Shown here: positions 1-64,000 of the stretch, in pieces
How the letters are laid out: each line of letters starts with the position of its first letter
Numbering within the stretch: position 1 is the stretch's first letter
Assembly: GCA_965203355.1 (NCBI GenBank)
Contig: OZ241889.1
Location: 3,264,001-3,328,000 of the forward strand
Length of the DNA stretch: 64,000 nt
Direction: 5' to 3'
DNA from: Candidatus Latescibacterota bacterium
GTDB lineage: Bacteria; Latescibacterota; UBA2968; UBA8231
Translations under genes and position numbers: made by a program
The notes under the pieces: model-generated
Told to the model about the DNA's origin: nothing
Databases searched by the model: none
Seen by the model: only the letters and a program-made list of their open reading frames with translations

Positions 1-124
1 CGTAGCCGCTGCCGACAAAAATCCCATCGGCCAGAACCATTCCGCCCAACGGCGCACCGCCTAACCCCAACCGCGTCACCTCCACGCCCGTACTGCCAAT
101 CGCTACCTTTTCAAAAGGGTTCAT
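1..124 (-). CDS. Aldo/keto reductase, N-terminus (runs off window edge)
   Basis: Manual translation from ATG at 124: MTPFEKVAIGSTGVEVTRLGLGGAPLGG, a typical AKR start (sugar dehydrogenase type); starts just after the amidohydrolase stop. Confidence 0.75.
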   Translation of the reverse strand, partial: MNPFEKVAIGSTGVEVTRLGLGGAPLGGMVLADGIFVGSGY

Positions 125-126
125 GC

Positions 127-1023
127 TCACTCCAGTCCGTAGAGCCGCTCGGCATTGCCGGCGAACAACTTAGCCTGCTCTTCCGCTAGCCGCCCGGCGA
201 CAATCTCCCGCAGCGCCGCCACCCAGGCCCCCAAACTCGCCCCAAAGTTGCACACCGGCCAGTCGCCGCCGAACACCACCCGGTCCGGCCCAAAGCGGTC
301 CAAGCAGTGATTGACCGTCGGCGCCAGCGCATCGGCATTCCACCCGGCGGAGGCCCGGGCGACGATCCCGGATATTTTGCAGACTACGTGTTCCCAGGCG
401 CCCAATGCGGCTATATCGCCCTGCCACTGCGCTTTGGTGTGGCTGAAGGGATTGGCTGGCTCGGGTGTTGCCGTGCCATTGACGATCTGGGGATCGGCGT
501 TGCCGCAGTGATCGACGATGAAGCGCGTGTCCGGGCACTGCTCCACCAAGCGGACCGCGTCCCCTAACTCGCTCGGCCGCAGACACAAATCAAAGCTCAG
601 GCCGATCTCGCCCAGATACTGCACATCCCGCACGAAACGCTCCTGCAAGCATCGGCCCGGCTCGGCGTCGGGCACGTGCAATACCTGCCGCACACCCTTG
701 ATAAAATCGCGGTCCTTGAAACGGTCGATATAGGCGCGGAAACCCTCCTCCCCCGGGCTACCGCCGATCACCGCGCCAGTCATTGGGTTGTCGTCGGCAC
801 CGCACAGGCCGATGACAAACTCCGCTTCCGCCGTGCGCTGCTCAGCGGCGACGTCGACTTCCATGTAAATGGTGCGGGCCATACCAGCCCCCGCGCTCGC
901 TGCCAAGTAATCGCTCATCAGGTAATTTTTCCGCAGCGACTCCATGCCCTCGCCCTCCAGCCACGGCAGGGTGAATCGCGCCAAGTCCCACAGGTGTTGA
1001 TGCGTATCGACGATAGGTAGCAT
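127..1023 (-). CDS. Amidohydrolase_2 family protein (L-fuconolactonase-like)
   Basis: DTHQHLWD, DHCG, CKISG and FGGDWPV motifs. Confidence 0.85.
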   Translation of the reverse strand: MLPIVDTHQHLWDLARFTLPWLEGEGMESLRKNYLMSDYLAASAGAGMARTIYMEVDVAAEQRTAEAEFVIGLCGADDNPMTGAVIGGSPGEEGFRAYIDRFKDRDFIKGVRQVLHVPDAEPGRCLQERFVRDVQYLGEIGLSFDLCLRPSELGDAVRLVEQCPDTRFIVDHCGNADPQIVNGTATPEPANPFSHTKAQWQGDIAALGAWEHVVCKISGIVARASAGWNADALAPTVNHCLDRFGPDRVVFGGDWPVCNFGASLGAWVAALREIVAGRLAEEQAKLFAGNAERLYGLE

Positions 1024-1036
1024 AATCCTTCCTTTT

Positions 1037-2539
1037 TTACGCTTCGCGTTTCAACGATGCGAAGACGGCTTCTATCCACTCCGGCAACGCTCCGTTCTCC
1101 TCCAGCGACCGGATTGCGGCGGCAACTTCTTCTTTGGCTAGGGTATCGAAAAAAGCCGTCGTCGGCACGAGGGCTTCGTTCAGATCATTGGGTTCAAACT
1201 TGTCCAGCGACCGACCGTATTGGCGCCTAGCGCGTGCGACGATCTGTCGGCCCATTTGCGATGCCAGATAGACGAACAAGTGCTCTACGTATGCGGCACC
1301 CAACAAGTTGGGTTGGAATCCATGATAGCAAGTCAAGTTCAATGCCTCGGTCTTGTTTAACACGACCTTGTAGCCGTTGCGCGAGAACACGCCGAACAAA
1401 AGGGGCGCCGGACTTCGCTGCTCGGTTTTGTACCACGGCGTTCTGTTTTTTGTCAAAAATCGCTCGTGATAGCCCGCGTTCTCCCCAAACCGGATGTAAT
1501 CCGCAGCGGCCTTGGAGGGCTTGCCAAGGACCGAGAACAGGAAAACGGGATTATCCGCAAAATCCTCACCCCTAAAAACGGCCGTGTTAATCTGCGAACT
1601 CTTGGCGATACAAGGTACGCACTCGGTCGGGCCGAGGCGTCTTGCTGCCACAAGCGCAGGATGTAGGACGAAAAACGCATTCGCACCGGTGGCAATGCCG
1701 CGGCCAAACCTGCCAAAGTGTGCGAGCGGGGTCGTCTTTTGGCGATCGACGCGGAACGCTGTTCCCGCGAAATGAGGCAACCACTTGGCTTGCGGATCCA
1801 AGGCCGAGCAAGGAACTTCAGCCACGGGTTGCAGGCTCTCGAATGCGGCGAGTTCGTCTATGGATTGCAAGCGGAAAAACCGGACGGCGACACGACAAAC
1901 CGCTTTGTCGTATAAAATGATGCCCACAGACGTAGTGGCATCCGGGAAAATGTCTTGCTCGCAATCAAAGCTGATAAGGCTGCACAAGTGCCCGGATTCA
2001 ACGAGTTTTTGCTTTACCAATGTGCCGTATCCCGCGTTCAAAAACTCGAGCGGCATGATATACGCCAAGCGACCGCGCTCAGCAAGTTCAGCAAGGGACT
2101 TGAGCAAAAAGGCCGAAGCGGTGTTCGTATAGCCAGAAAGCTGGATGCCGATCTTTTGCTCAAACGCTCGAATGACCCCATCTCTGTTGAGAAACTTCTG
2201 AAAACGCATATACGGTGGGTTACAAACGATATTAGCGTATTGGCCCCCCCAAGCAAGCAAATAGTCTTCAACTGCAACAAAATCCGCACGTTCCTCTGTG
2301 TTGCGTTCCCAGAACTCGACGATGGTAGCATCCACTTCACATCCCGTGAACCGAACGTCAGCGCGATCGCCAATCGCCGCTCGAAATGCACCTAACCCAA
2401 ACGCTGGATCAAACACCGCATTCGCCCCTGAATCCAACACCCAATTCACCATAAAAGCGGCGACTGCATCGGGCGTGAAAAACTGCCCAAACCGCTTCTG
2501 GTGCTTCTCGCCAACTGCTTGCAGGTAATCAAGCCCCAT
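1037..2539 (-). CDS. N6-adenine DNA methyltransferase, gamma class
   Basis: GQFFTP, motif I DPAFGLGAF, motif IV NPPY, C-terminal target recognition region. Confidence 0.9.
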   Translation of the reverse strand: MGLDYLQAVGEKHQKRFGQFFTPDAVAAFMVNWVLDSGANAVFDPAFGLGAFRAAIGDRADVRFTGCEVDATIVEFWERNTEERADFVAVEDYLLAWGGQYANIVCNPPYMRFQKFLNRDGVIRAFEQKIGIQLSGYTNTASAFLLKSLAELAERGRLAYIMPLEFLNAGYGTLVKQKLVESGHLCSLISFDCEQDIFPDATTSVGIILYDKAVCRVAVRFFRLQSIDELAAFESLQPVAEVPCSALDPQAKWLPHFAGTAFRVDRQKTTPLAHFGRFGRGIATGANAFFVLHPALVAARRLGPTECVPCIAKSSQINTAVFRGEDFADNPVFLFSVLGKPSKAAADYIRFGENAGYHERFLTKNRTPWYKTEQRSPAPLLFGVFSRNGYKVVLNKTEALNLTCYHGFQPNLLGAAYVEHLFVYLASQMGRQIVARARRQYGRSLDKFEPNDLNEALVPTTAFFDTLAKEEVAAAIRSLEENGALPEWIEAVFASLKREA

Positions 2540-2750
2540 TTCGACTTAGTTGCGCGGAACTAAACGCTACCAAACGATTCCAGTCTATACGCCCATCGCC
2601 GGTGCAGAATTTTTTAGAGAACTCTATCGCTAGTCGGTTGACAACTGCTGCGCGACCCAACTCAAAGTCATCGTTCCGTTTCTTGGCACCGTGTCCTAGC
2701 GGCTCCATGATGCGAGTAAAGAAATCGGCCGCATTGGTGATAAGGTTCAC
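2529..2750 (-). pseudogene. C-terminal remnant of a type II restriction endonuclease (PmeII-like)
   Basis: IMEPLGHGAKKRNDDF...FC..GRIDWNRLVAF resembles, from recall, the C-terminus of PmeII-family proteins; only 73 aa; lies between two MTases. Confidence 0.55.
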
Positions 2751-3577
2751 AATGCCAACCGCAAATTCCGGGATTCTTGGTCGAGTTGCTGCCGGAGACT
2801 CTCGTAATACGGCTCGTGCATCTCAATGCCGATAACGTGCCGCCCTTTAGCAAGCGCGACAAACGCCGTCGTCCCCGAGCCAACAAACGGATCCAACACC
2901 ATATCGCCGGGGTCGGTGAACAAATCTATAAACCACGCCGGCAACCAACGCGGAAAAGCCGCACTATGGCTGCGATTGGCACATTCCGTAGCGCGATGCA
3001 GCACGTTGGTAGGATACACCTTATCGCGTCCCAGCCAGTTTTCCACCTTCTTGCCAAAGCCACTGCCGACTTTGGACTCGTCGCGCTGGCGATCGGCCGC
3101 GCTCAGGTTGTGCATCCGATGCTCATACCAGTCGCCCATAGGAACCATCACGGCTTCTTGGTTCATCTTGAATTTGCGCTGCTTGTTGAACTGCAATAGC
3201 CGCTCCCAAGAATCCCGGAAGCGATTCGGCCACTTGCCGGGATAGCAGTTTTTCTTGTGCCACACAAATTCCTCCGTCCACAGCCAACCTTGCTGCCGCA
3301 GGGCCAAGATCAATTCCAGCACATAAGTGTGCCGCTCCCCTTTAACGGCGCATTCCTTGATGTTTAGAACAAAGGTGCCGCTCGGCTTGAGGACGCGCTG
3401 CAGTTGCTCGGCAATCGGCAAAAACCAAGCCACGTAATCGTCCGGCTTCACTCCGCCATACGTGCTGGAACGCTGATTGGCATAAGGCGGCGACGTAACG
3501 ATCAGATCGACAGAGGCCGACTCGACACAGCCGAGCTCGGTGCGGCAATCACCTAACAAAATGGTAGAAGTAGGCAA
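2747..3577 (-). CDS. Beta-class N4-C/N6-A DNA methyltransferase
   Basis: TSPPY precedes DPFVGSGTT; likely TTG start at 3577 after an AGGAG RBS. Confidence 0.9.
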   Translation of the reverse strand: MPTSTILLGDCRTELGCVESASVDLIVTSPPYANQRSSTYGGVKPDDYVAWFLPIAEQLQRVLKPSGTFVLNIKECAVKGERHTYVLELILALRQQGWLWTEEFVWHKKNCYPGKWPNRFRDSWERLLQFNKQRKFKMNQEAVMVPMGDWYEHRMHNLSAADRQRDESKVGSGFGKKVENWLGRDKVYPTNVLHRATECANRSHSAAFPRWLPAWFIDLFTDPGDMVLDPFVGSGTTAFVALAKGRHVIGIEMHEPYYESLRQQLDQESRNLRLAL

Positions 3578-3797
3578 CGATCCATCTCCTTCAAATACAT
3601 TCCATTCATACACCCACTCCACTCCGACGCAAAGAACACCGAGCGATAGATTGCGGCGGCAGAACAGTTGCGGCGTACCGACGTTGGGATCAACGTATCT
3701 CAACTAAGAGAGGGGCTTTTAGCCCGTCAAGCAGCCGCGCCTTGCCCGCCCGCCTGCATCCCCTATATTCAGCCTCGCAGCGGATAACGCTGCGCCA

Positions 3798-3840
3798 CCC
3801 TTTAAGCACAGTCCTGCGAGGCTGGCAACGCCGCAAGGCG
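3798..3840 (+). promoter_or_regulatory. PyrR-binding RNA leader element
   Basis: CTTTAAgcacAGTCCtGcGAGGCTG matches the PyrR binding-loop consensus (CUUUAA...AGUCCnGnGAGGCU) directly upstream of pyrR; followed by a cgcc-GCAA-ggcg hairpin. Confidence 0.75.
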
Positions 3841-3885
3841 CGGCTGCTAAACCCCACCCTCCCCCACAGCCCGGAGGCCCACTCA

Positions 3886-4440
3886 ATGACCACCGAACTC
3901 CGAATCCTCGACGCCGACGATATGCGGCGCAGCATCGTCCGCATATCCCACGAAATCATCGAGCGCAACCCAAACCCCGCAGGACTCGTCCTCGTCGGCA
4001 TCCTCCGACGAGGCGTCCCCATCGCCAACCGCATCAGTTCCTGCGTCCAGGAATTCGAGCGCACACCCATTCCCGTCGGCGCGCTCGACATCAACCTCTA
4101 CCGCGACGACCTCTCCCGTCTCCCCCAGCCCGTCGTCCGGCGAACCGACATCCCCGTCGACCTCGACGCCAAAACCGTCATCCTCGTCGACGACGTCTTC
4201 TGCTCAGGACACACAGCCCGCGCCGCCCTCAACGCCCTCATGGACCTCGGAAGACCACGCGCCGTCCAACTCGCCGTCCTCGTCGACCGCGGACACCACG
4301 AACTCCCCATCCGCGCCGACTATGTCGGCAAGAACATCCCCACATCCAGCAGCGAGGAAATCCAGGTCCGCATCGCCGAAATCGACAGCACCGAGGAAGT
4401 CGCCCTCATCCGCCACGACCGGAATCTCTTGCCTTGCTGA
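3886..4440 (+). CDS. pyrR: Bifunctional pyr operon regulator / uracil phosphoribosyltransferase
   Basis: RISHEIIERN, LDINLYRDDL, VILVDDV, VDRGHHELPIRADYVGKN; ATG at 3886 after GGAGG. Confidence 0.95.
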   Translation: MTTELRILDADDMRRSIVRISHEIIERNPNPAGLVLVGILRRGVPIANRISSCVQEFERTPIPVGALDINLYRDDLSRLPQPVVRRTDIPVDLDAKTVILVDDVFCSGHTARAALNALMDLGRPRAVQLAVLVDRGHHELPIRADYVGKNIPTSSSEEIQVRIAEIDSTEEVALIRHDRNLLPC

Positions 4441-4505
4441 CCGCCGAATGAGGCGACCTTACGCGGCCGCTGCTTCACGGCGATAGCGACGGCTAGGACA
4501 GACGC

Positions 4506-4637
4506 TTACAGATAATTCGCAATCCGCTTGGGCTGCGTCGTCTCCATCGCCGCAATCACCAACGCAAAGCTCGGCAAATTATCTTCAATCCGCGTTGCCG
4601 ACGCCTCGCCGCCCTCCAGCCAATCTACAAACTCCTT
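4506..4637 (-). pseudogene. C-terminal fragment of a Gfo/Idh/MocA-like oxidoreductase
   Basis: Manual translation KEFVDWLEGGEASATRIEDNLPSFALVIAAME...YL*, with an in-frame stop upstream and no start. Confidence 0.45.
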
Positions 4638-4682
4638 TTAACAGCCATAAAGAATCTCCGAGAGCCTGATGGCTTTAGCCGT

Positions 4683-4783
4683 TCAGTGGCCTGTGGCCTG
4701 TGGCCTGTGGCCTGTCCCCGGCTCCCCCGCTCGGCGCGAAACTAACCACTGACCACTGACCACTGACCACTGACCACTGACCA
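4683..4783. repeat. Heptamer-array palindromic element, copy 1
   Basis: (GTGGCCT)x4, GC-rich spacer, AAACTA, then (ACCACTG)x5; the arms are roughly complementary. Confidence 0.85.
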
Positions 4784-4787
4784 AAGA

Positions 4788-7130
4788 CTAATAAGCCAAG
4801 GCGAGCGGCCGCAAAATCGCCGCGCTACCGCTCGCGGTCCCCGGGTCGATCCGGCAGAGGTACATCCCCGGTAACGCCAACGCGCCGTCCGCAACCCGCC
4901 CGGACCAGCGAAAGTGCCAACGTCCAACGCCCGCACGCCCCGCAAGCTGCGCCACCAACCGACCCGCGACATCGAAAATCTGCACGCGCGGCTGGATGCC
5001 CTCGGCCTTGAAAACCACAAAGCTGATCTCCGCTGCGTCGTTGATCCCATCGCCGTTGGGCGTAAACGCCACCGGCGCAATCTCCACGTCGCCGACGAGC
5101 GCAGACTGGACGGGCAGATCGGGCAACAACACGATATTGGCCCGCCGCGCGCTCGGCACGACCGATTGCCAGATCCCGGGACGCGCACCCAGCCCTAAAT
5201 CGAGCGCGAACAGCGCAGCATTGTCCCAGAGCCGCGCCGTAAAATCCACCTCCACCGAATCGGCGACCACGATGCGCGGCAACAAAACCAACAGGGTATC
5301 GCCGTTTAATCGCACGGCCTCGGGGGCTACCTCCTCCCCGCCGATCCGCAGGGCCACCTGGCCCGTGGTCGCGCCGGGAATGCGCAAGCGCAGGCGGTCG
5401 AAGCCGCTGTCCTGCCCGTCCGTGCTCGACCACAGCGCGTAGGTAAAGCGCGTATCCTCGTTGAGCCGGGCCTGGCGCGGCCAGATTTGCCCCCGCGCCT
5501 CTTGCACCAGCGCGTCGACAAATTCTATCGCCAGCGCCCGGGCAGTCGGCGCGACGTGCGGGGCGTCGGTCGCGAGGATCATCTCCAATTGTACGAAGCG
5601 GCGCGGACTCGCCGACTGGAACACCTCGCCCGAAGCCTGATACACATTGCTCCAAGCGTCCCAATCTTCGCCAACGACCCAAGTCGTATCAATCGGGCCT
5701 TTCAACACCTTGGGCAAGCTGTTCCACTGTTCCTCGGTGACCACATCGCCTTTGCGGTCGGAAAAAGTGTACCTCTCCCGTAGTGCATTGCCCGAGCGCG
5801 AGCGCAGTTGGATGCTAGTCTGCGGCGGCAGCTCGGCATCCCACGTCAGCCGCTCGATCACTTTGGGCCGCCCGTCGCCAGCGGCCGCCGCTACATTGAC
5901 AAAGCCCGAGCGCAGCTCCACCCGCGCCGGGTAGCCCGCCGAAAAGAGCATGGTCTCCAAGCCCCAACCAAAGCCTTGGGCGGTCCCGTCAATCTCGTGC
6001 CACAGCAGATAGCGGACTTTGCGCGGGGCGAATAAGTAGCGCTGATGAAAAATCCGCCCCAAACACTGGGGCCGGCAGCGATCTTCGACGAGCACCTCGT
6101 AATCGACCTGTTCGGGCACGGGCAACCCCGCCCCCGCGGCCGGGCGACCATCGGAAACCAAGAAAAGCCCACCCGCCGCCGAAGGATTGCCGCCTTGAAC
6201 CTGACTGCGCAGTCCCTCGCCTAACTGGCTGAAGTAGATGAAAAGTTCGTCGAGAAAAAACACCGCCCCCAAGTCCACCCGCCACCACACCCCGGCCTCG
6301 CGCCAGCCGCCTTCAGCGCTAGTCAACAGGGCAAAGCTGTCCATGTTGCCATCGAACATCCGGGCCGCGCCCGTGGTGCGGCCTCCCTCGAGAAAGCTGC
6401 CGCCGCGCTCGGCCGTGCCCAAGCTCACGTTATCCCCTACGGCCAGCACCTCGATTTCGGCGAGGGCCGCGTCTGAATGCTGCTCGTCGGCTTCGACGAT
6501 GATGTACTGGATCACCCGATAGCCACGCACGCGCTCCAGGTCCAAAGACGCATCCAACACATACGTGCTGTCCGTGCCCAAATACTCCAACGGAATAACC
6601 AACTCGGTCGCGGTGTTGGGCTTGGACGTGCGATAGATCGCTTCAAACTTGAACACATCGGCGAGCGCTTGGATCCGCGCACCCGAGGAGACAAAGACGC
6701 TAAATTGCCGCAAGGGCCGCGCCCCCTCGCGGTTGGGAAAGACGAGGCGGATTTGGTGTGCCAGCACCGGACGGCCCAAATCGATCTGCACCGACCACTG
6801 GTCGGGCGCGTCGTCGAGATCTGGCTGCCAGTAGGTGGTAAGATCGCCATCGATGACAAAGGCGGCGGTCTGCGGGCTGCTCTTGGCTTCCCAAATCCCG
6901 CCTACGACCTCGCCGCGCTCCTGCGTCGCATGGCGGAAGTCGCCGGCGTTGGCCACGGCGTTGATCTCCTTGCGGAATTTCCGCAGCCGCAGCCCGCCAT
7001 CGGCCCCGATCTGCACCAGATCCGCTGGCATTTGCCACGACTGCCACGCTGCGGCCCGGTCGAAGCGCAGTTCATCGGCCCAGACCGCGCCGATTCCCAA
7101 TAGCAGCGCGTACAACAAGCGCAGCGCCAT
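4788..7130 (-). CDS. Secreted protein with discoidin/F5-8-like modules and a C-terminal FlgD-Ig/CHU_C domain
   Basis: Signal peptide, IDGDLTTYW and VDLG motifs, FTPNGDGIND...IFDVAGRLV...WSG...PGMY tail. Confidence 0.75.
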   Translation of the reverse strand: MALRLLYALLLGIGAVWADELRFDRAAAWQSWQMPADLVQIGADGGLRLRKFRKEINAVANAGDFRHATQERGEVVGGIWEAKSSPQTAAFVIDGDLTTYWQPDLDDAPDQWSVQIDLGRPVLAHQIRLVFPNREGARPLRQFSVFVSSGARIQALADVFKFEAIYRTSKPNTATELVIPLEYLGTDSTYVLDASLDLERVRGYRVIQYIIVEADEQHSDAALAEIEVLAVGDNVSLGTAERGGSFLEGGRTTGAARMFDGNMDSFALLTSAEGGWREAGVWWRVDLGAVFFLDELFIYFSQLGEGLRSQVQGGNPSAAGGLFLVSDGRPAAGAGLPVPEQVDYEVLVEDRCRPQCLGRIFHQRYLFAPRKVRYLLWHEIDGTAQGFGWGLETMLFSAGYPARVELRSGFVNVAAAAGDGRPKVIERLTWDAELPPQTSIQLRSRSGNALRERYTFSDRKGDVVTEEQWNSLPKVLKGPIDTTWVVGEDWDAWSNVYQASGEVFQSASPRRFVQLEMILATDAPHVAPTARALAIEFVDALVQEARGQIWPRQARLNEDTRFTYALWSSTDGQDSGFDRLRLRIPGATTGQVALRIGGEEVAPEAVRLNGDTLLVLLPRIVVADSVEVDFTARLWDNAALFALDLGLGARPGIWQSVVPSARRANIVLLPDLPVQSALVGDVEIAPVAFTPNGDGINDAAEISFVVFKAEGIQPRVQIFDVAGRLVAQLAGRAGVGRWHFRWSGRVADGALALPGMYLCRIDPGTASGSAAILRPLALAY

Positions 7131-7134
7131 CTTC

Positions 7135-9153
7135 TCAGTAGATCAGGGTCAACGGGCGCAATCGACGCGCTCCGGCCCACTCGGCTTCAGGTGCGACTTC
7201 AACCAAGTAGATTCCCGGCGACAATAAAACCCCGCCCTCATCGCGCCCATCCCAGCGCACCCGCTGCGCCCCGAAGCGCTGCACACCCAAGGACCGCTTG
7301 GCTACTCGCCTCCCGTCGAGCGAATACACCTTGAACACCACGGGAACAGCCTCGGGCAACCCCACCAGTGCATAGCCGATGTCAACCTCATCGTGTACTC
7401 CGTCGCCATTGGGCGTCAGCACCCTAGTGGAAAAATCCAATCCCACCACCGGCCCGGCGCCTTGCCCGGCCATCCCCAAGACCCGCAGACCATTGGTCCC
7501 CAGCGCGGCACTGGCATCGCCCGGCTCAACGGGCTGGGGCAGCGCATCGCCGCCGTCATTATAGACCTCGCCCGAGAACGTCCAAGCCAGCGAGAACACA
7601 TCGGCGACAAAGACGACGCGCGCGCCTTGCCCGGCCCCGGGCCCGATCCGCTCCGGCAACACCACCGCTAGCTCCTCGTCGCCCTCGACCACGGCCAGCG
7701 GCGCGACCATCCGCCGGGGATTCCCCAACTCCAGCCGGATAAACCGAGCCTGCGTCCCGGTGCGGATCCGCAGCGCGTCAAAGCCCGCCTCCTCACCGGT
7801 AAATTCCCCGCGAATATCGTAGGCAAACTCGGCCGCTTGCCCCAGTGGCACCGCAACCAATCCTCCCGCTGGCTGGACCTCGGCCAACAGCGCGACCTCG
7901 GCCAAAACCCGGCGGGCCAAAAGCGGCGCGGTCTCAATCCACAGCGAGTCGAGCCGCACCCAGGCGGCAAAGTCCTCGCTTTTGAGCGTAATCCGCAACT
8001 GGAAATGGCTCCCCCCCTTGAGGTCCATGGCCTGCCCGGACTCGGCAAAGGGCCGCGACCAAAAAGACCAATGGTCGCTATCGTATTGTATAGAGGCGCG
8101 CATCCCCGGCCGGGGGTCGCGCAGGCGGCCAGCGCGCCAGCGCGGCTGTAGCTCCAAATCGTAGCGGCGGCGCGACACTACTTCCTCGCCGCCGCGGTCG
8201 GTGTACTCGTGGTAGATGTTCGGATCTCGGTCGCGCCCGGTCCGCACTTCCACCGCTACCCCCACCTCGGCATTGGCCGCCTCCACCAGTGCGCCATCGA
8301 CCACGCGCAACCGCGTCGCCGCCCAAGATAAGCGACCGAAGTTGCGGGGCGCACCTAAGTCGAAAATCCGCGAGCGGTACACCACCCGGCGCGGCACCCC
8401 CTCGCCAAAAAGCTCAAAATCCCCGATCGAGCCTTTGAAAGCCGCCCCAGAGCCCGCGCTATAGGTCTGCCCCTCGGCCGCATCCAACAGCGACGTCTTC
8501 CGCTTGTAGCGCACAAAGCGCACGTATTGCTTGGGGAACTCAATTTGCACCCGGGCGGCAAAGTTTTCGGCCACATCGGCAATGAGCGGGCCAATGCGCC
8601 GATACGGCTGACTGCCCACCAGCCAACTCGGGTCGCCTTCGGCCGCGATGGAGACCTCGTAGGCCGGCACGGCATCTTGGGCAAAGGGAAGGCCGTCGGC
8701 GCGAAAGCCGTGCGGCGGCGTAAAAAAACCAAAGCGATGGGCCGGTACCGGCACGGCCAGATCAATGGTGTACCAAACCGATTCGGGATTGGACGACACC
8801 GGCGGGTTAAAGGTCGTGCTGTCGCCATCGACCATATACGTGCCATTGTGAGCGGTGGTCTCGTTGCCTTGCGCCCCCTTCCAAACCCGGGGCGTCTCTC
8901 CTTCGACATAGGTCAACTCGCGTGGCTCTTTGAGCGGTTCCCAGCCGGTAAACAGCGCGAACAAGCTCTTGTCAGGCTCGATATAGACCGGCTGAATCGC
9001 GCCGGGGGCCGAGTCAAAATCGACGAGCACGACCAAGGAATCGCCTTCGCTCCAAGCCAAGCCCGCGCCGCCGATTTGCCAGCTCTGTCGCTGGGCATGG
9101 CCAGCCGTAGCCCAGCCAATCAGACCCAGCCACGCGCACGTCTTAATCGCCAT
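7135..9153 (-). CDS. Paralogous secreted protein with a FlgD-Ig C-terminus
   Basis: Signal peptide, IDLAVP, LTPNGDGVHD...WDGRDE...PGIY; start may lie further upstream, up to 9198. Confidence 0.75.
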   Translation of the reverse strand: MAIKTCAWLGLIGWATAGHAQRQSWQIGGAGLAWSEGDSLVVLVDFDSAPGAIQPVYIEPDKSLFALFTGWEPLKEPRELTYVEGETPRVWKGAQGNETTAHNGTYMVDGDSTTFNPPVSSNPESVWYTIDLAVPVPAHRFGFFTPPHGFRADGLPFAQDAVPAYEVSIAAEGDPSWLVGSQPYRRIGPLIADVAENFAARVQIEFPKQYVRFVRYKRKTSLLDAAEGQTYSAGSGAAFKGSIGDFELFGEGVPRRVVYRSRIFDLGAPRNFGRLSWAATRLRVVDGALVEAANAEVGVAVEVRTGRDRDPNIYHEYTDRGGEEVVSRRRYDLELQPRWRAGRLRDPRPGMRASIQYDSDHWSFWSRPFAESGQAMDLKGGSHFQLRITLKSEDFAAWVRLDSLWIETAPLLARRVLAEVALLAEVQPAGGLVAVPLGQAAEFAYDIRGEFTGEEAGFDALRIRTGTQARFIRLELGNPRRMVAPLAVVEGDEELAVVLPERIGPGAGQGARVVFVADVFSLAWTFSGEVYNDGGDALPQPVEPGDASAALGTNGLRVLGMAGQGAGPVVGLDFSTRVLTPNGDGVHDEVDIGYALVGLPEAVPVVFKVYSLDGRRVAKRSLGVQRFGAQRVRWDGRDEGGVLLSPGIYLVEVAPEAEWAGARRLRPLTLIY

Positions 9154-9271
9154 GTAACACAATGGCCCGATGAATTTAAGGTCCGACAAATGATGCAAAA
9201 TTCCTTATACTAAGTGTTTATTTGTAAAAATACCTCTTTTGTCCACATCCCCAACATTAAACGGCAAACCC

Positions 9272-10558
9272 ATGCGACAGCGCGCCATTGAACAAGGCAT
9301 CTTGGTCTTTCCCCCGGGCGCGGCAACCAAGGTACAGGTTGCTGGCCGCACCCTCCTCCAGCGCGGGGTTCGCACCTTGGCCCGCGTGGGCATCAAGCGC
9401 GTCTTGGTCGTGCTTCCCCCGGGCCACGTTCCCAGCGACCCCGCCCTAGCCCCGGACCTCGACATCCAAATAGAGCAAACCACCCCGGCAGCCGCCCGCC
9501 TACCCAATGCCCCCTTGCTGCTGCTCAGGGGCGATTGCGTCCACCACCACTCCTCGCTGCAAGCGCTCATCGACGCGGGCCTACAGCGAGACGCCCTCGT
9601 CGCCCAAGCCAGCGAAGGCGTCAGCAGCGGGGCGTTCCTCTGCGCGGCGGGCACACTGACCGCGGACGCGCTGACCGGCGACCTTTGGCGGGCACTCGCA
9701 GCGCGTCCGCAGCGGCGCGAGGACATCGCACCGCATCTGTGGCAACCCGTGACCGACAAGCGCAGTGCCCGCGCCGCTAAGAACATGCTCTTCGACCAAG
9801 TGAGCAAGGCCACCAGCGGCACCGTAGCACGCCTACTCAACGTGCGCATCTCCGTGCCCATCAGCAAGCGCATCGTCGATACCGGCATCTCGCCCAACAT
9901 GGTGACCTTTTTCATGGTCCTGTGTCCGGGCCTAATCGCCGCCTATCTGGCGACGCGGCCGGACGACCCCCTGCGGCTCGTCTGCGCCGGCCTCCTCTGG
10001 CAACTCGCCTCTATCCTCGACGGCTGCGACGGCGAAATAGCCCGCGTCAAGCTGGCCGAGACCCAATTCGGCGCTTGGTTCGACACCATCACCGACAACC
10101 TCGCCTATCTCGTCGGCTACGCCAGCCTGATGGCCGGTATGTGGCACCTTTATCCCGGCAGCTACCTGCCCATCTGCGCCGGGATATCCGCCATCTTCTC
10201 GCTGGTCTTAACCCTAGCCCTGCTCTACCGATATGCCCTAAAAACCGGCACTGGCAGTTTACAGTACTACCTCGGCGACTTGGGCAACAAGGTGCCCGAT
10301 GGCGACAAGGACTGGAGCTATCGGTTCTTAGAGCGCACCGGCTTTGTTGCGAAGCGGGATTTCCTCTCGTTGTTCATTGCCACTGGCTTGGTAGCCAATC
10401 TGTTGGCCGTCGTTTACTGGCTCCTCGTCGTCCTGCTGCACATAGCGGCACTGGGCGTCTTGACCACCCACTATCGACTGGTGGGCCATCAGCGCGCGGC
10501 CGAGCGACCGATGGCCACGCAGCCGGCCCCGGCCGTCAACCGGGAGGAGGACGAGTGA
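9272..10558 (+). CDS. CDP-alcohol phosphatidyltransferase with a degenerate NTP-transferase-like N-terminal domain (IPCT/DIPPS-like)
   Basis: LDGCDGEIAR...GAWFDTITD signature; ISPNMVT. Confidence 0.85.
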   Translation: MRQRAIEQGILVFPPGAATKVQVAGRTLLQRGVRTLARVGIKRVLVVLPPGHVPSDPALAPDLDIQIEQTTPAAARLPNAPLLLLRGDCVHHHSSLQALIDAGLQRDALVAQASEGVSSGAFLCAAGTLTADALTGDLWRALAARPQRREDIAPHLWQPVTDKRSARAAKNMLFDQVSKATSGTVARLLNVRISVPISKRIVDTGISPNMVTFFMVLCPGLIAAYLATRPDDPLRLVCAGLLWQLASILDGCDGEIARVKLAETQFGAWFDTITDNLAYLVGYASLMAGMWHLYPGSYLPICAGISAIFSLVLTLALLYRYALKTGTGSLQYYLGDLGNKVPDGDKDWSYRFLERTGFVAKRDFLSLFIATGLVANLLAVVYWLLVVLLHIAALGVLTTHYRLVGHQRAAERPMATQPAPAVNREEDE

Positions 10559-11586
10559 GAGTCTTGCAAATCTTCATGGTGGCCTTGGGCTTACTGCTGC
10601 TGGGCTATCTCGTCGGCGAGCTCGGGGTTGATGAGGTCCTCCGCCACTTAGATGCGATCAAGTGGACGTTCCCCTTGCTGTTGCTGCCCTCGTGCGCTTG
10701 GCATCTTTCCAATACCATCGCCTGGAACTTCGCCTTTCCGCCCGACGCCTTCAAACCGCGGCTACCCACCCTTTTTGCCGCCAAGCTGGCCGGCGAGGCC
10801 GTCAATCAACTCACGCCGCTGGCCAATCTGGGCGGCGAGCCGATCAAGGCTTATTTGCTCACGCACCGGACGCCCGGCCCACGCGGCATGGCTTCGGTGG
10901 TCGTTGATAAAACCGCGCAAATTGCGGTCGGCCTGTCCTTTACCATTCTCGGGCTGGGGCTGTTGTTTTACTACCACGACGTGTCCGAGCTTATTCCCTT
11001 GGAGTACCGGGCTTTTTTCGCCGGTTTGCTCCTGGTCAGCCTAGCGGCCTTCTGGCTCTTCTACAAGCGTCAAGAGCGCCTGTTCACGTCCCTGCTCAAG
11101 CTGCTCCGCTCGGCCGGCCTGCGCACCGACCTTATCGAGCGCAATATGGGGCGCGCGGCGCGCATCGACACCAACATCGGCTCCTTTTACCGCACCCACC
11201 GCACCCGCTTCCTCCGCGCCTTATTCTTTCAGAGCATCGGCTGGTTTATGGGCACCTGTGAGACCTACGCCATCCTCTGGGCACTAGACGCGGGTGTTGG
11301 CTTTTGGTTTTGTTTTTTGCTCAACGCCTTGGGCGCGGTCATCAACGGCCTGTTCTTCTTCATGCCCTCCAATATCGGGGTCATGGAAGGCAGCCTCGTA
11401 TTTCTATTTTCCAGCTTGGGGTTGGATCCGTCGCTCGGCCTGTCCTTGGGCATTACGCGCCGCATGCGGCGCGTATGTTGGATTTTTGTTGGCTGGACCT
11501 GCCTCAGCTATATGAGTCGCACCGCGATCCAGCACCGTCCCGCAACGGCCTCAACCAAGTTGCAGGAACGAGAAAACCTGCGCTAA
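10555..11586 (+). CDS. Flippase-like / lysylphosphatidylglycerol synthase TM domain protein
   Basis: NQLTP..LGGEPIK and PSNIGVMEG motifs, multiple TM helices; GTG start overlaps the previous stop. Confidence 0.8.
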   Translation: MRVLQIFMVALGLLLLGYLVGELGVDEVLRHLDAIKWTFPLLLLPSCAWHLSNTIAWNFAFPPDAFKPRLPTLFAAKLAGEAVNQLTPLANLGGEPIKAYLLTHRTPGPRGMASVVVDKTAQIAVGLSFTILGLGLLFYYHDVSELIPLEYRAFFAGLLLVSLAAFWLFYKRQERLFTSLLKLLRSAGLRTDLIERNMGRAARIDTNIGSFYRTHRTRFLRALFFQSIGWFMGTCETYAILWALDAGVGFWFCFLLNALGAVINGLFFFMPSNIGVMEGSLVFLFSSLGLDPSLGLSLGITRRMRRVCWIFVGWTCLSYMSRTAIQHRPATASTKLQERENLR

Positions 11587-11608
11587 CGGACCGACCAAAG
11601 GTAGAGCA

Positions 11609-12358
11609 ATGCGCCGCCACCAACTTGCTTGCCTCGTAGGCTACTGCGTCCTATCTTTCTACCCGGCCTCGGCCCAAGACGCGCCGCCGGATCGAGGCGA
11701 GCGCGACATCCCCCCTTACATCGTCCTCGAAGATTTTGCCACCACGCCCCTAGACAGCTTGCCCCGCGACTGGCACTGGCGCCGCAAGGACGACGACAAA
11801 CCCAAGCTCTACGCCGTCCGCGAGACCAACGGTCGTCGCTACCTAGCCGCACAGGACACCGGCCACTCGGTCGTCCTCATGAAGCGATTCCGCTGGGACC
11901 CCCGGCAATACCCGATTATGACTTGGTGCTGGCGCGCCGACGCCCTGCCACGCGGCGGCGACGAGCGCTACACCGAGACCAACGACAGCGCGGCCGGGGT
12001 ACACGTCATCTTTTCGCACAACTTCCTCGGCATTCCGCGACAGATCAAATACGTGTGGAGCACGACCTTAGCCCCGGGTACCTTCGCCCACCGCAAGGGC
12101 ATTGCCCGCCCTTGGGTTGTCGTCTTGGAAAGCGGCGCGGAGAAACTGGGGCAATGGCTCCAAGCGCAAGTCGATTTGGAGCAGGATCACGAGCGTCTTT
12201 TGTCGTCTGAGTTGCCGCAAAAAACCATGGGCATCGCCTTGCTAACCGATGCCAATTCAACGCAGGGGTACGCGGCCGCCGCCTATGCTGACTTCCGGGT
12301 CTGGCCGCGGGCCGCGCTGGCCCACATCCCCCACTACTGCGCCGACCTCGCCCCATGA
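11609..12358 (+). CDS. DUF3047-like secreted protein
   Basis: Signal peptide; YPIMTWCWR, DSAA, KYVWS, IALLTDAN pattern. Confidence 0.7.
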   Translation: MRRHQLACLVGYCVLSFYPASAQDAPPDRGERDIPPYIVLEDFATTPLDSLPRDWHWRRKDDDKPKLYAVRETNGRRYLAAQDTGHSVVLMKRFRWDPRQYPIMTWCWRADALPRGGDERYTETNDSAAGVHVIFSHNFLGIPRQIKYVWSTTLAPGTFAHRKGIARPWVVVLESGAEKLGQWLQAQVDLEQDHERLLSSELPQKTMGIALLTDANSTQGYAAAAYADFRVWPRAALAHIPHYCADLAP

Positions 12359-13476
12359 GGATCTGCATTGACGCGCGATCCCTGCGCGACGTGCCCACCA
12401 GCCTCGGCCGCTACGCCGCCGATCTCGTCAGCCATATCGCCCAATTGGACCGCACAAACGAGTACATCGTCGTCCGGCGGCCCTCGCGGCACGGCCCCAT
12501 CGCCGATCAGGCCAATTTTAGGGAGATTTTCGCCCCACACGACATTGCCTCACCCCACAACATCCTCGCCGGGGCCCGAGTCATCAACGCCCTCGACGCC
12601 GACGTGTACCACGCCCTGTTCCACTTTCTGCCCATCGGCGTACGCGCCCGGCGCGTGGTCATCACCCTGCACGATCTGATCTGGGTCGATCATCCCCACC
12701 TCGCCGATGGCCGACGCTGGCGGCGGTGGGTCAAAGGGTCGCTGGGCCGCTTCGGCATTGGCCGGGCCATGGCAGCCGCCGACCACATAATCGCCGTCTC
12801 CGCCAGTACGCGCCAAGCCGCGATCGACCGCGGCGTCCCCCCCGACAAAGTGACAACCGTTCGCCACGGCGTAGCATCCGCCTGGCACTCGGGCAACTCG
12901 GAGCCAGCCCTGTTTAACACCACCGCTCCAGACCGCATTGACGCGCTTGCAGCGCGGCCGTTTGTCTTTGGCTTGGGCAACAGCTTGCCGTACAAGAACC
13001 TGCCTCGGCTGGTGCACGCCTTTGCCCAAGTCGCCCCGGCCCATCCCGAGCTCGCGCTGGTGTTGGCCGGCCGCGGCGAGGGCCATCCCGCGCTCGTGCG
13101 GCTGGCGCGTCAACTCGGCTTGAGCGACCGGGTGTTCCTCGTCGGCCCGCTCAGCGACGAGCAAATCCGCACCTGTTTTGCCCGCGCCCGCTTTTTCGCC
13201 TTTCCGTCGCTGATAGAAGGATTTGGGCTGCCGGTGCTCGAAGCCATGGCCAGCGGCTGTCCAGTGCTTACGTCGAACCGTTCGTCGCTGGCCGAAATCG
13301 CCGGAGCCGATGCGGTACTCGTGGATCCGCTCGACACCGCGGCCATCGCCGCCGGGATGCAGCGCCTGCTGGCCGATTCCGCGCTCCGCCAACGGCTAGC
13401 TGGCCGAGGACGCCAACGGGCCGCGACCTTCACCTGGGAAGACGCGGCCCAGCAAACCATTCAACTGTACAAGTAA
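12355..13476 (+). CDS. GT4 glycosyltransferase
   Basis: RICIDAR, KNLPRL, FPSLIEGFGLPVLEAMASG. Confidence 0.9.
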   Translation: MRICIDARSLRDVPTSLGRYAADLVSHIAQLDRTNEYIVVRRPSRHGPIADQANFREIFAPHDIASPHNILAGARVINALDADVYHALFHFLPIGVRARRVVITLHDLIWVDHPHLADGRRWRRWVKGSLGRFGIGRAMAAADHIIAVSASTRQAAIDRGVPPDKVTTVRHGVASAWHSGNSEPALFNTTAPDRIDALAARPFVFGLGNSLPYKNLPRLVHAFAQVAPAHPELALVLAGRGEGHPALVRLARQLGLSDRVFLVGPLSDEQIRTCFARARFFAFPSLIEGFGLPVLEAMASGCPVLTSNRSSLAEIAGADAVLVDPLDTAAIAAGMQRLLADSALRQRLAGRGRQRAATFTWEDAAQQTIQLYK

Positions 13477-13663
13477 TTTCGCCGTCGTGCTGCCGCTCCG
13501 CAGGAGAGCGTGGCCCCGGAACACTTGCAAGCGGTCGTTCAAAATAGCATCGGCCAATTTGACCCCTTAATAATAATGCCTATTTATTTTTCTGTCCGCG
13601 CAGACCAAAGCTAAACACGGTCAGCACTGGCGACGCAACTTCGAGTAGAAGGAGAGAACCTCA

Positions 13664-14047
13664 ATGCGACTATTTTTGCTTGTCTCATGCGCTTTAGCCA
13701 ACACCGCATTTGCTCAATTAGACGTAGCCACACATCAGACGACAACGCTACCATCGGACGCACGGTACGAGATTGTACAATCCCAACTGGCAGCGAAATA
13801 TACCTTCCGGTTGGATAGATACACAGGCAAAGTCCATCAGTTGGTCAAGACGGAAAATGACGATTTCGCTTGGGAGGCGATGCTGGTAGAGGGACACGAC
13901 GCATTGTATCCTAAAAGACCCAGATTTGTCATTTTCAGTTCAGGAATTGCCGCACGTTTTACTTTTCTCATGGACTCTGATACAGGACAAACTTGGGTGC
14001 TGGGGGAGTATCTTGAGACGGCTGGATGGTGGAAGTTAAAGAATTAA
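13664..14047 (+). CDS. Hypothetical secreted protein
   Basis: AGGAG RBS, signal peptide, lower GC, two internally similar segments ([10 protein letters not shown] / [10 protein letters not shown]). Confidence 0.7.
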
Positions 14048-14079
14048 TTTTAAAACTGATACACTATCGAGGACCTTTC

Positions 14080-15635
<1,556 letters not shown>

Positions 15636-15639
<4 letters not shown>

Positions 15640-15872
15640 GCATGACAGTCGCTGAATGGATCGAGTTTCTTGGCAGCTATCCATCTGAGTTGCGTGTCGT
15701 GGTGGACGGCTATGAAGATGGTTACGACGATCTATCGCCCGATCGCATGATCATGGAGCAGATCAGCCTCAATACGGGAACGGAGTCTTGGGAGGGCATG
15801 CACGGCGACCCGAAAGCACCAGACGCGGCCAGAATTGTCGACGCACTGATCTTGCGCCGCGCATCCCATTGA
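15636..15872 (+). CDS. Small acidic hypothetical protein
   Basis: ATGA overlap with the hsdM stop; [20 protein letters not shown]. Confidence 0.7.
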
Positions 15873-15891
15873 GCGCGGTAAGGATTGTTGC

Positions 15892-16308
15892 ATGATTGAC
15901 TATGGGAAGTTTCGGTTGTCGCTCAGACGCTTGGCCGAGCAGCATGACAATTATCGGACGCTGGACGAATCCTTGGACGAACTGATCCGCGAGGGAATCG
16001 CCGAATCCGTTATCCAGCGTTTCGAGACCTGCTATGACTGCTTGTGGAAGGTGTTGAAGAGACATCTTAACGAGGAATTGGGTATCGCCGATCTGCCCAA
16101 CAGCCCCAAACCCGTATTCCGCATCGCGCATGAAAACCTGCCGTTCCCGGCACCGCTGGACCAGTGGCTGGGTTACGCCGAGGCGCGTATAAATACGTCG
16201 CACGATTATGATGGCGAGAAAGCCGAGGCCTGTCTGGAACTCGTGCCCGCTTTCATCGCCGACGCCCGCGATCTCTACGAAACCATGAGCGGTGCAACAT
16301 GGCAGTAG
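15892..16308 (+). CDS. HEPN RNase toxin (HI0074 / nucleotidyltransferase substrate-binding family)
   Basis: IQRFE...WKVLK, SPKPVFR, R-x4-H-x-Y motif RINTSHDY. Confidence 0.88.
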   Translation: MIDYGKFRLSLRRLAEQHDNYRTLDESLDELIREGIAESVIQRFETCYDCLWKVLKRHLNEELGIADLPNSPKPVFRIAHENLPFPAPLDQWLGYAEARINTSHDYDGEKAEACLELVPAFIADARDLYETMSGATWQ

Positions 16309-17855
16309 AGCACGCTATCGACCTGTCGGCTAAACAGCGCGAGACGGTCTTAACACTGTTGCAACGCCATCTGCCCGGAACGGCCGCTTGGGTCTATGGC
16401 TCCCGCGCAAAATGGACATCCCGCCCTCATTCCGATCTGGACTTGGTGGTGTTTGCCACGCCCGGCCAGCAGCGTGCCGTGTCCGATCTCCGGGAAGCGT
16501 TTGAGGAAAGCAACTTGCCGTTTCGGGTGGACTTGTTTGTGTGGGACGAAGTGCCGGAATCGTTTCGCAAGCAGATGGAGCGGGAGCATGTGGTGTTGGT
16601 GGAGGAGGGCTATTCTTCGGCCAAATCTCAGACTGCTTCATTGGACGAAATCGCCAAACTTACTTTGAGCAGCGTGGACAAAAAAACCAAACAAGGAGAA
16701 TTCAACGTACTACTCTGCAATTATATGGACGTTTATTCAAGGCGATTTATTCGAGCCGATATTCCGTTCATGGCAGCGACTGCTACCAAGCGGGAGATTG
16801 AACGTTGTAGATTACAAATCGAAGACGTTGTTATCACTAAAGATTCGGAAAAACACGATGATATTGGAGTGCCCGCACTCATTCGTGAGGATGTCGAAGG
16901 GCTTGTGTGTGGTTATCACCTCGCCATTCTTCGTCCATCAAAAGATAAACTTCATGGTCCTTATCTGTACTACGCACTTCAAACAGAAGAGGCCCGGCAC
17001 CAATTCCACTCATACGCCAACGGTGTAACGCGATTCGGTTTGCGTAGAGACGACATTCTTCGCGTCAAGATTCCGCTCCCTCCCCTCCCCGAACAACGCG
17101 CCATCGCCCACATCCTCGGCACACTCGACGACAAAATTGAACTCAACCGGCGGATGAACGAGACGCTAGAGGCGATGGCCCGCGCCTTGTTCAAATCTTG
17201 GTTCGTCGATTTCGATCCCGTCCGCGCCAAAATGGAAGGCCGCGACACCGGATTGCCCCAAGAAATCGCCGATCTGTTTCCCGACCGGCTGGTGGAATCG
17301 GCGTTGGGGGAGATTCCGGAGGGGTGGACAGTCAGGACGTTAGGCGAACTAATCCAACTCAACTATGGCAAATCACTGAGGAAAGACAAGCGTGTACCCG
17401 GGGATTTTCCGGTTTATGGATCGGGCGGAAGCGAGACCACTCATTCGGAGCCGCTGGTTCGACATCCCACCGTGATTGTTGGCCGAAAGGGAACCATAGG
17501 TAGCGTCTTTTGGGCTCCGCACGGGTGTTGGCCCATTGATACCACTTACTTCGTTACGAGCGAGTTGCCCATGGCGTTTGTCTATCGCCTGTTGCAGCAC
17601 CTACCGTTGACCGACATGAATACTGACGCAGCGGTTCCAGGCCTAAACAGATCCAACACATATCGGCTTGAGGTCCCCTATTCCGACATCAAACTGGTGC
17701 ATACATTCGCAGAGTATTCGGACCGGCTACAGTCTCGAATTGACGCGAGCGGGCGTGAGGCAAAATTGTCGGCATACATCCGCGACACCCTCCTCCCCAA
17801 GCTCATCTCCGGCGAAATCCGCGTCCAGTTCGGTTCCGGTCGAGGAGACACCTGA
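16299..17855 (+). CDS. hsdS: Fusion of MNT antitoxin (about aa 1-103) and type I specificity subunit HsdS
   Basis: GSRAKWTSRPHSDLD (GSx10DxD), LPFRVD; then TRD1, PPLPEQRAIAHIL.TLDDKIE, GEIPEGW, TRD2, RDTLLPKLISGE in one frame. Confidence 0.9.
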   Translation: MAVEHAIDLSAKQRETVLTLLQRHLPGTAAWVYGSRAKWTSRPHSDLDLVVFATPGQQRAVSDLREAFEESNLPFRVDLFVWDEVPESFRKQMEREHVVLVEEGYSSAKSQTASLDEIAKLTLSSVDKKTKQGEFNVLLCNYMDVYSRRFIRADIPFMAATATKREIERCRLQIEDVVITKDSEKHDDIGVPALIREDVEGLVCGYHLAILRPSKDKLHGPYLYYALQTEEARHQFHSYANGVTRFGLRRDDILRVKIPLPPLPEQRAIAHILGTLDDKIELNRRMNETLEAMARALFKSWFVDFDPVRAKMEGRDTGLPQEIADLFPDRLVESALGEIPEGWTVRTLGELIQLNYGKSLRKDKRVPGDFPVYGSGGSETTHSEPLVRHPTVIVGRKGTIGSVFWAPHGCWPIDTTYFVTSELPMAFVYRLLQHLPLTDMNTDAAVPGLNRSNTYRLEVPYSDIKLVHTFAEYSDRLQSRIDASGREAKLSAYIRDTLLPKLISGEIRVQFGSGRGDT

Positions 17856-19594
17856 TGCTCACCAGACTCACCGCGCGCAATTTCAAACGCTTTGCAGAAG
17901 TCGAAGTCGAATTGGGCAACCCGGTCGTGTTCATCGGTCCGAACAACTCAGGCAAGACTTCGGCCATGCAGGCGCTGGCCCTGTGGGACCTCGGCGTAAA
18001 GCGATGGAACGAGAAGCGCGCCGGCAAGAGCGCCCCAGAAAAACGCCCCGGCGTGACAGTCAATCGCCGGGACCTGTTCGCTATCCCCCATCCGAGCGCC
18101 GCACACTTGTGGAACGACTTGCATGTGCGGAATGTTCAGCGAATCAATGGCAAGCAGCAGACGAACAATGTGCGGATCGACCTCATCGTCGAGGGAATCA
18201 ACGAAGGCAAGGCCTGGCAGTGCGGCCTGGAGTTCGACTACGCCAACGAGGAATCGTTCTACTGTCGCCCCTTGCGGCTCGACGAAGGCAAGCCCCGCAA
18301 GAGAATGCCCATCCCGCACGAAGCCGGCTCCGTCCGCGTTGCCTTTCTCCCCCCCATGTCCGGCCTTGCCGCCACCGAAACCCGGCTCGACGGAGGCGCT
18401 CTTAACGTGAGAATTGGCGAAGGCCGCACGGCCGAGGTCCTCCGCAACTTGTGCTTCCGCATCGTGGAAAAGAACCCCGATCAGTGGAACGCATTAGTGG
18501 AGCGGATGGAGTTCCTCTTCGGAGTAGAACTCGACAAACCCCGCTATGTGGAGCAGCGGGGCGAGATCGCGATGGGGTATCGAGAACGCGGCTCGGTCGC
18601 GCTCGACCTCTCGTCGAGCGGGCGCGGATTGCAACAGACGCTGCTGATTCTCGCCTACATGTACGCCAATCCCGGCGCAGTCATCCTGCTCGACGAACCC
18701 GACGCACATCTCGAAATCCTGCGCCAGCGCCAGATCTACAACCTGATAACCGAAGTCGCCAAAGACAGCGGCAATCAGATCATCGCGGCAAGCCATTCGG
18801 AAGTGCTCCTGAACGAGGCCGCCGACAAGGACCTCGTCATCGCCTTCGTCGGCCGTCCGCACCGGATCGGAGACGAACAAAGCCAAGTGCGCAAGGCACT
18901 GGCCGAAATCGGATTCGATCAGTACTACCAAGCCGAACAGACCGGCTGGGTGCTCTACCTCGAAGGCGCGACCGATCTGGCGATCTTGCGGGCCTTCGCC
19001 AGACGCCTCGGCAAGGACGCGGCCTGTCGGGCTTTGGAAAGGCCCTTTGTGCATTATGTCGGGAATCAGCCTGTGGCCGCTGCGCGTCACTTCCACGGCC
19101 TCAGAGAAGCAAGCCGCCATCTCAAGGGCATTGCGCTTTTCGATCACCTAGAAAGCGGCATACCGGACAACCCGTCTTTCCCGCACCTACTCTGGAAACG
19201 GCGAGAGATCGAAAACTATCTGTGTACGGAATCAACGCTCGAAAACTACGTGCGCACCTCCGCGACAGCCGCAGAACCATTGCCTCTGTTCGCGCCGGCG
19301 GAAGTCGAAAGGCGGCTGACCGCCATGCGGGCGGCAATCCGCGAGGTCAGCGAAGCACTGGACAGATTGGGCAAGGGGTCGCCTTGGGACGCTGGCTTTA
19401 AGGCGAGCGATGAATTCCTGAAGCCGCTTTTTCGGTCCTACTTCCTGAAGCTCGGCATACCCAATCTCATGGCGAAGAAGCATTTCCACGAACTGGCCGA
19501 CTGCGTCCCAGCCAGCGAGATCGACCCCGAAATTGGCGAGAAACTGGACGCCATTGCTGCCGTCGCCGAGCGGGCCGCGCCGTTTGCACCGTGA
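17855..19594 (+). CDS. ABC-ATPase plus TOPRIM nuclease (OLD-like)
   Basis: Walker A GPNNSGKT, SSGRG, LLDEPDAHL, H-loop ASHS; TOPRIM LYLEGATD, LFD, REIENYL. Confidence 0.85.
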   Translation: MLTRLTARNFKRFAEVEVELGNPVVFIGPNNSGKTSAMQALALWDLGVKRWNEKRAGKSAPEKRPGVTVNRRDLFAIPHPSAAHLWNDLHVRNVQRINGKQQTNNVRIDLIVEGINEGKAWQCGLEFDYANEESFYCRPLRLDEGKPRKRMPIPHEAGSVRVAFLPPMSGLAATETRLDGGALNVRIGEGRTAEVLRNLCFRIVEKNPDQWNALVERMEFLFGVELDKPRYVEQRGEIAMGYRERGSVALDLSSSGRGLQQTLLILAYMYANPGAVILLDEPDAHLEILRQRQIYNLITEVAKDSGNQIIAASHSEVLLNEAADKDLVIAFVGRPHRIGDEQSQVRKALAEIGFDQYYQAEQTGWVLYLEGATDLAILRAFARRLGKDAACRALERPFVHYVGNQPVAAARHFHGLREASRHLKGIALFDHLESGIPDNPSFPHLLWKRREIENYLCTESTLENYVRTSATAAEPLPLFAPAEVERRLTAMRAAIREVSEALDRLGKGSPWDAGFKASDEFLKPLFRSYFLKLGIPNLMAKKHFHELADCVPASEIDPEIGEKLDAIAAVAERAAPFAP

Positions 19595-19691
19595 CCCGCT
19601 TTAGCGAATCAACCCTCGGCAGGCACACCCCCCCGGACACGCCGGGCGCGAGGCGACGTGTGCGACCTTTTGAAACGTACGGAGGCATAAG

Positions 19692-20963
19692 ATGAACAAG
19701 ACATCTCCGCCCAGTACTGCGCCATCGCGCATCGAACGCCTCAAGGTGAGGAATTTCCGCGCACTGCGCGAGGTCGAGCTAAAAAACCTGACGCCGCTTA
19801 CCGTGCTGCTCGGTCCAAACGGCAGCGGAAAATCCACAGTGTTCGACGTGTTCGCCTTTCTCGCCGAATGCTTCGAGAGCGGTTTGCGCCGGGCCTGGGA
19901 AAAACGCGGGCGGGCGCGGGAGTTGAAATCGCGCGGCGGAGCGGGACCCATCCTGATCGAGCTCGCCTACCGCGAACAAGAGAACAAGCCCCTGATCACC
20001 TATCACCTCGAATTGGACGAGAGAAACGGGCGACCCGTTGTCGTGCGGGAATGGCTCCAATGGAGGCGAGGGAGCTATGGAGCACCCTTCCGCTTTCTCG
20101 ACTACGCCAATGGCACCGGGCGCGTCGTTTCGGGCGAACTGCCGGACGCGCAGGACAAGCGAATTGACGTTCCCTTGAGTTCTTCCGACACGCTCGCAGT
20201 CAACGCGCTCGGCCAGTTGGCCGAGAATCCCCGCGTCGTCGCCCTGCGCAATTTCATCATGGGCTGGCATGTGTCCTATCTCTCTTCCGAGGATGCGAGG
20301 GGACAGCCCGAAGTAGGGCCGCAGGAACGCCTGAGCAAGACCGGCGACAACCTCGCCAACGTGATCCAGCACCTGTCCGAAGAGCATCCCGAACGCCTGC
20401 AATCCATTTTCGGCCAGCTCCGGGAAAGGGTTCCCAAGATCGAGAAAGTGACGGCGGATCCAATGCCGGACGGCAGGCTGCTGCTGCAAATCAAGGACGC
20501 CCCGTTTGCCAAGCCGGTCATGGCCCGTTTCGCATCCGACGGTACGATCAAGATGCTCGCCTATCTGACCTTGCTGCACGACCCGGTTCCGCCTCCGTTT
20601 ATCGGCATTGAGGAGCCGGAAAACTTCCTGCATCCTCGCCTGCTGTACGGGCTGGCCGAGGAATGCCGAGAGGCGACCGGGGCCACGCAAATCCTCGTAA
20701 CCACGCATTCGCCGTTCTTCCTCAACGCGCTGCGGCCCCGTGAAGTGCGGGTACTGTGGCGCGACGAATTCGGCTACACCCGGTGTCACTCGCTGGATCA
20801 AAACGAAAAGGTCAAGGCGTTCATGGACGCCGGTGCTCAACTGGGCGACCTCTGGATGGAGGGGCATTTTGAGGTGGGAGACCCGCTGACTGCCGGCGGC
20901 ATGCCAATAGAGGTGCAGGGCACGGGTGCCATAACGGCGGCGCGAGAAGAAAGCGGTACCTGA
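19692..20963 (+). CDS. AAA_21 ABC-type ATPase (defence-associated)
   Basis: [12 protein letters not shown] signature, [15 protein letters not shown]. Confidence 0.9.
19726..19801 (+). repeat. 76-bp segment duplicated at 21035-21110
   Basis: cgcgcatcgaacgcctcaaggtg...gacgccgcttac; 2 mismatches between copies. Confidence 0.9.
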
Positions 20964-20964
20964 T

Positions 20965-21189
20965 ATGCCCGCCTCCCATCTCGAGTTTCACGTGGAAGAA
21001 CGTTCCATGGAAGCATTTCTCACCGCCTGGTTGCCGCGCATCGAACGCCTCAAGGTGCGGAATTTCCGCGCACGGCGCGAGGTCGAGCTAAAAAACCTGA
21101 CGCCGCTTACAACAGGCGGTGCAAGCAGCCGCATGAGCTGCGTACATCATAGTCTTGCGTACCTTAGCGTACGCAAGCGAGGGTACTAA
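20965..21189 (+). pseudogene. Truncated DUF4276-like TOPRIM gene fused to a duplicated ATPase fragment
   Basis: HLEFHVEERSMEAFL start typical of AAA_21 partners, then [10 protein letters not shown]..., copied from the upstream gene. Confidence 0.7.
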
Positions 21190-21192
21190 CCC

Positions 21193-22932
21193 ATGACGAT
21201 CAGCGACGAGGACATTCGCCGACAGTTGCGGTTGGGTGAAGATAGCCGCTGGGAATTCAAGCAGATCGAATTCAACGGCGACACCCCCACCAGCCCCCGC
21301 CGAGACGATCTGGCCGATGAACTGGCCGCGTTCGCCAACGCGAATGGGGGCGTGCTCCTGTGCGGCGTATCCGACGACGGACGAGTCAAGGGCATGTCCC
21401 GAAAACAAATAGAAGCGCTCGACCGCCTGTTGGTGGAAGTCAGCACCGACGCCATCGAACCCGCTCTCCGCATCCAAGTTTACCATCGGGAGCTCGATAA
21501 AAGAGCCTTCGTGCTCGCGGAAGTGCCGCGAGGCGACGCTGTTTACGAACGGGACGGGCGCGCGTTCATCCGGGTTGGTTCAACCAAGCGCCGCCTTGAA
21601 GGCAACGAACGCCTGCGGCTGGCACAGAACCGCGCCCAGAGCCGCTATTTGTGGTTCGACAAGCAGGTCGTGCCGCAGACGGGCTTCGAGACGTTTAGCG
21701 AGCGTCTGTGGGAACCGCTGCTCAGCGTGTCTGGAGCGACGGACCCTCGCCGGGGATTGCTGAACCTTCGCCTGTTGGCGCAGGATGAAGCCGGTGTGGT
21801 CCGAGCAACGGTTGCCGGCGTATTGCTTTGTGCCCAGTCGCCGCAAGAATGGTTGCCGCAAGCCACCATTGTGGCAACACACTATCGTGGAGCCGATCGG
21901 GCCTCCGGTCAGTTGGACGCACAGGAAATTGTCGGGCCATTACCCGCCCAGATCACCGACGCGGTGAAGTTCGTCGCACGCAATATGCGCGTTGCTGCGC
22001 GCAAGGTGCCGCAACGCGAGGACCTGCCCCAGTATAGTACAGCCGCGGTGTTTGAAGCGGTAGTGAACGCAGTTGCACACCGCGACTACTCCATGTCCTC
22101 ACGGCGGATCAGACTTTCGATGTTTAAGGACCGCCTCGAGATCGACTCGCCCGGTCAACTTCCCAATGGCATGACCCTAGAAGGCATGGAAGTAAGCCAA
22201 GCCACCCGCAACGAAGTGATCGCTTCCGTATTCGGCAGAATTCCCGTTGGCGAGGTGCCCGGATCAAACCATCGCCGGTACTTGATGGAACGTCGGGGAG
22301 ACGGGGTCTCGATCATCCACAAGGAGACCCGGGAAACCGCCGGTGTCCGGCCGGCATACAAAGTCGTTGACGCATCCAACGTCGTGCTGAGCATCCCCGC
22401 TGCCAAACTCGAACTCACCCCCGCCGACGCAACGGTCGCGGTCCACTCCAAAGGAGTGCCTCTACCCGGAGTCGAGGTTTTGGCCCTCTTTCCGAACAAG
22501 ACGTGGCAGCGGTCCACTACCGACGAGGCTGGCGAAGCAGCCCTTGAGCTGCATACGACGCATCTGCCGATGACCGTTTACGCGGCGGCTCCGGGGTATG
22601 CGGCGGGGCTTGAACGGGAGTGGAGTCCGCACAAGGGCGGTCTGCGGCTGGAACTCGGGCCGCTCCCGGCCGGAGGTGCGGCCATATTCCCCCAAGCCAC
22701 CGGGCACCTCCCCGGCCTGCGCGGGCGGCTAAACCCAATACGCGATACGTCCGACCGGACTTATCTGTACGCAGACAATATCGCCATTGAGGAGGGCCGA
22801 CAGCAGCCGGTGCCTTTTCGGCTCGGCAAGGCAATGCAGCTTACGGACGCTTATGGTGCTGAATTGTCGATAACCATCATTGACATCGTCGGACATTCCG
22901 CATTGGTGGAATATCGGTCGCTCAAGCCATGA
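21193..22932 (+). CDS. Schlafen/AlbA_2 + RecG_C/HATPase_c_4 protein with a beta-rich C-terminal extension
   Basis: [40 protein letters not shown]. Confidence 0.85.
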
Positions 22933-23071
22933 GGCGGTTGTTTGCAGTGCTGGGGATCGGGCTGCCCGGTTTGTCGCCGAGCGCAGAGGCGGGAATGGTC
23001 CCCACCGCGTCCATTCGCAAGCACGTTCCGCACGTGGCCGCGCTTCCTCGGCTGCAACCCAAAGGTTAGAC

Positions 23072-26209
<3,138 letters not shown>

Positions 26210-26244
26210 CGCCAGCGCGATCACACCCCAAAGAAAGGAATCCC

Positions 26245-27048
26245 ATGCGCGTCATTCTCTTTGTCATCGACGGACTGCGGCCCGACGGTCTCCAACAGGC
26301 CGCCACCCCCTGCATGGACCGCTTAATCCGCCAAGGAGCCAGCACCTATACCGCCCGCACGGTGATGCCTTCGGCCACCTTGCCCTGCCACACCTCCATG
26401 TTTCGCGGCGTTCCCCCACAGCGGCACGGCATCATCACCAACACCTATGTGCCCCAAGTCAGACCCGTGCCCAGCCTAGTCGACGTGCTGCACCAAGCGG
26501 GCAAGCGCACGGCGTTCTTCTACAACTGGGAGCCATTGCGCGATCTGGCGGACCCAGGCTCGCTGGACCGCTCGTACTATATGAACAACTGCCACGAGCC
26601 AGATGGCGATGGGGAACTGGCCCGTTTGGCCGCGGCGACGCTGCGCCAATGGACGCCCGATTTCGCCTTTGTCTATCTAGGCGGCACCGATGTAGCAGGG
26701 CACGACCACGGCTGGATGTCGGCCCAATATCTGGCCGCTGTTGGGCGGGCCGATGCGGCCATTGGCGCGGTGTTGGCAGCGGTTGACCCCGCCGAGACCA
26801 CCGTCATCGTCACCAGCGATCACGGCGGGCACGAGCGCACCCACGGCACGGAAATGGACGAGGACATGACCATTCCATGGGTGATCGCCGGGCCGCCAGT
26901 ACCCACCGGGCGGCCCTTGCAAGAGCCGGTGAACATCATCGACAACCCGACGACCATTGCCGCTTTGCTCGCCGTGGCACCGGCGCGGGACTGGGCCGGA
27001 CGAGTCGTGCGGGAAGCCATAAGCGGCGACAGCCGTCAACGAACTTGA
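26245..27048 (+). CDS. Alkaline phosphatase superfamily phosphodiesterase
   Basis: IDGLRPD, PSATLPCH, DVAGH, TSDHGG. Confidence 0.85.
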   Translation: MRVILFVIDGLRPDGLQQAATPCMDRLIRQGASTYTARTVMPSATLPCHTSMFRGVPPQRHGIITNTYVPQVRPVPSLVDVLHQAGKRTAFFYNWEPLRDLADPGSLDRSYYMNNCHEPDGDGELARLAAATLRQWTPDFAFVYLGGTDVAGHDHGWMSAQYLAAVGRADAAIGAVLAAVDPAETTVIVTSDHGGHERTHGTEMDEDMTIPWVIAGPPVPTGRPLQEPVNIIDNPTTIAALLAVAPARDWAGRVVREAISGDSRQRT

Positions 27049-27112
27049 CCCACGATCAACAAAGGCCCTTTATTGTGCCGTCCATCCCGACCCCATGCTA
27101 GGCGGTAACTGT

Positions 27113-28387
27113 ATGAGAGCAATGACGCGGCGCATGCTGCTCCGTGCCGGCCTTAGCGGTTGCTTGGTTGCCCCTTGGTGGTACGCCGTGCGGGCCTTTG
27201 CCGACCGCCCCGCATCGGGCGTGACCGACACCGAGATCCTCCTCGGCATGTCGGCCGCGTTCTCCGGCCCGTCCCGGGGCTTGGGCATCGAACTCTATCG
27301 AGGGGCCGGCGCGTATTTTACCCACGTAAATCAGCAAGGCGGCATAGCGGGCCGCACCGTACAGGTCAAAGCCTATGACGATGGCTATCAGCCTGGCCCT
27401 TCGGTCAAAAACACCATGAAGCTGATGCTCGACGATCAGGTGTTTCTGCTGTTCGGTTACGTTGGTACGCCCACGGTGACGCGGGTATTGCCCATCCTCA
27501 AAAAATTCCAAGACCGGAATATCCTGCTGTTTTTCCCTTTCACCGGTGCCCAACCCCAACGCGAACCACCCTATGGCACCTTCGCCTTTAATCTGCGCGC
27601 CTCCTACCGCCAAGAGACAGCCGGTCTAGTCGATAATTTCGTGCGCATCAACCGGCGGCGCATTGCCGTGTTCTATCAAGCCGATGCGTACGGCCGCAGT
27701 GGCTGGGCCGGGGTGCGCAGCGCCCTGAAAAAGCACGGCGAACAAATCGTCGGCGAAGCCACGTATCGGCGCGGCGAGCGATTCACCAGCACCATGCGCC
27801 AACAGGTCGAAATCCTCAAGGAAGCCAAGCCCCAAGCGGTAATCTGCATCGGTGCCTATGCGGCCTGCGCGGCCTTTGCCCGCGATGCCGTCGATCTCGG
27901 TCTAGCGGTGCCTTTTGCCAACCTGTCCTTCGTTGGCAGCGAAAATCTCCTCAAGCTGCTTACCGAAGGCCGCGACGACGACCAGCGCTACACCGAGTGG
28001 CTGGTAAACTCCCAAGTGGTGCCCAGTTACGAGGATACCTCTATACCCGCGGTCCAAGAGTACCGCGGCCTGATGGACCGCTACGCCCCACAGCCGCCAG
28101 CCGAACTGTTGCAAGACCCCTATACGCCTTTTGACTACAGCTTCGTCAGCCTCGAAGGCTTTCTCAACGCCAAGCTCATGGTCGAAATTTTGCACCGGCT
28201 CGGGGCCGAGCCACAGCGCGGTCAACTCGAAGAGGCCGTGTTCTCGGTCGCGGACTTCGATCTGGGCCTTGGCGAACAGGTCTCCTTTGGTCCCGCCCGG
28301 CGCCAAGGCCTCCAGCGAGTGTACTACACGGTGGTCGATGCCGGTCGTTTTGTCCCCTTAGACGATTGGCACGCTCGGTTTGCCTGA
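27113..28387 (+). CDS. Type 1 periplasmic binding protein (LivJ-like) with a Tat-like signal
   Basis: TRRMLL, GVTDTEILLG, YDDGY, GYVGTPT. Confidence 0.85.
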   Translation: MRAMTRRMLLRAGLSGCLVAPWWYAVRAFADRPASGVTDTEILLGMSAAFSGPSRGLGIELYRGAGAYFTHVNQQGGIAGRTVQVKAYDDGYQPGPSVKNTMKLMLDDQVFLLFGYVGTPTVTRVLPILKKFQDRNILLFFPFTGAQPQREPPYGTFAFNLRASYRQETAGLVDNFVRINRRRIAVFYQADAYGRSGWAGVRSALKKHGEQIVGEATYRRGERFTSTMRQQVEILKEAKPQAVICIGAYAACAAFARDAVDLGLAVPFANLSFVGSENLLKLLTEGRDDDQRYTEWLVNSQVVPSYEDTSIPAVQEYRGLMDRYAPQPPAELLQDPYTPFDYSFVSLEGFLNAKLMVEILHRLGAEPQRGQLEEAVFSVADFDLGLGEQVSFGPARRQGLQRVYYTVVDAGRFVPLDDWHARFA

Positions 28388-29100
28388 TGGTGATAAAAGT
28401 CCAAAAGCTCTTTAAGAAAACCCTGTTCGGCGTCTTTGCCCTATTCGGCTTGATCGGCCTATCGACCTCCATTCTGTGCGTCTATACCGTGGATACGCAC
28501 CTATCGGCCGAATACGAGAGCAACAGCCGCGACATTGCCAAGACCATCGCCGATTCCAGCGTGGACATTCTCTTAAATCGCGACTTGTCGGCGTTGCAGT
28601 CGCTCATCGACCAGTTCGTCGAGATTCAGGGCATCAAGTACATCTACATCACCGACGAATCCGGCGAATTTATCGCCCACACTTTTGTGCCCGGCATTCC
28701 CGCAGAAATTCGCGCCAGCGATCCGTTTAACATGGAAACGGTGGAGCGCAGCCTGCCTAAAATGGGCGATTTCGTCGAAGTGGGCAGCCCGATTCTCGCC
28801 GGCGTGGCCGGCACGGTCCACGTGGGTATGGACACTGGTTTGATCGCGCTAAAAATTCAACGCGCCATTGGCCAGCAGGTTTACCTGTTCTCCATCATCC
28901 TCGTCGTCGGCGTCTTTGCGGCCATCTGGTTGGTGAACCTAGCGGCCAAGCCGCTGGGCGCACTCTTGGGCTACGCCGTGCGCGTAGCTCGCGATGAGCA
29001 ACCTGCGGACGACGACCTGCTGACGCGCGACGACGAAGCCGGACACCTAGCGCGACTCTTCCGCTACGTTGCCGACAAAGAGCGGAGTAGATCCGATTGA
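28387..29100 (+). CDS. Two-TM sensor with a HAMP domain and no output domain
   Basis: TM, Cache-like loop, TM, then KPLGAL...RDDEAGHLARLF and stop. Confidence 0.75.
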   Translation: MVIKVQKLFKKTLFGVFALFGLIGLSTSILCVYTVDTHLSAEYESNSRDIAKTIADSSVDILLNRDLSALQSLIDQFVEIQGIKYIYITDESGEFIAHTFVPGIPAEIRASDPFNMETVERSLPKMGDFVEVGSPILAGVAGTVHVGMDTGLIALKIQRAIGQQVYLFSIILVVGVFAAIWLVNLAAKPLGALLGYAVRVARDEQPADDDLLTRDDEAGHLARLFRYVADKERSRSD

Positions 29101-30407
29101 GATCTAGGGAACATGGCGCAACAATGCCGCGCGTGCTTATGGTGCTGTTCTGCACGGTCCTGCAGGTCTGTTTTGGCACGGTGTACGCGTGGAGCTTCTT
29201 CCAGACGCTCTTGGTGCGGCAGTTGGGCTGGTCATTCACCGAGACGGCTTGGGCTTTCAGCCTGACGATCCTCTCGCTCGGCACTTCGGCGGCTTGGGCC
29301 GGCGCCCGGCTACCAAAGGTCGGGCCGCGGCGCTTGGCCGTGACCGGCAGCGTCCTGTTCTCGGCTGGCTATATGCTGGCGAGTCTGGCCCTGCGCTGGG
29401 ACGCGCTCGCGCTGTTTTACGTGGGATACGGCGTCATTGGCGGGGCGGGCATTGGCCTGGGCTACGTCACGCCCGTGGCGACGGTGGCCAAGTGGTTCCC
29501 GGACAAAAAGGGCTTGGCGACCGGCATTGTCGTCATGGGGTTCGGGGTGGGGGCTTTGCTGTTGAGTAAGGGCCTAGCCCCCCTGCTAGTCTCCCACTTA
29601 GAAGGCGATCTGTCCCGCGTCTTCTTGGGGCTTGGGATAATTTTCGCCATCGTCCTCATCCCTTGCAGCTTGCTGTTGAGCAATCCCCCGGCCGCCGCTG
29701 AAGCGGTCGCCGCACAAACGCCCGCCGACGAGTCCGCCTCGGTCGCGCCGTACCTGCGCTCCTCTGAGTTCGCCCTCATGTGGATCGTCTTCTTCTTCAA
29801 CATCGCCGCGGGCATCTCGGTCATCAGCTTTCAGTCGGAACTCCTGCAAGAGGTTTGGGGGTTGGCCGATCCAACCGTCGAGCCGGCCACGCTGGCCGAC
29901 TATGGCGCCACGCTGATCGCCGTCAGTTCGCTGTGCAATGGCGTGGGGCGGCTGTTCTGGGGCTTGCTCTCGGATCGGTTGGGGCGCGTCCAAGTCTTCA
30001 GGATTCTGCTCGCCAGCCAAATGGTCGTGTTTGGCATTTTGATGACCGAGCGCAACCCTTGGGTCTTTTCGGTTCTCATTTGTTACGTCCTCTTGTGCTT
30101 TGGCGGCGGCTTTGCCACCATGCCCTCTTTCGTGCTCGACGTTTTTGGCCCGCAAAAGATGTCGACGATGTACGGGACCATTTTGACGGCTTGGGCCGCG
30201 GCCGGGATTTGCGGGCCCCTGTACGTGGGGTATCTCAAGGATCAATATCCCGACCGGGCGTTCATCTATTGCTTCCTAATCGGCATTCTGATGCTTGGGC
30301 TTGGCTACGTATTCTCGTATTTGTTAAGCGACGATCGCATTCGCCTCCGTCGGCCCACCGCCGAGGATACGCTGCGCCAGTATGGCATTTTGCCCCAAGG
30401 TAGCTGA
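29097..30407 (+). CDS. OFA-family MFS transporter (oxalate/formate antiporter-like)
   Basis: GTVYAWS, KWFPDKKGLATG, NGVGRLFWG..SD; alternative ATG at 29124. Confidence 0.9.
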   Translation: MRSREHGATMPRVLMVLFCTVLQVCFGTVYAWSFFQTLLVRQLGWSFTETAWAFSLTILSLGTSAAWAGARLPKVGPRRLAVTGSVLFSAGYMLASLALRWDALALFYVGYGVIGGAGIGLGYVTPVATVAKWFPDKKGLATGIVVMGFGVGALLLSKGLAPLLVSHLEGDLSRVFLGLGIIFAIVLIPCSLLLSNPPAAAEAVAAQTPADESASVAPYLRSSEFALMWIVFFFNIAAGISVISFQSELLQEVWGLADPTVEPATLADYGATLIAVSSLCNGVGRLFWGLLSDRLGRVQVFRILLASQMVVFGILMTERNPWVFSVLICYVLLCFGGGFATMPSFVLDVFGPQKMSTMYGTILTAWAAAGICGPLYVGYLKDQYPDRAFIYCFLIGILMLGLGYVFSYLLSDDRIRLRRPTAEDTLRQYGILPQGS

Positions 30408-30420
30408 ACGGCGGGCCACT

Positions 30421-31599
30421 TCACGCCACCGTCTGAAACCGCTCCCACGCCTCGCCCGCGGCCGCTGCACGGCGCTCCAGCTCGCTGCGCCAACCCGCGA
30501 CTTCCCCGGCTTTAATGCGCTGGATATCAAACCCCGCGTACCGATCTTCGAGCGTGTCCCCTAACTTTTGGGTCTCGGCCCAACGCTCCCACGCGGTCTT
30601 CATCCACTCGTGCGGCAAGGCATCGCGCACCGCTGGATCGAGTTGCCACGCATTGCGCGCGTCCGCCACGGACGGCTCTCCAGTGAACGGACCCGACCAC
30701 TTGGACCAGCCGATAGACAAGGTGTTGCGCTCGCGCTCGGGGACCGTGTGCCCGGTGTGGATCGCGACCCCATTGCGGATGAGGGCTTCCCCGGGCTTGA
30801 GCCGGATCGCCACCTGGCCCGGCAAGGGGTCCTTCCCGTTCCAACTCGGCGTGTGCGGCACCCCTTGGTCCTTCATGGATTGCGGCAAGAGCACATCGTG
30901 CTCAAACGGCGTGCGCCAGCGCTCGTGGCTGCCCGGGATGAGTTCGTGGCACTCGTCGTCCACCAGCGCCAAGAACATGCTCACGCCGTTCCGCTCGGCG
31001 AGCGACCGGGCGTTGTTGGCGCGAATTGCTGCCCAGCGAACCTTTTCGACTTCTTCGGAAAAATCCGCCGGGCGGTCCCCGCGGTTGTCCTGTTGCGAAA
31101 AATAGGGCTTGCCCGTGCCCCACCACGTCACATCGCGGTGCCAACTCGGCCCATTCTCGTGCCGCCGCGGATTGCACCACAGCAGCATACCGCTCATCAC
31201 CATATCCTCAGGCCCAAGCCCATGACACCACGAGGCCACGAAATCGAGGAAATCGTCCGAGCCGTGGAACTCGGCAAAGCAAGGCTCCTTAAAAGCGGGA
31301 TGGACCAGGCCGCGAATCGCCCACGGCTCATGGCCAGCCGCGCGATGCACGTAGCCTCTTGAGCAGTCGATCTGGCTGTAGCCGTGCTCGGGGGCGCAGG
31401 CCTCGGTGACGCGGCGACCGGCCGCGCGCAGAATGGGGATCCACGGGCTATCGACAAAGTCGGTGATGATGACGAAACCATGCTCCCGCAAGTGTTCCAA
31501 CCGCTCGGGCGTGGCCCCGCGAGCGGCGAGTTCGGGCTTGGCGTCGGCAAAAGCTGTGGCGCGGTAGGTCTGCTGGGACGGAGCTTGATCGGTCGTCAT
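30421..31599 (-). CDS. PhyH-like Fe/2OG dioxygenase
   Basis: WHRD, IPGSH, LKPGEA...H. Confidence 0.75.
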   Translation of the reverse strand: MTTDQAPSQQTYRATAFADAKPELAARGATPERLEHLREHGFVIITDFVDSPWIPILRAAGRRVTEACAPEHGYSQIDCSRGYVHRAAGHEPWAIRGLVHPAFKEPCFAEFHGSDDFLDFVASWCHGLGPEDMVMSGMLLWCNPRRHENGPSWHRDVTWWGTGKPYFSQQDNRGDRPADFSEEVEKVRWAAIRANNARSLAERNGVSMFLALVDDECHELIPGSHERWRTPFEHDVLLPQSMKDQGVPHTPSWNGKDPLPGQVAIRLKPGEALIRNGVAIHTGHTVPERERNTLSIGWSKWSGPFTGEPSVADARNAWQLDPAVRDALPHEWMKTAWERWAETQKLGDTLEDRYAGFDIQRIKAGEVAGWRSELERRAAAAGEAWERFQTVA

Positions 31600-31769
31600 G
31601 TTGCACTCTCTCTTTCGGCGGATGGGAAGGTTGGCCTTGTTGGCGGACCTAAGCTACGTTTGGCCTCATTGGCTTGTCAATGGACTTTAGGTAGTGGAAC
31701 TTCCTGCGTTATATTTCGTTATATTCTCAAAATTCAAACCATGCAGGCGACCATTTCCCCTCCGTGCCC

Positions 31770-33113
31770 ATGCCAGCTCCCAACATCGTCTATATCCACT
31801 CGCACGACACCGGCCGCTACGTCCAGCCCTACGGCCATGCCATACCCACGCCGCACATCCAGCAGCTAGCCGAGGAAGGCGTCCTCTTCCGCCAAGCCTT
31901 TTGCGCCAACCCCACCTGCTCGCCTAGCCGCGCCTGCCTACTCACCGGCCAGTGGGCCCATTCCTGCGGCATGACCGGCTTGGTCAATCGCGGCTGGACC
32001 TTGCCCCATCCTGAACGGCTGCTGACCCATGCCCTGCAAAAGGCCGGTTACACCACGGCCCTGGCCGGCCTCCAGCACGTGGTCGCGGACATTAACGACG
32101 CCGGCTTCACCCGCCTATTGCCCCAAGAAGCACCCGATGTCCAGACCGAGGACCGGGCCGCGGCCTTCTTAGCCGAAGATCATCGCACCCCGTTCTATTT
32201 AGACGTGGGCTTTGGCGAAACCCACCGCCAGCGGCGCGGTTTCGCGCCCCAGCCCCACGACGAGGCCCCCACCGATCCGCGCTATGTGCGTCCAGCCGCG
32301 CCTTTCCCGGATACCCCCGAGACGCGCCGCGACATGGCCGCCTACATGGATGCGGCCCGCACCCTCGACGCCAAAATGGGCTGCGTCTTCGCCGCCCTGC
32401 AAGACCACGGCCTGGCCGACAATACCCTCGTCATTTGCACCACCGACCACGGCATTGCCTTCCCGACCATGAAGTGCAACCTCACCGACCACGGCCTGGG
32501 CGTCATGCTAGTCATGCGCGGCCCAAGCGGCTTTAGCGGCGGCCAAGTACTCGATGCCTTAGTCAGCCAAGTCGATATCTATCCAACGGTCTGCGCCCTA
32601 GCCGGCATTGCATCGCCCGATCGCGTACAAGGCACCTCGATCCTGCCCCTGATAAACGGCCAAGCGCACGCAATCCGCCGCGAAATTTTCGCCGAAGTGA
32701 ACTACCACACCTACTACGAACCCCAGCGCTGCATCCGCACCGCGCGCTTCAAGTACATCCGCCGCTTTGACGCGCGTCAGTACCCGGTCATGCCCCACTG
32801 CGACGACAGCCCGACCAAAGACTATTTTATCGACCAAGGTTGGCGGCAACGCCCGCTAGCGCGCGAACAACTCTACGACTTAGTGTTCGACCCGCACGAA
32901 ACCCATAACTTGGCCGCAGACCCCCATTGTCAAGCTCGGCTAGCCGGGCTGCGCCAACGCCTCGACCAATGGATGCAAGACACCGACGATCCCCTAGCCC
33001 ACGGACGCCCCGTAGTGCCGCCCGTTACGGCGGTAGTCAACGATCCCGATGCCCGTTCAGCCTCGGAGCCGCACCACCCGGCCCGCGAATTTTTGGGCAT
33101 TTATCCAGCGTGA
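31770..33113 (+). CDS. Formylglycine-dependent sulfatase
   Basis: CSPSR..LLTG motif, TTDHG, EQLYDL..DP.E..NLA. Confidence 0.92.
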   Translation: MPAPNIVYIHSHDTGRYVQPYGHAIPTPHIQQLAEEGVLFRQAFCANPTCSPSRACLLTGQWAHSCGMTGLVNRGWTLPHPERLLTHALQKAGYTTALAGLQHVVADINDAGFTRLLPQEAPDVQTEDRAAAFLAEDHRTPFYLDVGFGETHRQRRGFAPQPHDEAPTDPRYVRPAAPFPDTPETRRDMAAYMDAARTLDAKMGCVFAALQDHGLADNTLVICTTDHGIAFPTMKCNLTDHGLGVMLVMRGPSGFSGGQVLDALVSQVDIYPTVCALAGIASPDRVQGTSILPLINGQAHAIRREIFAEVNYHTYYEPQRCIRTARFKYIRRFDARQYPVMPHCDDSPTKDYFIDQGWRQRPLAREQLYDLVFDPHETHNLAADPHCQARLAGLRQRLDQWMQDTDDPLAHGRPVVPPVTAVVNDPDARSASEPHHPAREFLGIYPA

Positions 33114-33139
33114 ATAACGCAATGAGGAGGTTTGTTCCC

Positions 33140-34387
33140 ATGAGTACATTCAGGAAATTCCACATCGTGCTGCTGGCGACTTTCTTCGCAGCGTGCGGCG
33201 AGGACGAACCGCTCGGCTTTGAGGCCGGGCCGCTCGGCGCGGTCGAGGTAGGCGAGGCCGTGCAGATCCGTTCGTTGTTCTCGCTCACGCACGTGTCCTC
33301 GCTCGGCGCGGCGTTGCGGTACGGCGTCGAGTTGGCCGCGCGCGACTTCGGTGCCATCCACAATCGCGCCATCGACCTCGGCGAGTCGCTGGACAGCATG
33401 TGCTCGCCCGAGGGGGGCCGCGCCGGCGCCGAGCAAATCATCGCCGATCCGCAGGTGATAGGGGTCGTCGGCACATCGTGCTCGGCCGCGGCCGTGGCGG
33501 CCTCACCCGTGATCAGCGAGGCGGGCCTGGTGATAATCTCGCCGTCCAACACCTCGCCTTTGCTCACGTCCGACCTCGCCGGCAACGCCAACCCCAACTA
33601 CCACCCCGGCTATTTCCGCACGGCTAACAACGACCTCTATCAGGCGCGCGCCGTCGCCGACTTCGCCTACGGTGAATTGGGCCTGCGGCGCATGGTGGCC
33701 GTTGACGATGGCGATCCGTACACGACAGCTCTCGTCAGCGCGTTTGGCGATGCCTTCCGCGCCCTCGGCGGCGAGATCGCGGCCACCGCCCGCATCGACA
33801 AGGGCACCATGGACGTGACGCCCGTCCTCGCGGCATTCGCGGAAGCCGCGCCAGACGGCATCTTCTTTCCGCTCTTTGAAGCGGAAGGCACGCTTTTCGC
33901 CGAGGCGGCACCCGCGTTCGACGGGCTGGAGGACGCGGTGCTCATTACCGGCGCGGCCCTCTTCGTATCCGGGTTTCTCGGCACACCGCAGTCCGAGGGC
34001 ATGTACTTCGCCGGGCCAGAGGCGGACCACGGCCCCAATGTCAATGGAGCGACCGGCAAAAATGCGGACGAAGTGCTCGCCGCCTATGAAGCCACGTACG
34101 GCGAGTCGCCTACTTCTCCGTACTGGGCGCATGCGTACGACGCCACCACGGTGCTGCTTAGCACCATCCAATCCGTTGCCGTGGAAAAAGACGGGAAGTT
34201 GTATGTGGACCGCGCCGCCCTGCGCGAGGAGCTCGGGGCGACAGCCGGCTTTCAGGGCCTTATCGGCGCACTCTCCTGCGACGATTTTGGCGACTGCGGC
34301 ACCGGACGCATCAACATCTACCACCACGCGGACGCGCGCGTCACCGATCCGGCACAAGTGCCGGTGGTTTACGAGTTTGCGCCCTGA
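33140..34387 (+). CDS. Branched-chain amino acid-type ABC substrate-binding lipoprotein
   Basis: GAGGAGG RBS, lipobox FAAC, GTSCS, SPSNT, YFRTANND, AYDA. Confidence 0.88.
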   Translation: MSTFRKFHIVLLATFFAACGEDEPLGFEAGPLGAVEVGEAVQIRSLFSLTHVSSLGAALRYGVELAARDFGAIHNRAIDLGESLDSMCSPEGGRAGAEQIIADPQVIGVVGTSCSAAAVAASPVISEAGLVIISPSNTSPLLTSDLAGNANPNYHPGYFRTANNDLYQARAVADFAYGELGLRRMVAVDDGDPYTTALVSAFGDAFRALGGEIAATARIDKGTMDVTPVLAAFAEAAPDGIFFPLFEAEGTLFAEAAPAFDGLEDAVLITGAALFVSGFLGTPQSEGMYFAGPEADHGPNVNGATGKNADEVLAAYEATYGESPTSPYWAHAYDATTVLLSTIQSVAVEKDGKLYVDRAALREELGATAGFQGLIGALSCDDFGDCGTGRINIYHHADARVTDPAQVPVVYEFAP

Positions 34388-34393
34388 TGCGGA

Positions 34394-36358
34394 TCAGTAC
34401 AGGTAGCGATCGGCCACGCATTGGACGATCGCGGCCACGGTCGTCTCCGTCCCTTTGATCGCATCGTGTACCCGGTAGTGCCACGGCTCGCCCCCCAAGC
34501 CAGCGCGCCAATCCCGAATGGCCGCGATGTTGTCTTGTCCGGCCTTTTGCAACTGGTCGAGACGGCCGCGCACCAACGCTTGATTTTCCATATCCGCTAG
34601 GTCGAGCGTGGCCATCTGTTCGGCTACCCAATAGACGCTGCGCGCCAATTCCACATAGGAGCGCACCACCCGCGTCTCGTGGGCCAACTCCGCTTCCCCA
34701 AGGCCCTCGACCAGGGCCAAGGCCCGGTCGCAGACCGCGACTTTGGCGTCGAAGTCCTCAGCCGTGAGATAGTAGCGGAACATCCCCTCGCCCAAATAGG
34801 GACGCTGCCGCTGCCGCACCATCTGTGCGGCCTGGCCCCAAGAATAGCATATCGGGAAATCGGAATCGTACACGTCGAATTCCACCGGCCCCATCAAGGT
34901 GGCCCACGCCGCTACGACCGCTGGCTGGGCATAGCCTTCCCGCCGCGCCCACGCCAAGGCGAATTCCGCCTCATCGCGGCCTTGCGCGTTCCAAGCCCAC
35001 TCGGCCAAAGCGTGAATATTAAAACTGCAAATCTGACGCTCTGGGCCGCCCCACGCCATCATGGCGTACGCCCCACTATAGCCCCGCCGCACCAGTTGGC
35101 CGACGTAATCTCTCATGCGGTGAGCCGAGCGCTGCGGCACCTTGAACTCCGGCGTATCCACCCGGCCATTAGCCGCAACGGGCACGTCGTAACTGGCGAT
35201 CCAGCGTCCCTCGGCCGCATAGTGGTCCAGCAGCGGATTGGCCATTAGGTCGCGGGGCCGATGGAGCACTCTTTCGAGTTGTGTGGCGCAGGCCCGCTCG
35301 ATCTTCACGGCTGGGGGCAACTCGTCCAGCACCCGATAGTTGCGCTCGGTGGTGGTGGTCGATAAAAAGATGCGAATCTGCAAGCTGGGATAGCGCTTTT
35401 GCGCCTGCCGCCAAGCCGCGACAAAAGCCCGCGCCTCCAGCACAAACTGCCCCACCGCACGGCATTCAAGGCAGCCACACTGGCCCGGCCGCTCGCTCAA
35501 CCAGCAGCTTACTTCCCCGGCCCCCTGCTCGGCGATATCCTCCATCCACTCTTGTATGATTTGCACCAACAGCGGCTGCGAAGCGCAGGGCACCCGGTGT
35601 TGATTGCCCGCCTTGTGCGCGAAATAACGCCCGGTCAAAGCCGCGTCGCCCTGGCCGGCCAGTTCGGGATAGGCCCTAAAAAGGCCGCACTCGTGCAGGA
35701 AATTGAGGTGCAGGATATAGGGCAGATAATTGAAAGCCCGCTGCCGCGCCGCGCCGAGCTGCGCTCGGTCGATGGTAGCCCGATTGCGCTGACCGCGTTT
35801 GATGGGATGCAGTTGCGTGGAGGCCATTTTGCCGTAGTTCAGTTTGAGCGTGGCCAGCCACGGGATCCAAGTCGCCGGCTCGGGAAAATTCCACAGGCCC
35901 CGCTCGGCCATATCGGGCCAGTCGAGCACCTCGGCCAAGGGGATGTGTACCTGCTCTCGGCTCATTTCGGGTTCGAGCAATTGGATCAGGGTTTGGCAGG
36001 CGTAGTACACGCCGCACTCGTCTAATCCCGTCAGCACCAGACCCGCTCGGCCCCGTGGCTCAATGAGGTACGCTTGGGCCTTGTTCTTCAAGTGCTGTAG
36101 CCGCTCAATGGCCGCGCTGTTTGCCGGGGCCACGCCCAGGTCAATGGTAAAGGAGCCGCCATTGGGCTTTGCTTTTCCCTTTTCAATGAACAGGGCGGCC
36201 AACTCGGCCGCACCTTGCCGCTCAATCGGCCCGGCTTGCTCTCGCAGCGCAATGCCCACTTCGCCCGGCCGACAGCGCACGCTGTCGGCAATGCGAATCT
36301 CGTGCGGCCGGGGCAGCAGATAAGACGTCCACAAGGGCGTTGGGTCAGCGGTGGTCAT
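34394..36358 (-). CDS. Protein with a GH20 zincin-like N-domain and probable TIM barrel
   Basis: LLPRPHEI, QAY, GVYYACQTLIQL, DWPDMAERG. Confidence 0.6.
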   Translation of the reverse strand: MTTADPTPLWTSYLLPRPHEIRIADSVRCRPGEVGIALREQAGPIERQGAAELAALFIEKGKAKPNGGSFTIDLGVAPANSAAIERLQHLKNKAQAYLIEPRGRAGLVLTGLDECGVYYACQTLIQLLEPEMSREQVHIPLAEVLDWPDMAERGLWNFPEPATWIPWLATLKLNYGKMASTQLHPIKRGQRNRATIDRAQLGAARQRAFNYLPYILHLNFLHECGLFRAYPELAGQGDAALTGRYFAHKAGNQHRVPCASQPLLVQIIQEWMEDIAEQGAGEVSCWLSERPGQCGCLECRAVGQFVLEARAFVAAWRQAQKRYPSLQIRIFLSTTTTERNYRVLDELPPAVKIERACATQLERVLHRPRDLMANPLLDHYAAEGRWIASYDVPVAANGRVDTPEFKVPQRSAHRMRDYVGQLVRRGYSGAYAMMAWGGPERQICSFNIHALAEWAWNAQGRDEAEFALAWARREGYAQPAVVAAWATLMGPVEFDVYDSDFPICYSWGQAAQMVRQRQRPYLGEGMFRYYLTAEDFDAKVAVCDRALALVEGLGEAELAHETRVVRSYVELARSVYWVAEQMATLDLADMENQALVRGRLDQLQKAGQDNIAAIRDWRAGLGGEPWHYRVHDAIKGTETTVAAIVQCVADRYLY

Positions 36359-36391
36359 CTTTAGGCTCCTCTATTGACTATGACTCTGTAA

Positions 36392-37474
36392 CTATAGCCC
36401 ATAATTCTTCGCGGTCGCACCGCATATCTGCCCGATGGCGTCGCGCTCGGCCGGGCTGAACGATGCTTCGTATTGCGGCTGATACGCGACCTGCTCGGCC
36501 CAACGCTCCACCCAAGCCTCTCCAGCATCCAAGTTGCAAAACGCCAGCAGGTCCGCAATGTTCGGCGCGGCGGCCGCGCACAAGTGCTCAAACGGCACCA
36601 CCAAACAGCGCGTCTTGAGTGCGTCTTGCTGTAGTACCTCCTCGTAGGTCCAAGCGTATATCGCATTCCAGTATTCAGCCCAACCCTCGACATCGCGCCC
36701 GGCGTCCCACAGCGTTTGGATGTGCTGCGTTTTTGCCGAGTCAATGTTGATGGGGAGGCGCTCGCAGCCAAACTCAAAGTGGCCGGCGTTGCGCAGGTAC
36801 TGGCGGTGAGCCGACGATGAGAAGTGGTCCAAGTTGCGCTGGTGCTGGCGCATCATGGACGCGATGTGCGCGGCTGGCTGGCGCACCGCAATGACGAAGC
36901 GCGCCCCTTCGTACAGCTTGGCCAGATACGCGATCCGCGTGATATTGTAGTTGTTTTTGGAGACGATGCGCTCGGCCTGGCGGCCCAGCAGCAGCTTCGC
37001 CAAGGTCGCGGTGTAAAAAGCCTCAAACTCCGGGTGACTGAACCACCTTTCGAGCGCATTGTTTATTATCGGGTGGTGCAGGAAATCGAAAAACTGCATC
37101 CACAGAATTTCTTCCATGGCCTCGGGACTGTATGCGTTGACCAGCACGCCGTCGGCATGAGCACGCTCTTGTTTGTGCGCCGCGCCCAGTCCGGCGGCGC
37201 GGAAGAGGCGGTCGGCCCAAAACGGCGTGAACGCCCCGTAGTAATCGCAGTATTTGAACGAGGTCAGGCGCGGGTGGGACGCCAGTATGTTCAGCAGCAG
37301 CGTCGTGCCGGCCCGCGCCAAGCCCGCGATGTAAATGGGGTCGTGTACCGCCTTGAGCCGCCCTTTGAGCAGCCGCGTCTCCAGCTTGCCCACGTCAATC
37401 CAAAAGTTCGGATGCCCATGCACCAGCCAGCCGCAAAAACGCATCAGCCGCGTTTGATTAAAATTCGTTTCCAT
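36392..37474 (-). CDS. PAPS-dependent sulfotransferase
   Basis: GLARAGTT 5'-PSB loop; VRQP...S. Confidence 0.85.
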   Translation of the reverse strand: METNFNQTRLMRFCGWLVHGHPNFWIDVGKLETRLLKGRLKAVHDPIYIAGLARAGTTLLLNILASHPRLTSFKYCDYYGAFTPFWADRLFRAAGLGAAHKQERAHADGVLVNAYSPEAMEEILWMQFFDFLHHPIINNALERWFSHPEFEAFYTATLAKLLLGRQAERIVSKNNYNITRIAYLAKLYEGARFVIAVRQPAAHIASMMRQHQRNLDHFSSSAHRQYLRNAGHFEFGCERLPINIDSAKTQHIQTLWDAGRDVEGWAEYWNAIYAWTYEEVLQQDALKTRCLVVPFEHLCAAAAPNIADLLAFCNLDAGEAWVERWAEQVAYQPQYEASFSPAERDAIGQICGATAKNYGL

Positions 37475-37542
37475 GACAGTTTAGCAATAAGAAACAACAG
37501 ACGAATACAGGCGCAATGCCCAGCCGCAAAGGAATCATCCCC

Positions 37543-39057
37543 ATGGCACTAGACGATCTAAAAGAAACCATCGCAACGCTTCAGGCGCGCATTCGGGCGC
37601 ATCATGCCTATTTGACCGGCTACGAAACGCGGACGCGGCAGGCACTTATCGATCCGCTCCTGCGCGCTTTAGGCTGGGATGTCGAAGACCCCGATTCAGT
37701 CAAACTCGAATACGGAATCAAGCGAAAGTGGGCTGACTACGCGCTGATGAAAAGCGAGAAACCAATCGCTGTGATCGAGGCCAAGGCGCTAGGGAAGGCA
37801 CTGCAATACGACGAGAAAATGCAGGCACTCAACTACGCGAACATGGAGGGCATTGACTACATGGCCGTCACCAACGGCGACCATTGGCAGCTATTCGACG
37901 TGTTTGCGAGAGGTCCGCTCGACGAGCGCATTCTGATGAAATTCCAATTGGCGCAAGACGAGCCGTATGCTTGCGCGTTGCAGGCTTTAGCGCTATGGCG
38001 ACCGAATTTGGCGAGCGGCAAGCTGAAGGAAGCGGCGACACCCGTAACGATAAAATCCGCGCCCGAAGAATCAACGCCAGCACCAAGCAGCCCACAGCAG
38101 ACCGCCACCGTCCGCGTCAACACCACTAATTTGGCGAGTGGCAATCTGGCAGCGGCGATACCAGAATCAAGCAGCCCACAGCAGACCAGTGGCGAGTGGC
38201 AGGCACTTACTGAGTTGCAAGTAACAAGAGGACAGCGAGCACCAACATTCGTCCAGTTTCCAAATTCAAGTCCAAAACCACTCGGTTCTTGGGTCGATCT
38301 GTGGGTACGTGTTGCCGAGTATTTGGTGGAAACGGGCAAAATTTCAGAACGGAATTGCCCAATAAAAACGGAGCGATCAAAATCCAAATACCTTTTACAC
38401 ACGGAGCCGAAACACGCAAACGGCAGGGAGTTCATGAGCAAACGAAAAGTCGATAATCTATGGTTAGATACTTTTGTCGGCTCAACCAGCACTTGGCGAA
38501 AATCACGCTGGCTCCTCAAAAAATTCAGCGTCGACCCCGCCACCGTCTTCGTCAGCACCACTAATTTGGCGAGTGGCAATCTGGCAGCGGCGATACCTGT
38601 AACGATAAAATCCGCGCCCGAAGAATCGACGCCAGCACCAATCAGCCCACAGCAGAGCAGCGACGGTTGGCAGGCACTTACTGAGTTCCACGTCGAAAAA
38701 GGGCAGCGAGCACCAGCATCCATCCAGTTTCCAAATTCAACTCCAAAACCGCTCAGTTCTTGGGTCGATCTGTGGGCAAGTGTTGCCGAGTATTTGGTGG
38801 AAACGGACAAAATCTCAGAACGGGATTGTCCAATAAAAATGGAGCGACCAAAATCCTACTACCTTTTACACACGGAGCCGAAACACCCAAACGGCAAGCC
38901 GTTTTATACCAAACGAAAAATCGGGAATCTATTATGGTCGGATGGCTATTTTAATAATAGCAACTACCCAGAGGCAGCTACGGAACGCTCACGCTGGCTG
39001 CTCGAAAAGTTCGGCGTCGACCCCGCCACCGTCCGCGTCAACACCAACCAAAGCTAG
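37543..39057 (+). CDS. HsdR_N-type PD-(D/E)xK nuclease with two tandem C-terminal DNA-binding-like domains
   Basis: ETRTRQALIDPLL.ALGW, ADY, IEAK, QALNY, TNG; repeats at 38197-38550 and 38668-39040. Confidence 0.8.
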   Translation: MALDDLKETIATLQARIRAHHAYLTGYETRTRQALIDPLLRALGWDVEDPDSVKLEYGIKRKWADYALMKSEKPIAVIEAKALGKALQYDEKMQALNYANMEGIDYMAVTNGDHWQLFDVFARGPLDERILMKFQLAQDEPYACALQALALWRPNLASGKLKEAATPVTIKSAPEESTPAPSSPQQTATVRVNTTNLASGNLAAAIPESSSPQQTSGEWQALTELQVTRGQRAPTFVQFPNSSPKPLGSWVDLWVRVAEYLVETGKISERNCPIKTERSKSKYLLHTEPKHANGREFMSKRKVDNLWLDTFVGSTSTWRKSRWLLKKFSVDPATVFVSTTNLASGNLAAAIPVTIKSAPEESTPAPISPQQSSDGWQALTEFHVEKGQRAPASIQFPNSTPKPLSSWVDLWASVAEYLVETDKISERDCPIKMERPKSYYLLHTEPKHPNGKPFYTKRKIGNLLWSDGYFNNSNYPEAATERSRWLLEKFGVDPATVRVNTNQS

Positions 39058-39079
39058 CCCATGTCCTCCCGTCCCTGAT

Positions 39080-39204
39080 AGTGGCCGGTGGCCAGTGGTC
39101 AGTGGCCTGTCCCGACCCGGCCCTGATAGAGCGGGGAAACTAACCACTGACCACTGACCACTAACCACTGACCACTAACCACTGACCACTGACCCCTGAC
39201 CCCC
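39080..39204. repeat. Heptamer-array palindromic element, copy 2
   Basis: GTGGCCG/GTGGCCA/GTGGTCA/GTGGCCT, spacer, AAACTA, then (ACCACTG/A)n. Confidence 0.85.
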
Positions 39205-40530
39205 ATGCCGTCTTTCCTCCACAAAACCTACATCGCCACCCTCATCTGCTGCCTCCTATTCCTCGCGTACATCACCGGCGTAGTGTCGGCGATCTTCCAC
39301 CTCGCTCCCGCTCCCGACATCCGCATCCACGCCGTCAACGCCTACGGCCACCTCGCCTATCTCTACGAAGACCTCACCGACACCAAAAACCAATTCACCA
39401 GCACCATGTGGTTTGAAGACGCCAGCGAGCTATCCGGGGCCATCATCCACAACGCCGCCGCCATGCAGCCCGGGCTGACGCTCGTCTCCAAAAACGCCAC
39501 CGCGGCCGTGCTCATGGACTCGCTCGGCAACGTGGTCCACCAGTGGCAATGCGACTTTGCTGAAGCCTTTGACGAAGACGACTTCGCCGCCTTCCCACAG
39601 CAACCCGACATGTTGCACTGGCACCGCACGCATCTGTATCCCAACGGCGACCTCCTGGCCAACCACGACTACGTCGATCACTACCCTTACGGCTACGGCC
39701 TCGTCAAACTCGACAAAAACTCACAGGTCATCTGGAAATACACCGGCACGGCCCACCACGACTTCGACTTGGACGATCAAGGCAACATCTACACCCTCGT
39801 CCAAGAAATCGGCACCGCGCCCATCGGCGACATCCAACCCCCATACATCGAAGATTTTGCCGTGGTCATCGACGGCGTAACCGGCCAAGAGAAGCGGCGC
39901 TTTTCCCTTTTCCGCGCCCTGCAAAACTCGCCGTATCGCAGCGTATTCGACCGCTGGCAAACCACCCGCCACAGCGAAGTCACCCACACCAACGCCATTC
40001 GCGTCATCCCGCCCGATTGGGCCGCAGCCGCTCACATCCCGCGCGTCAAAGCTGGCGACCTGCTCATCTCCTTGCGCAACCCCAACGCCCTCATCATCGT
40101 CGATCCCACCGAGCAACAAGTGATTTGGTACGGGGAAGGAATCTGGAAACAGCAGCACGACCCAGACCTGCTGCCCAACGGCCTCGTCCTGCTCTTCGAC
40201 AACCAAGGCTTGCGCGGCCACCCCTTCGGCCAAAGCCGCGTCCTCGAAATCGATCTATTTACGCACGAAGTGTACTGGGAGTACAAGGGCACCAGCGCCG
40301 ATCAGACTTTTGACAGTTGGATCCGCGGCGCCCAACAGCGGCTACCCAACGGCAACACCCTCATCACAGAATCGCAACGCGGCCGCTTGCTCGAAGTCAC
40401 GCCAGCCGGCGAAATCGCGTGGGAATACTACAACCCGGACCGCGCCGAATATCAAGGCAAACCCCTGCGCGGCATGATGACCCAAGCCCAGAGGATCCCC
40501 CCAGATGCCCTGTCCTTTCTCGAAAATTAG
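39205..40530 (+). CDS. Arylsulfotransferase (ASST)-family beta-propeller
   Basis: HHD, HTN, QHD, LFDN, QRLPNGNTLITE. Confidence 0.88.
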   Translation: MPSFLHKTYIATLICCLLFLAYITGVVSAIFHLAPAPDIRIHAVNAYGHLAYLYEDLTDTKNQFTSTMWFEDASELSGAIIHNAAAMQPGLTLVSKNATAAVLMDSLGNVVHQWQCDFAEAFDEDDFAAFPQQPDMLHWHRTHLYPNGDLLANHDYVDHYPYGYGLVKLDKNSQVIWKYTGTAHHDFDLDDQGNIYTLVQEIGTAPIGDIQPPYIEDFAVVIDGVTGQEKRRFSLFRALQNSPYRSVFDRWQTTRHSEVTHTNAIRVIPPDWAAAAHIPRVKAGDLLISLRNPNALIIVDPTEQQVIWYGEGIWKQQHDPDLLPNGLVLLFDNQGLRGHPFGQSRVLEIDLFTHEVYWEYKGTSADQTFDSWIRGAQQRLPNGNTLITESQRGRLLEVTPAGEIAWEYYNPDRAEYQGKPLRGMMTQAQRIPPDALSFLEN

Positions 40531-40732
40531 CCTCGTCGGCGCACTCTTGCTTTTGTGGAGCAGCACCGCCCACGCCTACATCGGCCCCATTATCATCATC
40601 GGTGCCATCGGCAGCATGTTCGGCTGGGTCGCCGCGGTGATCCTGGCGGCCGCGCTCGTCGCCTCGTACCCCTTTTACGTGCTGTACCGTCGCAAAAATA
40701 AACGCCGACAAAGCAAGGAAGATATATCCTAG
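40505..40732 (+). CDS. Small membrane protein (AHAYIGP type)
   Basis: Signal-like AHA-YIGP, TM helix, basic tail. Confidence 0.55.
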   Translation: MPCPFSKISLVGALLLLWSSTAHAYIGPIIIIGAIGSMFGWVAAVILAAALVASYPFYVLYRRKNKRRQSKEDIS

Positions 40733-41451
40733 CGCCCGTGCTCCCGTAGCAGCCGCATCCCGTGCGCCAACGCGCCAGGCGTATCCACATCCTGCCACCA
40801 AGCCGCGCCAATATCCCAAGCGCGCAACCGGCCTTGCGCTATCAGGGCCCGCATCCCATCGGTCAAGCTGCAATCGCCGCGCCGCGCCTTTACCTCGCTG
40901 AGCCGTGCCACCAGCGCGTTGCTGCAAGCAAACAGTCCGGTATCAACGGCGTTGAAATCCGTCAGTTCCTTGCCAATCGCCGCAATGCGTTGGCCGGCTA
41001 ATCGCACCTTAGTCGCATCGTCCATGTCGTAAATCGCCGCCAATTTGCGGTCCACGGCCAACACCACCTCGCCGGGGCTTGGACGCACGCGCCGCATGGC
41101 CGCGATCAGCGCCGGATCGAAGAGATGATCGGCCATGAGTAGCATGAATTGATCGGCCAGCATCTCGGTCGCCGCCAACACTGAAATCCCATTGGCTAGC
41201 CGCCATTGCGCATTCTCGACAAACCGCAGCCCGACTCCCAAACCACGCGCCCGGTTCAACGCCGCACACACGTCCGCGCCGCAATGCCCAGTGACCACGA
41301 CAATCTCCTTTAGACCGCTCTGCTCCAGCATCCGGCAGGTGCGCACCAACAGAGGCTCACCGGCTATTTGCACTAGCGCTTTGTGCGTTACCGGGACGTG
41401 ATCGCGCAAACGCGAGCCATGCCCGGCCGCCAAAATGAGCGCTTGATCCAT
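40729..41451 (-). CDS. Sugar/inositol-phosphate cytidylyltransferase (IPCT/LicC-like)
   Basis: ILAAGHGSRL..HK, NGIS, MADH, DATKV, VDTG, WQDVDT. Confidence 0.85.
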   Translation of the reverse strand: MDQALILAAGHGSRLRDHVPVTHKALVQIAGEPLLVRTCRMLEQSGLKEIVVVTGHCGADVCAALNRARGLGVGLRFVENAQWRLANGISVLAATEMLADQFMLLMADHLFDPALIAAMRRVRPSPGEVVLAVDRKLAAIYDMDDATKVRLAGQRIAAIGKELTDFNAVDTGLFACSNALVARLSEVKARRGDCSLTDGMRALIAQGRLRAWDIGAAWWQDVDTPGALAHGMRLLREHGR

Positions 41452-41494
41452 CACAAAATCTCTCCTCAAGGGCGCCCGAGGAACGCCCTTACAA

Positions 41495-43636
41495 TTAACC
41501 GATGATAAACACTACATTGCCGGTCTTGCCGGTACAGTAGTCAATGACGACCCACAGGCCGTTGCACAAGGTCTCGCCCATAATCAGCCCCAGAAAAAAG
41601 CGCACACTCGTCGCGTAGATCGCCGGGCCACCAAAGCGCAACACAACTAGCTTGATCGCCCAAGCCACGAAGACGCTGAACCAGATCTTGTCCATCAGGT
41701 GATTGGCCGCCACCGCAAAGCCCAGCGGGTGCAAAGGCCACCAGAGCAGGTGCTGCCGCGCCCACATCAGCAGGAGCATCGCAGCAGCACCCCCAGCGAA
41801 AAAACCCCACCCATCCCAGGCGACGCCGGCGGGTTCCAGCCCGCGTACCGCGTAGTTGTACACGGTCGCAGGTCCGCCCTTGAACAGCCAGCCGACCAAA
41901 TTGATCCCACCGTGGCGGTAGGCCATTTGCAACACCATCCAGCACGAGCCGACCGCGCCGATCAAGATCGCCAAATACACTCCCCACAACACCAGCCGAC
42001 GGCTCCGGCGGTCCAAGTCCTCGATCAGCTTCAGCCCATTGACCAGCAGCGCCATGACGAAGATGCGGATATCGGCGCACCAAATATAGGCCAGCGACAG
42101 ATTGAACACCCCGCTGGTGCCGACCAGATTGGCACCCAGCCCTTGGATCATCAAGTCCGGCGCGATCATCGGCGAGCGCACCGCCGCCAACCCAGCCTCG
42201 GCCACCACCCGACTGATCCCGATAAAAATCAACAGTGCCAGCCCTATAAACACCGCCGCCACCCACCAATACACGCCCATCAGCCACAGCCAACCCACCA
42301 TGACCCCAAAGCCGATTAGCAGGCCGCAGACCGCACTGCGATAGGTCGTGATCTCGTCGCCGTCATCCACATCGCGCCCGCCCCCAAATGCCTTGCGGAA
42401 CACCTCGCCAATGTGTTCCCGTCCCACCCACAACCCGACCAGCACCATCGCAATCAACGCCCCCCCACCTTGATACGCCAGATAGGGCTGCCCGGCAATC
42501 CCGTAGACGAACTTCTGCTTCGAGACGGCCCCCATCAGGATCAGGACCTCGGACTCGGCCTTGGCGATCAGTTGGAACACCCACAGCCCGGCCGAGATGC
42601 TCGTGTTGATCAAATAGGAAAAGCCAATGAGCGCGAAGAGGACCCGCAACTGCAACACTTGGCTACCCACGTAGGGCACCCCCCAGCTTAAATCAAAGGC
42701 GGGCAGCGCTGGATCGTAGTGATGCAGCGCCTTGAGCGAGCCGAAAAACAGGGGAATGGCGCAGCCGCACCACATCGCCCGGCTGGTAAAAAAGCGGTTG
42801 AGCAACCCCTCGCTCTCCCCCTGCACCATCGCCCGCCCGACTTGGGTAATCGGGTAGGCCAACCGCTCGCGGTCCATCCATTGTCGCCGCAAAATCACCG
42901 CCAGCGAGACCATCGCCACGTAAAGCGCACTGAGAAACACCACCCACCACGCCAGCGGCTCGACCCAAGCTCCGTAGGAAATTTCGCCTCCCTCGAAAAA
43001 GGCGCGATTGTCCGCGCCGTCATCGACCAAAATGGCGCGCTCGGGCAAGAGCGCCCGCAGCTTTTCCTCCCATTGGTTCTGCGGCGTGGCATAGTAGAAA
43101 AACGCAGCGATGATCGGCAGTAACTGCTGGCTCATGCCCATGGTACACACAGCCGAGACCATCAACAGCATGATGTACACTAGCACCAGATCGGCGCGGT
43201 TGAGTGCCAGCGAGCCGCCGCGCAGGGCCACGCCGAGGTTGAGCAGGGCCGAGGCCACCAAAAAGGAAGCCAACCACCAGCCCGGATCGCTCACGTCAAA
43301 TGGCGGCGCCAGGGAGTGCGCCAGATAGGCGACCAGCGCCACCACAGCCAGCCCTAGCGCCCAGCCCCGATTCCGCGCGGCCACCTTAAAGAGGACGTTT
43401 AGTAGGCCGATTAGAACTAAAAACAGAAAAATGGCGCCCGGGGTGTTAAAATCCCACGCCATGAACGTCGCGTGCATGGCCGTATTGGCATACGGCGCGC
43501 CAAGGGCCAAAAAGAAGCTCAGAAAGACCCCGGTCCAAAAGCCGCGCCAAGTAATGCCGGTGTGCCCCGCTAACTTCGGCGTCGCCGGGCCGGATTCGAG
43601 GTGGTCGGCAAATGTAGCGGGAATCAAGCGCTGCAA
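41495..43636 (-). CDS. Polytopic membrane protein (DUF6785/DUF6784-like putative transporter)
   Basis: RQW..ERL.YP, R.VAEAG, WWPLHPLG, FFLGLI.G; many TM helices. Confidence 0.7.
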   Translation of the reverse strand: MQRLIPATFADHLESGPATPKLAGHTGITWRGFWTGVFLSFFLALGAPYANTAMHATFMAWDFNTPGAIFLFLVLIGLLNVLFKVAARNRGWALGLAVVALVAYLAHSLAPPFDVSDPGWWLASFLVASALLNLGVALRGGSLALNRADLVLVYIMLLMVSAVCTMGMSQQLLPIIAAFFYYATPQNQWEEKLRALLPERAILVDDGADNRAFFEGGEISYGAWVEPLAWWVVFLSALYVAMVSLAVILRRQWMDRERLAYPITQVGRAMVQGESEGLLNRFFTSRAMWCGCAIPLFFGSLKALHHYDPALPAFDLSWGVPYVGSQVLQLRVLFALIGFSYLINTSISAGLWVFQLIAKAESEVLILMGAVSKQKFVYGIAGQPYLAYQGGGALIAMVLVGLWVGREHIGEVFRKAFGGGRDVDDGDEITTYRSAVCGLLIGFGVMVGWLWLMGVYWWVAAVFIGLALLIFIGISRVVAEAGLAAVRSPMIAPDLMIQGLGANLVGTSGVFNLSLAYIWCADIRIFVMALLVNGLKLIEDLDRRSRRLVLWGVYLAILIGAVGSCWMVLQMAYRHGGINLVGWLFKGGPATVYNYAVRGLEPAGVAWDGWGFFAGGAAAMLLLMWARQHLLWWPLHPLGFAVAANHLMDKIWFSVFVAWAIKLVVLRFGGPAIYATSVRFFLGLIMGETLCNGLWVVIDYCTGKTGNVVFIIG

Positions 43637-43639
43637 ACT

Positions 43640-45490
43640 TCAAGGCTCCACGTGGATGTCGGCCAGCGCGGGCGTCTGGGCGATCAAGGTACGCACGCGA
43701 TGCAGATGCCGCTGCCCAGCCTGGCTCAGCGCGGCCTCGCCCCGGACCAGCAAATCGCGCTGCTCCAGCGCATCGGTCGCCAAGTCGAACAACATGGAGC
43801 CGCGCCAACTATAGTTGATGTACTTCCAATCGTCGGCCACAATCGCATAGCCTTTGCGCGACCACTGCACGTGTTCGTCCGTGTTGACCACCACGATCAG
43901 ACGCTCGGGCTCCAGCGGACGCAGGAGCGAGCAGCCGTCCAGTCGCTCCTGCCACGCAACGACCAAGGAATCCGCCGACAGCCCGAGGAGGTCCAGCGCA
44001 GTTGGCACCAAGTCCGTCAGTGCCACCCGCCTCGGCGCGTTCTGACGCAACTGATCCCAACCCGCCCCCAACCGCTGCCGCTGCCGCTCGGGCACGACAG
44101 CAAAAAACGGAACGGCAATCGCCGGCTGATAATACGAATCCGTGCGGTGGAGTTTGTGGACGCCGTCGAGATCTTCGCCGTGGTCGGCCACAAAGAGCAC
44201 CATCGTATTCGCGGCGAGGCCCGCTGCGGCGAGGTAGTCAAACAGCCGTCCGAGCAGATGATCCATGTAGGCCACTGCATTATCATAGCGCCCGTCCGGC
44301 CACGCCTGCCAATCCGGCGGCGCGTAGCCCGGATAATGCGTGCAGTTGAATTGCAGGGCCACCACAAACGGGCCGTGCGCGGCAAAGCGGTCGATGGTTG
44401 CGAGAGTCTCGGCCATCATCCGGCGGTCATCCATCCCCTCGGAGTTGACGATCTCGGCGTCTGAACGCTCCAGCGTAAACACGTGATCGAGCGCGTCATC
44501 GACGAAAAAGCCTTCGAGATTGTTCCAAGCATAGCTCTGCGCCGAGATCAGCGCGGTCTGGTAGCCAGCGGCGTGGGCGTAGTGCCACAGCAGCGGGAAG
44601 GTGTGCTGCTCCACCGGTGGGCGCGACGGGAACAGGCCAGTCAGCATGGCGGGCAGGGCCACTTTAGTCGCCGTGGCATTGGACACGGCCTTTTCCATCT
44701 GTACCCAATCGGCGGGCCGCGCCTGGCGCAATGCCGCCAGCCGGGGCGTGGTTTGCCGCTCGTACCCGTAGATCCCCAGGCGGCTAAACGCAACGCTTTC
44801 CCCAATCACCACGATGAGGTTGGGCGCACTCGCATCTACGGGCGTCCCGCTATAAATCGCCGCCGCCCCCGGGCGGCTCGCTTGCAACAAACGCCCGTGT
44901 ACCCCGCCGACGAGCGCGTGAACGGCCAAGTCAACGGCCAGCTTGGCGGCCGCGGCATCCGGCACCATGATGCTCGCGTGGCGATGCACCGCGCCAAAGG
45001 CCACCACCCCGGCCAAGCCCAGCGCGGCCACCAGGCGACCGGGCACGGGCTGGCCGCCCGGCCGCAACTTGTAGCGCCACCAACCCACCACGAAAACCAC
45101 CACTACCACCCAGACGCCCGCGTCCCCCCAATCGACCTCATTGAGGATATACCCCCAAGCCTCGCGTGGATGGCTGGCCGAATGCACGAGCGCGTAGGCC
45201 GTCGGCCAGCAGTAAAACACGCGGTGAAAGCCAAGCCAAGCCATCGCCAGCCCCGCGACTATCGCGCCGACGCCGAGGACAAACGCGGTTTGCCAGCGCG
45301 GACGCAATCGGCCGCTAAGCGCGAAAAGAGCCTGCCACATCACCAGCGAAAACGCCACCGACAGCCCCCACCACGCCCACTGCATCAAGCGCAAGTCGAG
45401 CGTCGGTCGCAGCCACAGATCGACGGCCACGCCCAATAAGGTGATGGGCAACAAGGGCAACATTTGCTTTCGCCCGGCGAAATCGTCCAT
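43640..45490 (-). CDS. Membrane-anchored sulfatase-fold transferase (EptA/LtaS-like)
   Basis: N-terminal TMs, VVIGES, YGYERQTTP, catalytic-position Thr, ADHGE. Confidence 0.8.
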   Translation of the reverse strand: MDDFAGRKQMLPLLPITLLGVAVDLWLRPTLDLRLMQWAWWGLSVAFSLVMWQALFALSGRLRPRWQTAFVLGVGAIVAGLAMAWLGFHRVFYCWPTAYALVHSASHPREAWGYILNEVDWGDAGVWVVVVVFVVGWWRYKLRPGGQPVPGRLVAALGLAGVVAFGAVHRHASIMVPDAAAAKLAVDLAVHALVGGVHGRLLQASRPGAAAIYSGTPVDASAPNLIVVIGESVAFSRLGIYGYERQTTPRLAALRQARPADWVQMEKAVSNATATKVALPAMLTGLFPSRPPVEQHTFPLLWHYAHAAGYQTALISAQSYAWNNLEGFFVDDALDHVFTLERSDAEIVNSEGMDDRRMMAETLATIDRFAAHGPFVVALQFNCTHYPGYAPPDWQAWPDGRYDNAVAYMDHLLGRLFDYLAAAGLAANTMVLFVADHGEDLDGVHKLHRTDSYYQPAIAVPFFAVVPERQRQRLGAGWDQLRQNAPRRVALTDLVPTALDLLGLSADSLVVAWQERLDGCSLLRPLEPERLIVVVNTDEHVQWSRKGYAIVADDWKYINYSWRGSMLFDLATDALEQRDLLVRGEAALSQAGQRHLHRVRTLIAQTPALADIHVEP

Positions 45491-45553
45491 CAGAACCTAG
45501 CGATCATCGCGTTCTCCCGCTTCGCCGCAGTTTATTCGGGGTTACAAGAAGCC

Positions 45554-46675
45554 TTAGTGCGCGACCGAGCCGTCGGCGTGGAAATGGCCCTTAATCGCCC
45601 AGCGCTCGTACGGGTATTTCGCCAGCGCATCCTCGACTATTTCAATCCCGATCCCCGGCCGATTGGTCAATAGCCGATAGCCGCCCTCGACCCGTAGTTG
45701 CTCATCGACGATCTCGGCCAGCGGCCCGTTGAGGGCATTGTGCTCGGTGTGCGTGTAGTTGGGAATGGCCGCGGCCAGGTGCGCGAAAGCCGCGTTGTTG
45801 ATGGGGCTACCCATCAGATGCGGAAAAATGCCCACAAAAGCCGCCTCGGCCAGCGCGGCAATTTTCTTCACCTGTGTGAATCCGCCCGCCAACGACACGT
45901 CTGGCCGAATCAGACTGACCACCTGGCGGTCGATCAGATCCTTGAACTGAAAAATGTTGTAACACCGCTCGCCGGTGGCGATGGGGATGTTGATGTGGCG
46001 GGCGACGTATTCTAACGCCTCCAAGCTCTGCGGCGCCAATGGGTCTTCGTAGTACAGTATTTTGAACGGCGCCAATTCGGTCGCCAAGACAATGGCTTCC
46101 TCCGGCCGCAAGTTCCGGTGGATCTCCAACCCCAAATCCACCTCATCCCCAAGCACCTCGCGCGCCGCCGCGACCAATTCCACGGCCAGCGAAATGTTGG
46201 CCGTGCTGGTGCGTTGCTCAAACCCGCGGACAAACGGCGTCATCCGCAATGACGTAAACCCCTGCGCCATCCGCTGCTGCGCACACGCCCGCACTTCCGC
46301 AGCCGTATCCCCGCTGATATTCTCGAACAACTTTACCTTGTCGCGGCACTTGCCGCCCAGCAATTGGTACACGGGCAAACCCATGGCCTGGCCGAATAGA
46401 TCCCACAGCGCAATGTCGATCGCACTCAGCGCCGCACTCAGCGCCGCCCCCATGAAGTGCGCGGACCGCGACACCACCTGATAGTGGTGCTCCATGTGCA
46501 GCGGATCCTTGCCCACGTAGTAATCGCTCAACTCGTCCAGTGCTTCTTTCACCACCCGGTGATGCGCCCACAACCCAGCTTCCCCATTGCCGACGATTCC
46601 TTCGTCTGTATAGACCCGCACCAACAAAAACCGGCCCACCAAAAACGCCCGAATCTCCGTGATTTTCATTTTCAT
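45554..46675 (-). CDS. Mandelate racemase/galactonate dehydratase-like enolase superfamily protein
   Basis: SAIDIALWD, LLGG, EIH, EDP, ATGE, RPD, PGIG. Confidence 0.88.
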   Translation of the reverse strand: MKMKITEIRAFLVGRFLLVRVYTDEGIVGNGEAGLWAHHRVVKEALDELSDYYVGKDPLHMEHHYQVVSRSAHFMGAALSAALSAIDIALWDLFGQAMGLPVYQLLGGKCRDKVKLFENISGDTAAEVRACAQQRMAQGFTSLRMTPFVRGFEQRTSTANISLAVELVAAAREVLGDEVDLGLEIHRNLRPEEAIVLATELAPFKILYYEDPLAPQSLEALEYVARHINIPIATGERCYNIFQFKDLIDRQVVSLIRPDVSLAGGFTQVKKIAALAEAAFVGIFPHLMGSPINNAAFAHLAAAIPNYTHTEHNALNGPLAEIVDEQLRVEGGYRLLTNRPGIGIEIVEDALAKYPYERWAIKGHFHADGSVAH

Positions 46676-46679
46676 TTCC

Positions 46680-47438
46680 TCAAGCCTTTTGGGCCGCGTC
46701 AAAAAGCGAGGGCCGTGCATGGAAATACGGCGGCTCAAAAAGCAACCCCTGCCGCTCGGTCAAGGCCACGCCCGCTGGCGGCGCAATGTGGTGTTTAGAC
46801 CACGACTGCTGCCCTGGACTGTACTTGAACAACAGCGAGCGCCGCTGATGTGCAGCTCGCCACGGTGCCGTGCCGTGCGTCAGTGCCTCGGTAAAAATTA
46901 CCACGGACCCGGCTTTTGCCTCCGGCACTACGACGCACCCGGCCTCGACATGAGCCTCGCGGATTTCCTGCGGACAGGGGTAGTTGACCTTGTGGCTGCC
47001 CGGAATACAGCAAAAACCACCCTGTACTGGCCCGGTGTCGGCCAAGTTCCAAGAAACCACTGTCAGCCCATTGTACATCTTTCCATTGCGGAAGTGGTAG
47101 TACTCTGGCGGGTCATAGGGCGTGTTGCCGCCGTGCAACCCGAGCCGCTCAGCACCGGCCTTTAGGTAGATCGCATAGTAGTGATCAAGCCGGAAGCCGT
47201 CGCCTAAAATCACTTTGAGCAGGGGCATGACGCGCTCGTGGTCCAGCAAATCGACAAAGGGCTGGCCCCACGTCAAAAAGCCGCCGGTGTGCAGCCGCCC
47301 TCGCGCCTGTTCGACATCCGCGTCCATCGCTTGAGCGTCAATCAGCCGATTTAGCTCGGCGACAGCTTGGGCGTCCAACACGTCTTCGATGATCAGATAA
47401 CCCTGAAGGTCAAACAGATATTGCTCTACTTCGGTCAT
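46680..47438 (-). CDS. PhyH-family dioxygenase
   Basis: FDLQGY, LHGG, IPGSHK, TEALTHG. Confidence 0.85.
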   Translation of the reverse strand: MTEVEQYLFDLQGYLIIEDVLDAQAVAELNRLIDAQAMDADVEQARGRLHTGGFLTWGQPFVDLLDHERVMPLLKVILGDGFRLDHYYAIYLKAGAERLGLHGGNTPYDPPEYYHFRNGKMYNGLTVVSWNLADTGPVQGGFCCIPGSHKVNYPCPQEIREAHVEAGCVVVPEAKAGSVVIFTEALTHGTAPWRAAHQRRSLLFKYSPGQQSWSKHHIAPPAGVALTERQGLLFEPPYFHARPSLFDAAQKA

Positions 47439-47626
47439 GGATAGTGGCTCCTGGTTGGGTGGTCATGTGAGCGGGACGCATGCGTGCGACTATGACGGGT
47501 TCGTTAGGAGGTAGGGGTGTGATTTAAGCGGGCTTAAGATACAGCGGACGGACCCTCAGAATTCCCTATGGTATTAGGCCGTAGAACACATATACAAGGC
47601 AGTCTATCCGACTCCCGGCAACCCCT

Positions 47627-48094
47627 CTATCGAACAGGTGTTTCTGCGGCATTTTGTTCCCGTTCGGCGCGGCGTGAACGAGAGCCATACACGAAACATC
47701 CGGCCAATCCAACAAGGTCCAGTCCTACAAGCACCCCTCCTGCCCAATCATGCCCATTGTCAATAATATAAATGCCACCAAGAAGCCCCGTCATCGAGAG
47801 TATGAAGCCAAAAACTAGCCCCAGATGACTCCGTCGAGAGTCCCCTGTAATAACTGTTTTTTCTATTTGGATACGATGCGCTGTTTGTCCTTCAGCCATC
47901 TCCAAGATTCTATTCGCCGCACCTGGGACTAGATCTTCATATTTTTGCAACACTTCCGGCGGCGGGATAGGGCCTGCCCAGACTTCAGTGGCACTAACAG
48001 TCATCTGCGTCTGTTTGTCTTGAGACGCAACGGAATTAGTCTGCCGCTCAGCAGGCCGACTCTTGGTTTTGCTCCTTTGCTTTCTTTTACTCAT
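47627..48094 (-). CDS. DUF2335 membrane protein
   Basis: GPIPPPEVL.KY...PGAANRILEMAE...HR plus two TM helices. Confidence 0.85.
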   Translation of the reverse strand: MSKRKQRSKTKSRPAERQTNSVASQDKQTQMTVSATEVWAGPIPPPEVLQKYEDLVPGAANRILEMAEGQTAHRIQIEKTVITGDSRRSHLGLVFGFILSMTGLLGGIYIIDNGHDWAGGVLVGLDLVGLAGCFVYGSRSRRAEREQNAAETPVR

Positions 48095-48123
48095 TCTGTC
48101 CTACCGTGCCAGCGGCCCCTGCT

Positions 48124-48381
48124 CTATTCGCCGACCGAAACGCCTTCCTCCTCAATCGCAAGATCGGGGCAATGTTCGGCCTCTGCTGCCTCAAATTCGG
48201 CGACCGCGTTACGAAAGTCCAAGCCAATCATAGCCCAGTCCCTTGCTATAGCGGCATAGTCCGCTTCCGCACCGCTTGAATACGATTTGTACTCATTTAG
48301 ACTGTTGCCGAAGTCCATAAGACGCGCTATCCCCTCCAGAAATGACGGCCTCGGACCTAAGCAATAACTATACCGCTCCAT
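48124..48381 (-). CDS. Small hypothetical protein upstream of DUF2335
   Basis: PSFLEGIAR.MD...AD..AIARDW..IG.D; co-oriented with DUF2335. Confidence 0.7.
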   Translation of the reverse strand: MERYSYCLGPRPSFLEGIARLMDFGNSLNEYKSYSSGAEADYAAIARDWAMIGLDFRNAVAEFEAAEAEHCPDLAIEEEGVSVGE

Positions 48382-48552
48382 TTTATAACTCCCTATTCTT
48401 ACAGTGTTTATGCGTTAGCTACAGGCTTATTTCAAGTAATTCATACTACTTTTTCGCTTGCCACCTGTCAAGCGCGGTCTCGTTTTGCCTCATCGCTGCC
48501 AATGATGGGGGCCAACTCGATCAGACTCTATAGAAAATCACAGATATGGTGG

Positions 48553-48918
48553 TCAATTATCGCTCAAGGACTTCTCAAGATCTTCTACTGCTTCTATTGC
48601 CTCGGCAATCTCTTTCTTGACCGGATTGATAGTACTGTCGTGGCTGAGCGGATTTAAAATGATCTTTCGGTACAGTTCAATCTTTTCAATGAGTTCTTTT
48701 TTTAATAAACCTTTGCATTTTATCGGACGCCAAAAATCTTCAAATTGGTGAGAGCTGACGGCGGATTCCAAGAATAGCTTCAACGCCATATACAGCGATG
48801 ACTTTCCACTACCGTTTTCACCGTAAATGAGCAGGTTCTTTCCAGCCTTGTGTAGGTTGATTTGGTACGACCCGTAGAAGGCTCTGAAGTTTTTAATTTC
48901 AATCTCTGTAATTCTCAT
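48553..48918 (-). pseudogene. Internally deleted ABC-ATPase-HEPN (RloC/PrrC-like) gene
   Basis: IKNFRAF...GENGSGKSS joined within 121 aa to RKIILNPLSH; no Walker B. Confidence 0.6.
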
Positions 48919-50047
48919 GTCTTGCCCTCAATGATGCGAATGATTTCCAAACTATCGAGAAAGAAAAGATTCTTCCTCACGGGATGCTCTTTGTCAAACA
49001 GCCGCTCAAAAATATCGCGTAGCGCGGGCATCTTATCGTCAGCCATATCCTCGATTGAAGGAAGTTTTTCGTCCAATAGCGGCTTGGAGAAGTACTTGCC
49101 GGCACTATGGAGTTCATCCATCAGATAGAGTTCGTAAACCAACCCGTCAATGATCTGCTCAAAGTACTTGACCATGAGATAATCGCGGGCGTGGGATAGA
49201 TTTTTGCCGTCAGTGCATGGCTGCTGCTGCTTGAGATAGATGATGTAATCCACCATATTAACGATGGGATGTTGATGAGAGCCTTCTAAATTTGGAAATT
49301 TTAATGAGTTCAATTCTCCTGCGGATACTTGGGTATTGCTGTTGATATGTCTAAAAACGAAGTCAGTAAACTTCGAGTTCAAAATTCCCAGCACGAATTT
49401 CAAGGATACGTCTTTGGTTTGTGTAATTAGATAGGATGTATGGTTCTCTGTCTGAATAGGATAACCAAAAGTGTGAGGCGAAAATAAGTGAGCAATTATA
49501 CGTCGCTCTTGTTCCACAGAAGTAGTTCTTTGTACGATGATAGTATCATGCGTAATGGGCTGATGTTTTTCTAGTCGTTCGTTTATATAGATTCTATCTG
49601 CTCGTTTTCTCGCTTCACTATAACAATATCGTTGAACGTTTTCAGCCCAGATAAGTCGTGTCGAGATAGAAAGCGGAGTATCTCCCAAAACAGACTTGTA
49701 TAAATCCCACTGTATCTTCCCTGTTGTAAAAGATAAGCTATATTCTTTGAGGGATTTGAGTTTTCTAAGTCTTTTAAAAACTTCATATACTTGGTAGTTA
49801 TTCCCAACGATGAACAACGGGGTATTGTTTTGAGAATATAAAAAATCCTCTTGCGAAACTTCTATCCAATTTTTTTCTGAAATATCTTCTTTCCTTAATA
49901 TACTTTTCACTCTGATCGGATCGATAATACCCGTATTCTGAAAGCTGTTCACAATACAAGACTGCAATACGGACTTAAATACATTTCGACGATCGACAAT
50001 ATTCAAAATAGATCTAATTTGGCTGTGTTTCAAGACAAAAGTTCTAA
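48915..50047 (-). pseudogene. 3' part (TRD region) of the IS-interrupted type IIG R-M gene
   Basis: LGILNSK, ELNSLKFP, IIDGLVYELY; in frame with the 5' part once the IS is removed. Confidence 0.85.
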
Positions 50048-50975
50048 GAAGCGTTTTTAAAATTCATTTTTTTTAGCGATTCGCTTGAGTATCAAATGGA
50101 TCATCGCGATTTGGATAAAGGCTTCACTATTGCAAGTTAGGTGCTCGTAGTCTTTGGCATGGACTCGATAGTTGAGTAGCCAAGCAAACGTTCGTTCGAC
50201 GACCCAACGACGAGGGAGCACCTCAAAGCCGGAGCCTTGTCTGGATACGACTTCAAGGTCTATTTTGTGCGTTTTTTTTTTGAGCCACCCATTGCCTAAG
50301 CGGCGCGCCTTTATAGGCTCCATCCACCCACAGCTTGCGTAACCTTTGTACCGTGGGTGAAAAGTAGGTTTTCAACAAGGTCTTCAAGCCGTCGGCATCC
50401 GAGGTCGAAGCAGCGGTCACCACACACTCAATCAGACGACCCTCGGTGTCGACCAACAGATGGCGTTTGCGTCCTTTAACCTTCTTGCCGGCATCGTATC
50501 CAACACTTTTACCTTGGGTGGCCGTGGTAACGCTCTGCGCGTCCACGATCCCCGCCGACGGGGTCGGTGCCCGGCCGTGCTGGATGCGATCCTGCCTGGT
50601 TAGGGCGTCGAGTATCTGTGGCCAAACCCCTTGTTGACGCCAGCGATTGAAGTAGCCATACACCGTTTGCCAAGGCCCAAAACACCGCGGCAGCATCGGC
50701 CAAGGACACCCGGTTTTAGCCCGATACAGTAGACCATTCATCACCAAACGCACCGCCCGAGGTGGCCGACCCGGACCCCCTTGACGCCAACGGCCCCGAG
50801 GCAGCAGACGAGCAAGTAACAGCCATTGTGCATCGGTCAAATCCGTCGCATATTCTACACCGGGCGTACCCATATATAACCCCCCTTTCAGGCTTTGTGA
50901 TGAAACCTAAAGGTCGGTTCATGGGTACGTCCTTTCAAGGGAAAATCAACTAAAAGTGAATTTTAAAAAGGCTTC
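50048..50975 (-). mobile_element. IS5-family insertion sequence (IS1031-like), 928 bp
   Basis: 19-bp IRs GAAGC(G/C)TTTTTAAAATTCA, TAA target duplication at 50045-47 and 50976-78, DDE transposase. Confidence 0.93.
50057..50873 (-). CDS. IS5 transposase split by a frameshift at an A10 run (50272-50281)
   Basis: [35 protein letters not shown], then [11 protein letters not shown] in another frame. Confidence 0.88.
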
Positions 50976-53481
50976 TAAGTGCTGAGCAATAACTATCGGT
51001 AAGCAATGTTCTTGGGTTAATAAAAATCAACATCCCATTGTTCGCTAACAAATCACTCAACCCACGGTGAATAAAATAGCCATAAAGATTGGGACGACCA
51101 TAGACACTTTCGCTATAAATTTTGCGCAACTTTTTGTCTTTACTCACCACGTAAGGCGGATTACCAATCACCACATCAAATCCATCAGCAACCCCAAACA
51201 TGTACTCAGCATCAAACCAATCGGCCTTATCATTTTGATTATAGGGGTTCCAATGGGCGATCTTGTCCGCGTCATCTAGGGGAAGCCCGGCCGATTTTAG
51301 TTCCCTCGCCAGCATCCCGCGCAACCGCTTGTCCTCGCTTCTGCAAGCTAATTTCTTCCGGCGCGTGGTCGCGTGAAAATGCTGCTCTCGATTGTCTCCT
51401 AGCTTCTTTTTTAGCTCCTCAATCTGTTGGCGGAATAAGTCCAGTTGATCTGCTTCTTCGATCCTCAACAGCGTGTTCGCCGCCACAAAGCGCGTCTCCA
51501 AGTTCGGCAATGGCTTGATGCCAAAATTCTCCGCGTTGAGATCGCGATCCTGCTCAATCGCTAGCGAAATGAAAAAGCGCAACTTGGCGATCTGGCAGGC
51601 GATAGGCTGAATATCCACGCCGAAAATGCTGTTCTGAATGAGATACAGCTTGCGTCCGAAATCTCCTGAATACCGCGCAAAAGTTTCGCTAATATCCAAC
51701 AACTCCGCATCTCGTTCCTGCTGATCTCGATCCTCAAACGCCTGGATCGCCCGTTCTTTGGCTCGCTCCTTTTGCAGTGCTTCCCAGCGTTCATTGTCAG
51801 GGTCGATTCGCTGCAACGCCAAAGTCAGCTTATGCAGTACGCCCATGGGAAATGCACCGGTGCCAACAGCCGGGTCCAGCACTTTGACCTCGGCAATCGC
51901 CTGTACAAGACACTCTGATTCTTCTTCCTCAAAAAGCTCGTTGGCGTCGTCGAATGTATCCTCATAATCCAGCAGATAATGCAAGCGTTCTTTCCAGAAG
52001 GCCATGTCACCATCGTTCGGATAGCATTTTTCTGCCAAGGTCGCCACTAACGCTTCTTCCGCCATATAATCCACGACGACACGCGGTGTGTAGTACGATC
52101 CAGTCTGCTTGCGGGCTGTCTCACGTGTTTCTGGATTGTATGTTGCCAGCAAGTTCTCAAAGATATTGCCGAGTAATTCCGGATCCAGAGCGACTTCTTG
52201 CTCTATGGGCGTGTTCTCCTCCACCGTGAACTTGTACTTGTTGAATAAGGTGATTAGCCCCTCGGTGCCGAAAAACAAGCGATTGGGAACGGATAGCAAC
52301 TTGCGATGACTCGGATTGTCGGAAAAGCAGTCGATGCGGTAGCCACCATCGCCGGTCGCCGCTTCACTGTCGAGGCAGTCAAACAAGCCGCCGTTGATGA
52401 AAGGGGTCTGAGCAAACAAGTCCAATAGCGCATCGGGATCGTTGATTTCTTTTTTATAGCGATAGCGAGAAAAATTGCGGTGTGTAGTGTTGCTTACTTT
52501 GCTAAAGTCGCGCTTGCTAATTTCCGTGTTCAGGGTGGCGAAAAACAGATTTTGCAACACGGCGCGGTAATAAGAATCCCCGGTGTCGCGGTCGTAATTT
52601 TTCAGCAGTTGGCCGATTTGTTTCTCAACGAATAGCTCTTCGGCGACCAGCCCTTTTTCTTTAATGAACCAGACAAAGAGCAGACGGGTAATGAGGCGAA
52701 TGACGTGTTCCTCCGGCGGGAGCGTTCGCTGCTGATTGTTCGGAAAAGTCGCCTGACTGACAGCACGCTCAAACCAAGCGAATAGGTCTTGGTAGAACTT
52801 CCGGTTCAGTTCCTCAGTGTCCAGCGCGTCCAACCAAGCAGCTAGCAACCCGTCAAAATTCATTGGATGGCCGTTGTCACCCATCCAATGCAGCCGTTTT
52901 TCCAACACAAGGTCGCCGAGAATTTCCAAGTGAGCGCGATGCGGATCGCTCAAATCTATCTGCCGCACGAGCGCAACGCTGCCGAGCACATCGCGCTCCG
53001 GGTTGCGCTTGTTCTCGCGGCGATAGACAAAAGCGAGCGTCAGCAGATCGCTGGTGGTCTTGAATAGAACGACGGTGGGTATGAGAAATCGCTTGTTGAT
53101 CTCGCGCGTGAACAGGGCATACTCGCTGCGAGCGTAATTCGCCCCGCTCAACTCCACTGCCACAAAGAGAAAGCTCTTGCTGTTGCCGCTATCAAAATCG
53201 TCGATTGTAGGCCCACTCCCCCCAGCCGCGATTTCCGCGTCCGTTAGCTGAAAGACGATATGCGCGGATGCAGCACTGCTGCGAAACGCCGCCTCTGACT
53301 GCGTGTTGGGTGTTGTGGATGGCAGCGCGGCGAGAAAAGCATCTACATCGCCGGAAAGCGGAATCGTCTTCGCGCTCTCGTAGCCCAGCGCATTAAGCAA
53401 CTTCTGCGTTGCCGCCATGAAGTCGGTCTCTAGCATGGCGGCCAGCGCAGCCGTAATTCGGTTTATGCTCGAGTCATTCAT
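50976..53481 (-). pseudogene. 5' part of a type IIG (Eco57I-like) restriction-modification enzyme
   Basis: NGGLF, GSYYTP, DPAVGTGAF, GVDI, GNPPY. Confidence 0.9.
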
Positions 53482-53614
53482 TGTCTATAATACGCTCAGC
53501 CAATATGGACTAGGACAAATTGCACACCAAGCCGCCAATTGACAAGAATTAGCTACGCGCTTTAATGTACTTAAAACGTTCAACCTCCACTTCTTCCCTA
53601 TTTAAGGACTAGCC

Positions 53615-55780
53615 GTGTCCAACCTCCGCCTGCAATTTCCCGGTGCCTTGCTTAGCCTCCTGTTCGCCGCTTCCAGTGCCGACCCAGCCGACTGGCCTTC
53701 TTGGCGCGGACCAACGCAAAACGGCGTCTCCGCAGAAACCGACCTCGTCGAATCCTGGTCGCCGGTCTGGCACGCCGCATTCACCGGACGCTCGACCCCC
53801 ATCGTCCTCAACGGACGAGTATTCGTCATGGGTCGCCGCGGCGAGGGTATCGAGCACGAGGGCGTCGTCGCCGCCTTTGACGCCCAAGACGGCACCCTAC
53901 TCTGGGAGCACACCCACAACATCTTCCACACCACCATCCCCTTCAACCGCGTCGGCTGGGCCAGCCTCGCTGGCGACCCAGAGACCGGCTACATCTACGC
54001 CCATACCGTCAGCGGACTGTTCCTTTGTTTTGACCGCGATGGCGAGGTGGTCTGGTCGCGCTCGCTGACCGAGGAGTTCGGGCGCATCTCCGGCTACGGC
54101 GGCCGCGTCCACACGCCCGTCGTCGATGAAGATCTCGTCATCATCAGCTATCTCAGTTCCAACTGGGGCCATCACACCCCGGGCCGCCACCGCTACTTCG
54201 CCTTTGACAAGCGCAGCGGCGAAGTCTTCTGGATCGCCACCCCGGGCGGCCGACCGCTCGACACCACGTACTCGGTGCCGGTCGTCGCCACCATCAACGG
54301 CGTCCGCCTGCTCATTGGCGGCAACGCCGACGGCTCCATCTACGCCCTGAAAATCCGCACCGGCGAAAGCGCGTGGGGCTTCAAGCTCAGTCGGCGCGGC
54401 ATCAACGCTTCGGTCGTCGTCGCGGGCGACAAGGTGTACGCCGCCCACAGCGAGGAAAATCTCGACAACACCGCCCTCGGCCGCGTCGTGTGCATCAACG
54501 CCACCGGCCAAGGCGACGTCACCAACACCCACGAGGTCTGGCGCTACGACGGCGTTTTCGCCGGTTATAGCAGTCCAGTTGTCGGCGATGGCCGCTTGTA
54601 CATCATCGACAACTCGGCCAACATCCACGCGCTCGACGCCGCCACCGGCCAAGTCCACTGGATCCACAACATCGGCACCGTCGGCAAAGGATCGCCCGTG
54701 CTGGCCGACGGGCGGCTCTACGCGCCAGAAGTCAACGGCCGCTTCGCCATCGTCGCCCCGGGTCCCGACGCGGCCGAGACCCTGGACCTCGCCGAGATTG
54801 CCATGCCCGACGGACGCCCGGCCGAACTGTTCGGCTCGCCAGCCGTAGCGTATGGCCGCATCTACCTTTCCACCGAGGCCGGCGTTTACTGCCTCGGCGA
54901 CCCGGCCGCGCCGTTTGCGGTCGCAGCGACCGCCGCCGACTATCCACGCGAGCCAGCACCCGCAGACGCCACCCCGGCGCATCTGCAAATCACGCCCGCC
55001 GAAGTAGTAGCCCAGCCCGGCGCCAGCCTAGCGCTTCGCGCCCGAGCCTTCGACGCAAACGGGCGGCTCATCGGCCCAGTCGCAGCCGAGTGGTCGCTCG
55101 CCGGTCCGGTCGGCCAACTCGACGGCCATACGCTCGTCCTCGCGGACGCACCCGGCGGCGGCAAAATCGTCGCCCGCGCCGGCGAACTGGTCGCCGAGGC
55201 GCGCATTGCCGTGCTGCCGCCGCCGACCTACAGCGCGGACTTTGAGGAATTCGCCGTTGACGCCGCGCCAGCTTGGGTCGGCATAGGCCGCAAGTTCACG
55301 GTGCGCGAAGTGGCAGGCAACAAGGTGCTGGTCAAGCCACCCGCCGCCCGCGGCCTGCACCGCGCCAACACCTACCTCGGCGCCCCGGACATGGCCGGCT
55401 ACACCATCCAAGCCGATCTGCTCGGCACCAAGAAGCGCCGCGCTGTCCCGGATCTCGGCCTGATTGCCCAGCGCTACACTCTCGACCTGATGGGCTACCA
55501 CCAGCAGTTGCAGATCCGCACTTGGGCCGCCGAGCTGCGGATGGCCAAGACCGTGCCCTTCGCTTGGGAAACCGGCGTCTGGTACACCATGAAGATGCAG
55601 GTGGAAATCGCCGGCGATACCGCCCACATTCGCGGCAAGGTCTGGCCCCGCGACGCGCCAGAGCCAGCCGCGTGGAGTATCGAGGCGGTCGATCCCCGAC
55701 CCAACCGCAGCGGCAGCCCCGGACTCTACGGATATTCTCCCGCTGAAATCTACTACGACAACCTGAAAGTTTGGCCATGA
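53615..55780 (+). CDS. Secreted PQQ-like beta-propeller with Ig-like and ConA-like C-terminal domains
   Basis: Signal peptide, DWPSWRGP..NG, repeated A.D..tG...W blades. Confidence 0.85.
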   Translation: MSNLRLQFPGALLSLLFAASSADPADWPSWRGPTQNGVSAETDLVESWSPVWHAAFTGRSTPIVLNGRVFVMGRRGEGIEHEGVVAAFDAQDGTLLWEHTHNIFHTTIPFNRVGWASLAGDPETGYIYAHTVSGLFLCFDRDGEVVWSRSLTEEFGRISGYGGRVHTPVVDEDLVIISYLSSNWGHHTPGRHRYFAFDKRSGEVFWIATPGGRPLDTTYSVPVVATINGVRLLIGGNADGSIYALKIRTGESAWGFKLSRRGINASVVVAGDKVYAAHSEENLDNTALGRVVCINATGQGDVTNTHEVWRYDGVFAGYSSPVVGDGRLYIIDNSANIHALDAATGQVHWIHNIGTVGKGSPVLADGRLYAPEVNGRFAIVAPGPDAAETLDLAEIAMPDGRPAELFGSPAVAYGRIYLSTEAGVYCLGDPAAPFAVAATAADYPREPAPADATPAHLQITPAEVVAQPGASLALRARAFDANGRLIGPVAAEWSLAGPVGQLDGHTLVLADAPGGGKIVARAGELVAEARIAVLPPPTYSADFEEFAVDAAPAWVGIGRKFTVREVAGNKVLVKPPAARGLHRANTYLGAPDMAGYTIQADLLGTKKRRAVPDLGLIAQRYTLDLMGYHQQLQIRTWAAELRMAKTVPFAWETGVWYTMKMQVEIAGDTAHIRGKVWPRDAPEPAAWSIEAVDPRPNRSGSPGLYGYSPAEIYYDNLKVWP

Positions 55781-57198
55781 CGCAAACCATTTGCAGCCTC
55801 ATCCTCGCCCTCGCCGCGGCCGCCGGCGCCCAAACCGCAATGTGGGGCGGCTCGCCCGGGCGCAATCCGGTCTCGGACGAGCAAAACCTGCCCACCACTT
55901 GGGACGTCGAGACCGGCGCAAACGTCAAGTGGCGGGCCACGCTCGGCTCGCAGACCTACGCCGGGCCCCTAATCGCCGGCGACAAAATTTTCGTCGGCAC
56001 CAACAACCAAGCCGAGCGCGATCCCAGCCATAAGGGAGACCGCGGCGTAGTCATGGCCTTTTCCCTAGCAGACGGTGCTTTCCTCTGGCAAATCGCCCAC
56101 CCCAAGCTGCCGGCTGGCCGCGTCAACGACTGGCCGCAACAGGGCGTCTGCTCCACTCCTTTTGTCCACGGCGATCGCCTCTACTACGTCTCCAACCGCG
56201 CCGAAGTCGTCTGCCTCGACACCGAGGGCTTCCGCGATGGCGAGAACGACGGCCCCATCGCCGACGAAACCGCCACCGCGCCCACCAATGCGGATCTGAT
56301 CTGGAAATTCGACATGATCGCCGAGTTGGACGTCTTCCCCCACAACCTCGCCACCAGCTCGCCACTCGGCGTGGACGGTCGCCTCTTTGCCCTGACCAGC
56401 AACGGCGTGGACGAGGGCCACATCCACATCCCGGCCCCCTTTGCCCCCAGCTTCATCGCCCTCGACATGCAGACCGGCCAGCTCCTCTGGGACAGCGCCC
56501 TGCCCGGCGACCAAATTCTGCACGGCCAGTGGTCCAACCCGGCCTATGGCGAGGCCGGGGGCCGCAAGCAGGTCGTCTTCCCCGGCGGCGACGGCTGGGT
56601 CTATGCCCTCGCGCCCGACACCGGCGAGTTGATCTGGAAATTCGACTGCAACCCCAAGGATTCGGTGTGGGAATTGGGCGGGCGTGGCACCCGCAACAAC
56701 CTCGTCTCCACGCCCGTCTTTTACGACGGCAAGGTCTATATCGGCGTCGGCCAAGACCCGGAGCACGGCGAAGGCGAGGGTCACCTATGGGCCATTGACG
56801 CCAGCGGCACCGGCGACATCACCGAGACGGGCGCAATCTGGCACTTCGGCGACAAAAACTACAACCGCACCATCTCCACGGTCGCCATTGCCGACGGCCT
56901 GCTCTACGCCGCCGACCTGAGTGGCTTTGTCTATTGCCTCGACGCCAAGACCGGCACCCACCACTGGACCCACGACACCTTCGCCGCGATCTGGGGCTCG
57001 CCCTTTGTCGCCGACGGCAAGGTCTATATCGGCGACGAAGACGGCGACGTCGATGTGCTCAAGGCCGGCAAAACGCTCGCAGTACTACACGAGACGAACT
57101 TGGGCAGCGCCGTGTACACCACCCCAGTCGCCCGCGACGGCGTCTTGTACATCGCCTCGCGCAACACCCTCTTCGCCATCGCGGCGGCAAGCCAATGA
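55777..57198 (+). CDS. Secreted PQQ-like beta-propeller
   Basis: Signal peptide, WGGSPGRN, CLDAKTG..W; ATGA overlap. Confidence 0.85.
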   Translation: MTQTICSLILALAAAAGAQTAMWGGSPGRNPVSDEQNLPTTWDVETGANVKWRATLGSQTYAGPLIAGDKIFVGTNNQAERDPSHKGDRGVVMAFSLADGAFLWQIAHPKLPAGRVNDWPQQGVCSTPFVHGDRLYYVSNRAEVVCLDTEGFRDGENDGPIADETATAPTNADLIWKFDMIAELDVFPHNLATSSPLGVDGRLFALTSNGVDEGHIHIPAPFAPSFIALDMQTGQLLWDSALPGDQILHGQWSNPAYGEAGGRKQVVFPGGDGWVYALAPDTGELIWKFDCNPKDSVWELGGRGTRNNLVSTPVFYDGKVYIGVGQDPEHGEGEGHLWAIDASGTGDITETGAIWHFGDKNYNRTISTVAIADGLLYAADLSGFVYCLDAKTGTHHWTHDTFAAIWGSPFVADGKVYIGDEDGDVDVLKAGKTLAVLHETNLGSAVYTTPVARDGVLYIASRNTLFAIAAASQ

Positions 57199-58271
57199 GC
57201 GTCTCACCCGATAAAATCGCCGCGGCCCGCCGCGACCTCGACGCGCACGTCCGCGCCATCGTCGAGTGGCACTTCAACCCCGCAACCGGCTGCCCGTTCT
57301 GGCTTGCCTACGCGCAACAACTCGATTTCGACCCGCGCGAGCAAATCCGCTCCTATGACGATTTGGCCCGGCTCGGCCACTTTGAGGACGAGTGGCTGCG
57401 CGGCGGCCCGGTGCGTCAGTGGGTGCCCAAAGCCTATGCTGACGAGCCGATTTGCGTTTTTGAGACCGGCGGCTCCACGGGCTTGCCCAAATACCGCATC
57501 AACATCCGCGACTTCCAAGCCGACTACGCGCTCTACAGCGAGAGCCTGCCCGAGGAGGGTTTTCCCCAGGGCGCCGACTGGCTGATGCTCGGGCCTTCGG
57601 GGCCCCGCCGCCTGCGCTTGGCCATCGAGTATCTCGCCCAGCTACGCGGCGGCTTGTGCTTTCTGGTAGATCTCGACCCCCGCTGGGTCAATGAACTCAT
57701 CCGCGACGGCAAGATGCGCGAGTTAGACGCCTACAAAGCCCACGTCGTCAATCAGGCGCTCAAAATCCTCAAGGCCCACGACAACGTGCAGTGCGTCTTC
57801 ACCACGCCCCGCCTCCTTGAAGCCCTCTGCGAAAAAGTCTCCCTGCCCAAGCTCGGCATTAAGGGCATCTTCTGTGGCGGCACGGAAATGAACGCCCAGT
57901 TCCATCGCTTCGCCCGCGAGGAGTTGGTGCCCGGCCTCGCCTTTGTCCCCACCTACGGCAACACCCTAATGGGCCTCGCCTGCCCTAAACCCTTTGACCC
58001 AGCCGACGAATACGCCATCGCGTATTACCCACCGCAGCCACGCGCCGTCATCGAGTTGGTCGATCCCAAAGATCCCACGCGCAAGGTCGGCTACGGCGAG
58101 ACCGGCCGCGTCATGCTCACCACCCTGACCGAGGAATTTTTCATGCCCCGCTTCCTCGAACGCGACGAAGCCGAACGCACCGCGCCGATTGAGGCGTATC
58201 CGTGGGATGGCGTTAAAAATTTGCGACTGCTGACCGAGTTGCAGGAGGCGGTGGTGGTGGGGGTGTATTGA
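57195..58271 (+). CDS. EhpF/LuxE/PaaK-like adenylate-forming enzyme
   Basis: WHF.P.TG.PFWL, P-loop FETGGSTGLPK, GGT, YGNT, ERD; ATGA overlap. Confidence 0.75.
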   Translation: MSVSPDKIAAARRDLDAHVRAIVEWHFNPATGCPFWLAYAQQLDFDPREQIRSYDDLARLGHFEDEWLRGGPVRQWVPKAYADEPICVFETGGSTGLPKYRINIRDFQADYALYSESLPEEGFPQGADWLMLGPSGPRRLRLAIEYLAQLRGGLCFLVDLDPRWVNELIRDGKMRELDAYKAHVVNQALKILKAHDNVQCVFTTPRLLEALCEKVSLPKLGIKGIFCGGTEMNAQFHRFAREELVPGLAFVPTYGNTLMGLACPKPFDPADEYAIAYYPPQPRAVIELVDPKDPTRKVGYGETGRVMLTTLTEEFFMPRFLERDEAERTAPIEAYPWDGVKNLRLLTELQEAVVVGVY

Positions 58272-58328
58272 GAGAACAGCTTATCACTTATAGCTTGCAA
58301 CACTTCATCGCCAACCCAAAACCCAACC

Positions 58329-59726
58329 ATGCACCTACCCATCCTCCGCGCCGGCCAGCCCTACACCAGCCTCGACCGCCTCACCATCGCCCACATCGCC
58401 ACCGGCCAACCTGTGGCCCAAGTCAGCCAAGCCAACCGCGGCCTCATTGCCCGCGACTTAGCCGCCCAAGAGCGCAACTACCACGCCCTGCAAGCGCTCC
58501 CGGTCGCCGAACTAGTCGCCATCGGCCAACGCGCCGCCGACCTTTTCTTGCGCGCCGAGCTACCTTTAGGCGACCGCCGCCAAACCCCGGACGACTACGT
58601 CGCGCAAGTCTCGGCCACCACCGGCTTGCCGCAGTCGCTGGCCCGCGCCAACATGGACAAAATCCACCGCGTCGGCAGCGAAATGCCCGCCGTACTCAGC
58701 GGCCTGACCCGAGGCCTAGACCTGGCCACCCTCGACGACGGCCCCAGTCCGCTCCATTTCGCGCCCCATGCTCAAGCCCTCGGCTGCATCCTGCCGAGCA
58801 ACTCCCCCGGCGTCCACGCCCTGTGGCTGCCAGCCATCCCGCTCAAAATCCCGCTGGTGCTCAAGCCGGGCCGCGAAGAGCCGTGGACGCCCTACCGCAT
58901 CGCCCAAGCCCTGGCCGCAGCCGGCTGTCCACCCCAAGCCCTGAGCTACTACCCAACCGACCACGGCGGCAGCACCGAGATTCTGCTCGGCTGCGGGCGG
59001 TCGCTGCTATTCGGCGGCGGTTCTACAGTCGCCCCTTGGCGCGACGATCCCCGCATCCAACTACACGGACCAGGGCGCAGCAAGATCATCATCGGCGCGG
59101 ACCAAATCGACCGCTGGGAACACTATCTCGACTTGATGGTCGCCTCAATCGCCGCCAACGGAGGCCGCTCCTGCCTCAACGCCTCGGGCGTCTGGGTGCC
59201 CGCCCATGGCCGCGCCATTGCCGCCGCCCTCGGCGAGCGCCTGAGCCAAATCCAAGCCCGCCCCCTCGACGACCCTCAAGCCCAAATCGCCGCCTTCCCC
59301 AAGCCGGCCGTAGCGCGTCAGATCGCCGCCCTCATCGACGGCCAACTCGGCGACAAAGCGCAAGACACCGCGAGAGGACCTGCCGAGCGCGTCGCCGAGA
59401 TCGATGGCTGCACCTTCCTCAACCCGACCTTAATCCACGCCCCGGACTGGCAACATCCGCTGGCCAATACCGAATATCTCTTTCCGTTTGCCTCGGTAGT
59501 AGAAGTCCCGCAAGAAGAAGTGGTCGCACGCATCGGCCCGACGCTGGTGGCCACCGCCCTCACCGAGGACGAGCGCCTAACGCGCCAACTGCTCGCCGCC
59601 CCCCACATCGAACGCCTCAACCTCGGCCCGATCCCCACCCACGAGATCGCGTGGGATCAGCCGCACGAGGGCAACCTCTTCGACTTCCTCTACCAGCAGC
59701 GCGCCTTGCAGCGCCGGGCCGGATGA
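58329..59726 (+). CDS. ALDH-fold acyl reductase (EhpG/LuxC-like)
   Basis: PSNSP, LKP, LFGG, HGPGRSK, catalytic Cys in GGRSCLNAS, EYLFP. Confidence 0.8.
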   Translation: MHLPILRAGQPYTSLDRLTIAHIATGQPVAQVSQANRGLIARDLAAQERNYHALQALPVAELVAIGQRAADLFLRAELPLGDRRQTPDDYVAQVSATTGLPQSLARANMDKIHRVGSEMPAVLSGLTRGLDLATLDDGPSPLHFAPHAQALGCILPSNSPGVHALWLPAIPLKIPLVLKPGREEPWTPYRIAQALAAAGCPPQALSYYPTDHGGSTEILLGCGRSLLFGGGSTVAPWRDDPRIQLHGPGRSKIIIGADQIDRWEHYLDLMVASIAANGGRSCLNASGVWVPAHGRAIAAALGERLSQIQARPLDDPQAQIAAFPKPAVARQIAALIDGQLGDKAQDTARGPAERVAEIDGCTFLNPTLIHAPDWQHPLANTEYLFPFASVVEVPQEEVVARIGPTLVATALTEDERLTRQLLAAPHIERLNLGPIPTHEIAWDQPHEGNLFDFLYQQRALQRRAG

Positions 59727-60850
59727 CCCCCTTCGACTTTGATCCATCCACCCGCGTAGTCTTTGGCGCCGGAACCCTCGGCCAGCTAGGCACCCTCGCC
59801 AGCGCGTTGGCCGGCCCGCGCATCCTGCTCGTAACCGATCCCGGCCTCGTCCAAACGGGCCTCGCCGCCCAAGCCCGTCGCGCCCTACAAAACGCCGGCC
59901 TCAAGACAACCACTTTTTCCGCCGTAGCAGAAAATCCCACAACCGACCACGTAGCCGCTGGCGCCGACCACGCCCGCACCCACGGCCCCATCGACCTCAT
60001 CGTCGCCTTGGGCGGCGGCAGCGCCATGGACTGCGCCAAGGGCATCAACTTCCTGCTGACCAACGGCGGCCCGATGCACTTCTACCAAGGCTACGGCAAA
60101 GCCACCCGACCCATGCTGCCTTCCATCGGCATCCCCACCACCGCCGGAACGGGTAGCGAGGCCCAATCCTACGCCCTGCTTACCTGCGCCAACACCGGCG
60201 CGAAAATGGCCTGCGGCGACCGCAAAGCGCGCTTCCACATCGCCATCCTCGACCCAAACGCGCTGACCAGCGTCCCCCACCGCGTCCGCGCCGATGCCGG
60301 TATCGACGCCCTCGCCCACGCGGTCGAAAGCTACGTCTGCACCTGCCGGACGCCGCTGTCCCAGATGTTCGCCCGCCAAGCCTGGCGGCTGCTCGCACCC
60401 CACTACGCAGCCGCTGTCGCCGATCCGCAAAACGCGACCGCCGCTCTGCTTTTAGGTGCTCATCTGGCTGGCATGGCCATCGAAAACTCCATGCTCGGCG
60501 CCGCTCACGCCACCGCCAATCCGCTCACCGCCCACTACGCACTCACCCACGGCCGCGCCGTAGCCCTGATGCTGCCGCACGTGATCCGGTTGAACAGCCA
60601 AGCGGTGGACGAGCTATACGGCGAACTTTGCGCCGACATCCAACTCAACGGCCGGGGCCGCGCACTCGCCGCCCACCTCGAAAAATTGTGCGCCACAGCC
60701 GGCCTACCACGCCGACTCGCCGATTGTCAGGTCGCCGAAAATGATCTGCCTACCATGGCCCGAGCAGCCGCTGGTCAGTGGACCGGGACCTTCAACCCGC
60801 TTCCCTTGCAAGAAGCCGACTTCCTGCGGCTTTACGAGGCGGCGTTTTGA
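59723..60850 (+). CDS. Iron-containing alcohol dehydrogenase
   Basis: GGGSAMDCAK, PTTAGTGSE, DALAH, H, HG; ATGA overlap. Confidence 0.92.
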   Translation: MTPFDFDPSTRVVFGAGTLGQLGTLASALAGPRILLVTDPGLVQTGLAAQARRALQNAGLKTTTFSAVAENPTTDHVAAGADHARTHGPIDLIVALGGGSAMDCAKGINFLLTNGGPMHFYQGYGKATRPMLPSIGIPTTAGTGSEAQSYALLTCANTGAKMACGDRKARFHIAILDPNALTSVPHRVRADAGIDALAHAVESYVCTCRTPLSQMFARQAWRLLAPHYAAAVADPQNATAALLLGAHLAGMAIENSMLGAAHATANPLTAHYALTHGRAVALMLPHVIRLNSQAVDELYGELCADIQLNGRGRALAAHLEKLCATAGLPRRLADCQVAENDLPTMARAAAGQWTGTFNPLPLQEADFLRLYEAAF

Positions 60851-60896
60851 TGGACAACTTTCGACTGAAACCAAATGCGATATGTAAAATTATCCT

Positions 60897-61031
60897 TCAG
60901 GCGTGCGGAGAAATTGCACTTCGCTCCTTGCTTCCGCTCCCTACGCCGAGCAACAAGCGCGAATGCGTCACAAGCAAGCTATTCAGAACGGAGAACATTT
61001 CATCCGGCAATTCCAAGGTGACTTTAGTCAT
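60897..61031 (-). pseudogene. Possible antitoxin N-terminal remnant (UPF0175-like)
   Basis: Manual translation MTKVTLELPDEMFS..., 44 aa, in an AT-richer gap. Confidence 0.3.
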
Positions 61032-61139
61032 AATCAACGTTCTGATTTCTCACACTCGGTTAAGGCTGGTGTCTGTCACCAAATCAGCAAAATGTCACTT
61101 CTCTTTTAATTTCGTCCACAATCCCCCAACCAACAGAAT

Positions 61140-62228
61140 ATGCCACTCTACTTCTTAACCGCGTTCCTCGCCACCGCGGCTACGGCCGACACTTGGAACA
61201 CCTTTCGCGGCAACCCCCAACTCACCGGCGTCGCCTCCGCCGAGCTCGCCCCACCCCTAACGCTGCGCTGGGCCTACGCCACCCAAGACGCCATCGAATC
61301 CACGGCCGCCATACACAAAGGCACGGTGTACGTCGGCTCACTCGACGGACAACTCTATGCACTCGACTTGCACACGGGCGCGTTGGTCTGGCAGTACCAA
61401 GCCGACGGCGAGATCAAGTCGTCGCCCACGGTAGCCGACAGCACCGTGTACTTCGGCGACGAAGCCGGCACCTTCCACGCCGTCGCCATTGAAAACGGCC
61501 AGCGCCGCTGGACCTTCACGGCCGACGCGGGCATCATCTCCGCGGCCAACTACGCGGATGGCCGTCTTTACTTCGGCAGCTATGACCAGCACCTATACTG
61601 CCTCGGCGCAACCGCCGGGACCCTGATTTGGAAAATCGCCACAGAGGGGTATATTCACAGTACGCCGGCATTGTACGAACATCGCGTCGCCGTGGCGGGT
61701 TGCGACGGCTACTTGCGGCTTTTGGACCGCGCCGACGGCACCGAGCACCAGCGGCTTGAGCTGGGTGGATACGCAGCCTCCAGCGCCGCCATCCACGCGG
61801 GAAGCGCGTACTTAGGCACTTTTGGCAACGAAGTACTAGGCGTCGATTTAGGCGCGGGAGCCATTCGCTGGCGCTACGCCCACGCGGTGCGGAAATTTCC
61901 GTTTTACTCGTCGCCCGCTGTCGCCGACCAAGCAGTCGTCATCGGCGGCCGCGACAAACTCGTCCACGCGCTCGACCCACAAACCGGCCAATCCTTGTGG
62001 ACTTTTGCCGCGGGCATACGGGTGGATTCCTCGCCGGTCATTGCTGGTGCCTATGTGTACGTAGGGGCCCGGGCGATCATCGCCATTGCCATCGCCTCGG
62101 GCGCGGAAGTCTGGCGCTTTGACCCGGGCGCAGCCATCACCGCTTCGCCCGCTATCGCCGCGGACCGACTCGTCCTGGGTGCCACCGACGGCGTGCTGTA
62201 TTGCTTTGCCAAAGAAGTCAAACCATGA
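61140..62228 (+). CDS. Secreted PQQ/BamB-like beta-propeller
   Basis: WNTFRGN..LTG, repeated SSP.V...VY.G blades. Confidence 0.85.
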   Translation: MPLYFLTAFLATAATADTWNTFRGNPQLTGVASAELAPPLTLRWAYATQDAIESTAAIHKGTVYVGSLDGQLYALDLHTGALVWQYQADGEIKSSPTVADSTVYFGDEAGTFHAVAIENGQRRWTFTADAGIISAANYADGRLYFGSYDQHLYCLGATAGTLIWKIATEGYIHSTPALYEHRVAVAGCDGYLRLLDRADGTEHQRLELGGYAASSAAIHAGSAYLGTFGNEVLGVDLGAGAIRWRYAHAVRKFPFYSSPAVADQAVVIGGRDKLVHALDPQTGQSLWTFAAGIRVDSSPVIAGAYVYVGARAIIAIAIASGAEVWRFDPGAAITASPAIAADRLVLGATDGVLYCFAKEVKP

Positions 62229-63574
62229 GTGATGCTAAGTCCCAACCGAGCAACGACCCCGCGACCACCCGCGCCGACCGCACCGCCACCGAGGTCGGCA
62301 GCGTCTTTGTCTCCAACTATCCCGCCTATTCGTTCTGGGGCGAGGAAGACGTCCCGCAAGCACACCGCGCACTCGCCGAGCCACCGCGGCCCGGCACTCA
62401 GCTCGGCCTCTACCTCCACATCCCCTTCTGCCGCAAGCGCTGCAAGTTCTGTTACTTCCGCGTCTATACGGACAAAAACAGCCAGCAAATCCAGACCTAT
62501 CTCGACGCCCTCGCCCGCGAAGTGGAACACTACGCGCAACAGCCAGCCATCCAAGACCGGCCCCTGCACTTTATCTACTTTGGCGGCGGCACGCCCTCTT
62601 ACATCAGTTCGCGGCATCTCCGCGCGTTGGCAGCACGCCTCCAAGACGCCATGCCTTGGGACCACGCCGACGAAATCGCCTTCGAGTGCGAGCCGGGCAC
62701 CCTGACCCAAGCCAAGTTAGAAGCCATCCGCGCCATCGGCGTCACCCGCCTCAGCTTGGGTATAGAAAACCTCGACGACGAAATTCTGCGCCACAACGGC
62801 CGCGCCCACGTCAGCCAGGAAATCTACCAAGTCGTGCCCTGGATCCACGCGCTCGACTTCGAGCAGGTCAACGTCGATCTGATCGCCGGCATGGTCGGCG
62901 AAACCTGGCCGAGCTGGCGGCAGACCGTGCAAAAGACCGTCGAGCTCAATCCGGACAGCGTCACCGTTTATCAGCTCGAGTTGCCCTACAACACGGTCTA
63001 TTCCAAGGACCTACTCGCTGGCGACCGCACGCCGCTGGCCCTGGCCGACTGGCAGACCAAACGCGCCTGGCACGCCTATGCCTTCGAGCAGCTAGCCGCC
63101 GCTGGCTACGTGCGTTCGAGCGCCTACACCATGACGAAAACGCCGGGCGCCCGCTTCGCGTACCGCGACGCCGTGTGGACCGGCCAAGACCTGCTCGGCA
63201 CCGGCGTGGCCTCCTTCTCGCACCTGAGCGGCGTCCACTACCAGAACGCGCCCAACTGGGACGAGTACCTCGCCGCCTGCGAGCGCGGCGAACTCCCCAT
63301 CCACCGCGCCTTTGCCACCAACCGCGAAGAGCAACTCACGCGCGAGGTGATCCTCCAGCTCAAGTTAGGCGCGTTGGATCCCGCGTATTTTCGCGCCAAA
63401 TTCGGGGTCGATATCGCGGCCCATTTCGCGGCGGCACTCAGCGGCCTGCGCGACGAGGGCATGCTCCAATTCGATGCCAACGCGATTGCGCTGACCAGCG
63501 AGGGCCTCCTGCGCGTCGATCAGCTGCTGCCCGACTTCTACCAAACCCAATACCGCAACGCACGCTACACCTAA
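62225..63574 (+). CDS. HemN-like radical SAM enzyme
   Basis: YLHIPFCRKRCKFC, FGGGTPS, RLSLG, NVDLI.G, HemN_C tail. Confidence 0.9.
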   Translation: MSDAKSQPSNDPATTRADRTATEVGSVFVSNYPAYSFWGEEDVPQAHRALAEPPRPGTQLGLYLHIPFCRKRCKFCYFRVYTDKNSQQIQTYLDALAREVEHYAQQPAIQDRPLHFIYFGGGTPSYISSRHLRALAARLQDAMPWDHADEIAFECEPGTLTQAKLEAIRAIGVTRLSLGIENLDDEILRHNGRAHVSQEIYQVVPWIHALDFEQVNVDLIAGMVGETWPSWRQTVQKTVELNPDSVTVYQLELPYNTVYSKDLLAGDRTPLALADWQTKRAWHAYAFEQLAAAGYVRSSAYTMTKTPGARFAYRDAVWTGQDLLGTGVASFSHLSGVHYQNAPNWDEYLAACERGELPIHRAFATNREEQLTREVILQLKLGALDPAYFRAKFGVDIAAHFAAALSGLRDEGMLQFDANAIALTSEGLLRVDQLLPDFYQTQYRNARYT

Positions 63575-63587
63575 ATGGGAGGTACCC

Positions 63588-64000
63588 TTGAAAACCACCA
63601 TCGCACTTCTGCTCTGCTGGACCGCCGCGGCCCAAGCGGCCGACTGGCCTCAATGGCGCGGCCCTCAGCGCGACGGCATCTCCAGCGAAACCGGCCTCTT
63701 TAAGGCCGAGCAACCTTTTGCGGAAGCATGGCGCGTCCCGCTCGGCTCGGGCTTCTCCGGCATCGCTATCGCCGACGGCCGGGTCTTCACCATGTTCGCC
63801 CAAGGCCAAGACGAATTCGCCATCTGCCTCGATGAACAAACCGGCGCAGAACGCTGGCGGCACCGCACCGGCCCTTACTACCGGGAGACCCAAGGGGGCG
63901 ACGGCCCGCGCGCGACGCCCACCGTCGATGGCGAAGTCGTCTATGTACTCGGGGCCACCGGCGCGTTGTTCGCGCTCGACGCCGCGCGTGGTGCGCTGAT
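63588..64000 (+). CDS. Secreted PQQ-like beta-propeller, partial
   Basis: GGAGG RBS, TTG start, AQA-ADWPQWRGPQRDG, GPRATPTVDG (manual translation). Confidence 0.85.
   Translation, partial: MKTTIALLLCWTAAAQAADWPQWRGPQRDGISSETGLFKAEQPFAEAWRVPLGSGFSGIAIADGRVFTMFAQGQDEFAICLDEQTGAERWRHRTGPYYRETQGGDGPRATPTVDGEVVYVLGATGALFALDAARGAL

Follow-up and report, generated by a model that had tools for sequence, protein, structure and literature searches.

In a bacterial type I restriction-modification (R-M) operon, the specificity subunit, HsdS, carries at its N-terminus a minimal nucleotidyltransferase (MNT) domain of the kind that acts as an antitoxin, and the gene immediately upstream encodes its presumptive HEPN toxin. 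We read the two as a class I HepT/MntA-type (type VII) toxin-antitoxin (TA) pair of the HI0074/HI0073 subfamily, housed in the R-M operon with the antitoxin as the N-terminus of HsdS, and give this reading a probability of about 0.6. The fused layout is real and widespread, and apparently undescribed; its anatomy, its conserved motifs, its linkage to a HEPN gene, the recurrence of the fusion and the exchange of TRD1 at the junction were all observed. The locus lies in a 64,000-nt stretch of DNA from a Candidatus Latescibacterota bacterium, hereafter the window, and comprises the following features:

14026..15639, + strand: hsdM, type I methyltransferase subunit (N6_Mtase, E 9e-107; HsdM_N, E 3e-28)
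15636..15872, + strand: orf78, small acidic ORF between hsdM and the HEPN gene
15892..16308, + strand: predicted HEPN toxin gene, HI0074 / NTase_sub_bind family, 138 aa (PF08780, E 3e-19)
16186..16209, + strand: R99-x4-H104-x-Y106 (RINTSHDY), predicted RNase motif with the predicted AMP-acceptor Tyr (read from the sequence)
16299..17855, + strand: single ORF, MNT-HsdS fusion, 518 aa (ORF list, Pfam, PADLOC, AlphaFold2, Foldseek)
16299..16607, + strand: MNT (Pol-beta-type) domain, aa 1-103 (PF18765, PF01909)
16398-16442, + strand: MNT catalytic motif G34-S35-x10-D46-x-D48, GSRAKWTSRPHSDLD (read from the sequence)
16605..16622, + strand: linker, aa 103-108, ~6 residues (pLDDT < 50, AlphaFold2)
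16632..17075, + strand: TRD1 of HsdS, aa 112-259 (Pfam, PADLOC, AlphaFold2 model)
17085..17207, + strand: central conserved helix of HsdS, aa 263-303 (AlphaFold2 model)
17289..17681, + strand: TRD2 of HsdS, aa 331-461 (Pfam, PADLOC, AlphaFold2 model)
17688..17810, + strand: C-terminal conserved helix of HsdS, aa 464-504 (alignment, AlphaFold2 model)
22880..26209, + strand: hsdR, type I restriction subunit (HSDR_N, SWI2_SNF2 and T1RH-like_C, E 1e-45 to 2e-130)

An earlier note on this DNA had described a HEPN gene with the motif RINTSHDY overlapping a 518-aa ORF, and the overlap was confirmed: both genes lie on the + strand, and the fusion ORF, with its ATG at 16299, begins before the HEPN reading frame has ended, the overlap being 10 nt. 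PF08780 is the sole domain of the HEPN protein in Pfam; in NCBIfam the protein matches TIGR01987 (HI0074) below the cut-off of the model, and no PADLOC model matches it. The nearest solved structure is that of HI0074 (1JOG, E 4e-7), in which RNITSHTY is aligned with RINTSHDY. R99, H104 and Y106 are invariant in an alignment of the window HEPN with 20 partner HEPNs, and Rx4HxY is intact in the HEPN of 20 of the 21 fused loci described below; in the remaining one, L079, the His is replaced by Leu. The motif Tyr is replaced by His in rare HEPN-MNT-HsdS triple fusions, which account for 4 of 16 longer HEPN relatives, three of the four coming from one genome.

The fusion protein also proved to be built as the note had proposed, with an exact GSx10DxD motif in the first ~103 aa and a complete two-TRD HsdS in the remainder. 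Polbeta (PF18765) matches aa 20-102 with an E of 7.5e-10, NTP_transf_2 (PF01909) matches with an E of 2.4e-5, and the MntA_antitoxin model NF047752 matches below its cut-off. All of the 92 fused homologues compared have G34, S35, D46 and D48 unchanged; at the position of the third metal ligand, D78, 79 of them have Asp or Glu and 12 have Gln. The HsdS part is recognized by Methylase_S (PF01420) in two stretches (E 7e-24) and by the PADLOC Specificity_I models, which align to aa 111-510 over nearly their full length. In the AlphaFold2 model of the 518-aa protein (mean pLDDT 92.6), an MNT domain (aa 11-101) is followed by a low-pLDDT linker, predicted to be flexible, and by a canonical HsdS, with the central helix between the two TRDs and the C-terminal helix after them; the central helix is the most conserved block in the protein alignment. 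Foldseek matched the model to the HsdS structures 1YDX (E 3e-21) and 1YF2 (E 4e-20), and the MNT domain superposes on HI0073 (1NO5) with an rmsd of 1.7 A over 98 columns at 38% identity (E 9e-16 by sequence). A complex prediction with the MNT domain (aa 1-112) and the HEPN alignment gave no answer (score 0.00) and so weighs neither for nor against an interaction. Synthesis of a separate HsdS from an internal start was considered but looks unlikely: the sequence GGAGGAGGG is found at 16601-16609, and an independent HsdS start is not apparent because the next in-frame start, the TTG at 16641, is ~31 nt away from it.

The HEPN gene and the fusion gene both lie within the hsdM...hsdR operon, on the same strand, so that the HsdS is encoded together with hsdM and hsdR, as in type I systems. 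The real start of hsdM is probably an internal ATG, ~18 codons inside the ORF, giving MAHKK..., and the hsdR ORF as listed begins too early, its domains being found from ~aa 67. The same operon contains ABC-ATPase genes of defence-linked kinds, one AriA-like (weak match) and one HEC-01A (strong match). A promoter and terminator scan of 13400-26600 found sites no commoner than in shuffled sequence (3 versus 3.0; 15 versus 12.5).

If the fusion were an assembly artefact or a one-off, the earlier reading of the locus would fall, and both possibilities were examined at the junction and in other genomes. A Logan contig of 237 nt, from run X1, spans the junction (16575-16811) with 0 differences. The check was made with public contigs and is contig-level only, and the source sample itself may be run X1; the stronger argument against an artefact is therefore that other genomes conserve the architecture. 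Among the 120 best homologues, the window protein counted, 107 carry an N-terminal GSx8-14DxD and are fused. With the MNT alone as the query, 112 of the 150 best representatives of clusters at 50% identity proved to have HsdS as well, a count inflated by contig truncation and search bias, and about 7 of the 150 were clear stand-alone proteins of 125 aa or less. Fusions were found in 21 of 80 GTDB loci, with a HEPN ORF directly upstream in 21 of 21 and a HEPN stop that overlaps the start of the fusion in 20 of 21. The loci come from Binatota, Chloroflexota, Actinomycetota, Myxococcota, Acidobacteriota, Pseudomonadota, Thermodesulfobacteriota, Rhodothermota and Latescibacterota. A cultured example in RefSeq is plasmid pZMOB01 of Zymomonas mobilis, in which an HI0074-family gene overlaps by 4 nt the gene for a 527-aa 'restriction endonuclease subunit S' that carries GSRARWTAKDYSDLD, and hsdR is next. 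Thus, with an exact junction contig, the same architecture in more than 100 independent proteins and protein clusters, and linkage to a HEPN gene in every fused locus examined, an assembly artefact is ruled out and the fusion is no one-off.

The MNT tree does not separate fused from free MNTs, which interleave with five changes by parsimony among 31 rows; well-supported branches force at least three changes of the fused/free label, and a deeply divergent MNT, that of L005, is also fused. In 217 fused proteins, the TRD1 after the MNT falls into at least 13 sequence families. Because of this interleaving and of the variety of TRD1 families, we regard the junction as evolutionarily labile. Public contigs depart from the window at 16600-16608 and rejoin it at 17074-17082, keeping the HEPN gene and the MNT and replacing TRD1; the linker thus coincides with a breakpoint for TRD1 cassette exchange. 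The G+C content of TRD1 is 0.43-0.45, below that of its flanks. L015, L024 and L062 have a free MNT gene at the corresponding position. On an Acetobacter ascendens plasmid, an MNT of 100 aa, one in-frame stop, four codons and HsdS follow each other in a single frame, and in L043 a separate MNT gene overlaps hsdS by ATGA. Unfused MNTs also occur beside hsdS/hsdM without an HI0074-type HEPN, in L043 (with a VapC-like neighbour) and L007 (with a MazF-like neighbour), and other kinds of TA system are present in the sampled type I operons: DUF86-type MntA-HepT (L017, L062), VapBC-like (L043) and MazF-like (L007). The free MNTs in the same slot, the interleaving tree, the other TA kinds and the flexible linker all weaken the case that a physical tether is needed.

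Yao et al. (2020, PMC7641770) define class I by a HEPN of PF01934 or PF08780 that has RX4HXY and an adjacent MNT that has GSX10DXD, PF08780/PF01909 pairs being named explicitly, and they demonstrated AMPylation of the RX4HXY Tyr. The window HEPN has PF08780 and RX4HXY, and the window MNT belongs to the PF01909 clan and has GSX10DXD, which bears out the earlier placing of the pair among HepT/MntA systems. The resemblance extends to Shewanella SO_3166/SO_3165, a class I HepT/MntA with an RX4HXY HEPN beside a GSX10DXD MNT (PMC7641770), and in Foldseek the fold of the window MNT matches the MntA structures 7BXO and 6M6U. Unlike the Shewanella pair, the window has the toxin gene first, and its HEPN is of the HI0074 (PF08780), not the DUF86, type. 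A small free antitoxin upstream of the toxin was found neither in the window nor in any of the 21 fused loci; instead of the free antitoxin of <150 aa of class I HepT/MntA, the window has an N-terminal domain of a 518-aa HsdS. The MNT and HEPN halves have their closest solved relatives in HI0073 and HI0074 of Haemophilus influenzae (PDB 1NO5, 1JOG), which are two free proteins, whereas the window MNT is fused to HsdS. HI0073, the MNT, presumably precedes HI0074, as their gene numbers suggest, and we know of no link of this pair to HsdS. The fold of the window MNT also matches the HEPN-MNT of Legionella pneumophila (PDB 8XEH, 8XEO; TM 0.79-0.83 normalised to target), a free pair in which Tyr105 of the HEPN-MNT system is AMPylated and the RNase site is a Mg2+ site, not RX4H (PMC11586414). 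Since the RX4H residues of the Legionella HEPN are not its catalytic site, the motif alone is no proof of an RNase mechanism. In the single-chain MNT-HEPN FhepTA (NAR 2026, PMC13000451), regulated by oligoAMPylation, the MNT antitoxin is covalently fused as well, but to its own toxin, whereas in the window the protein joined to it is an unrelated R-M subunit and the toxin is separate.

Under the reading that we favour, the toxicity of the HEPN as an RNase, its AMPylation, the assembly of a complex and whatever trigger there may be are inferred. hsdM, orf78, the HEPN gene and the MNT-hsdS gene would be co-transcribed, and translation of the fusion would be coupled to that of the HEPN gene through the overlapping stop and start codons. 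The HEPN protein would be an RNase using R99 and H104, probably as a dimer, and the MNT domain, with ATP and the G34-S35 / D46-x-D48 site, would silence it by AMPylating Tyr106. Each M2S1 or R2M2S1 complex would hold one antitoxin domain and, because a short linker, predicted to be flexible, joins the MNT to HsdS, the supply of antitoxin would be the supply of HsdS. Loss or truncation of hsdS, or its replacement by an MNT-less allele, would then remove the antitoxin and leave the upstream toxin gene in place; a putatively addictive hsdS, as the earlier note had suggested, is a reasonable corollary. TRD1 cassettes would still be exchangeable because the recombination anchors are the 3' end of the MNT and the central conserved region. 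Several points tell against the TA pair so described. The HEPN-first order reverses that of characterised pairs, in which the MNT is almost always 5' of the HEPN (Anantharaman et al., 2013, PMC3710099); the Gln at position 78 in some homologues and the altered HEPN motifs of L079 and of the triple fusions also stand against it, as do the unfused MNTs of L043 and L007; and covalent silencing leaves no obvious way to re-activate toxin already modified when the antitoxin is lost.

The earlier note had also proposed a guard on the R-M complex, according to which the MNT antitoxin would work, or stay near the toxin, only inside an intact type I complex; by analogy with PrrC/EcoprrI, Ocr, ArdA or Stp-like proteins, or damage to the complex, would free the HEPN RNase for a second-line abortive response. 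The anatomy and the HepT/MntA kind from which that proposal started were borne out, the tie between toxin release and R-M integrity or Ocr/ArdA/Stp was unsupported, and we consider the guard unlikely. HEPN nucleases in R-M loci have been proposed to act in this manner and PrrC does so (PMC3710099; EcoSal review PMC12707154), and a second-line role has been suggested for numerous HEPN families (PMC3710099, PMC12707154). The placement of the window gene, a HEPN-type RNase gene (predicted) inside a type I hsd operon, is PrrC-like and recalls the type I restriction guardians PrrC/EcoprrI and PARIS. PrrC, however, is an ABC-ATPase-HEPN fusion held latent by contact with EcoprrI, with an ABC-ATPase N-domain and a C-terminal HEPN anticodon nuclease; the window HEPN has no such architecture, being a 138-aa protein with its own, predicted enzymatic antitoxin. 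The guard is favoured by the repeated gain or loss of the fusion (the forced label changes and the divergent MNT of L005) and by the intact HEPN motif in nearly all loci; that the fusion was kept across the TRD1 families and many phyla fits selection for a physical link over mere adjacency. Yet none of our results demonstrates sensing, and since free MNTs fill the same slot and would do the same job (L015, L024, L062 and the Acetobacter plasmid), the tether is dispensable in close relatives. Moreover, the linker has few residues and a predicted flexibility, no MNT-HsdS interface was derived from the AlphaFold2 model, and the AriA-like and HEC-01A genes are alternative candidates for a second layer. 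An enzymatic antitoxin would silence the toxin covalently, so inhibition of the complex alone would not free toxin that already exists. An integrity sensor could act on newly made HEPN, kept AMPylated only by the MNT of an assembled, unoccupied M2S1 or R2M2S1 complex, with DNA mimics, HsdS proteolysis or replacement of HsdS unleashing the RNase and aborting infection; we hold this version doubtful.

The same lability would suit a plainer history, in which HEPN/MNT is mobile TA cargo 5' of hsdS, a self-contained TA or abortive unit for which co-inheritance would be the tether's only effect. As MNT stop and hsdS start are adjacent or overlapping, fusion and splitting by loss or gain of a stop codon would be easy; the single stop of the Acetobacter plasmid, the ATGA of L043, the interleaving of fused and free MNTs and the variety of TA kinds in type I operons agree with this, and defence and TA cargo embedded in R-M operons has been described (Payne et al. 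preprint, 10.1101/2024.01.29.577857). On the other hand, the fused state dominates the MNT clade and persists through TRD1 turnover, more than a neutral, easily reversed accident predicts, although truncation and search bias inflate the counts, and we find incidental cargo distinctly unlikely. Highly improbable, in our view, is a role outside TA biology, with HEPN and MNT as a two-subunit nucleotidyltransferase that HsdS would recruit and whose target would be DNA, a component of a phage or a subunit of the R-M system. The Pfam name of the HEPN family, 'nucleotidyltransferase substrate binding protein', and the original annotation of HI0073/HI0074 speak for it, and early analyses left it open (Makarova et al., 2009, PMC2701414), but pairs with such motifs were later shown to be toxin and AMPylating antitoxin (PMC7641770; PMC11586414). 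The invariance of R99, H104 and Y106 in the partner HEPNs fits self-targeted AMPylation.

Type VII systems are the most abundant predicted TA class and, to our knowledge, have no known trigger; type I restriction is a classic target of phage anti-restriction proteins. An enzymatic antitoxin that is covalently part of an R-M specificity subunit, in many phyla and in cultured examples, offers an easily testable link between the two. Should the tether be functional, it would be a new way to make an immune gene addictive or guarded; should it have no function, it would illustrate neatly how multi-domain defence proteins arise from adjacent genes whose stop and start codons overlap. If HsdS integrity were indeed sensed, a whole clade, with more than 100 protein clusters and no fewer than nine phyla, would amount to a PrrC-like guardian derived from a type VII TA pair. 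In the literature searched, including the texts of PMC3710099, PMC3632139, PMC2701414, PMC12839542, PMC12707154, the Payne preprint and PMC13000451, we found no description of an MNT-HsdS fusion, although supplementary tables of these papers may list it. Public annotation names the fused proteins only 'restriction endonuclease subunit S', which hides the antitoxin domain from TA and defence surveys.

The small ORF orf78, whose start is overlapped by the hsdM stop in the ORF list, has no match in Pfam, NCBIfam or PADLOC, and its matches in the ESM atlas are unnamed clusters only. Eight of the 21 fused loci, and two unfused ones, have a relative of orf78 at this position.

The HEPN gene, which encodes a putative toxin of the HI0074 type, and the ORF in which a minimal nucleotidyltransferase (MNT) domain is joined in frame to HsdS are part of a type I restriction-modification (R-M) operon, laid out as follows (window positions):

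14026-15639, + strand: hsdM of the type I R-M operon
15636-15872, + strand: orf78, a 78-codon acidic ORF without a family match, between hsdM and the HEPN gene
15892-16308, + strand: HEPN gene (138 aa; PF08780)
16299-17855, + strand: MNT-HsdS fusion ORF (518 aa; Polbeta/NTP_transf_2 and Methylase_S)
17855-19594, + strand: ABC-type ATPase gene (579 aa; AAA_21/AAA_15), starting 1 nt inside the hsdS stop codon
19692-20963, + strand: second ABC-type ATPase gene (423 aa; PADLOC HEC-01A)
21193-22932, + strand: Schlafen/AlbA_2-HATPase_c_4 gene (579 aa), just 5' of hsdR and overlapping its listed ORF
about 23066-26209, inside ORF 22880-26209, + strand: hsdR of the type I R-M operon

The earlier note described an MNT domain followed by a complete two-TRD HsdS, next to a HEPN gene, and this anatomy proved right in every detail, as domain matches, an AlphaFold2 model and Foldseek all agree. 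For the HEPN protein, Pfam gives NTase_sub_bind (PF08780, E 3e-19), and TIGR01987 (HI0074) matches below the model cut-off; the protein's nearest solved relative is HI0074 (PDB 1JOG, E 4e-7), whose RNITSHTY aligns with RINTSHDY of the window protein. In the fusion, Polbeta/NTP_transf_2 is found at residues 20-102 and Methylase_S in two stretches, and the full-length PADLOC Specificity_I models align to residues 111-510; among solved structures, the front is nearest to HI0073 (1NO5, E 9e-16) and the rest to the HsdS 1YF2. The AlphaFold2 model, built on 92 fused homologues (mean pLDDT 92.6, pTM 0.76), predicts an MNT domain at residues 11-101, six residues (103-108) with pLDDT < 50, and an HsdS of canonical form, with two TRDs and two long helices. 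With Foldseek, the HsdS part matched 1YDX and 1YF2 (E about 1e-21 to 1e-20), and the MNT part matched HI0073 (rmsd 1.7 Å, 38% identity), as well as a Legionella MNT (8XEO, 8XEH) and Shewanella MntA (7BXO).

The fusion is neither an assembly artefact nor a one-off, two outcomes that the earlier note had named as fatal to its proposal. A 237-nt contig from public sequencing run X1, which may be the source sample, covers the junction (16575-16811) with 0 differences, and the architecture recurs widely among homologues. GSx8-14DxD is present near the N-terminus of 107 of the 120 best whole-protein homologues, the window's own included; the other 13 are ten plain HsdS of 407-431 aa, P0067, which begins within the MNT, and P0052 and P0098, whose MNT is degenerate or doubled. 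The MNT-MNT-HsdS arrangement is found in homologues P0007, P0008 and P0098. When 1.84 billion cluster representatives were searched with the MNT domain only (105 aa), 3260 matches reached E 1e-3 or better, 122 of them E 1e-30 or better. The best 150 included 109 MNT-HsdS, three MNT-MNT-HsdS and 32 MNT-only proteins; many of the latter are probably truncated fusions, because they are 140-260 aa long with TRD-like ends, and only about 7 of the 150 are of 125 aa or less. Thus, the MNT clade of the window is predominantly HsdS-fused. A cultured RefSeq example is plasmid pZMOB01 of Zymomonas mobilis ATCC 10988, in which an 'HI0074 family' gene shares 4 nt with the gene of a 527-aa 'restriction endonuclease subunit S' that has an MNT at its beginning (GSRARWTAKDYSDLD); hsdR comes next.

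Linkage to HI0074 genes was a check suggested in the earlier note. Species-representative genomes were scanned with patterns of the HsdS central region (586 of 587 matched stretches were confirmed), the best 80 loci were kept, and all their ORFs were scored in two rounds, first against the window's proteins and then against HMMs built from the matches of that round. At least nine phyla are represented among the loci. MNT and HsdS share one reading frame in 21 of these 80 loci, a figure that is not a prevalence since the loci were ranked by similarity to the fused query. All 21 fused loci have an HI0074-type HEPN ORF immediately upstream, with Rx4HxY intact in 20; the exception, L079, has two MNT domains and a HEPN that reads RNLLSLTY. 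In an alignment of the window HEPN with 20 partner HEPNs (L079 omitted), F44, L59, R99, H104, Y106 and A111 are invariant. The stop codon of the HEPN gene overlaps the start chosen for the fusion in 20/21 loci; in L002 the HEPN is shortened and a 35-nt gap separates the two. On the MNT side, G34, S35, R36, S45, D46 and D48 are invariant in 92 aligned fused proteins, and at position 78, the probable third metal ligand, 71 of them have D, 8 have E and 12 have Q. A second HEPN/MNT set lies upstream in some fused loci: in L071 (6183-6992) MNT and HEPN share one stop-to-stop frame, L033 (5775-6519) has a separate HEPN (RNDTAHDD, Tyr lost) and a free MNT, and in L079 (6692-7306) two tandem MNT domains lie 5' of HsdS and the HEPN His is lost.

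The junction itself is labile. The stretch from the MNT end to the central conserved region fell into 13 sequence clusters among 217 fused proteins (152, 27, 10, 6 and smaller; the first search was biased towards the TRD1 of the window itself). Public metagenome contigs show the same HEPN and MNT running on into a different TRD1: a contig of run X5 has 15800-16604, then 451 other letters, then 17074-17172, and contigs of runs X1 and X4 break off at 16600 and resume at 17082; in further contigs a variant MNT end meets the window's TRD1 at 16608. Thus, TRD1 is exchanged by recombination anchored in the 3' end of the MNT and in the central conserved region.

In a maximum-likelihood tree of MNT domains, built from 22 fused and 9 free ones (31 in total; matches weaker than E 1e-8 or <80 aa excluded), parsimony requires 5 fused/free changes, at least 3 of them forced by well-supported branches. 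The free MNT of L015 groups with the fused ones of L002, L003 and L080, in a poorly resolved region, and L005 has its fused MNT in a deeply separate clade. An Acetobacter ascendens plasmid shows the intermediate between fused and free forms: the HEPN is followed by an MNT of 100 aa, a single stop codon, four further codons and HsdS, all within one frame. The corresponding interval between hsdM and hsdS holds a free HEPN-then-MNT pair in L015, L024 and L062. L043 has a separate MNT that shares ATGA with hsdS and is preceded by a VapC-like gene in place of the HEPN (42-669, VapC/PIN-like, with a small ORF before it). The operons of L017 (3241-4099) and L062 (9311-9983) have canonical MNT-then-DUF86 HEPN pairs with RX4HXY at other places, and that of L007 has a MazF-like gene (1685-2274), these side genes being recognised from translations alone. 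HEPN-MNT-HsdS triple fusions are rare: 4 of 16 longer HEPN relatives combine HEPN and Methylase_S, three of them from one 5.67-Mb contig, and two triple fusions read RTGTAHDH (Y to H). One 534-aa protein, P0284, combines N6_Mtase (PF02384) with an HI0074-type HEPN domain and is apparently an HsdM-HEPN fusion.

MntA uses GSX10DXD to place three AMPs on the RX4HXY Tyr of HepT, which neutralises the RNase (Yao et al., 2020; PMC7641770). Class I pairs are defined there as a PF01934 or PF08780 HEPN with RX4HXY adjoining an MNT with GSX10DXD; the window pair carries both motifs but differs in gene order, and its antitoxin is a domain of HsdS. In a Legionella pair the RX4HXY Tyr is AMPylated too, and the RNase site is a Mg2+ site, not RX4H (PMC11586414). 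The two motifs, together with homology and conservation, suggest a type VII toxin-antitoxin pair with the antitoxin tethered to HsdS. The MNT domain would be the antitoxin for the HEPN toxin while being physically part of HsdS; the tether would tie antitoxin supply to hsdS expression and integrity, and truncation or replacement of hsdS would strand the toxin gene without its antitoxin.

The earlier note went further and proposed a guard, in which toxin release would sense anti-restriction proteins. PrrC offers a precedent, a general proposal of this kind exists for R-M-linked HEPN domains (PMC3710099; PMC12707154), and the fusion arose repeatedly and has long been kept. However, close relatives dispense with the tether, the linker is flexible in the predicted model, the same operons lodge other toxin-antitoxin types, and inhibiting the complex would not simply free a covalently silenced toxin; we regard the guard as unlikely. 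That the fusion is just an incidental product of adjacency seems to us about equally unlikely.

HEPN/MNT pairs and their mode of action by AMPylation are already known, as is the occurrence of HEPN genes within R-M operons and of embedded cargo in those of type I, and fused proteins are present in public annotation, named only 'restriction endonuclease subunit S'. Full-text literature searching found no description of the MNT-HsdS fusion, nor was it found in passages of the HEPN census (PMC3710099), the two Makarova surveys, a 2026 BREX survey, a 2025 EcoSal review (PMC12707154), the Payne et al. preprint or a 2026 paper on MNT-HEPN fusions, whose supplementary tables may list it. The fusion is real, widespread and easily testable.

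The start of orf78 overlaps the hsdM stop, and the corresponding position holds a relative in 8 of the 21 fused loci and in two unfused ones (L018, L059); an atlas search returned unnamed clusters only, the best mostly viral. The ATPase at 17855-19594 matches NsnB, AriA and AriAB weakly in PADLOC (E 1e-22 to 1e-15) and has close relatives directly 3' of hsdS in L035 and L040; a role as a second-line module of PARIS-like or OLD-like type is possible. The 423-aa product matches HEC-01A across its full length (E 1e-157). The 74-codon ORF that follows (20965-21189) has a HEC-01B-like beginning and runs into a 76-nt direct copy (21035-21110), 97% identical to the HEC-01A 5' end (19726-19801); a duplication or recombination event thus seems to have truncated the TOPRIM partner gene. 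Close relatives of the Schlafen/AlbA_2 protein (E down to 1e-304) lie within the type I operons of L002, L033, L071, L077 and L079.

Follow-up and report, generated by a model that had tools for sequence, protein, structure and literature searches.

EhpF and EhpG are encoded by adjacent genes in the D-alanylgriseoluteic acid phenazine cluster of Pantoea agglomerans (3hgu, 3l2k). EhpF is a truncated ANL enzyme ending in GVY, its partner has an ALDH fold with a Cys and no Glu base, and the study of EhpF reportedly proposed aryl carboxylate reduction together with EhpG. A two-protein reductase with the same chemistry, GriC/GriD of grixazone biosynthesis in Streptomyces griseus, is described as an AMP-binding protein and a reductase that convert an aryl acid, 3-amino-4-hydroxybenzoate, to the aldehyde (PMC10179220); we liken it to the present system by description and not by sequence, and neither an aminohydroxybenzoate synthase nor a phenoxazinone synthase, both of which distinguish the GriC/GriD system, was seen in the loci mapped here.

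The locus analyzed here lies in a 64,000-nt stretch of contig OZ241889.1 (GCA_965203355.1), hereafter the window, to which all positions refer. It encodes full-length homologs of EhpF and EhpG (F and G), likewise in adjacent genes, but their partners differ from those in the phenazine cluster, comprising exported propellers, an iron-containing alcohol dehydrogenase (Fe-ADH), a radical SAM enzyme, a GT4 glycosyltransferase and an ABC transporter. Phenazine core genes were seen in none of the mapped loci, and PhzA/B was found in 0/5 carrier genomes (a search in which the controls were silent).

Results

Organization of the locus

Eight genes on the forward (+) strand fill positions 53615–64000, as an earlier note on this DNA had claimed and the ORF list bears out; the ATGA stop/start overlaps it placed at 55777, 57195, 59723 and 62225 are all there, and the remaining three junctions are gaps of 57 bp (58272–58328), 289 bp (60851–61139) and 13 bp. 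The note had also described propellers alternating with enzymes: both kinds are present, but strict alternation is not, the order being two propellers, three enzymes, a propeller, an enzyme and a propeller. The 289-bp gap at 60851–61139 is a low-GC spacer (45% GC versus ~65% in the genes), with short blastn matches in seven related loci and sequence partly in common with inserts of related Latescibacterota; the same junction in locus L002 is a 33-bp gap, and the spacer is not among the conserved elements of the locus. A promoter and terminator scan gave a signal no higher than in shuffled sequence, an ESM Atlas look-up returned generic names only, and inspection of the ORF lists by eye, to which this statement is confined, revealed no phz or pqq genes.

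The EhpF/EhpG-like pair

F (57195–58271, 358 aa) is an adenylating enzyme of the EhpF type that lacks the C-terminal ANL subdomain. It contains a P-loop and both of the motifs previously quoted for it, WHFNPATGCPFWL and ETGGSTGLPK, and its proposed kinship with EhpF is confirmed by the PDB match to 3l2k/3hgu (E = 2e-43) and by hhalign (E = 6.6e-42); residues 9–358 align to EhpF 14–366, and both proteins end in GVY. Identity is ~30% to EhpF, 34–38% to proteins annotated as 'arylcarboxylate reductase' and 50–93% among F proteins across phyla. The predicted acyl pocket differs, however: F carries RRLR, with R138, R139 and R141 invariant at the aligned columns where EhpF reads H-I-G, whereas EhpF and an 'arylcarboxylate reductase' protein both have HI, so that an aromatic substrate remains presumed.

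G (58329–59726, 465 aa) is a predicted ALDH-fold acyl-adenylate reductase that matches, over its full length, the ALDH-family neighbor of ehpF in the phenazine cluster of P. agglomerans (E = 9e-34, 27% identity). Cys282, Asn158, Lys179 and Glu382 are invariant and His246 stands in place of the hydrolytic Glu; the catalytic Cys is kept and the Glu general base is absent, as in the EhpG counterpart. G follows F in 60/64 loci whose downstream sequence extends for at least 9.5 kb. A model of the F–G complex scored 0.72 against 0.00 for the best control, a mark reached by 116/157 solved pairs and 2/215 mismatched pairs; contacts agreed to 89% or more, partner pLDDT was 87 or higher, and the modelled interface is built of conserved residues (Q235, R238 and E243 of F; S14 and G38 of G). 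The model supports binding of F to G. Neither protein matched a LuxE or LuxC model in Pfam and NCBIfam scans. Homology of both proteins and the modelled complex support the earlier suggestion of an EhpF/EhpG-type acid-to-aldehyde module, and it is highly probable that F and G together reduce a carboxylic acid to an aldehyde.

The Fe-ADH and the radical SAM enzyme

The Fe-ADH (59723–60850, 375 aa) scores above cut-off for Pfam Fe-ADH and ADH_Fe_C and has all the motif residues (D195, H199, H262 and H276); loci L048 and L050 have no ADH between G and the third propeller gene. The radical SAM enzyme (62225–63574, 449 aa) has the Pfam Radical_SAM and HemN_C domains and a CxxxCxxC motif at 69–76, features common to HemN, NosN/NocN, MenK and ChuW/HutW, and its PDB matches include HemN (E = 1.6e-37) and NocN (E = 1.8e-27). 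It nevertheless falls below every NCBIfam equivalog cut-off in this group (HemN 201/325, HemW 151/205, HutW 200/400 and HemZ 152/321 bits) and forms an orthologue group of its own, and carrier genomes also own separate, more distant HemN/HemW-like genes. The CxxxCxxC motif and HemN_C domain point to a class C C1-transferase; in the part of PMC10114718 available, this family is described as placing a SAM-derived one-carbon unit on rings, NosN acting on thioester-bound substrates, and the two-SAM, methylene-radical mechanism is the chemistry of the family.

Exported propellers

All four propellers pass Pfam PQQ_2. P1 (53615–55780, 721 aa; PQQ_2 139.5 bits) combines an 8-bladed PQQ_2/BamB-like propeller (approximately residues 21–430) with two C-terminal all-beta domains that had no sequence match in the PDB; its AlphaFold model (pLDDT 90.6) is closest to YxaL (Z = 38.5) and BamB. 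P2 (55777–57198, 473 aa) is an 8-bladed propeller with a His/Asp/Glu-rich conserved face: of its charged or amide residues, those at least 90% conserved number 24/52 in top-face loops versus 3/25 in bottom loops (Fisher p = 0.004), and the polar top face includes four His. It is a candidate enzyme or ligand binder, with a fold nearest YxaL and BamB (Z = 37.3 and 35.7) and less near PedH (Z = 30.1). P3 (61140–62228, 362 aa) is a small propeller (Pfam Beta-prop_ACSF4, 196.5 bits against a cut-off of 133) whose conservation is mostly structural, and P4 (63588–64000), recognized from its ORF and Pfam, is represented by its N-terminal 137 aa, cut by the window end; the full gene encodes ~412 aa in relatives (L157, L022). 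Export is predicted from hydropathy alone, the propeller N-termini having 9-residue Kyte–Doolittle peaks of 2.07–2.86 versus 1.01–1.66 in the four enzymes.

The 8-bladed fold is common to BamB, YxaL, the quinoproteins and these propellers, and the Trp-docking repeats of PQQ-dependent quinoproteins are present here as well. P1–P4 differ from the named families in their conserved loops, which are family-specific, and in scores below cut-off: 18–68 bits against 480–833 for the NCBIfam quinoprotein models (TIGR03075, 19–68 versus 480; TIGR04528, 30–58 versus 650) and 21–139 against 285 for the BamB model TIGR03300. A vicinal CC, the motif of alcohol and methanol quinoproteins, was looked for in P1–P4 and found in none.

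Distribution in related genomes

These eight genes make up the first half of a genuine cluster of ~16, which several little-studied phyla have in common. The question of whether enzymes and propellers stay together in other genomes is answered by their synteny across five phyla (Latescibacterota, Poribacteria, KSB1, Acidobacteriota and Planctomycetota); with gene order kept over such a range, the arrangement is not due to chance. Within 10 kb of F in 80 loci were found P2 (75), P1 (73), G (67), ADH (39), P3 (31) and the radical SAM gene (27); the corresponding counts for 25 Planctomycetota loci were 21 for G, 14 for ADH, 12 for the radical SAM gene and 11 for P2.

The rest of the cluster, seen in relatives, comprises a PltA-like halogenase, the GT4, a thioesterase, a PaaK-like ligase (in part of the loci only), a symporter and an ABC/FtsX transporter; a MarR regulator and, in some genomes, TonB receptors also occur in it, and in many Planctomycetota loci the symporter and a DUF3311 gene stand immediately before F. 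A more distant symporter–F–G–SDR block lies on a Halalkalicoccus plasmid. The halogenase, which belongs to the part outside the window, keeps GxGxxG, Lys69 and WxWxIP in 15/15 aligned sequences; GxGxxG, the catalytic Lys and WxWxIP are motifs of flavin-dependent halogenases. Its best PDB matches are of the PltA/ChlB4 type, and two hydroxylases, QhpG and LodB, are among the related models; motifs and PDB neighbors mark it as a putative halogenase. The cluster in L195/L196 is without it. A UbiC-like (chorismate-lyase-like) protein matching AF1396 (2nwi, E = 1e-4) is fused to the halogenase in L127, and its gene was found in 0/5 non-Planctomycetota genomes, including the closest relative, G003, in a search run without a positive control.

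Genome-level counts were made in related genomes and are raw, uncorrected for kinship or for genome completeness. Among 151 Planctomycetota genomes 30 carry F, the radical SAM gene (29) and the halogenase (28) fall entirely inside this set, and GT4 is present in all 30; among 121 Acidobacteriota genomes F occurs in 31, the radical SAM gene in 28, all inside the F set, and GT4 in 32, covering all 31. Co-occurrence extends to genomes in which the genes lie apart (e.g., G040, G060, G077, G125 and G139). The F-negative set includes 14 Planctomycetota genomes with distant F-like matches only (E above 1e-60, 32–39%), 11 of which were examined and had no cluster genes. The P2 profile search scored only 10 candidates and missed G057 and G123 (the P2 of G057 is present in L123), and G126 escaped the halogenase search, although a 42% copy is present in its locus, L136. 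Its genes being almost always single-copy, strongly conserved and co-inherited even when scattered, in 30/151 and 31/121 genomes, the cluster behaves like core metabolism, unlike a rare antibiotic cluster.

The P3–GT4–ABC–FtsX block also occurs in genomes without F and G, beside an SHC-like terpenoid/Fe–S cluster; since it was found in 11/121 F-negative Planctomycetota, it is not exclusive to the product of F and G. The GT4 of the pathway carries an invariant CGxC motif. FtsX-type ABC systems need not be small-molecule exporters. The block adjoins a DUF116::polyprenyl synthase, a prenyltransferase-fold protein and an SHC-like cyclase in L161, L164 and L169–L171, and its neighbors in F-negative genomes are ferredoxin, NapH-like and NuoEF-like genes. 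The SHC-like gene is present in 32/151 Planctomycetota, with GT4 in 30/32 and F in 22/32 (which rejects the terpenoid block as a replacement for F and G), and lies on the same strand as ADH–P3–SAM and the UbiC-like gene in L202 and as P1–P2–symporter–F in L204. Among five non-Planctomycetota carriers searched it occurs in G005 and not in G003, G004, G002 or G244, and is therefore dispensable for the pathway. The block of the Planctomycetes 'SHC-like' cyclase clade (PMC7306690) shares the P3–GT4–ABC–FtsX unit, sometimes at the same locus; however, the SHC-like gene lies outside our window and was not found in G003, and the available part of PMC7306690 is silent on a reductase cluster.

Discussion

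The most likely role of the cluster is to convert a carboxylic acid to a decorated alcohol, which is glycosylated and delivered to the cell envelope. Gene content, family identities, catalytic residues, synteny and co-inheritance are the observed basis; we infer every substrate, the sequence of reactions, which way the transporter works and what each propeller does. The starting carboxylic acid, most likely hydroxy-aromatic, would be imported by DUF3311 and the sodium:solute symporter (with a TonB receptor in some genomes) or, in some genomes only, made by the chorismate-lyase-like protein. It would then be tailored, probably as a CoA thioester: the PaaK-like ligase would load it, a halogen (or hydroxyl) would come from the PltA-like flavin halogenase and a one-carbon unit from the class C radical SAM enzyme, and the 4HBT thioesterase would release the tailored acid. 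F may adenylate the free acid and hand the acyl-AMP to bound G, where a Cys282 thioester would be reduced by NAD(P)H to the aldehyde, which the Fe-ADH could convert to the alcohol. GT4 would glycosylate this alcohol, a LolD-like ATPase and double FtsX permease would carry the product to the periplasm, and P3 and further propellers may receive it, P2 binding or acting on it. For this scheme as a whole, a biosynthesis-and-delivery pathway for an envelope-bound glycoside, we judge the chances to be even.

The acid may instead be a lipid, fatty or isoprenoid, yielding a glycolipid of the envelope in the manner of heterocyst glycolipids (reduction of an acyl chain, addition of a sugar, ABC export) and, in Planctomycetota, perhaps leading to a meroterpenoid in combination with the SHC-like cyclase/polyprenyl synthase module. 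The polyprenyl synthase, prenyltransferase-fold and SHC-like neighbors of the P3 block, the frequent company of the SHC-like gene with GT4 and F and the shared loci L202 and L204 favor this, as does the precedent in PMC11804610, which describes HglT adding the sugar last and an ABC transporter serving heterocyst glycolipids. We consider it unlikely, because the SHC-like gene occurs in one of five non-Planctomycetota carriers, F and G match no Pfam LuxE/LuxC model, and the EhpF and GriC substrates and the PaaK-, PltA- and UbiC-like neighbors indicate aromatics. Still less likely is that the cluster takes up and neutralizes or salvages an environmental acid (e.g., a lignin- or algae-derived aromatic) with no product of its own. 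The symporter and DUF3311 before F, the TonB receptors and MarR regulator and the Halalkalicoccus plasmid block would suit salvage; the single-copy, strongly conserved genes do not, and halogenases, radical SAM C1-transfer enzymes and chorismate-lyase-like proteins build molecules rather than degrade them.

The earlier note had proposed that the product may be a non-PQQ cofactor or ligand for the orphan propellers; in its full form, a new cofactor would be exported and loaded into PQQ-like propellers to give periplasmic redox enzymes. Its expectation that propeller number would follow the EhpF-like gene holds for medians, PQQ_2 candidates numbering 86.5 in F carriers versus 21 in non-carriers (11.8 versus 4.9 per Mb, a crude proxy), but fails for 17/43 genomes with at least 50 candidates, which lack F. 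Nine of these 17 have GT4, as a salvage pattern would predict, whereas eight lack GT4 as well (G082, with 235 candidates, among them). The expected absence of pqq genes from carriers did not hold up either: pqqC coexists with F in 3/31 Acidobacteriota carriers versus 5/90 non-carriers (Fisher p = 0.42), these positives coming from the Acidobacteriota search, a search of five genomes having been blank with silent controls. The polar top face of P2 with its four His and the redox genes beside the block in F-negative genomes fit a cofactor; the scores far below quinoprotein cut-offs, the missing vicinal CC, the fold of P2 nearer YxaL/BamB than PedH and the independence of the P3 block from these enzymes weaken the idea, which we regard as doubtful and distinctly improbable. 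A broader conjecture, tentative and rather unlikely, is that P3–GT4–ABC–FtsX is a hitherto undescribed general dock through which alternative aglycones are glycosylated and exported: a benzyl-type alcohol, halogenated and methylated, from the present cluster, a cyclic isoprenoid made by the SHC-like cluster, or a hybrid in genomes with both. On this view the product would serve periplasmic propellers such as P2, itself a new type of propeller enzyme, as cofactor or redox carrier, and would be a core envelope molecule in roughly one-fifth to one-quarter of the species of Planctomycetota and Acidobacteriota.

Literature searches returned no match to a characterized pathway, in keeping with the earlier claim of novelty, and no published description of the cluster was found in the open-access literature searched. 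The type II PKS cluster for coelulatin (PMC9714029, in the part available) was set aside. The baaAB genes of Planctomycetales strain 10988, linked to 3,5-dibromo-p-anisic acid, likewise pair a chorismate-lyase-like gene with a halogenase in a planctomycete, but were rejected as the same locus by their description: BaaB is ~44% similar to Bmp5, whereas the halogenase here is PltA/ChlB4-like, and the accessible text mentions no reductase, radical SAM enzyme or glycosyltransferase (bioRxiv 10.1101/723874).

If the preferred scheme of an envelope-bound glycoside is true, abundant soil and marine bacteria would make a probably halogenated glycoside, which would bear on natural organohalogen sources and on envelope biology. 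The EhpF/EhpG family would gain its commonest natural role, and the pathway would offer a way into the expanded PQQ-like propellers and the SHC-like cyclases, both of them orphan groups.

Gene content and conservation of the cluster

The eight open reading frames of the cluster (53615..64000 of the window) lie on a common strand, and inspection of the frames and junctions bears out all four ATGA overlaps described in the earlier note, the remaining three junctions being gaps of 57, 289 and 13 bp. The alternation of propellers and enzymes proposed there is not strict: the actual order is P1 and P2 (exported PQQ-like propellers), F (EhpF-like adenylating enzyme), G (EhpG-like ALDH-fold reductase), ADH (iron-containing alcohol dehydrogenase), P3 (a third propeller), SAM (HemN-like radical SAM enzyme) and P4, a fourth propeller truncated at the window end. 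Elsewhere in the window, the minus-strand region 48553-53481 holds an Eco57I-type restriction-modification methylase gene (Pfam) that looks interrupted; an IS5-like transposase ORF (50253-50873) and more low-GC ORFs come after this gene. Type I restriction-modification genes (hsdM, hsdS and hsdR-like, read by eye) are interspersed with AAA ATPase genes at 14026-26209 (plus strand).

Relatives of F form at least 8000 clusters, and among the matches listed the nearest (90-93%) come from MAGs labelled Candidatus Latescibacterota or Gemmatimonadota. Synteny was assessed with 10-kb flanks in the best 80 of 129 confirmed loci, a sample skewed to close relatives, and the expected linkage of enzymes and propellers in other genomes held: P2 lies near F in 75 of the 80, P1 in 73, G in 67, ADH in 39, P3 in 31 and SAM in 27. 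The corresponding counts for 25 Planctomycetota loci are G 21, ADH 14, SAM 12, P2 11, P3 10 and P1 9. Inserts separate F from G in many Latescibacterota and Poribacteria loci. In loci L002-L021, L025-L039 and L055-L070 from these phyla, inserts of 0.3-8 kb (toxin-antitoxin-like and small genes) occupy the F/G and ADH/P3 junctions, and compared with such copies the window's cluster is unusually compact.

Compact loci add DUF3311 and a sodium:solute symporter, a Trp_halogenase-family flavoprotein, a GT4 protein, a 4HBT thioesterase, a family-less small membrane protein, an ABC ATPase and a double FtsX permease of 1131 aa; only some carry a PaaK-like ligase, a chorismate-lyase-like protein, MarR, a TonB receptor or extra propellers. 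The halogenase retains all family motifs in 15/15 sequences, and the chorismate-lyase-like protein, fused to the halogenase in L127, matches AF1396 (E 1e-4). A CGxC near the GT4 N-terminus is invariant (14/14 sequences), and GT4 at L157:11101-12378 and its homologues have another common Cys; these cysteines may form a metal or Fe-S site, which would be an uncommon feature in a GT4.

Co-inheritance was profiled across a single set of 151 Planctomycetota genomes, with F called at E < 1e-110 and counts uncorrected for kinship or genome completeness. F is present in 30; SAM (29 genomes) and the halogenase (28) occur exclusively within this set, 28 of the 31 genomes with P2 belong to it, and GT4 (41 genomes) covers it entirely. 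Among 121 Acidobacteriota genomes, again uncorrected for kinship, the 28 with SAM all fall within the 31 with F, and GT4 is found in those 31 plus one. The co-occurrence persists where the cluster genes sit far apart in the genome.

The F and G proteins

Full-length homology substantiates the EhpF/EhpG-type identity suggested for the 358-aa F and its ALDH-fold partner. F aligns with EhpF over its entire length (E 2e-43 in a PDB sequence search; hhalign E 6.6e-42), and, as in EhpF, the C-terminal ANL subdomain is absent. G (465 aa) only weakly resembles ordinary ALDHs (best PDB E 1.3e-8); its full-length match is the product of an ALDH-family gene located next after ehpF in the phenazine cluster of Pantoea agglomerans (hhalign E 9e-34). 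Because Cys282, Asn158, Lys179 and Glu382 are kept in 37 aligned orthologues and position 246 is His, in place of the Glu of hydrolytic ALDHs, the pattern, by analogy with ALDH chemistry, is consistent with an enzyme that reduces an activated acyl group. PMC10179220 describes GriC/GriD, a two-protein reductase of this type. The modelled F-G complex scored 0.72 and the best of three controls 0.00; the scoring mark was reached by 116/157 solved and 2/215 mismatched pairs; contact agreement between runs was at least 89% and partner pLDDT at least 87. The model thus supports binding of F to G.

R138, R139 and R141 are invariant in 41 F sequences, whereas H-I occupies this place in EhpF and in an 'arylcarboxylate reductase'. 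Judged by their position after the P-loop, they probably line the acyl pocket, so that a phenazine is an unlikely substrate and one with a second anionic group is possible.

Other F-like genes were encountered. A distant homologue (35-38%) with no G alongside, at L141:7145-14438 and in L142, has SDR-, SCP2-like- and MMPL-looking genes upstream and a U32-peptidase-like gene, an aminotransferase and cytochrome b/c genes downstream (read by eye), possibly another lipid or quinone pathway. On a haloarchaeal plasmid (L223:6508-11332), genes for a symporter, F-like and G-like proteins and an SDR lie close to those for an amine oxidase and a penicillin acylase, and on a Streptomyces plasmid (L222:6944-14993) an 'arylcarboxylate reductase' gene lies immediately 5' of a type I PKS and has no G-like gene beside it.

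ADH, SAM and the propellers

ADH has the expected Pfam domains and metal residues. SAM is HemN-like yet falls under every named family cut-off; the HemN-like family, according to PMC10114718, moves C1 units onto rings. A further radical SAM group, paralogous to the SAM of the window (39-44%), occurs at L181:9338-11800 and in L182, L183, L184 and L186, adjoining a second halogenase-like gene in L181 and L182.

P1 and P2 are confidently predicted as 8-bladed propellers (pLDDT 90.6 and 88.6), with YxaL and BamB as closest fold neighbours, then tetrathionate hydrolase and quinoproteins; both fail the BamB and quinoprotein family cut-offs and lack the vicinal CC of quinoproteins. P2 stands out. Its loops were assigned by combining the strands listed for the model with the usual topology of propellers. 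Across 41 sequences, 24/52 charged or amide residues of the top-face loops, among them H189, H215, H249, H330, D118, D212, D327, E329 and R364, show conservation of 90% or more, against 3/25 in the bottom loops (p 0.004). This difference suggests that the top face is a site of catalysis or binding. In P3, conserved polar positions are much scarcer than in P2 (16 vs 57). At L158:2026-6933, cluster propellers of ~800 aa carry fused C-terminal esterase domains.

Proposed scheme and alternatives

In the scheme we consider most likely, an acid, taken up or synthesised, would be halogenated and given a C1 unit, reduced to the alcohol and glycosylated, and the product would be exported to the periplasmic propellers; we give this scheme as a whole an even chance. 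A glycolipid or meroterpenoid product is unlikely. The genomic surroundings of P3 and GT4 were followed in F-negative, GT4-positive Planctomycetota (11 genomes; GT4 loci examined in 10, leaving out G096). L161-L165, L168 and L171 retain the whole P3-GT4-ABC(-FtsX) block, beside varying mixes of DUF116::polyprenyl synthase, prenyltransferase-fold, SHC-like cyclase, B12-type radical SAM, ferredoxin, NapH-like and NuoEF-like genes. Since the block persists without F beside terpenoid-type genes, P3 is part of a putative glycosylation-and-export block on which several upstream pathways converge. The SHC-like gene, from a clade whose products are given as unknown in PMC7306690, is present in 32/151 Planctomycetota, 30 of them with GT4 and 22 with F, and in L202 and L204 it shares a locus with the reductase cluster; among the non-Planctomycetota carriers of F searched, only 1/5 had it. 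Joined glycosylation/terpenoid/redox blocks were seen in L161-L171 (e.g. L164:1-19900), L202 and L204, in genomes with and without F/G.

The earlier note had suggested as a possible product a non-PQQ cofactor for the propellers, a reading that may still apply to P1/P2 but that we consider quite improbable. Carriers do have more PQQ_2 candidates (median 86.5, against 21 in non-carriers), but 17/43 genomes with at least 50 such candidates lack F, eight of these also lacking GT4. F does not track the absence of pqqC in Acidobacteriota either, pqqC being as frequent in carriers (3/31) as in non-carriers (5/90). The correlations predicted by the cofactor idea are therefore weak or absent. A role of the cluster in salvage or detoxification we regard as very improbable.

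Literature searches found no paper on this cluster, in keeping with its description in the earlier note as a candidate undescribed pathway. This analysis contributes gene profiles that are nested in two phyla, a comparison of F with pqqC and with propeller counts, P3-GT4-ABC-FtsX as a shared block, the conserved P2 face and the F-G model; the cluster is a real, widespread and undescribed pathway assembled from known enzyme families.
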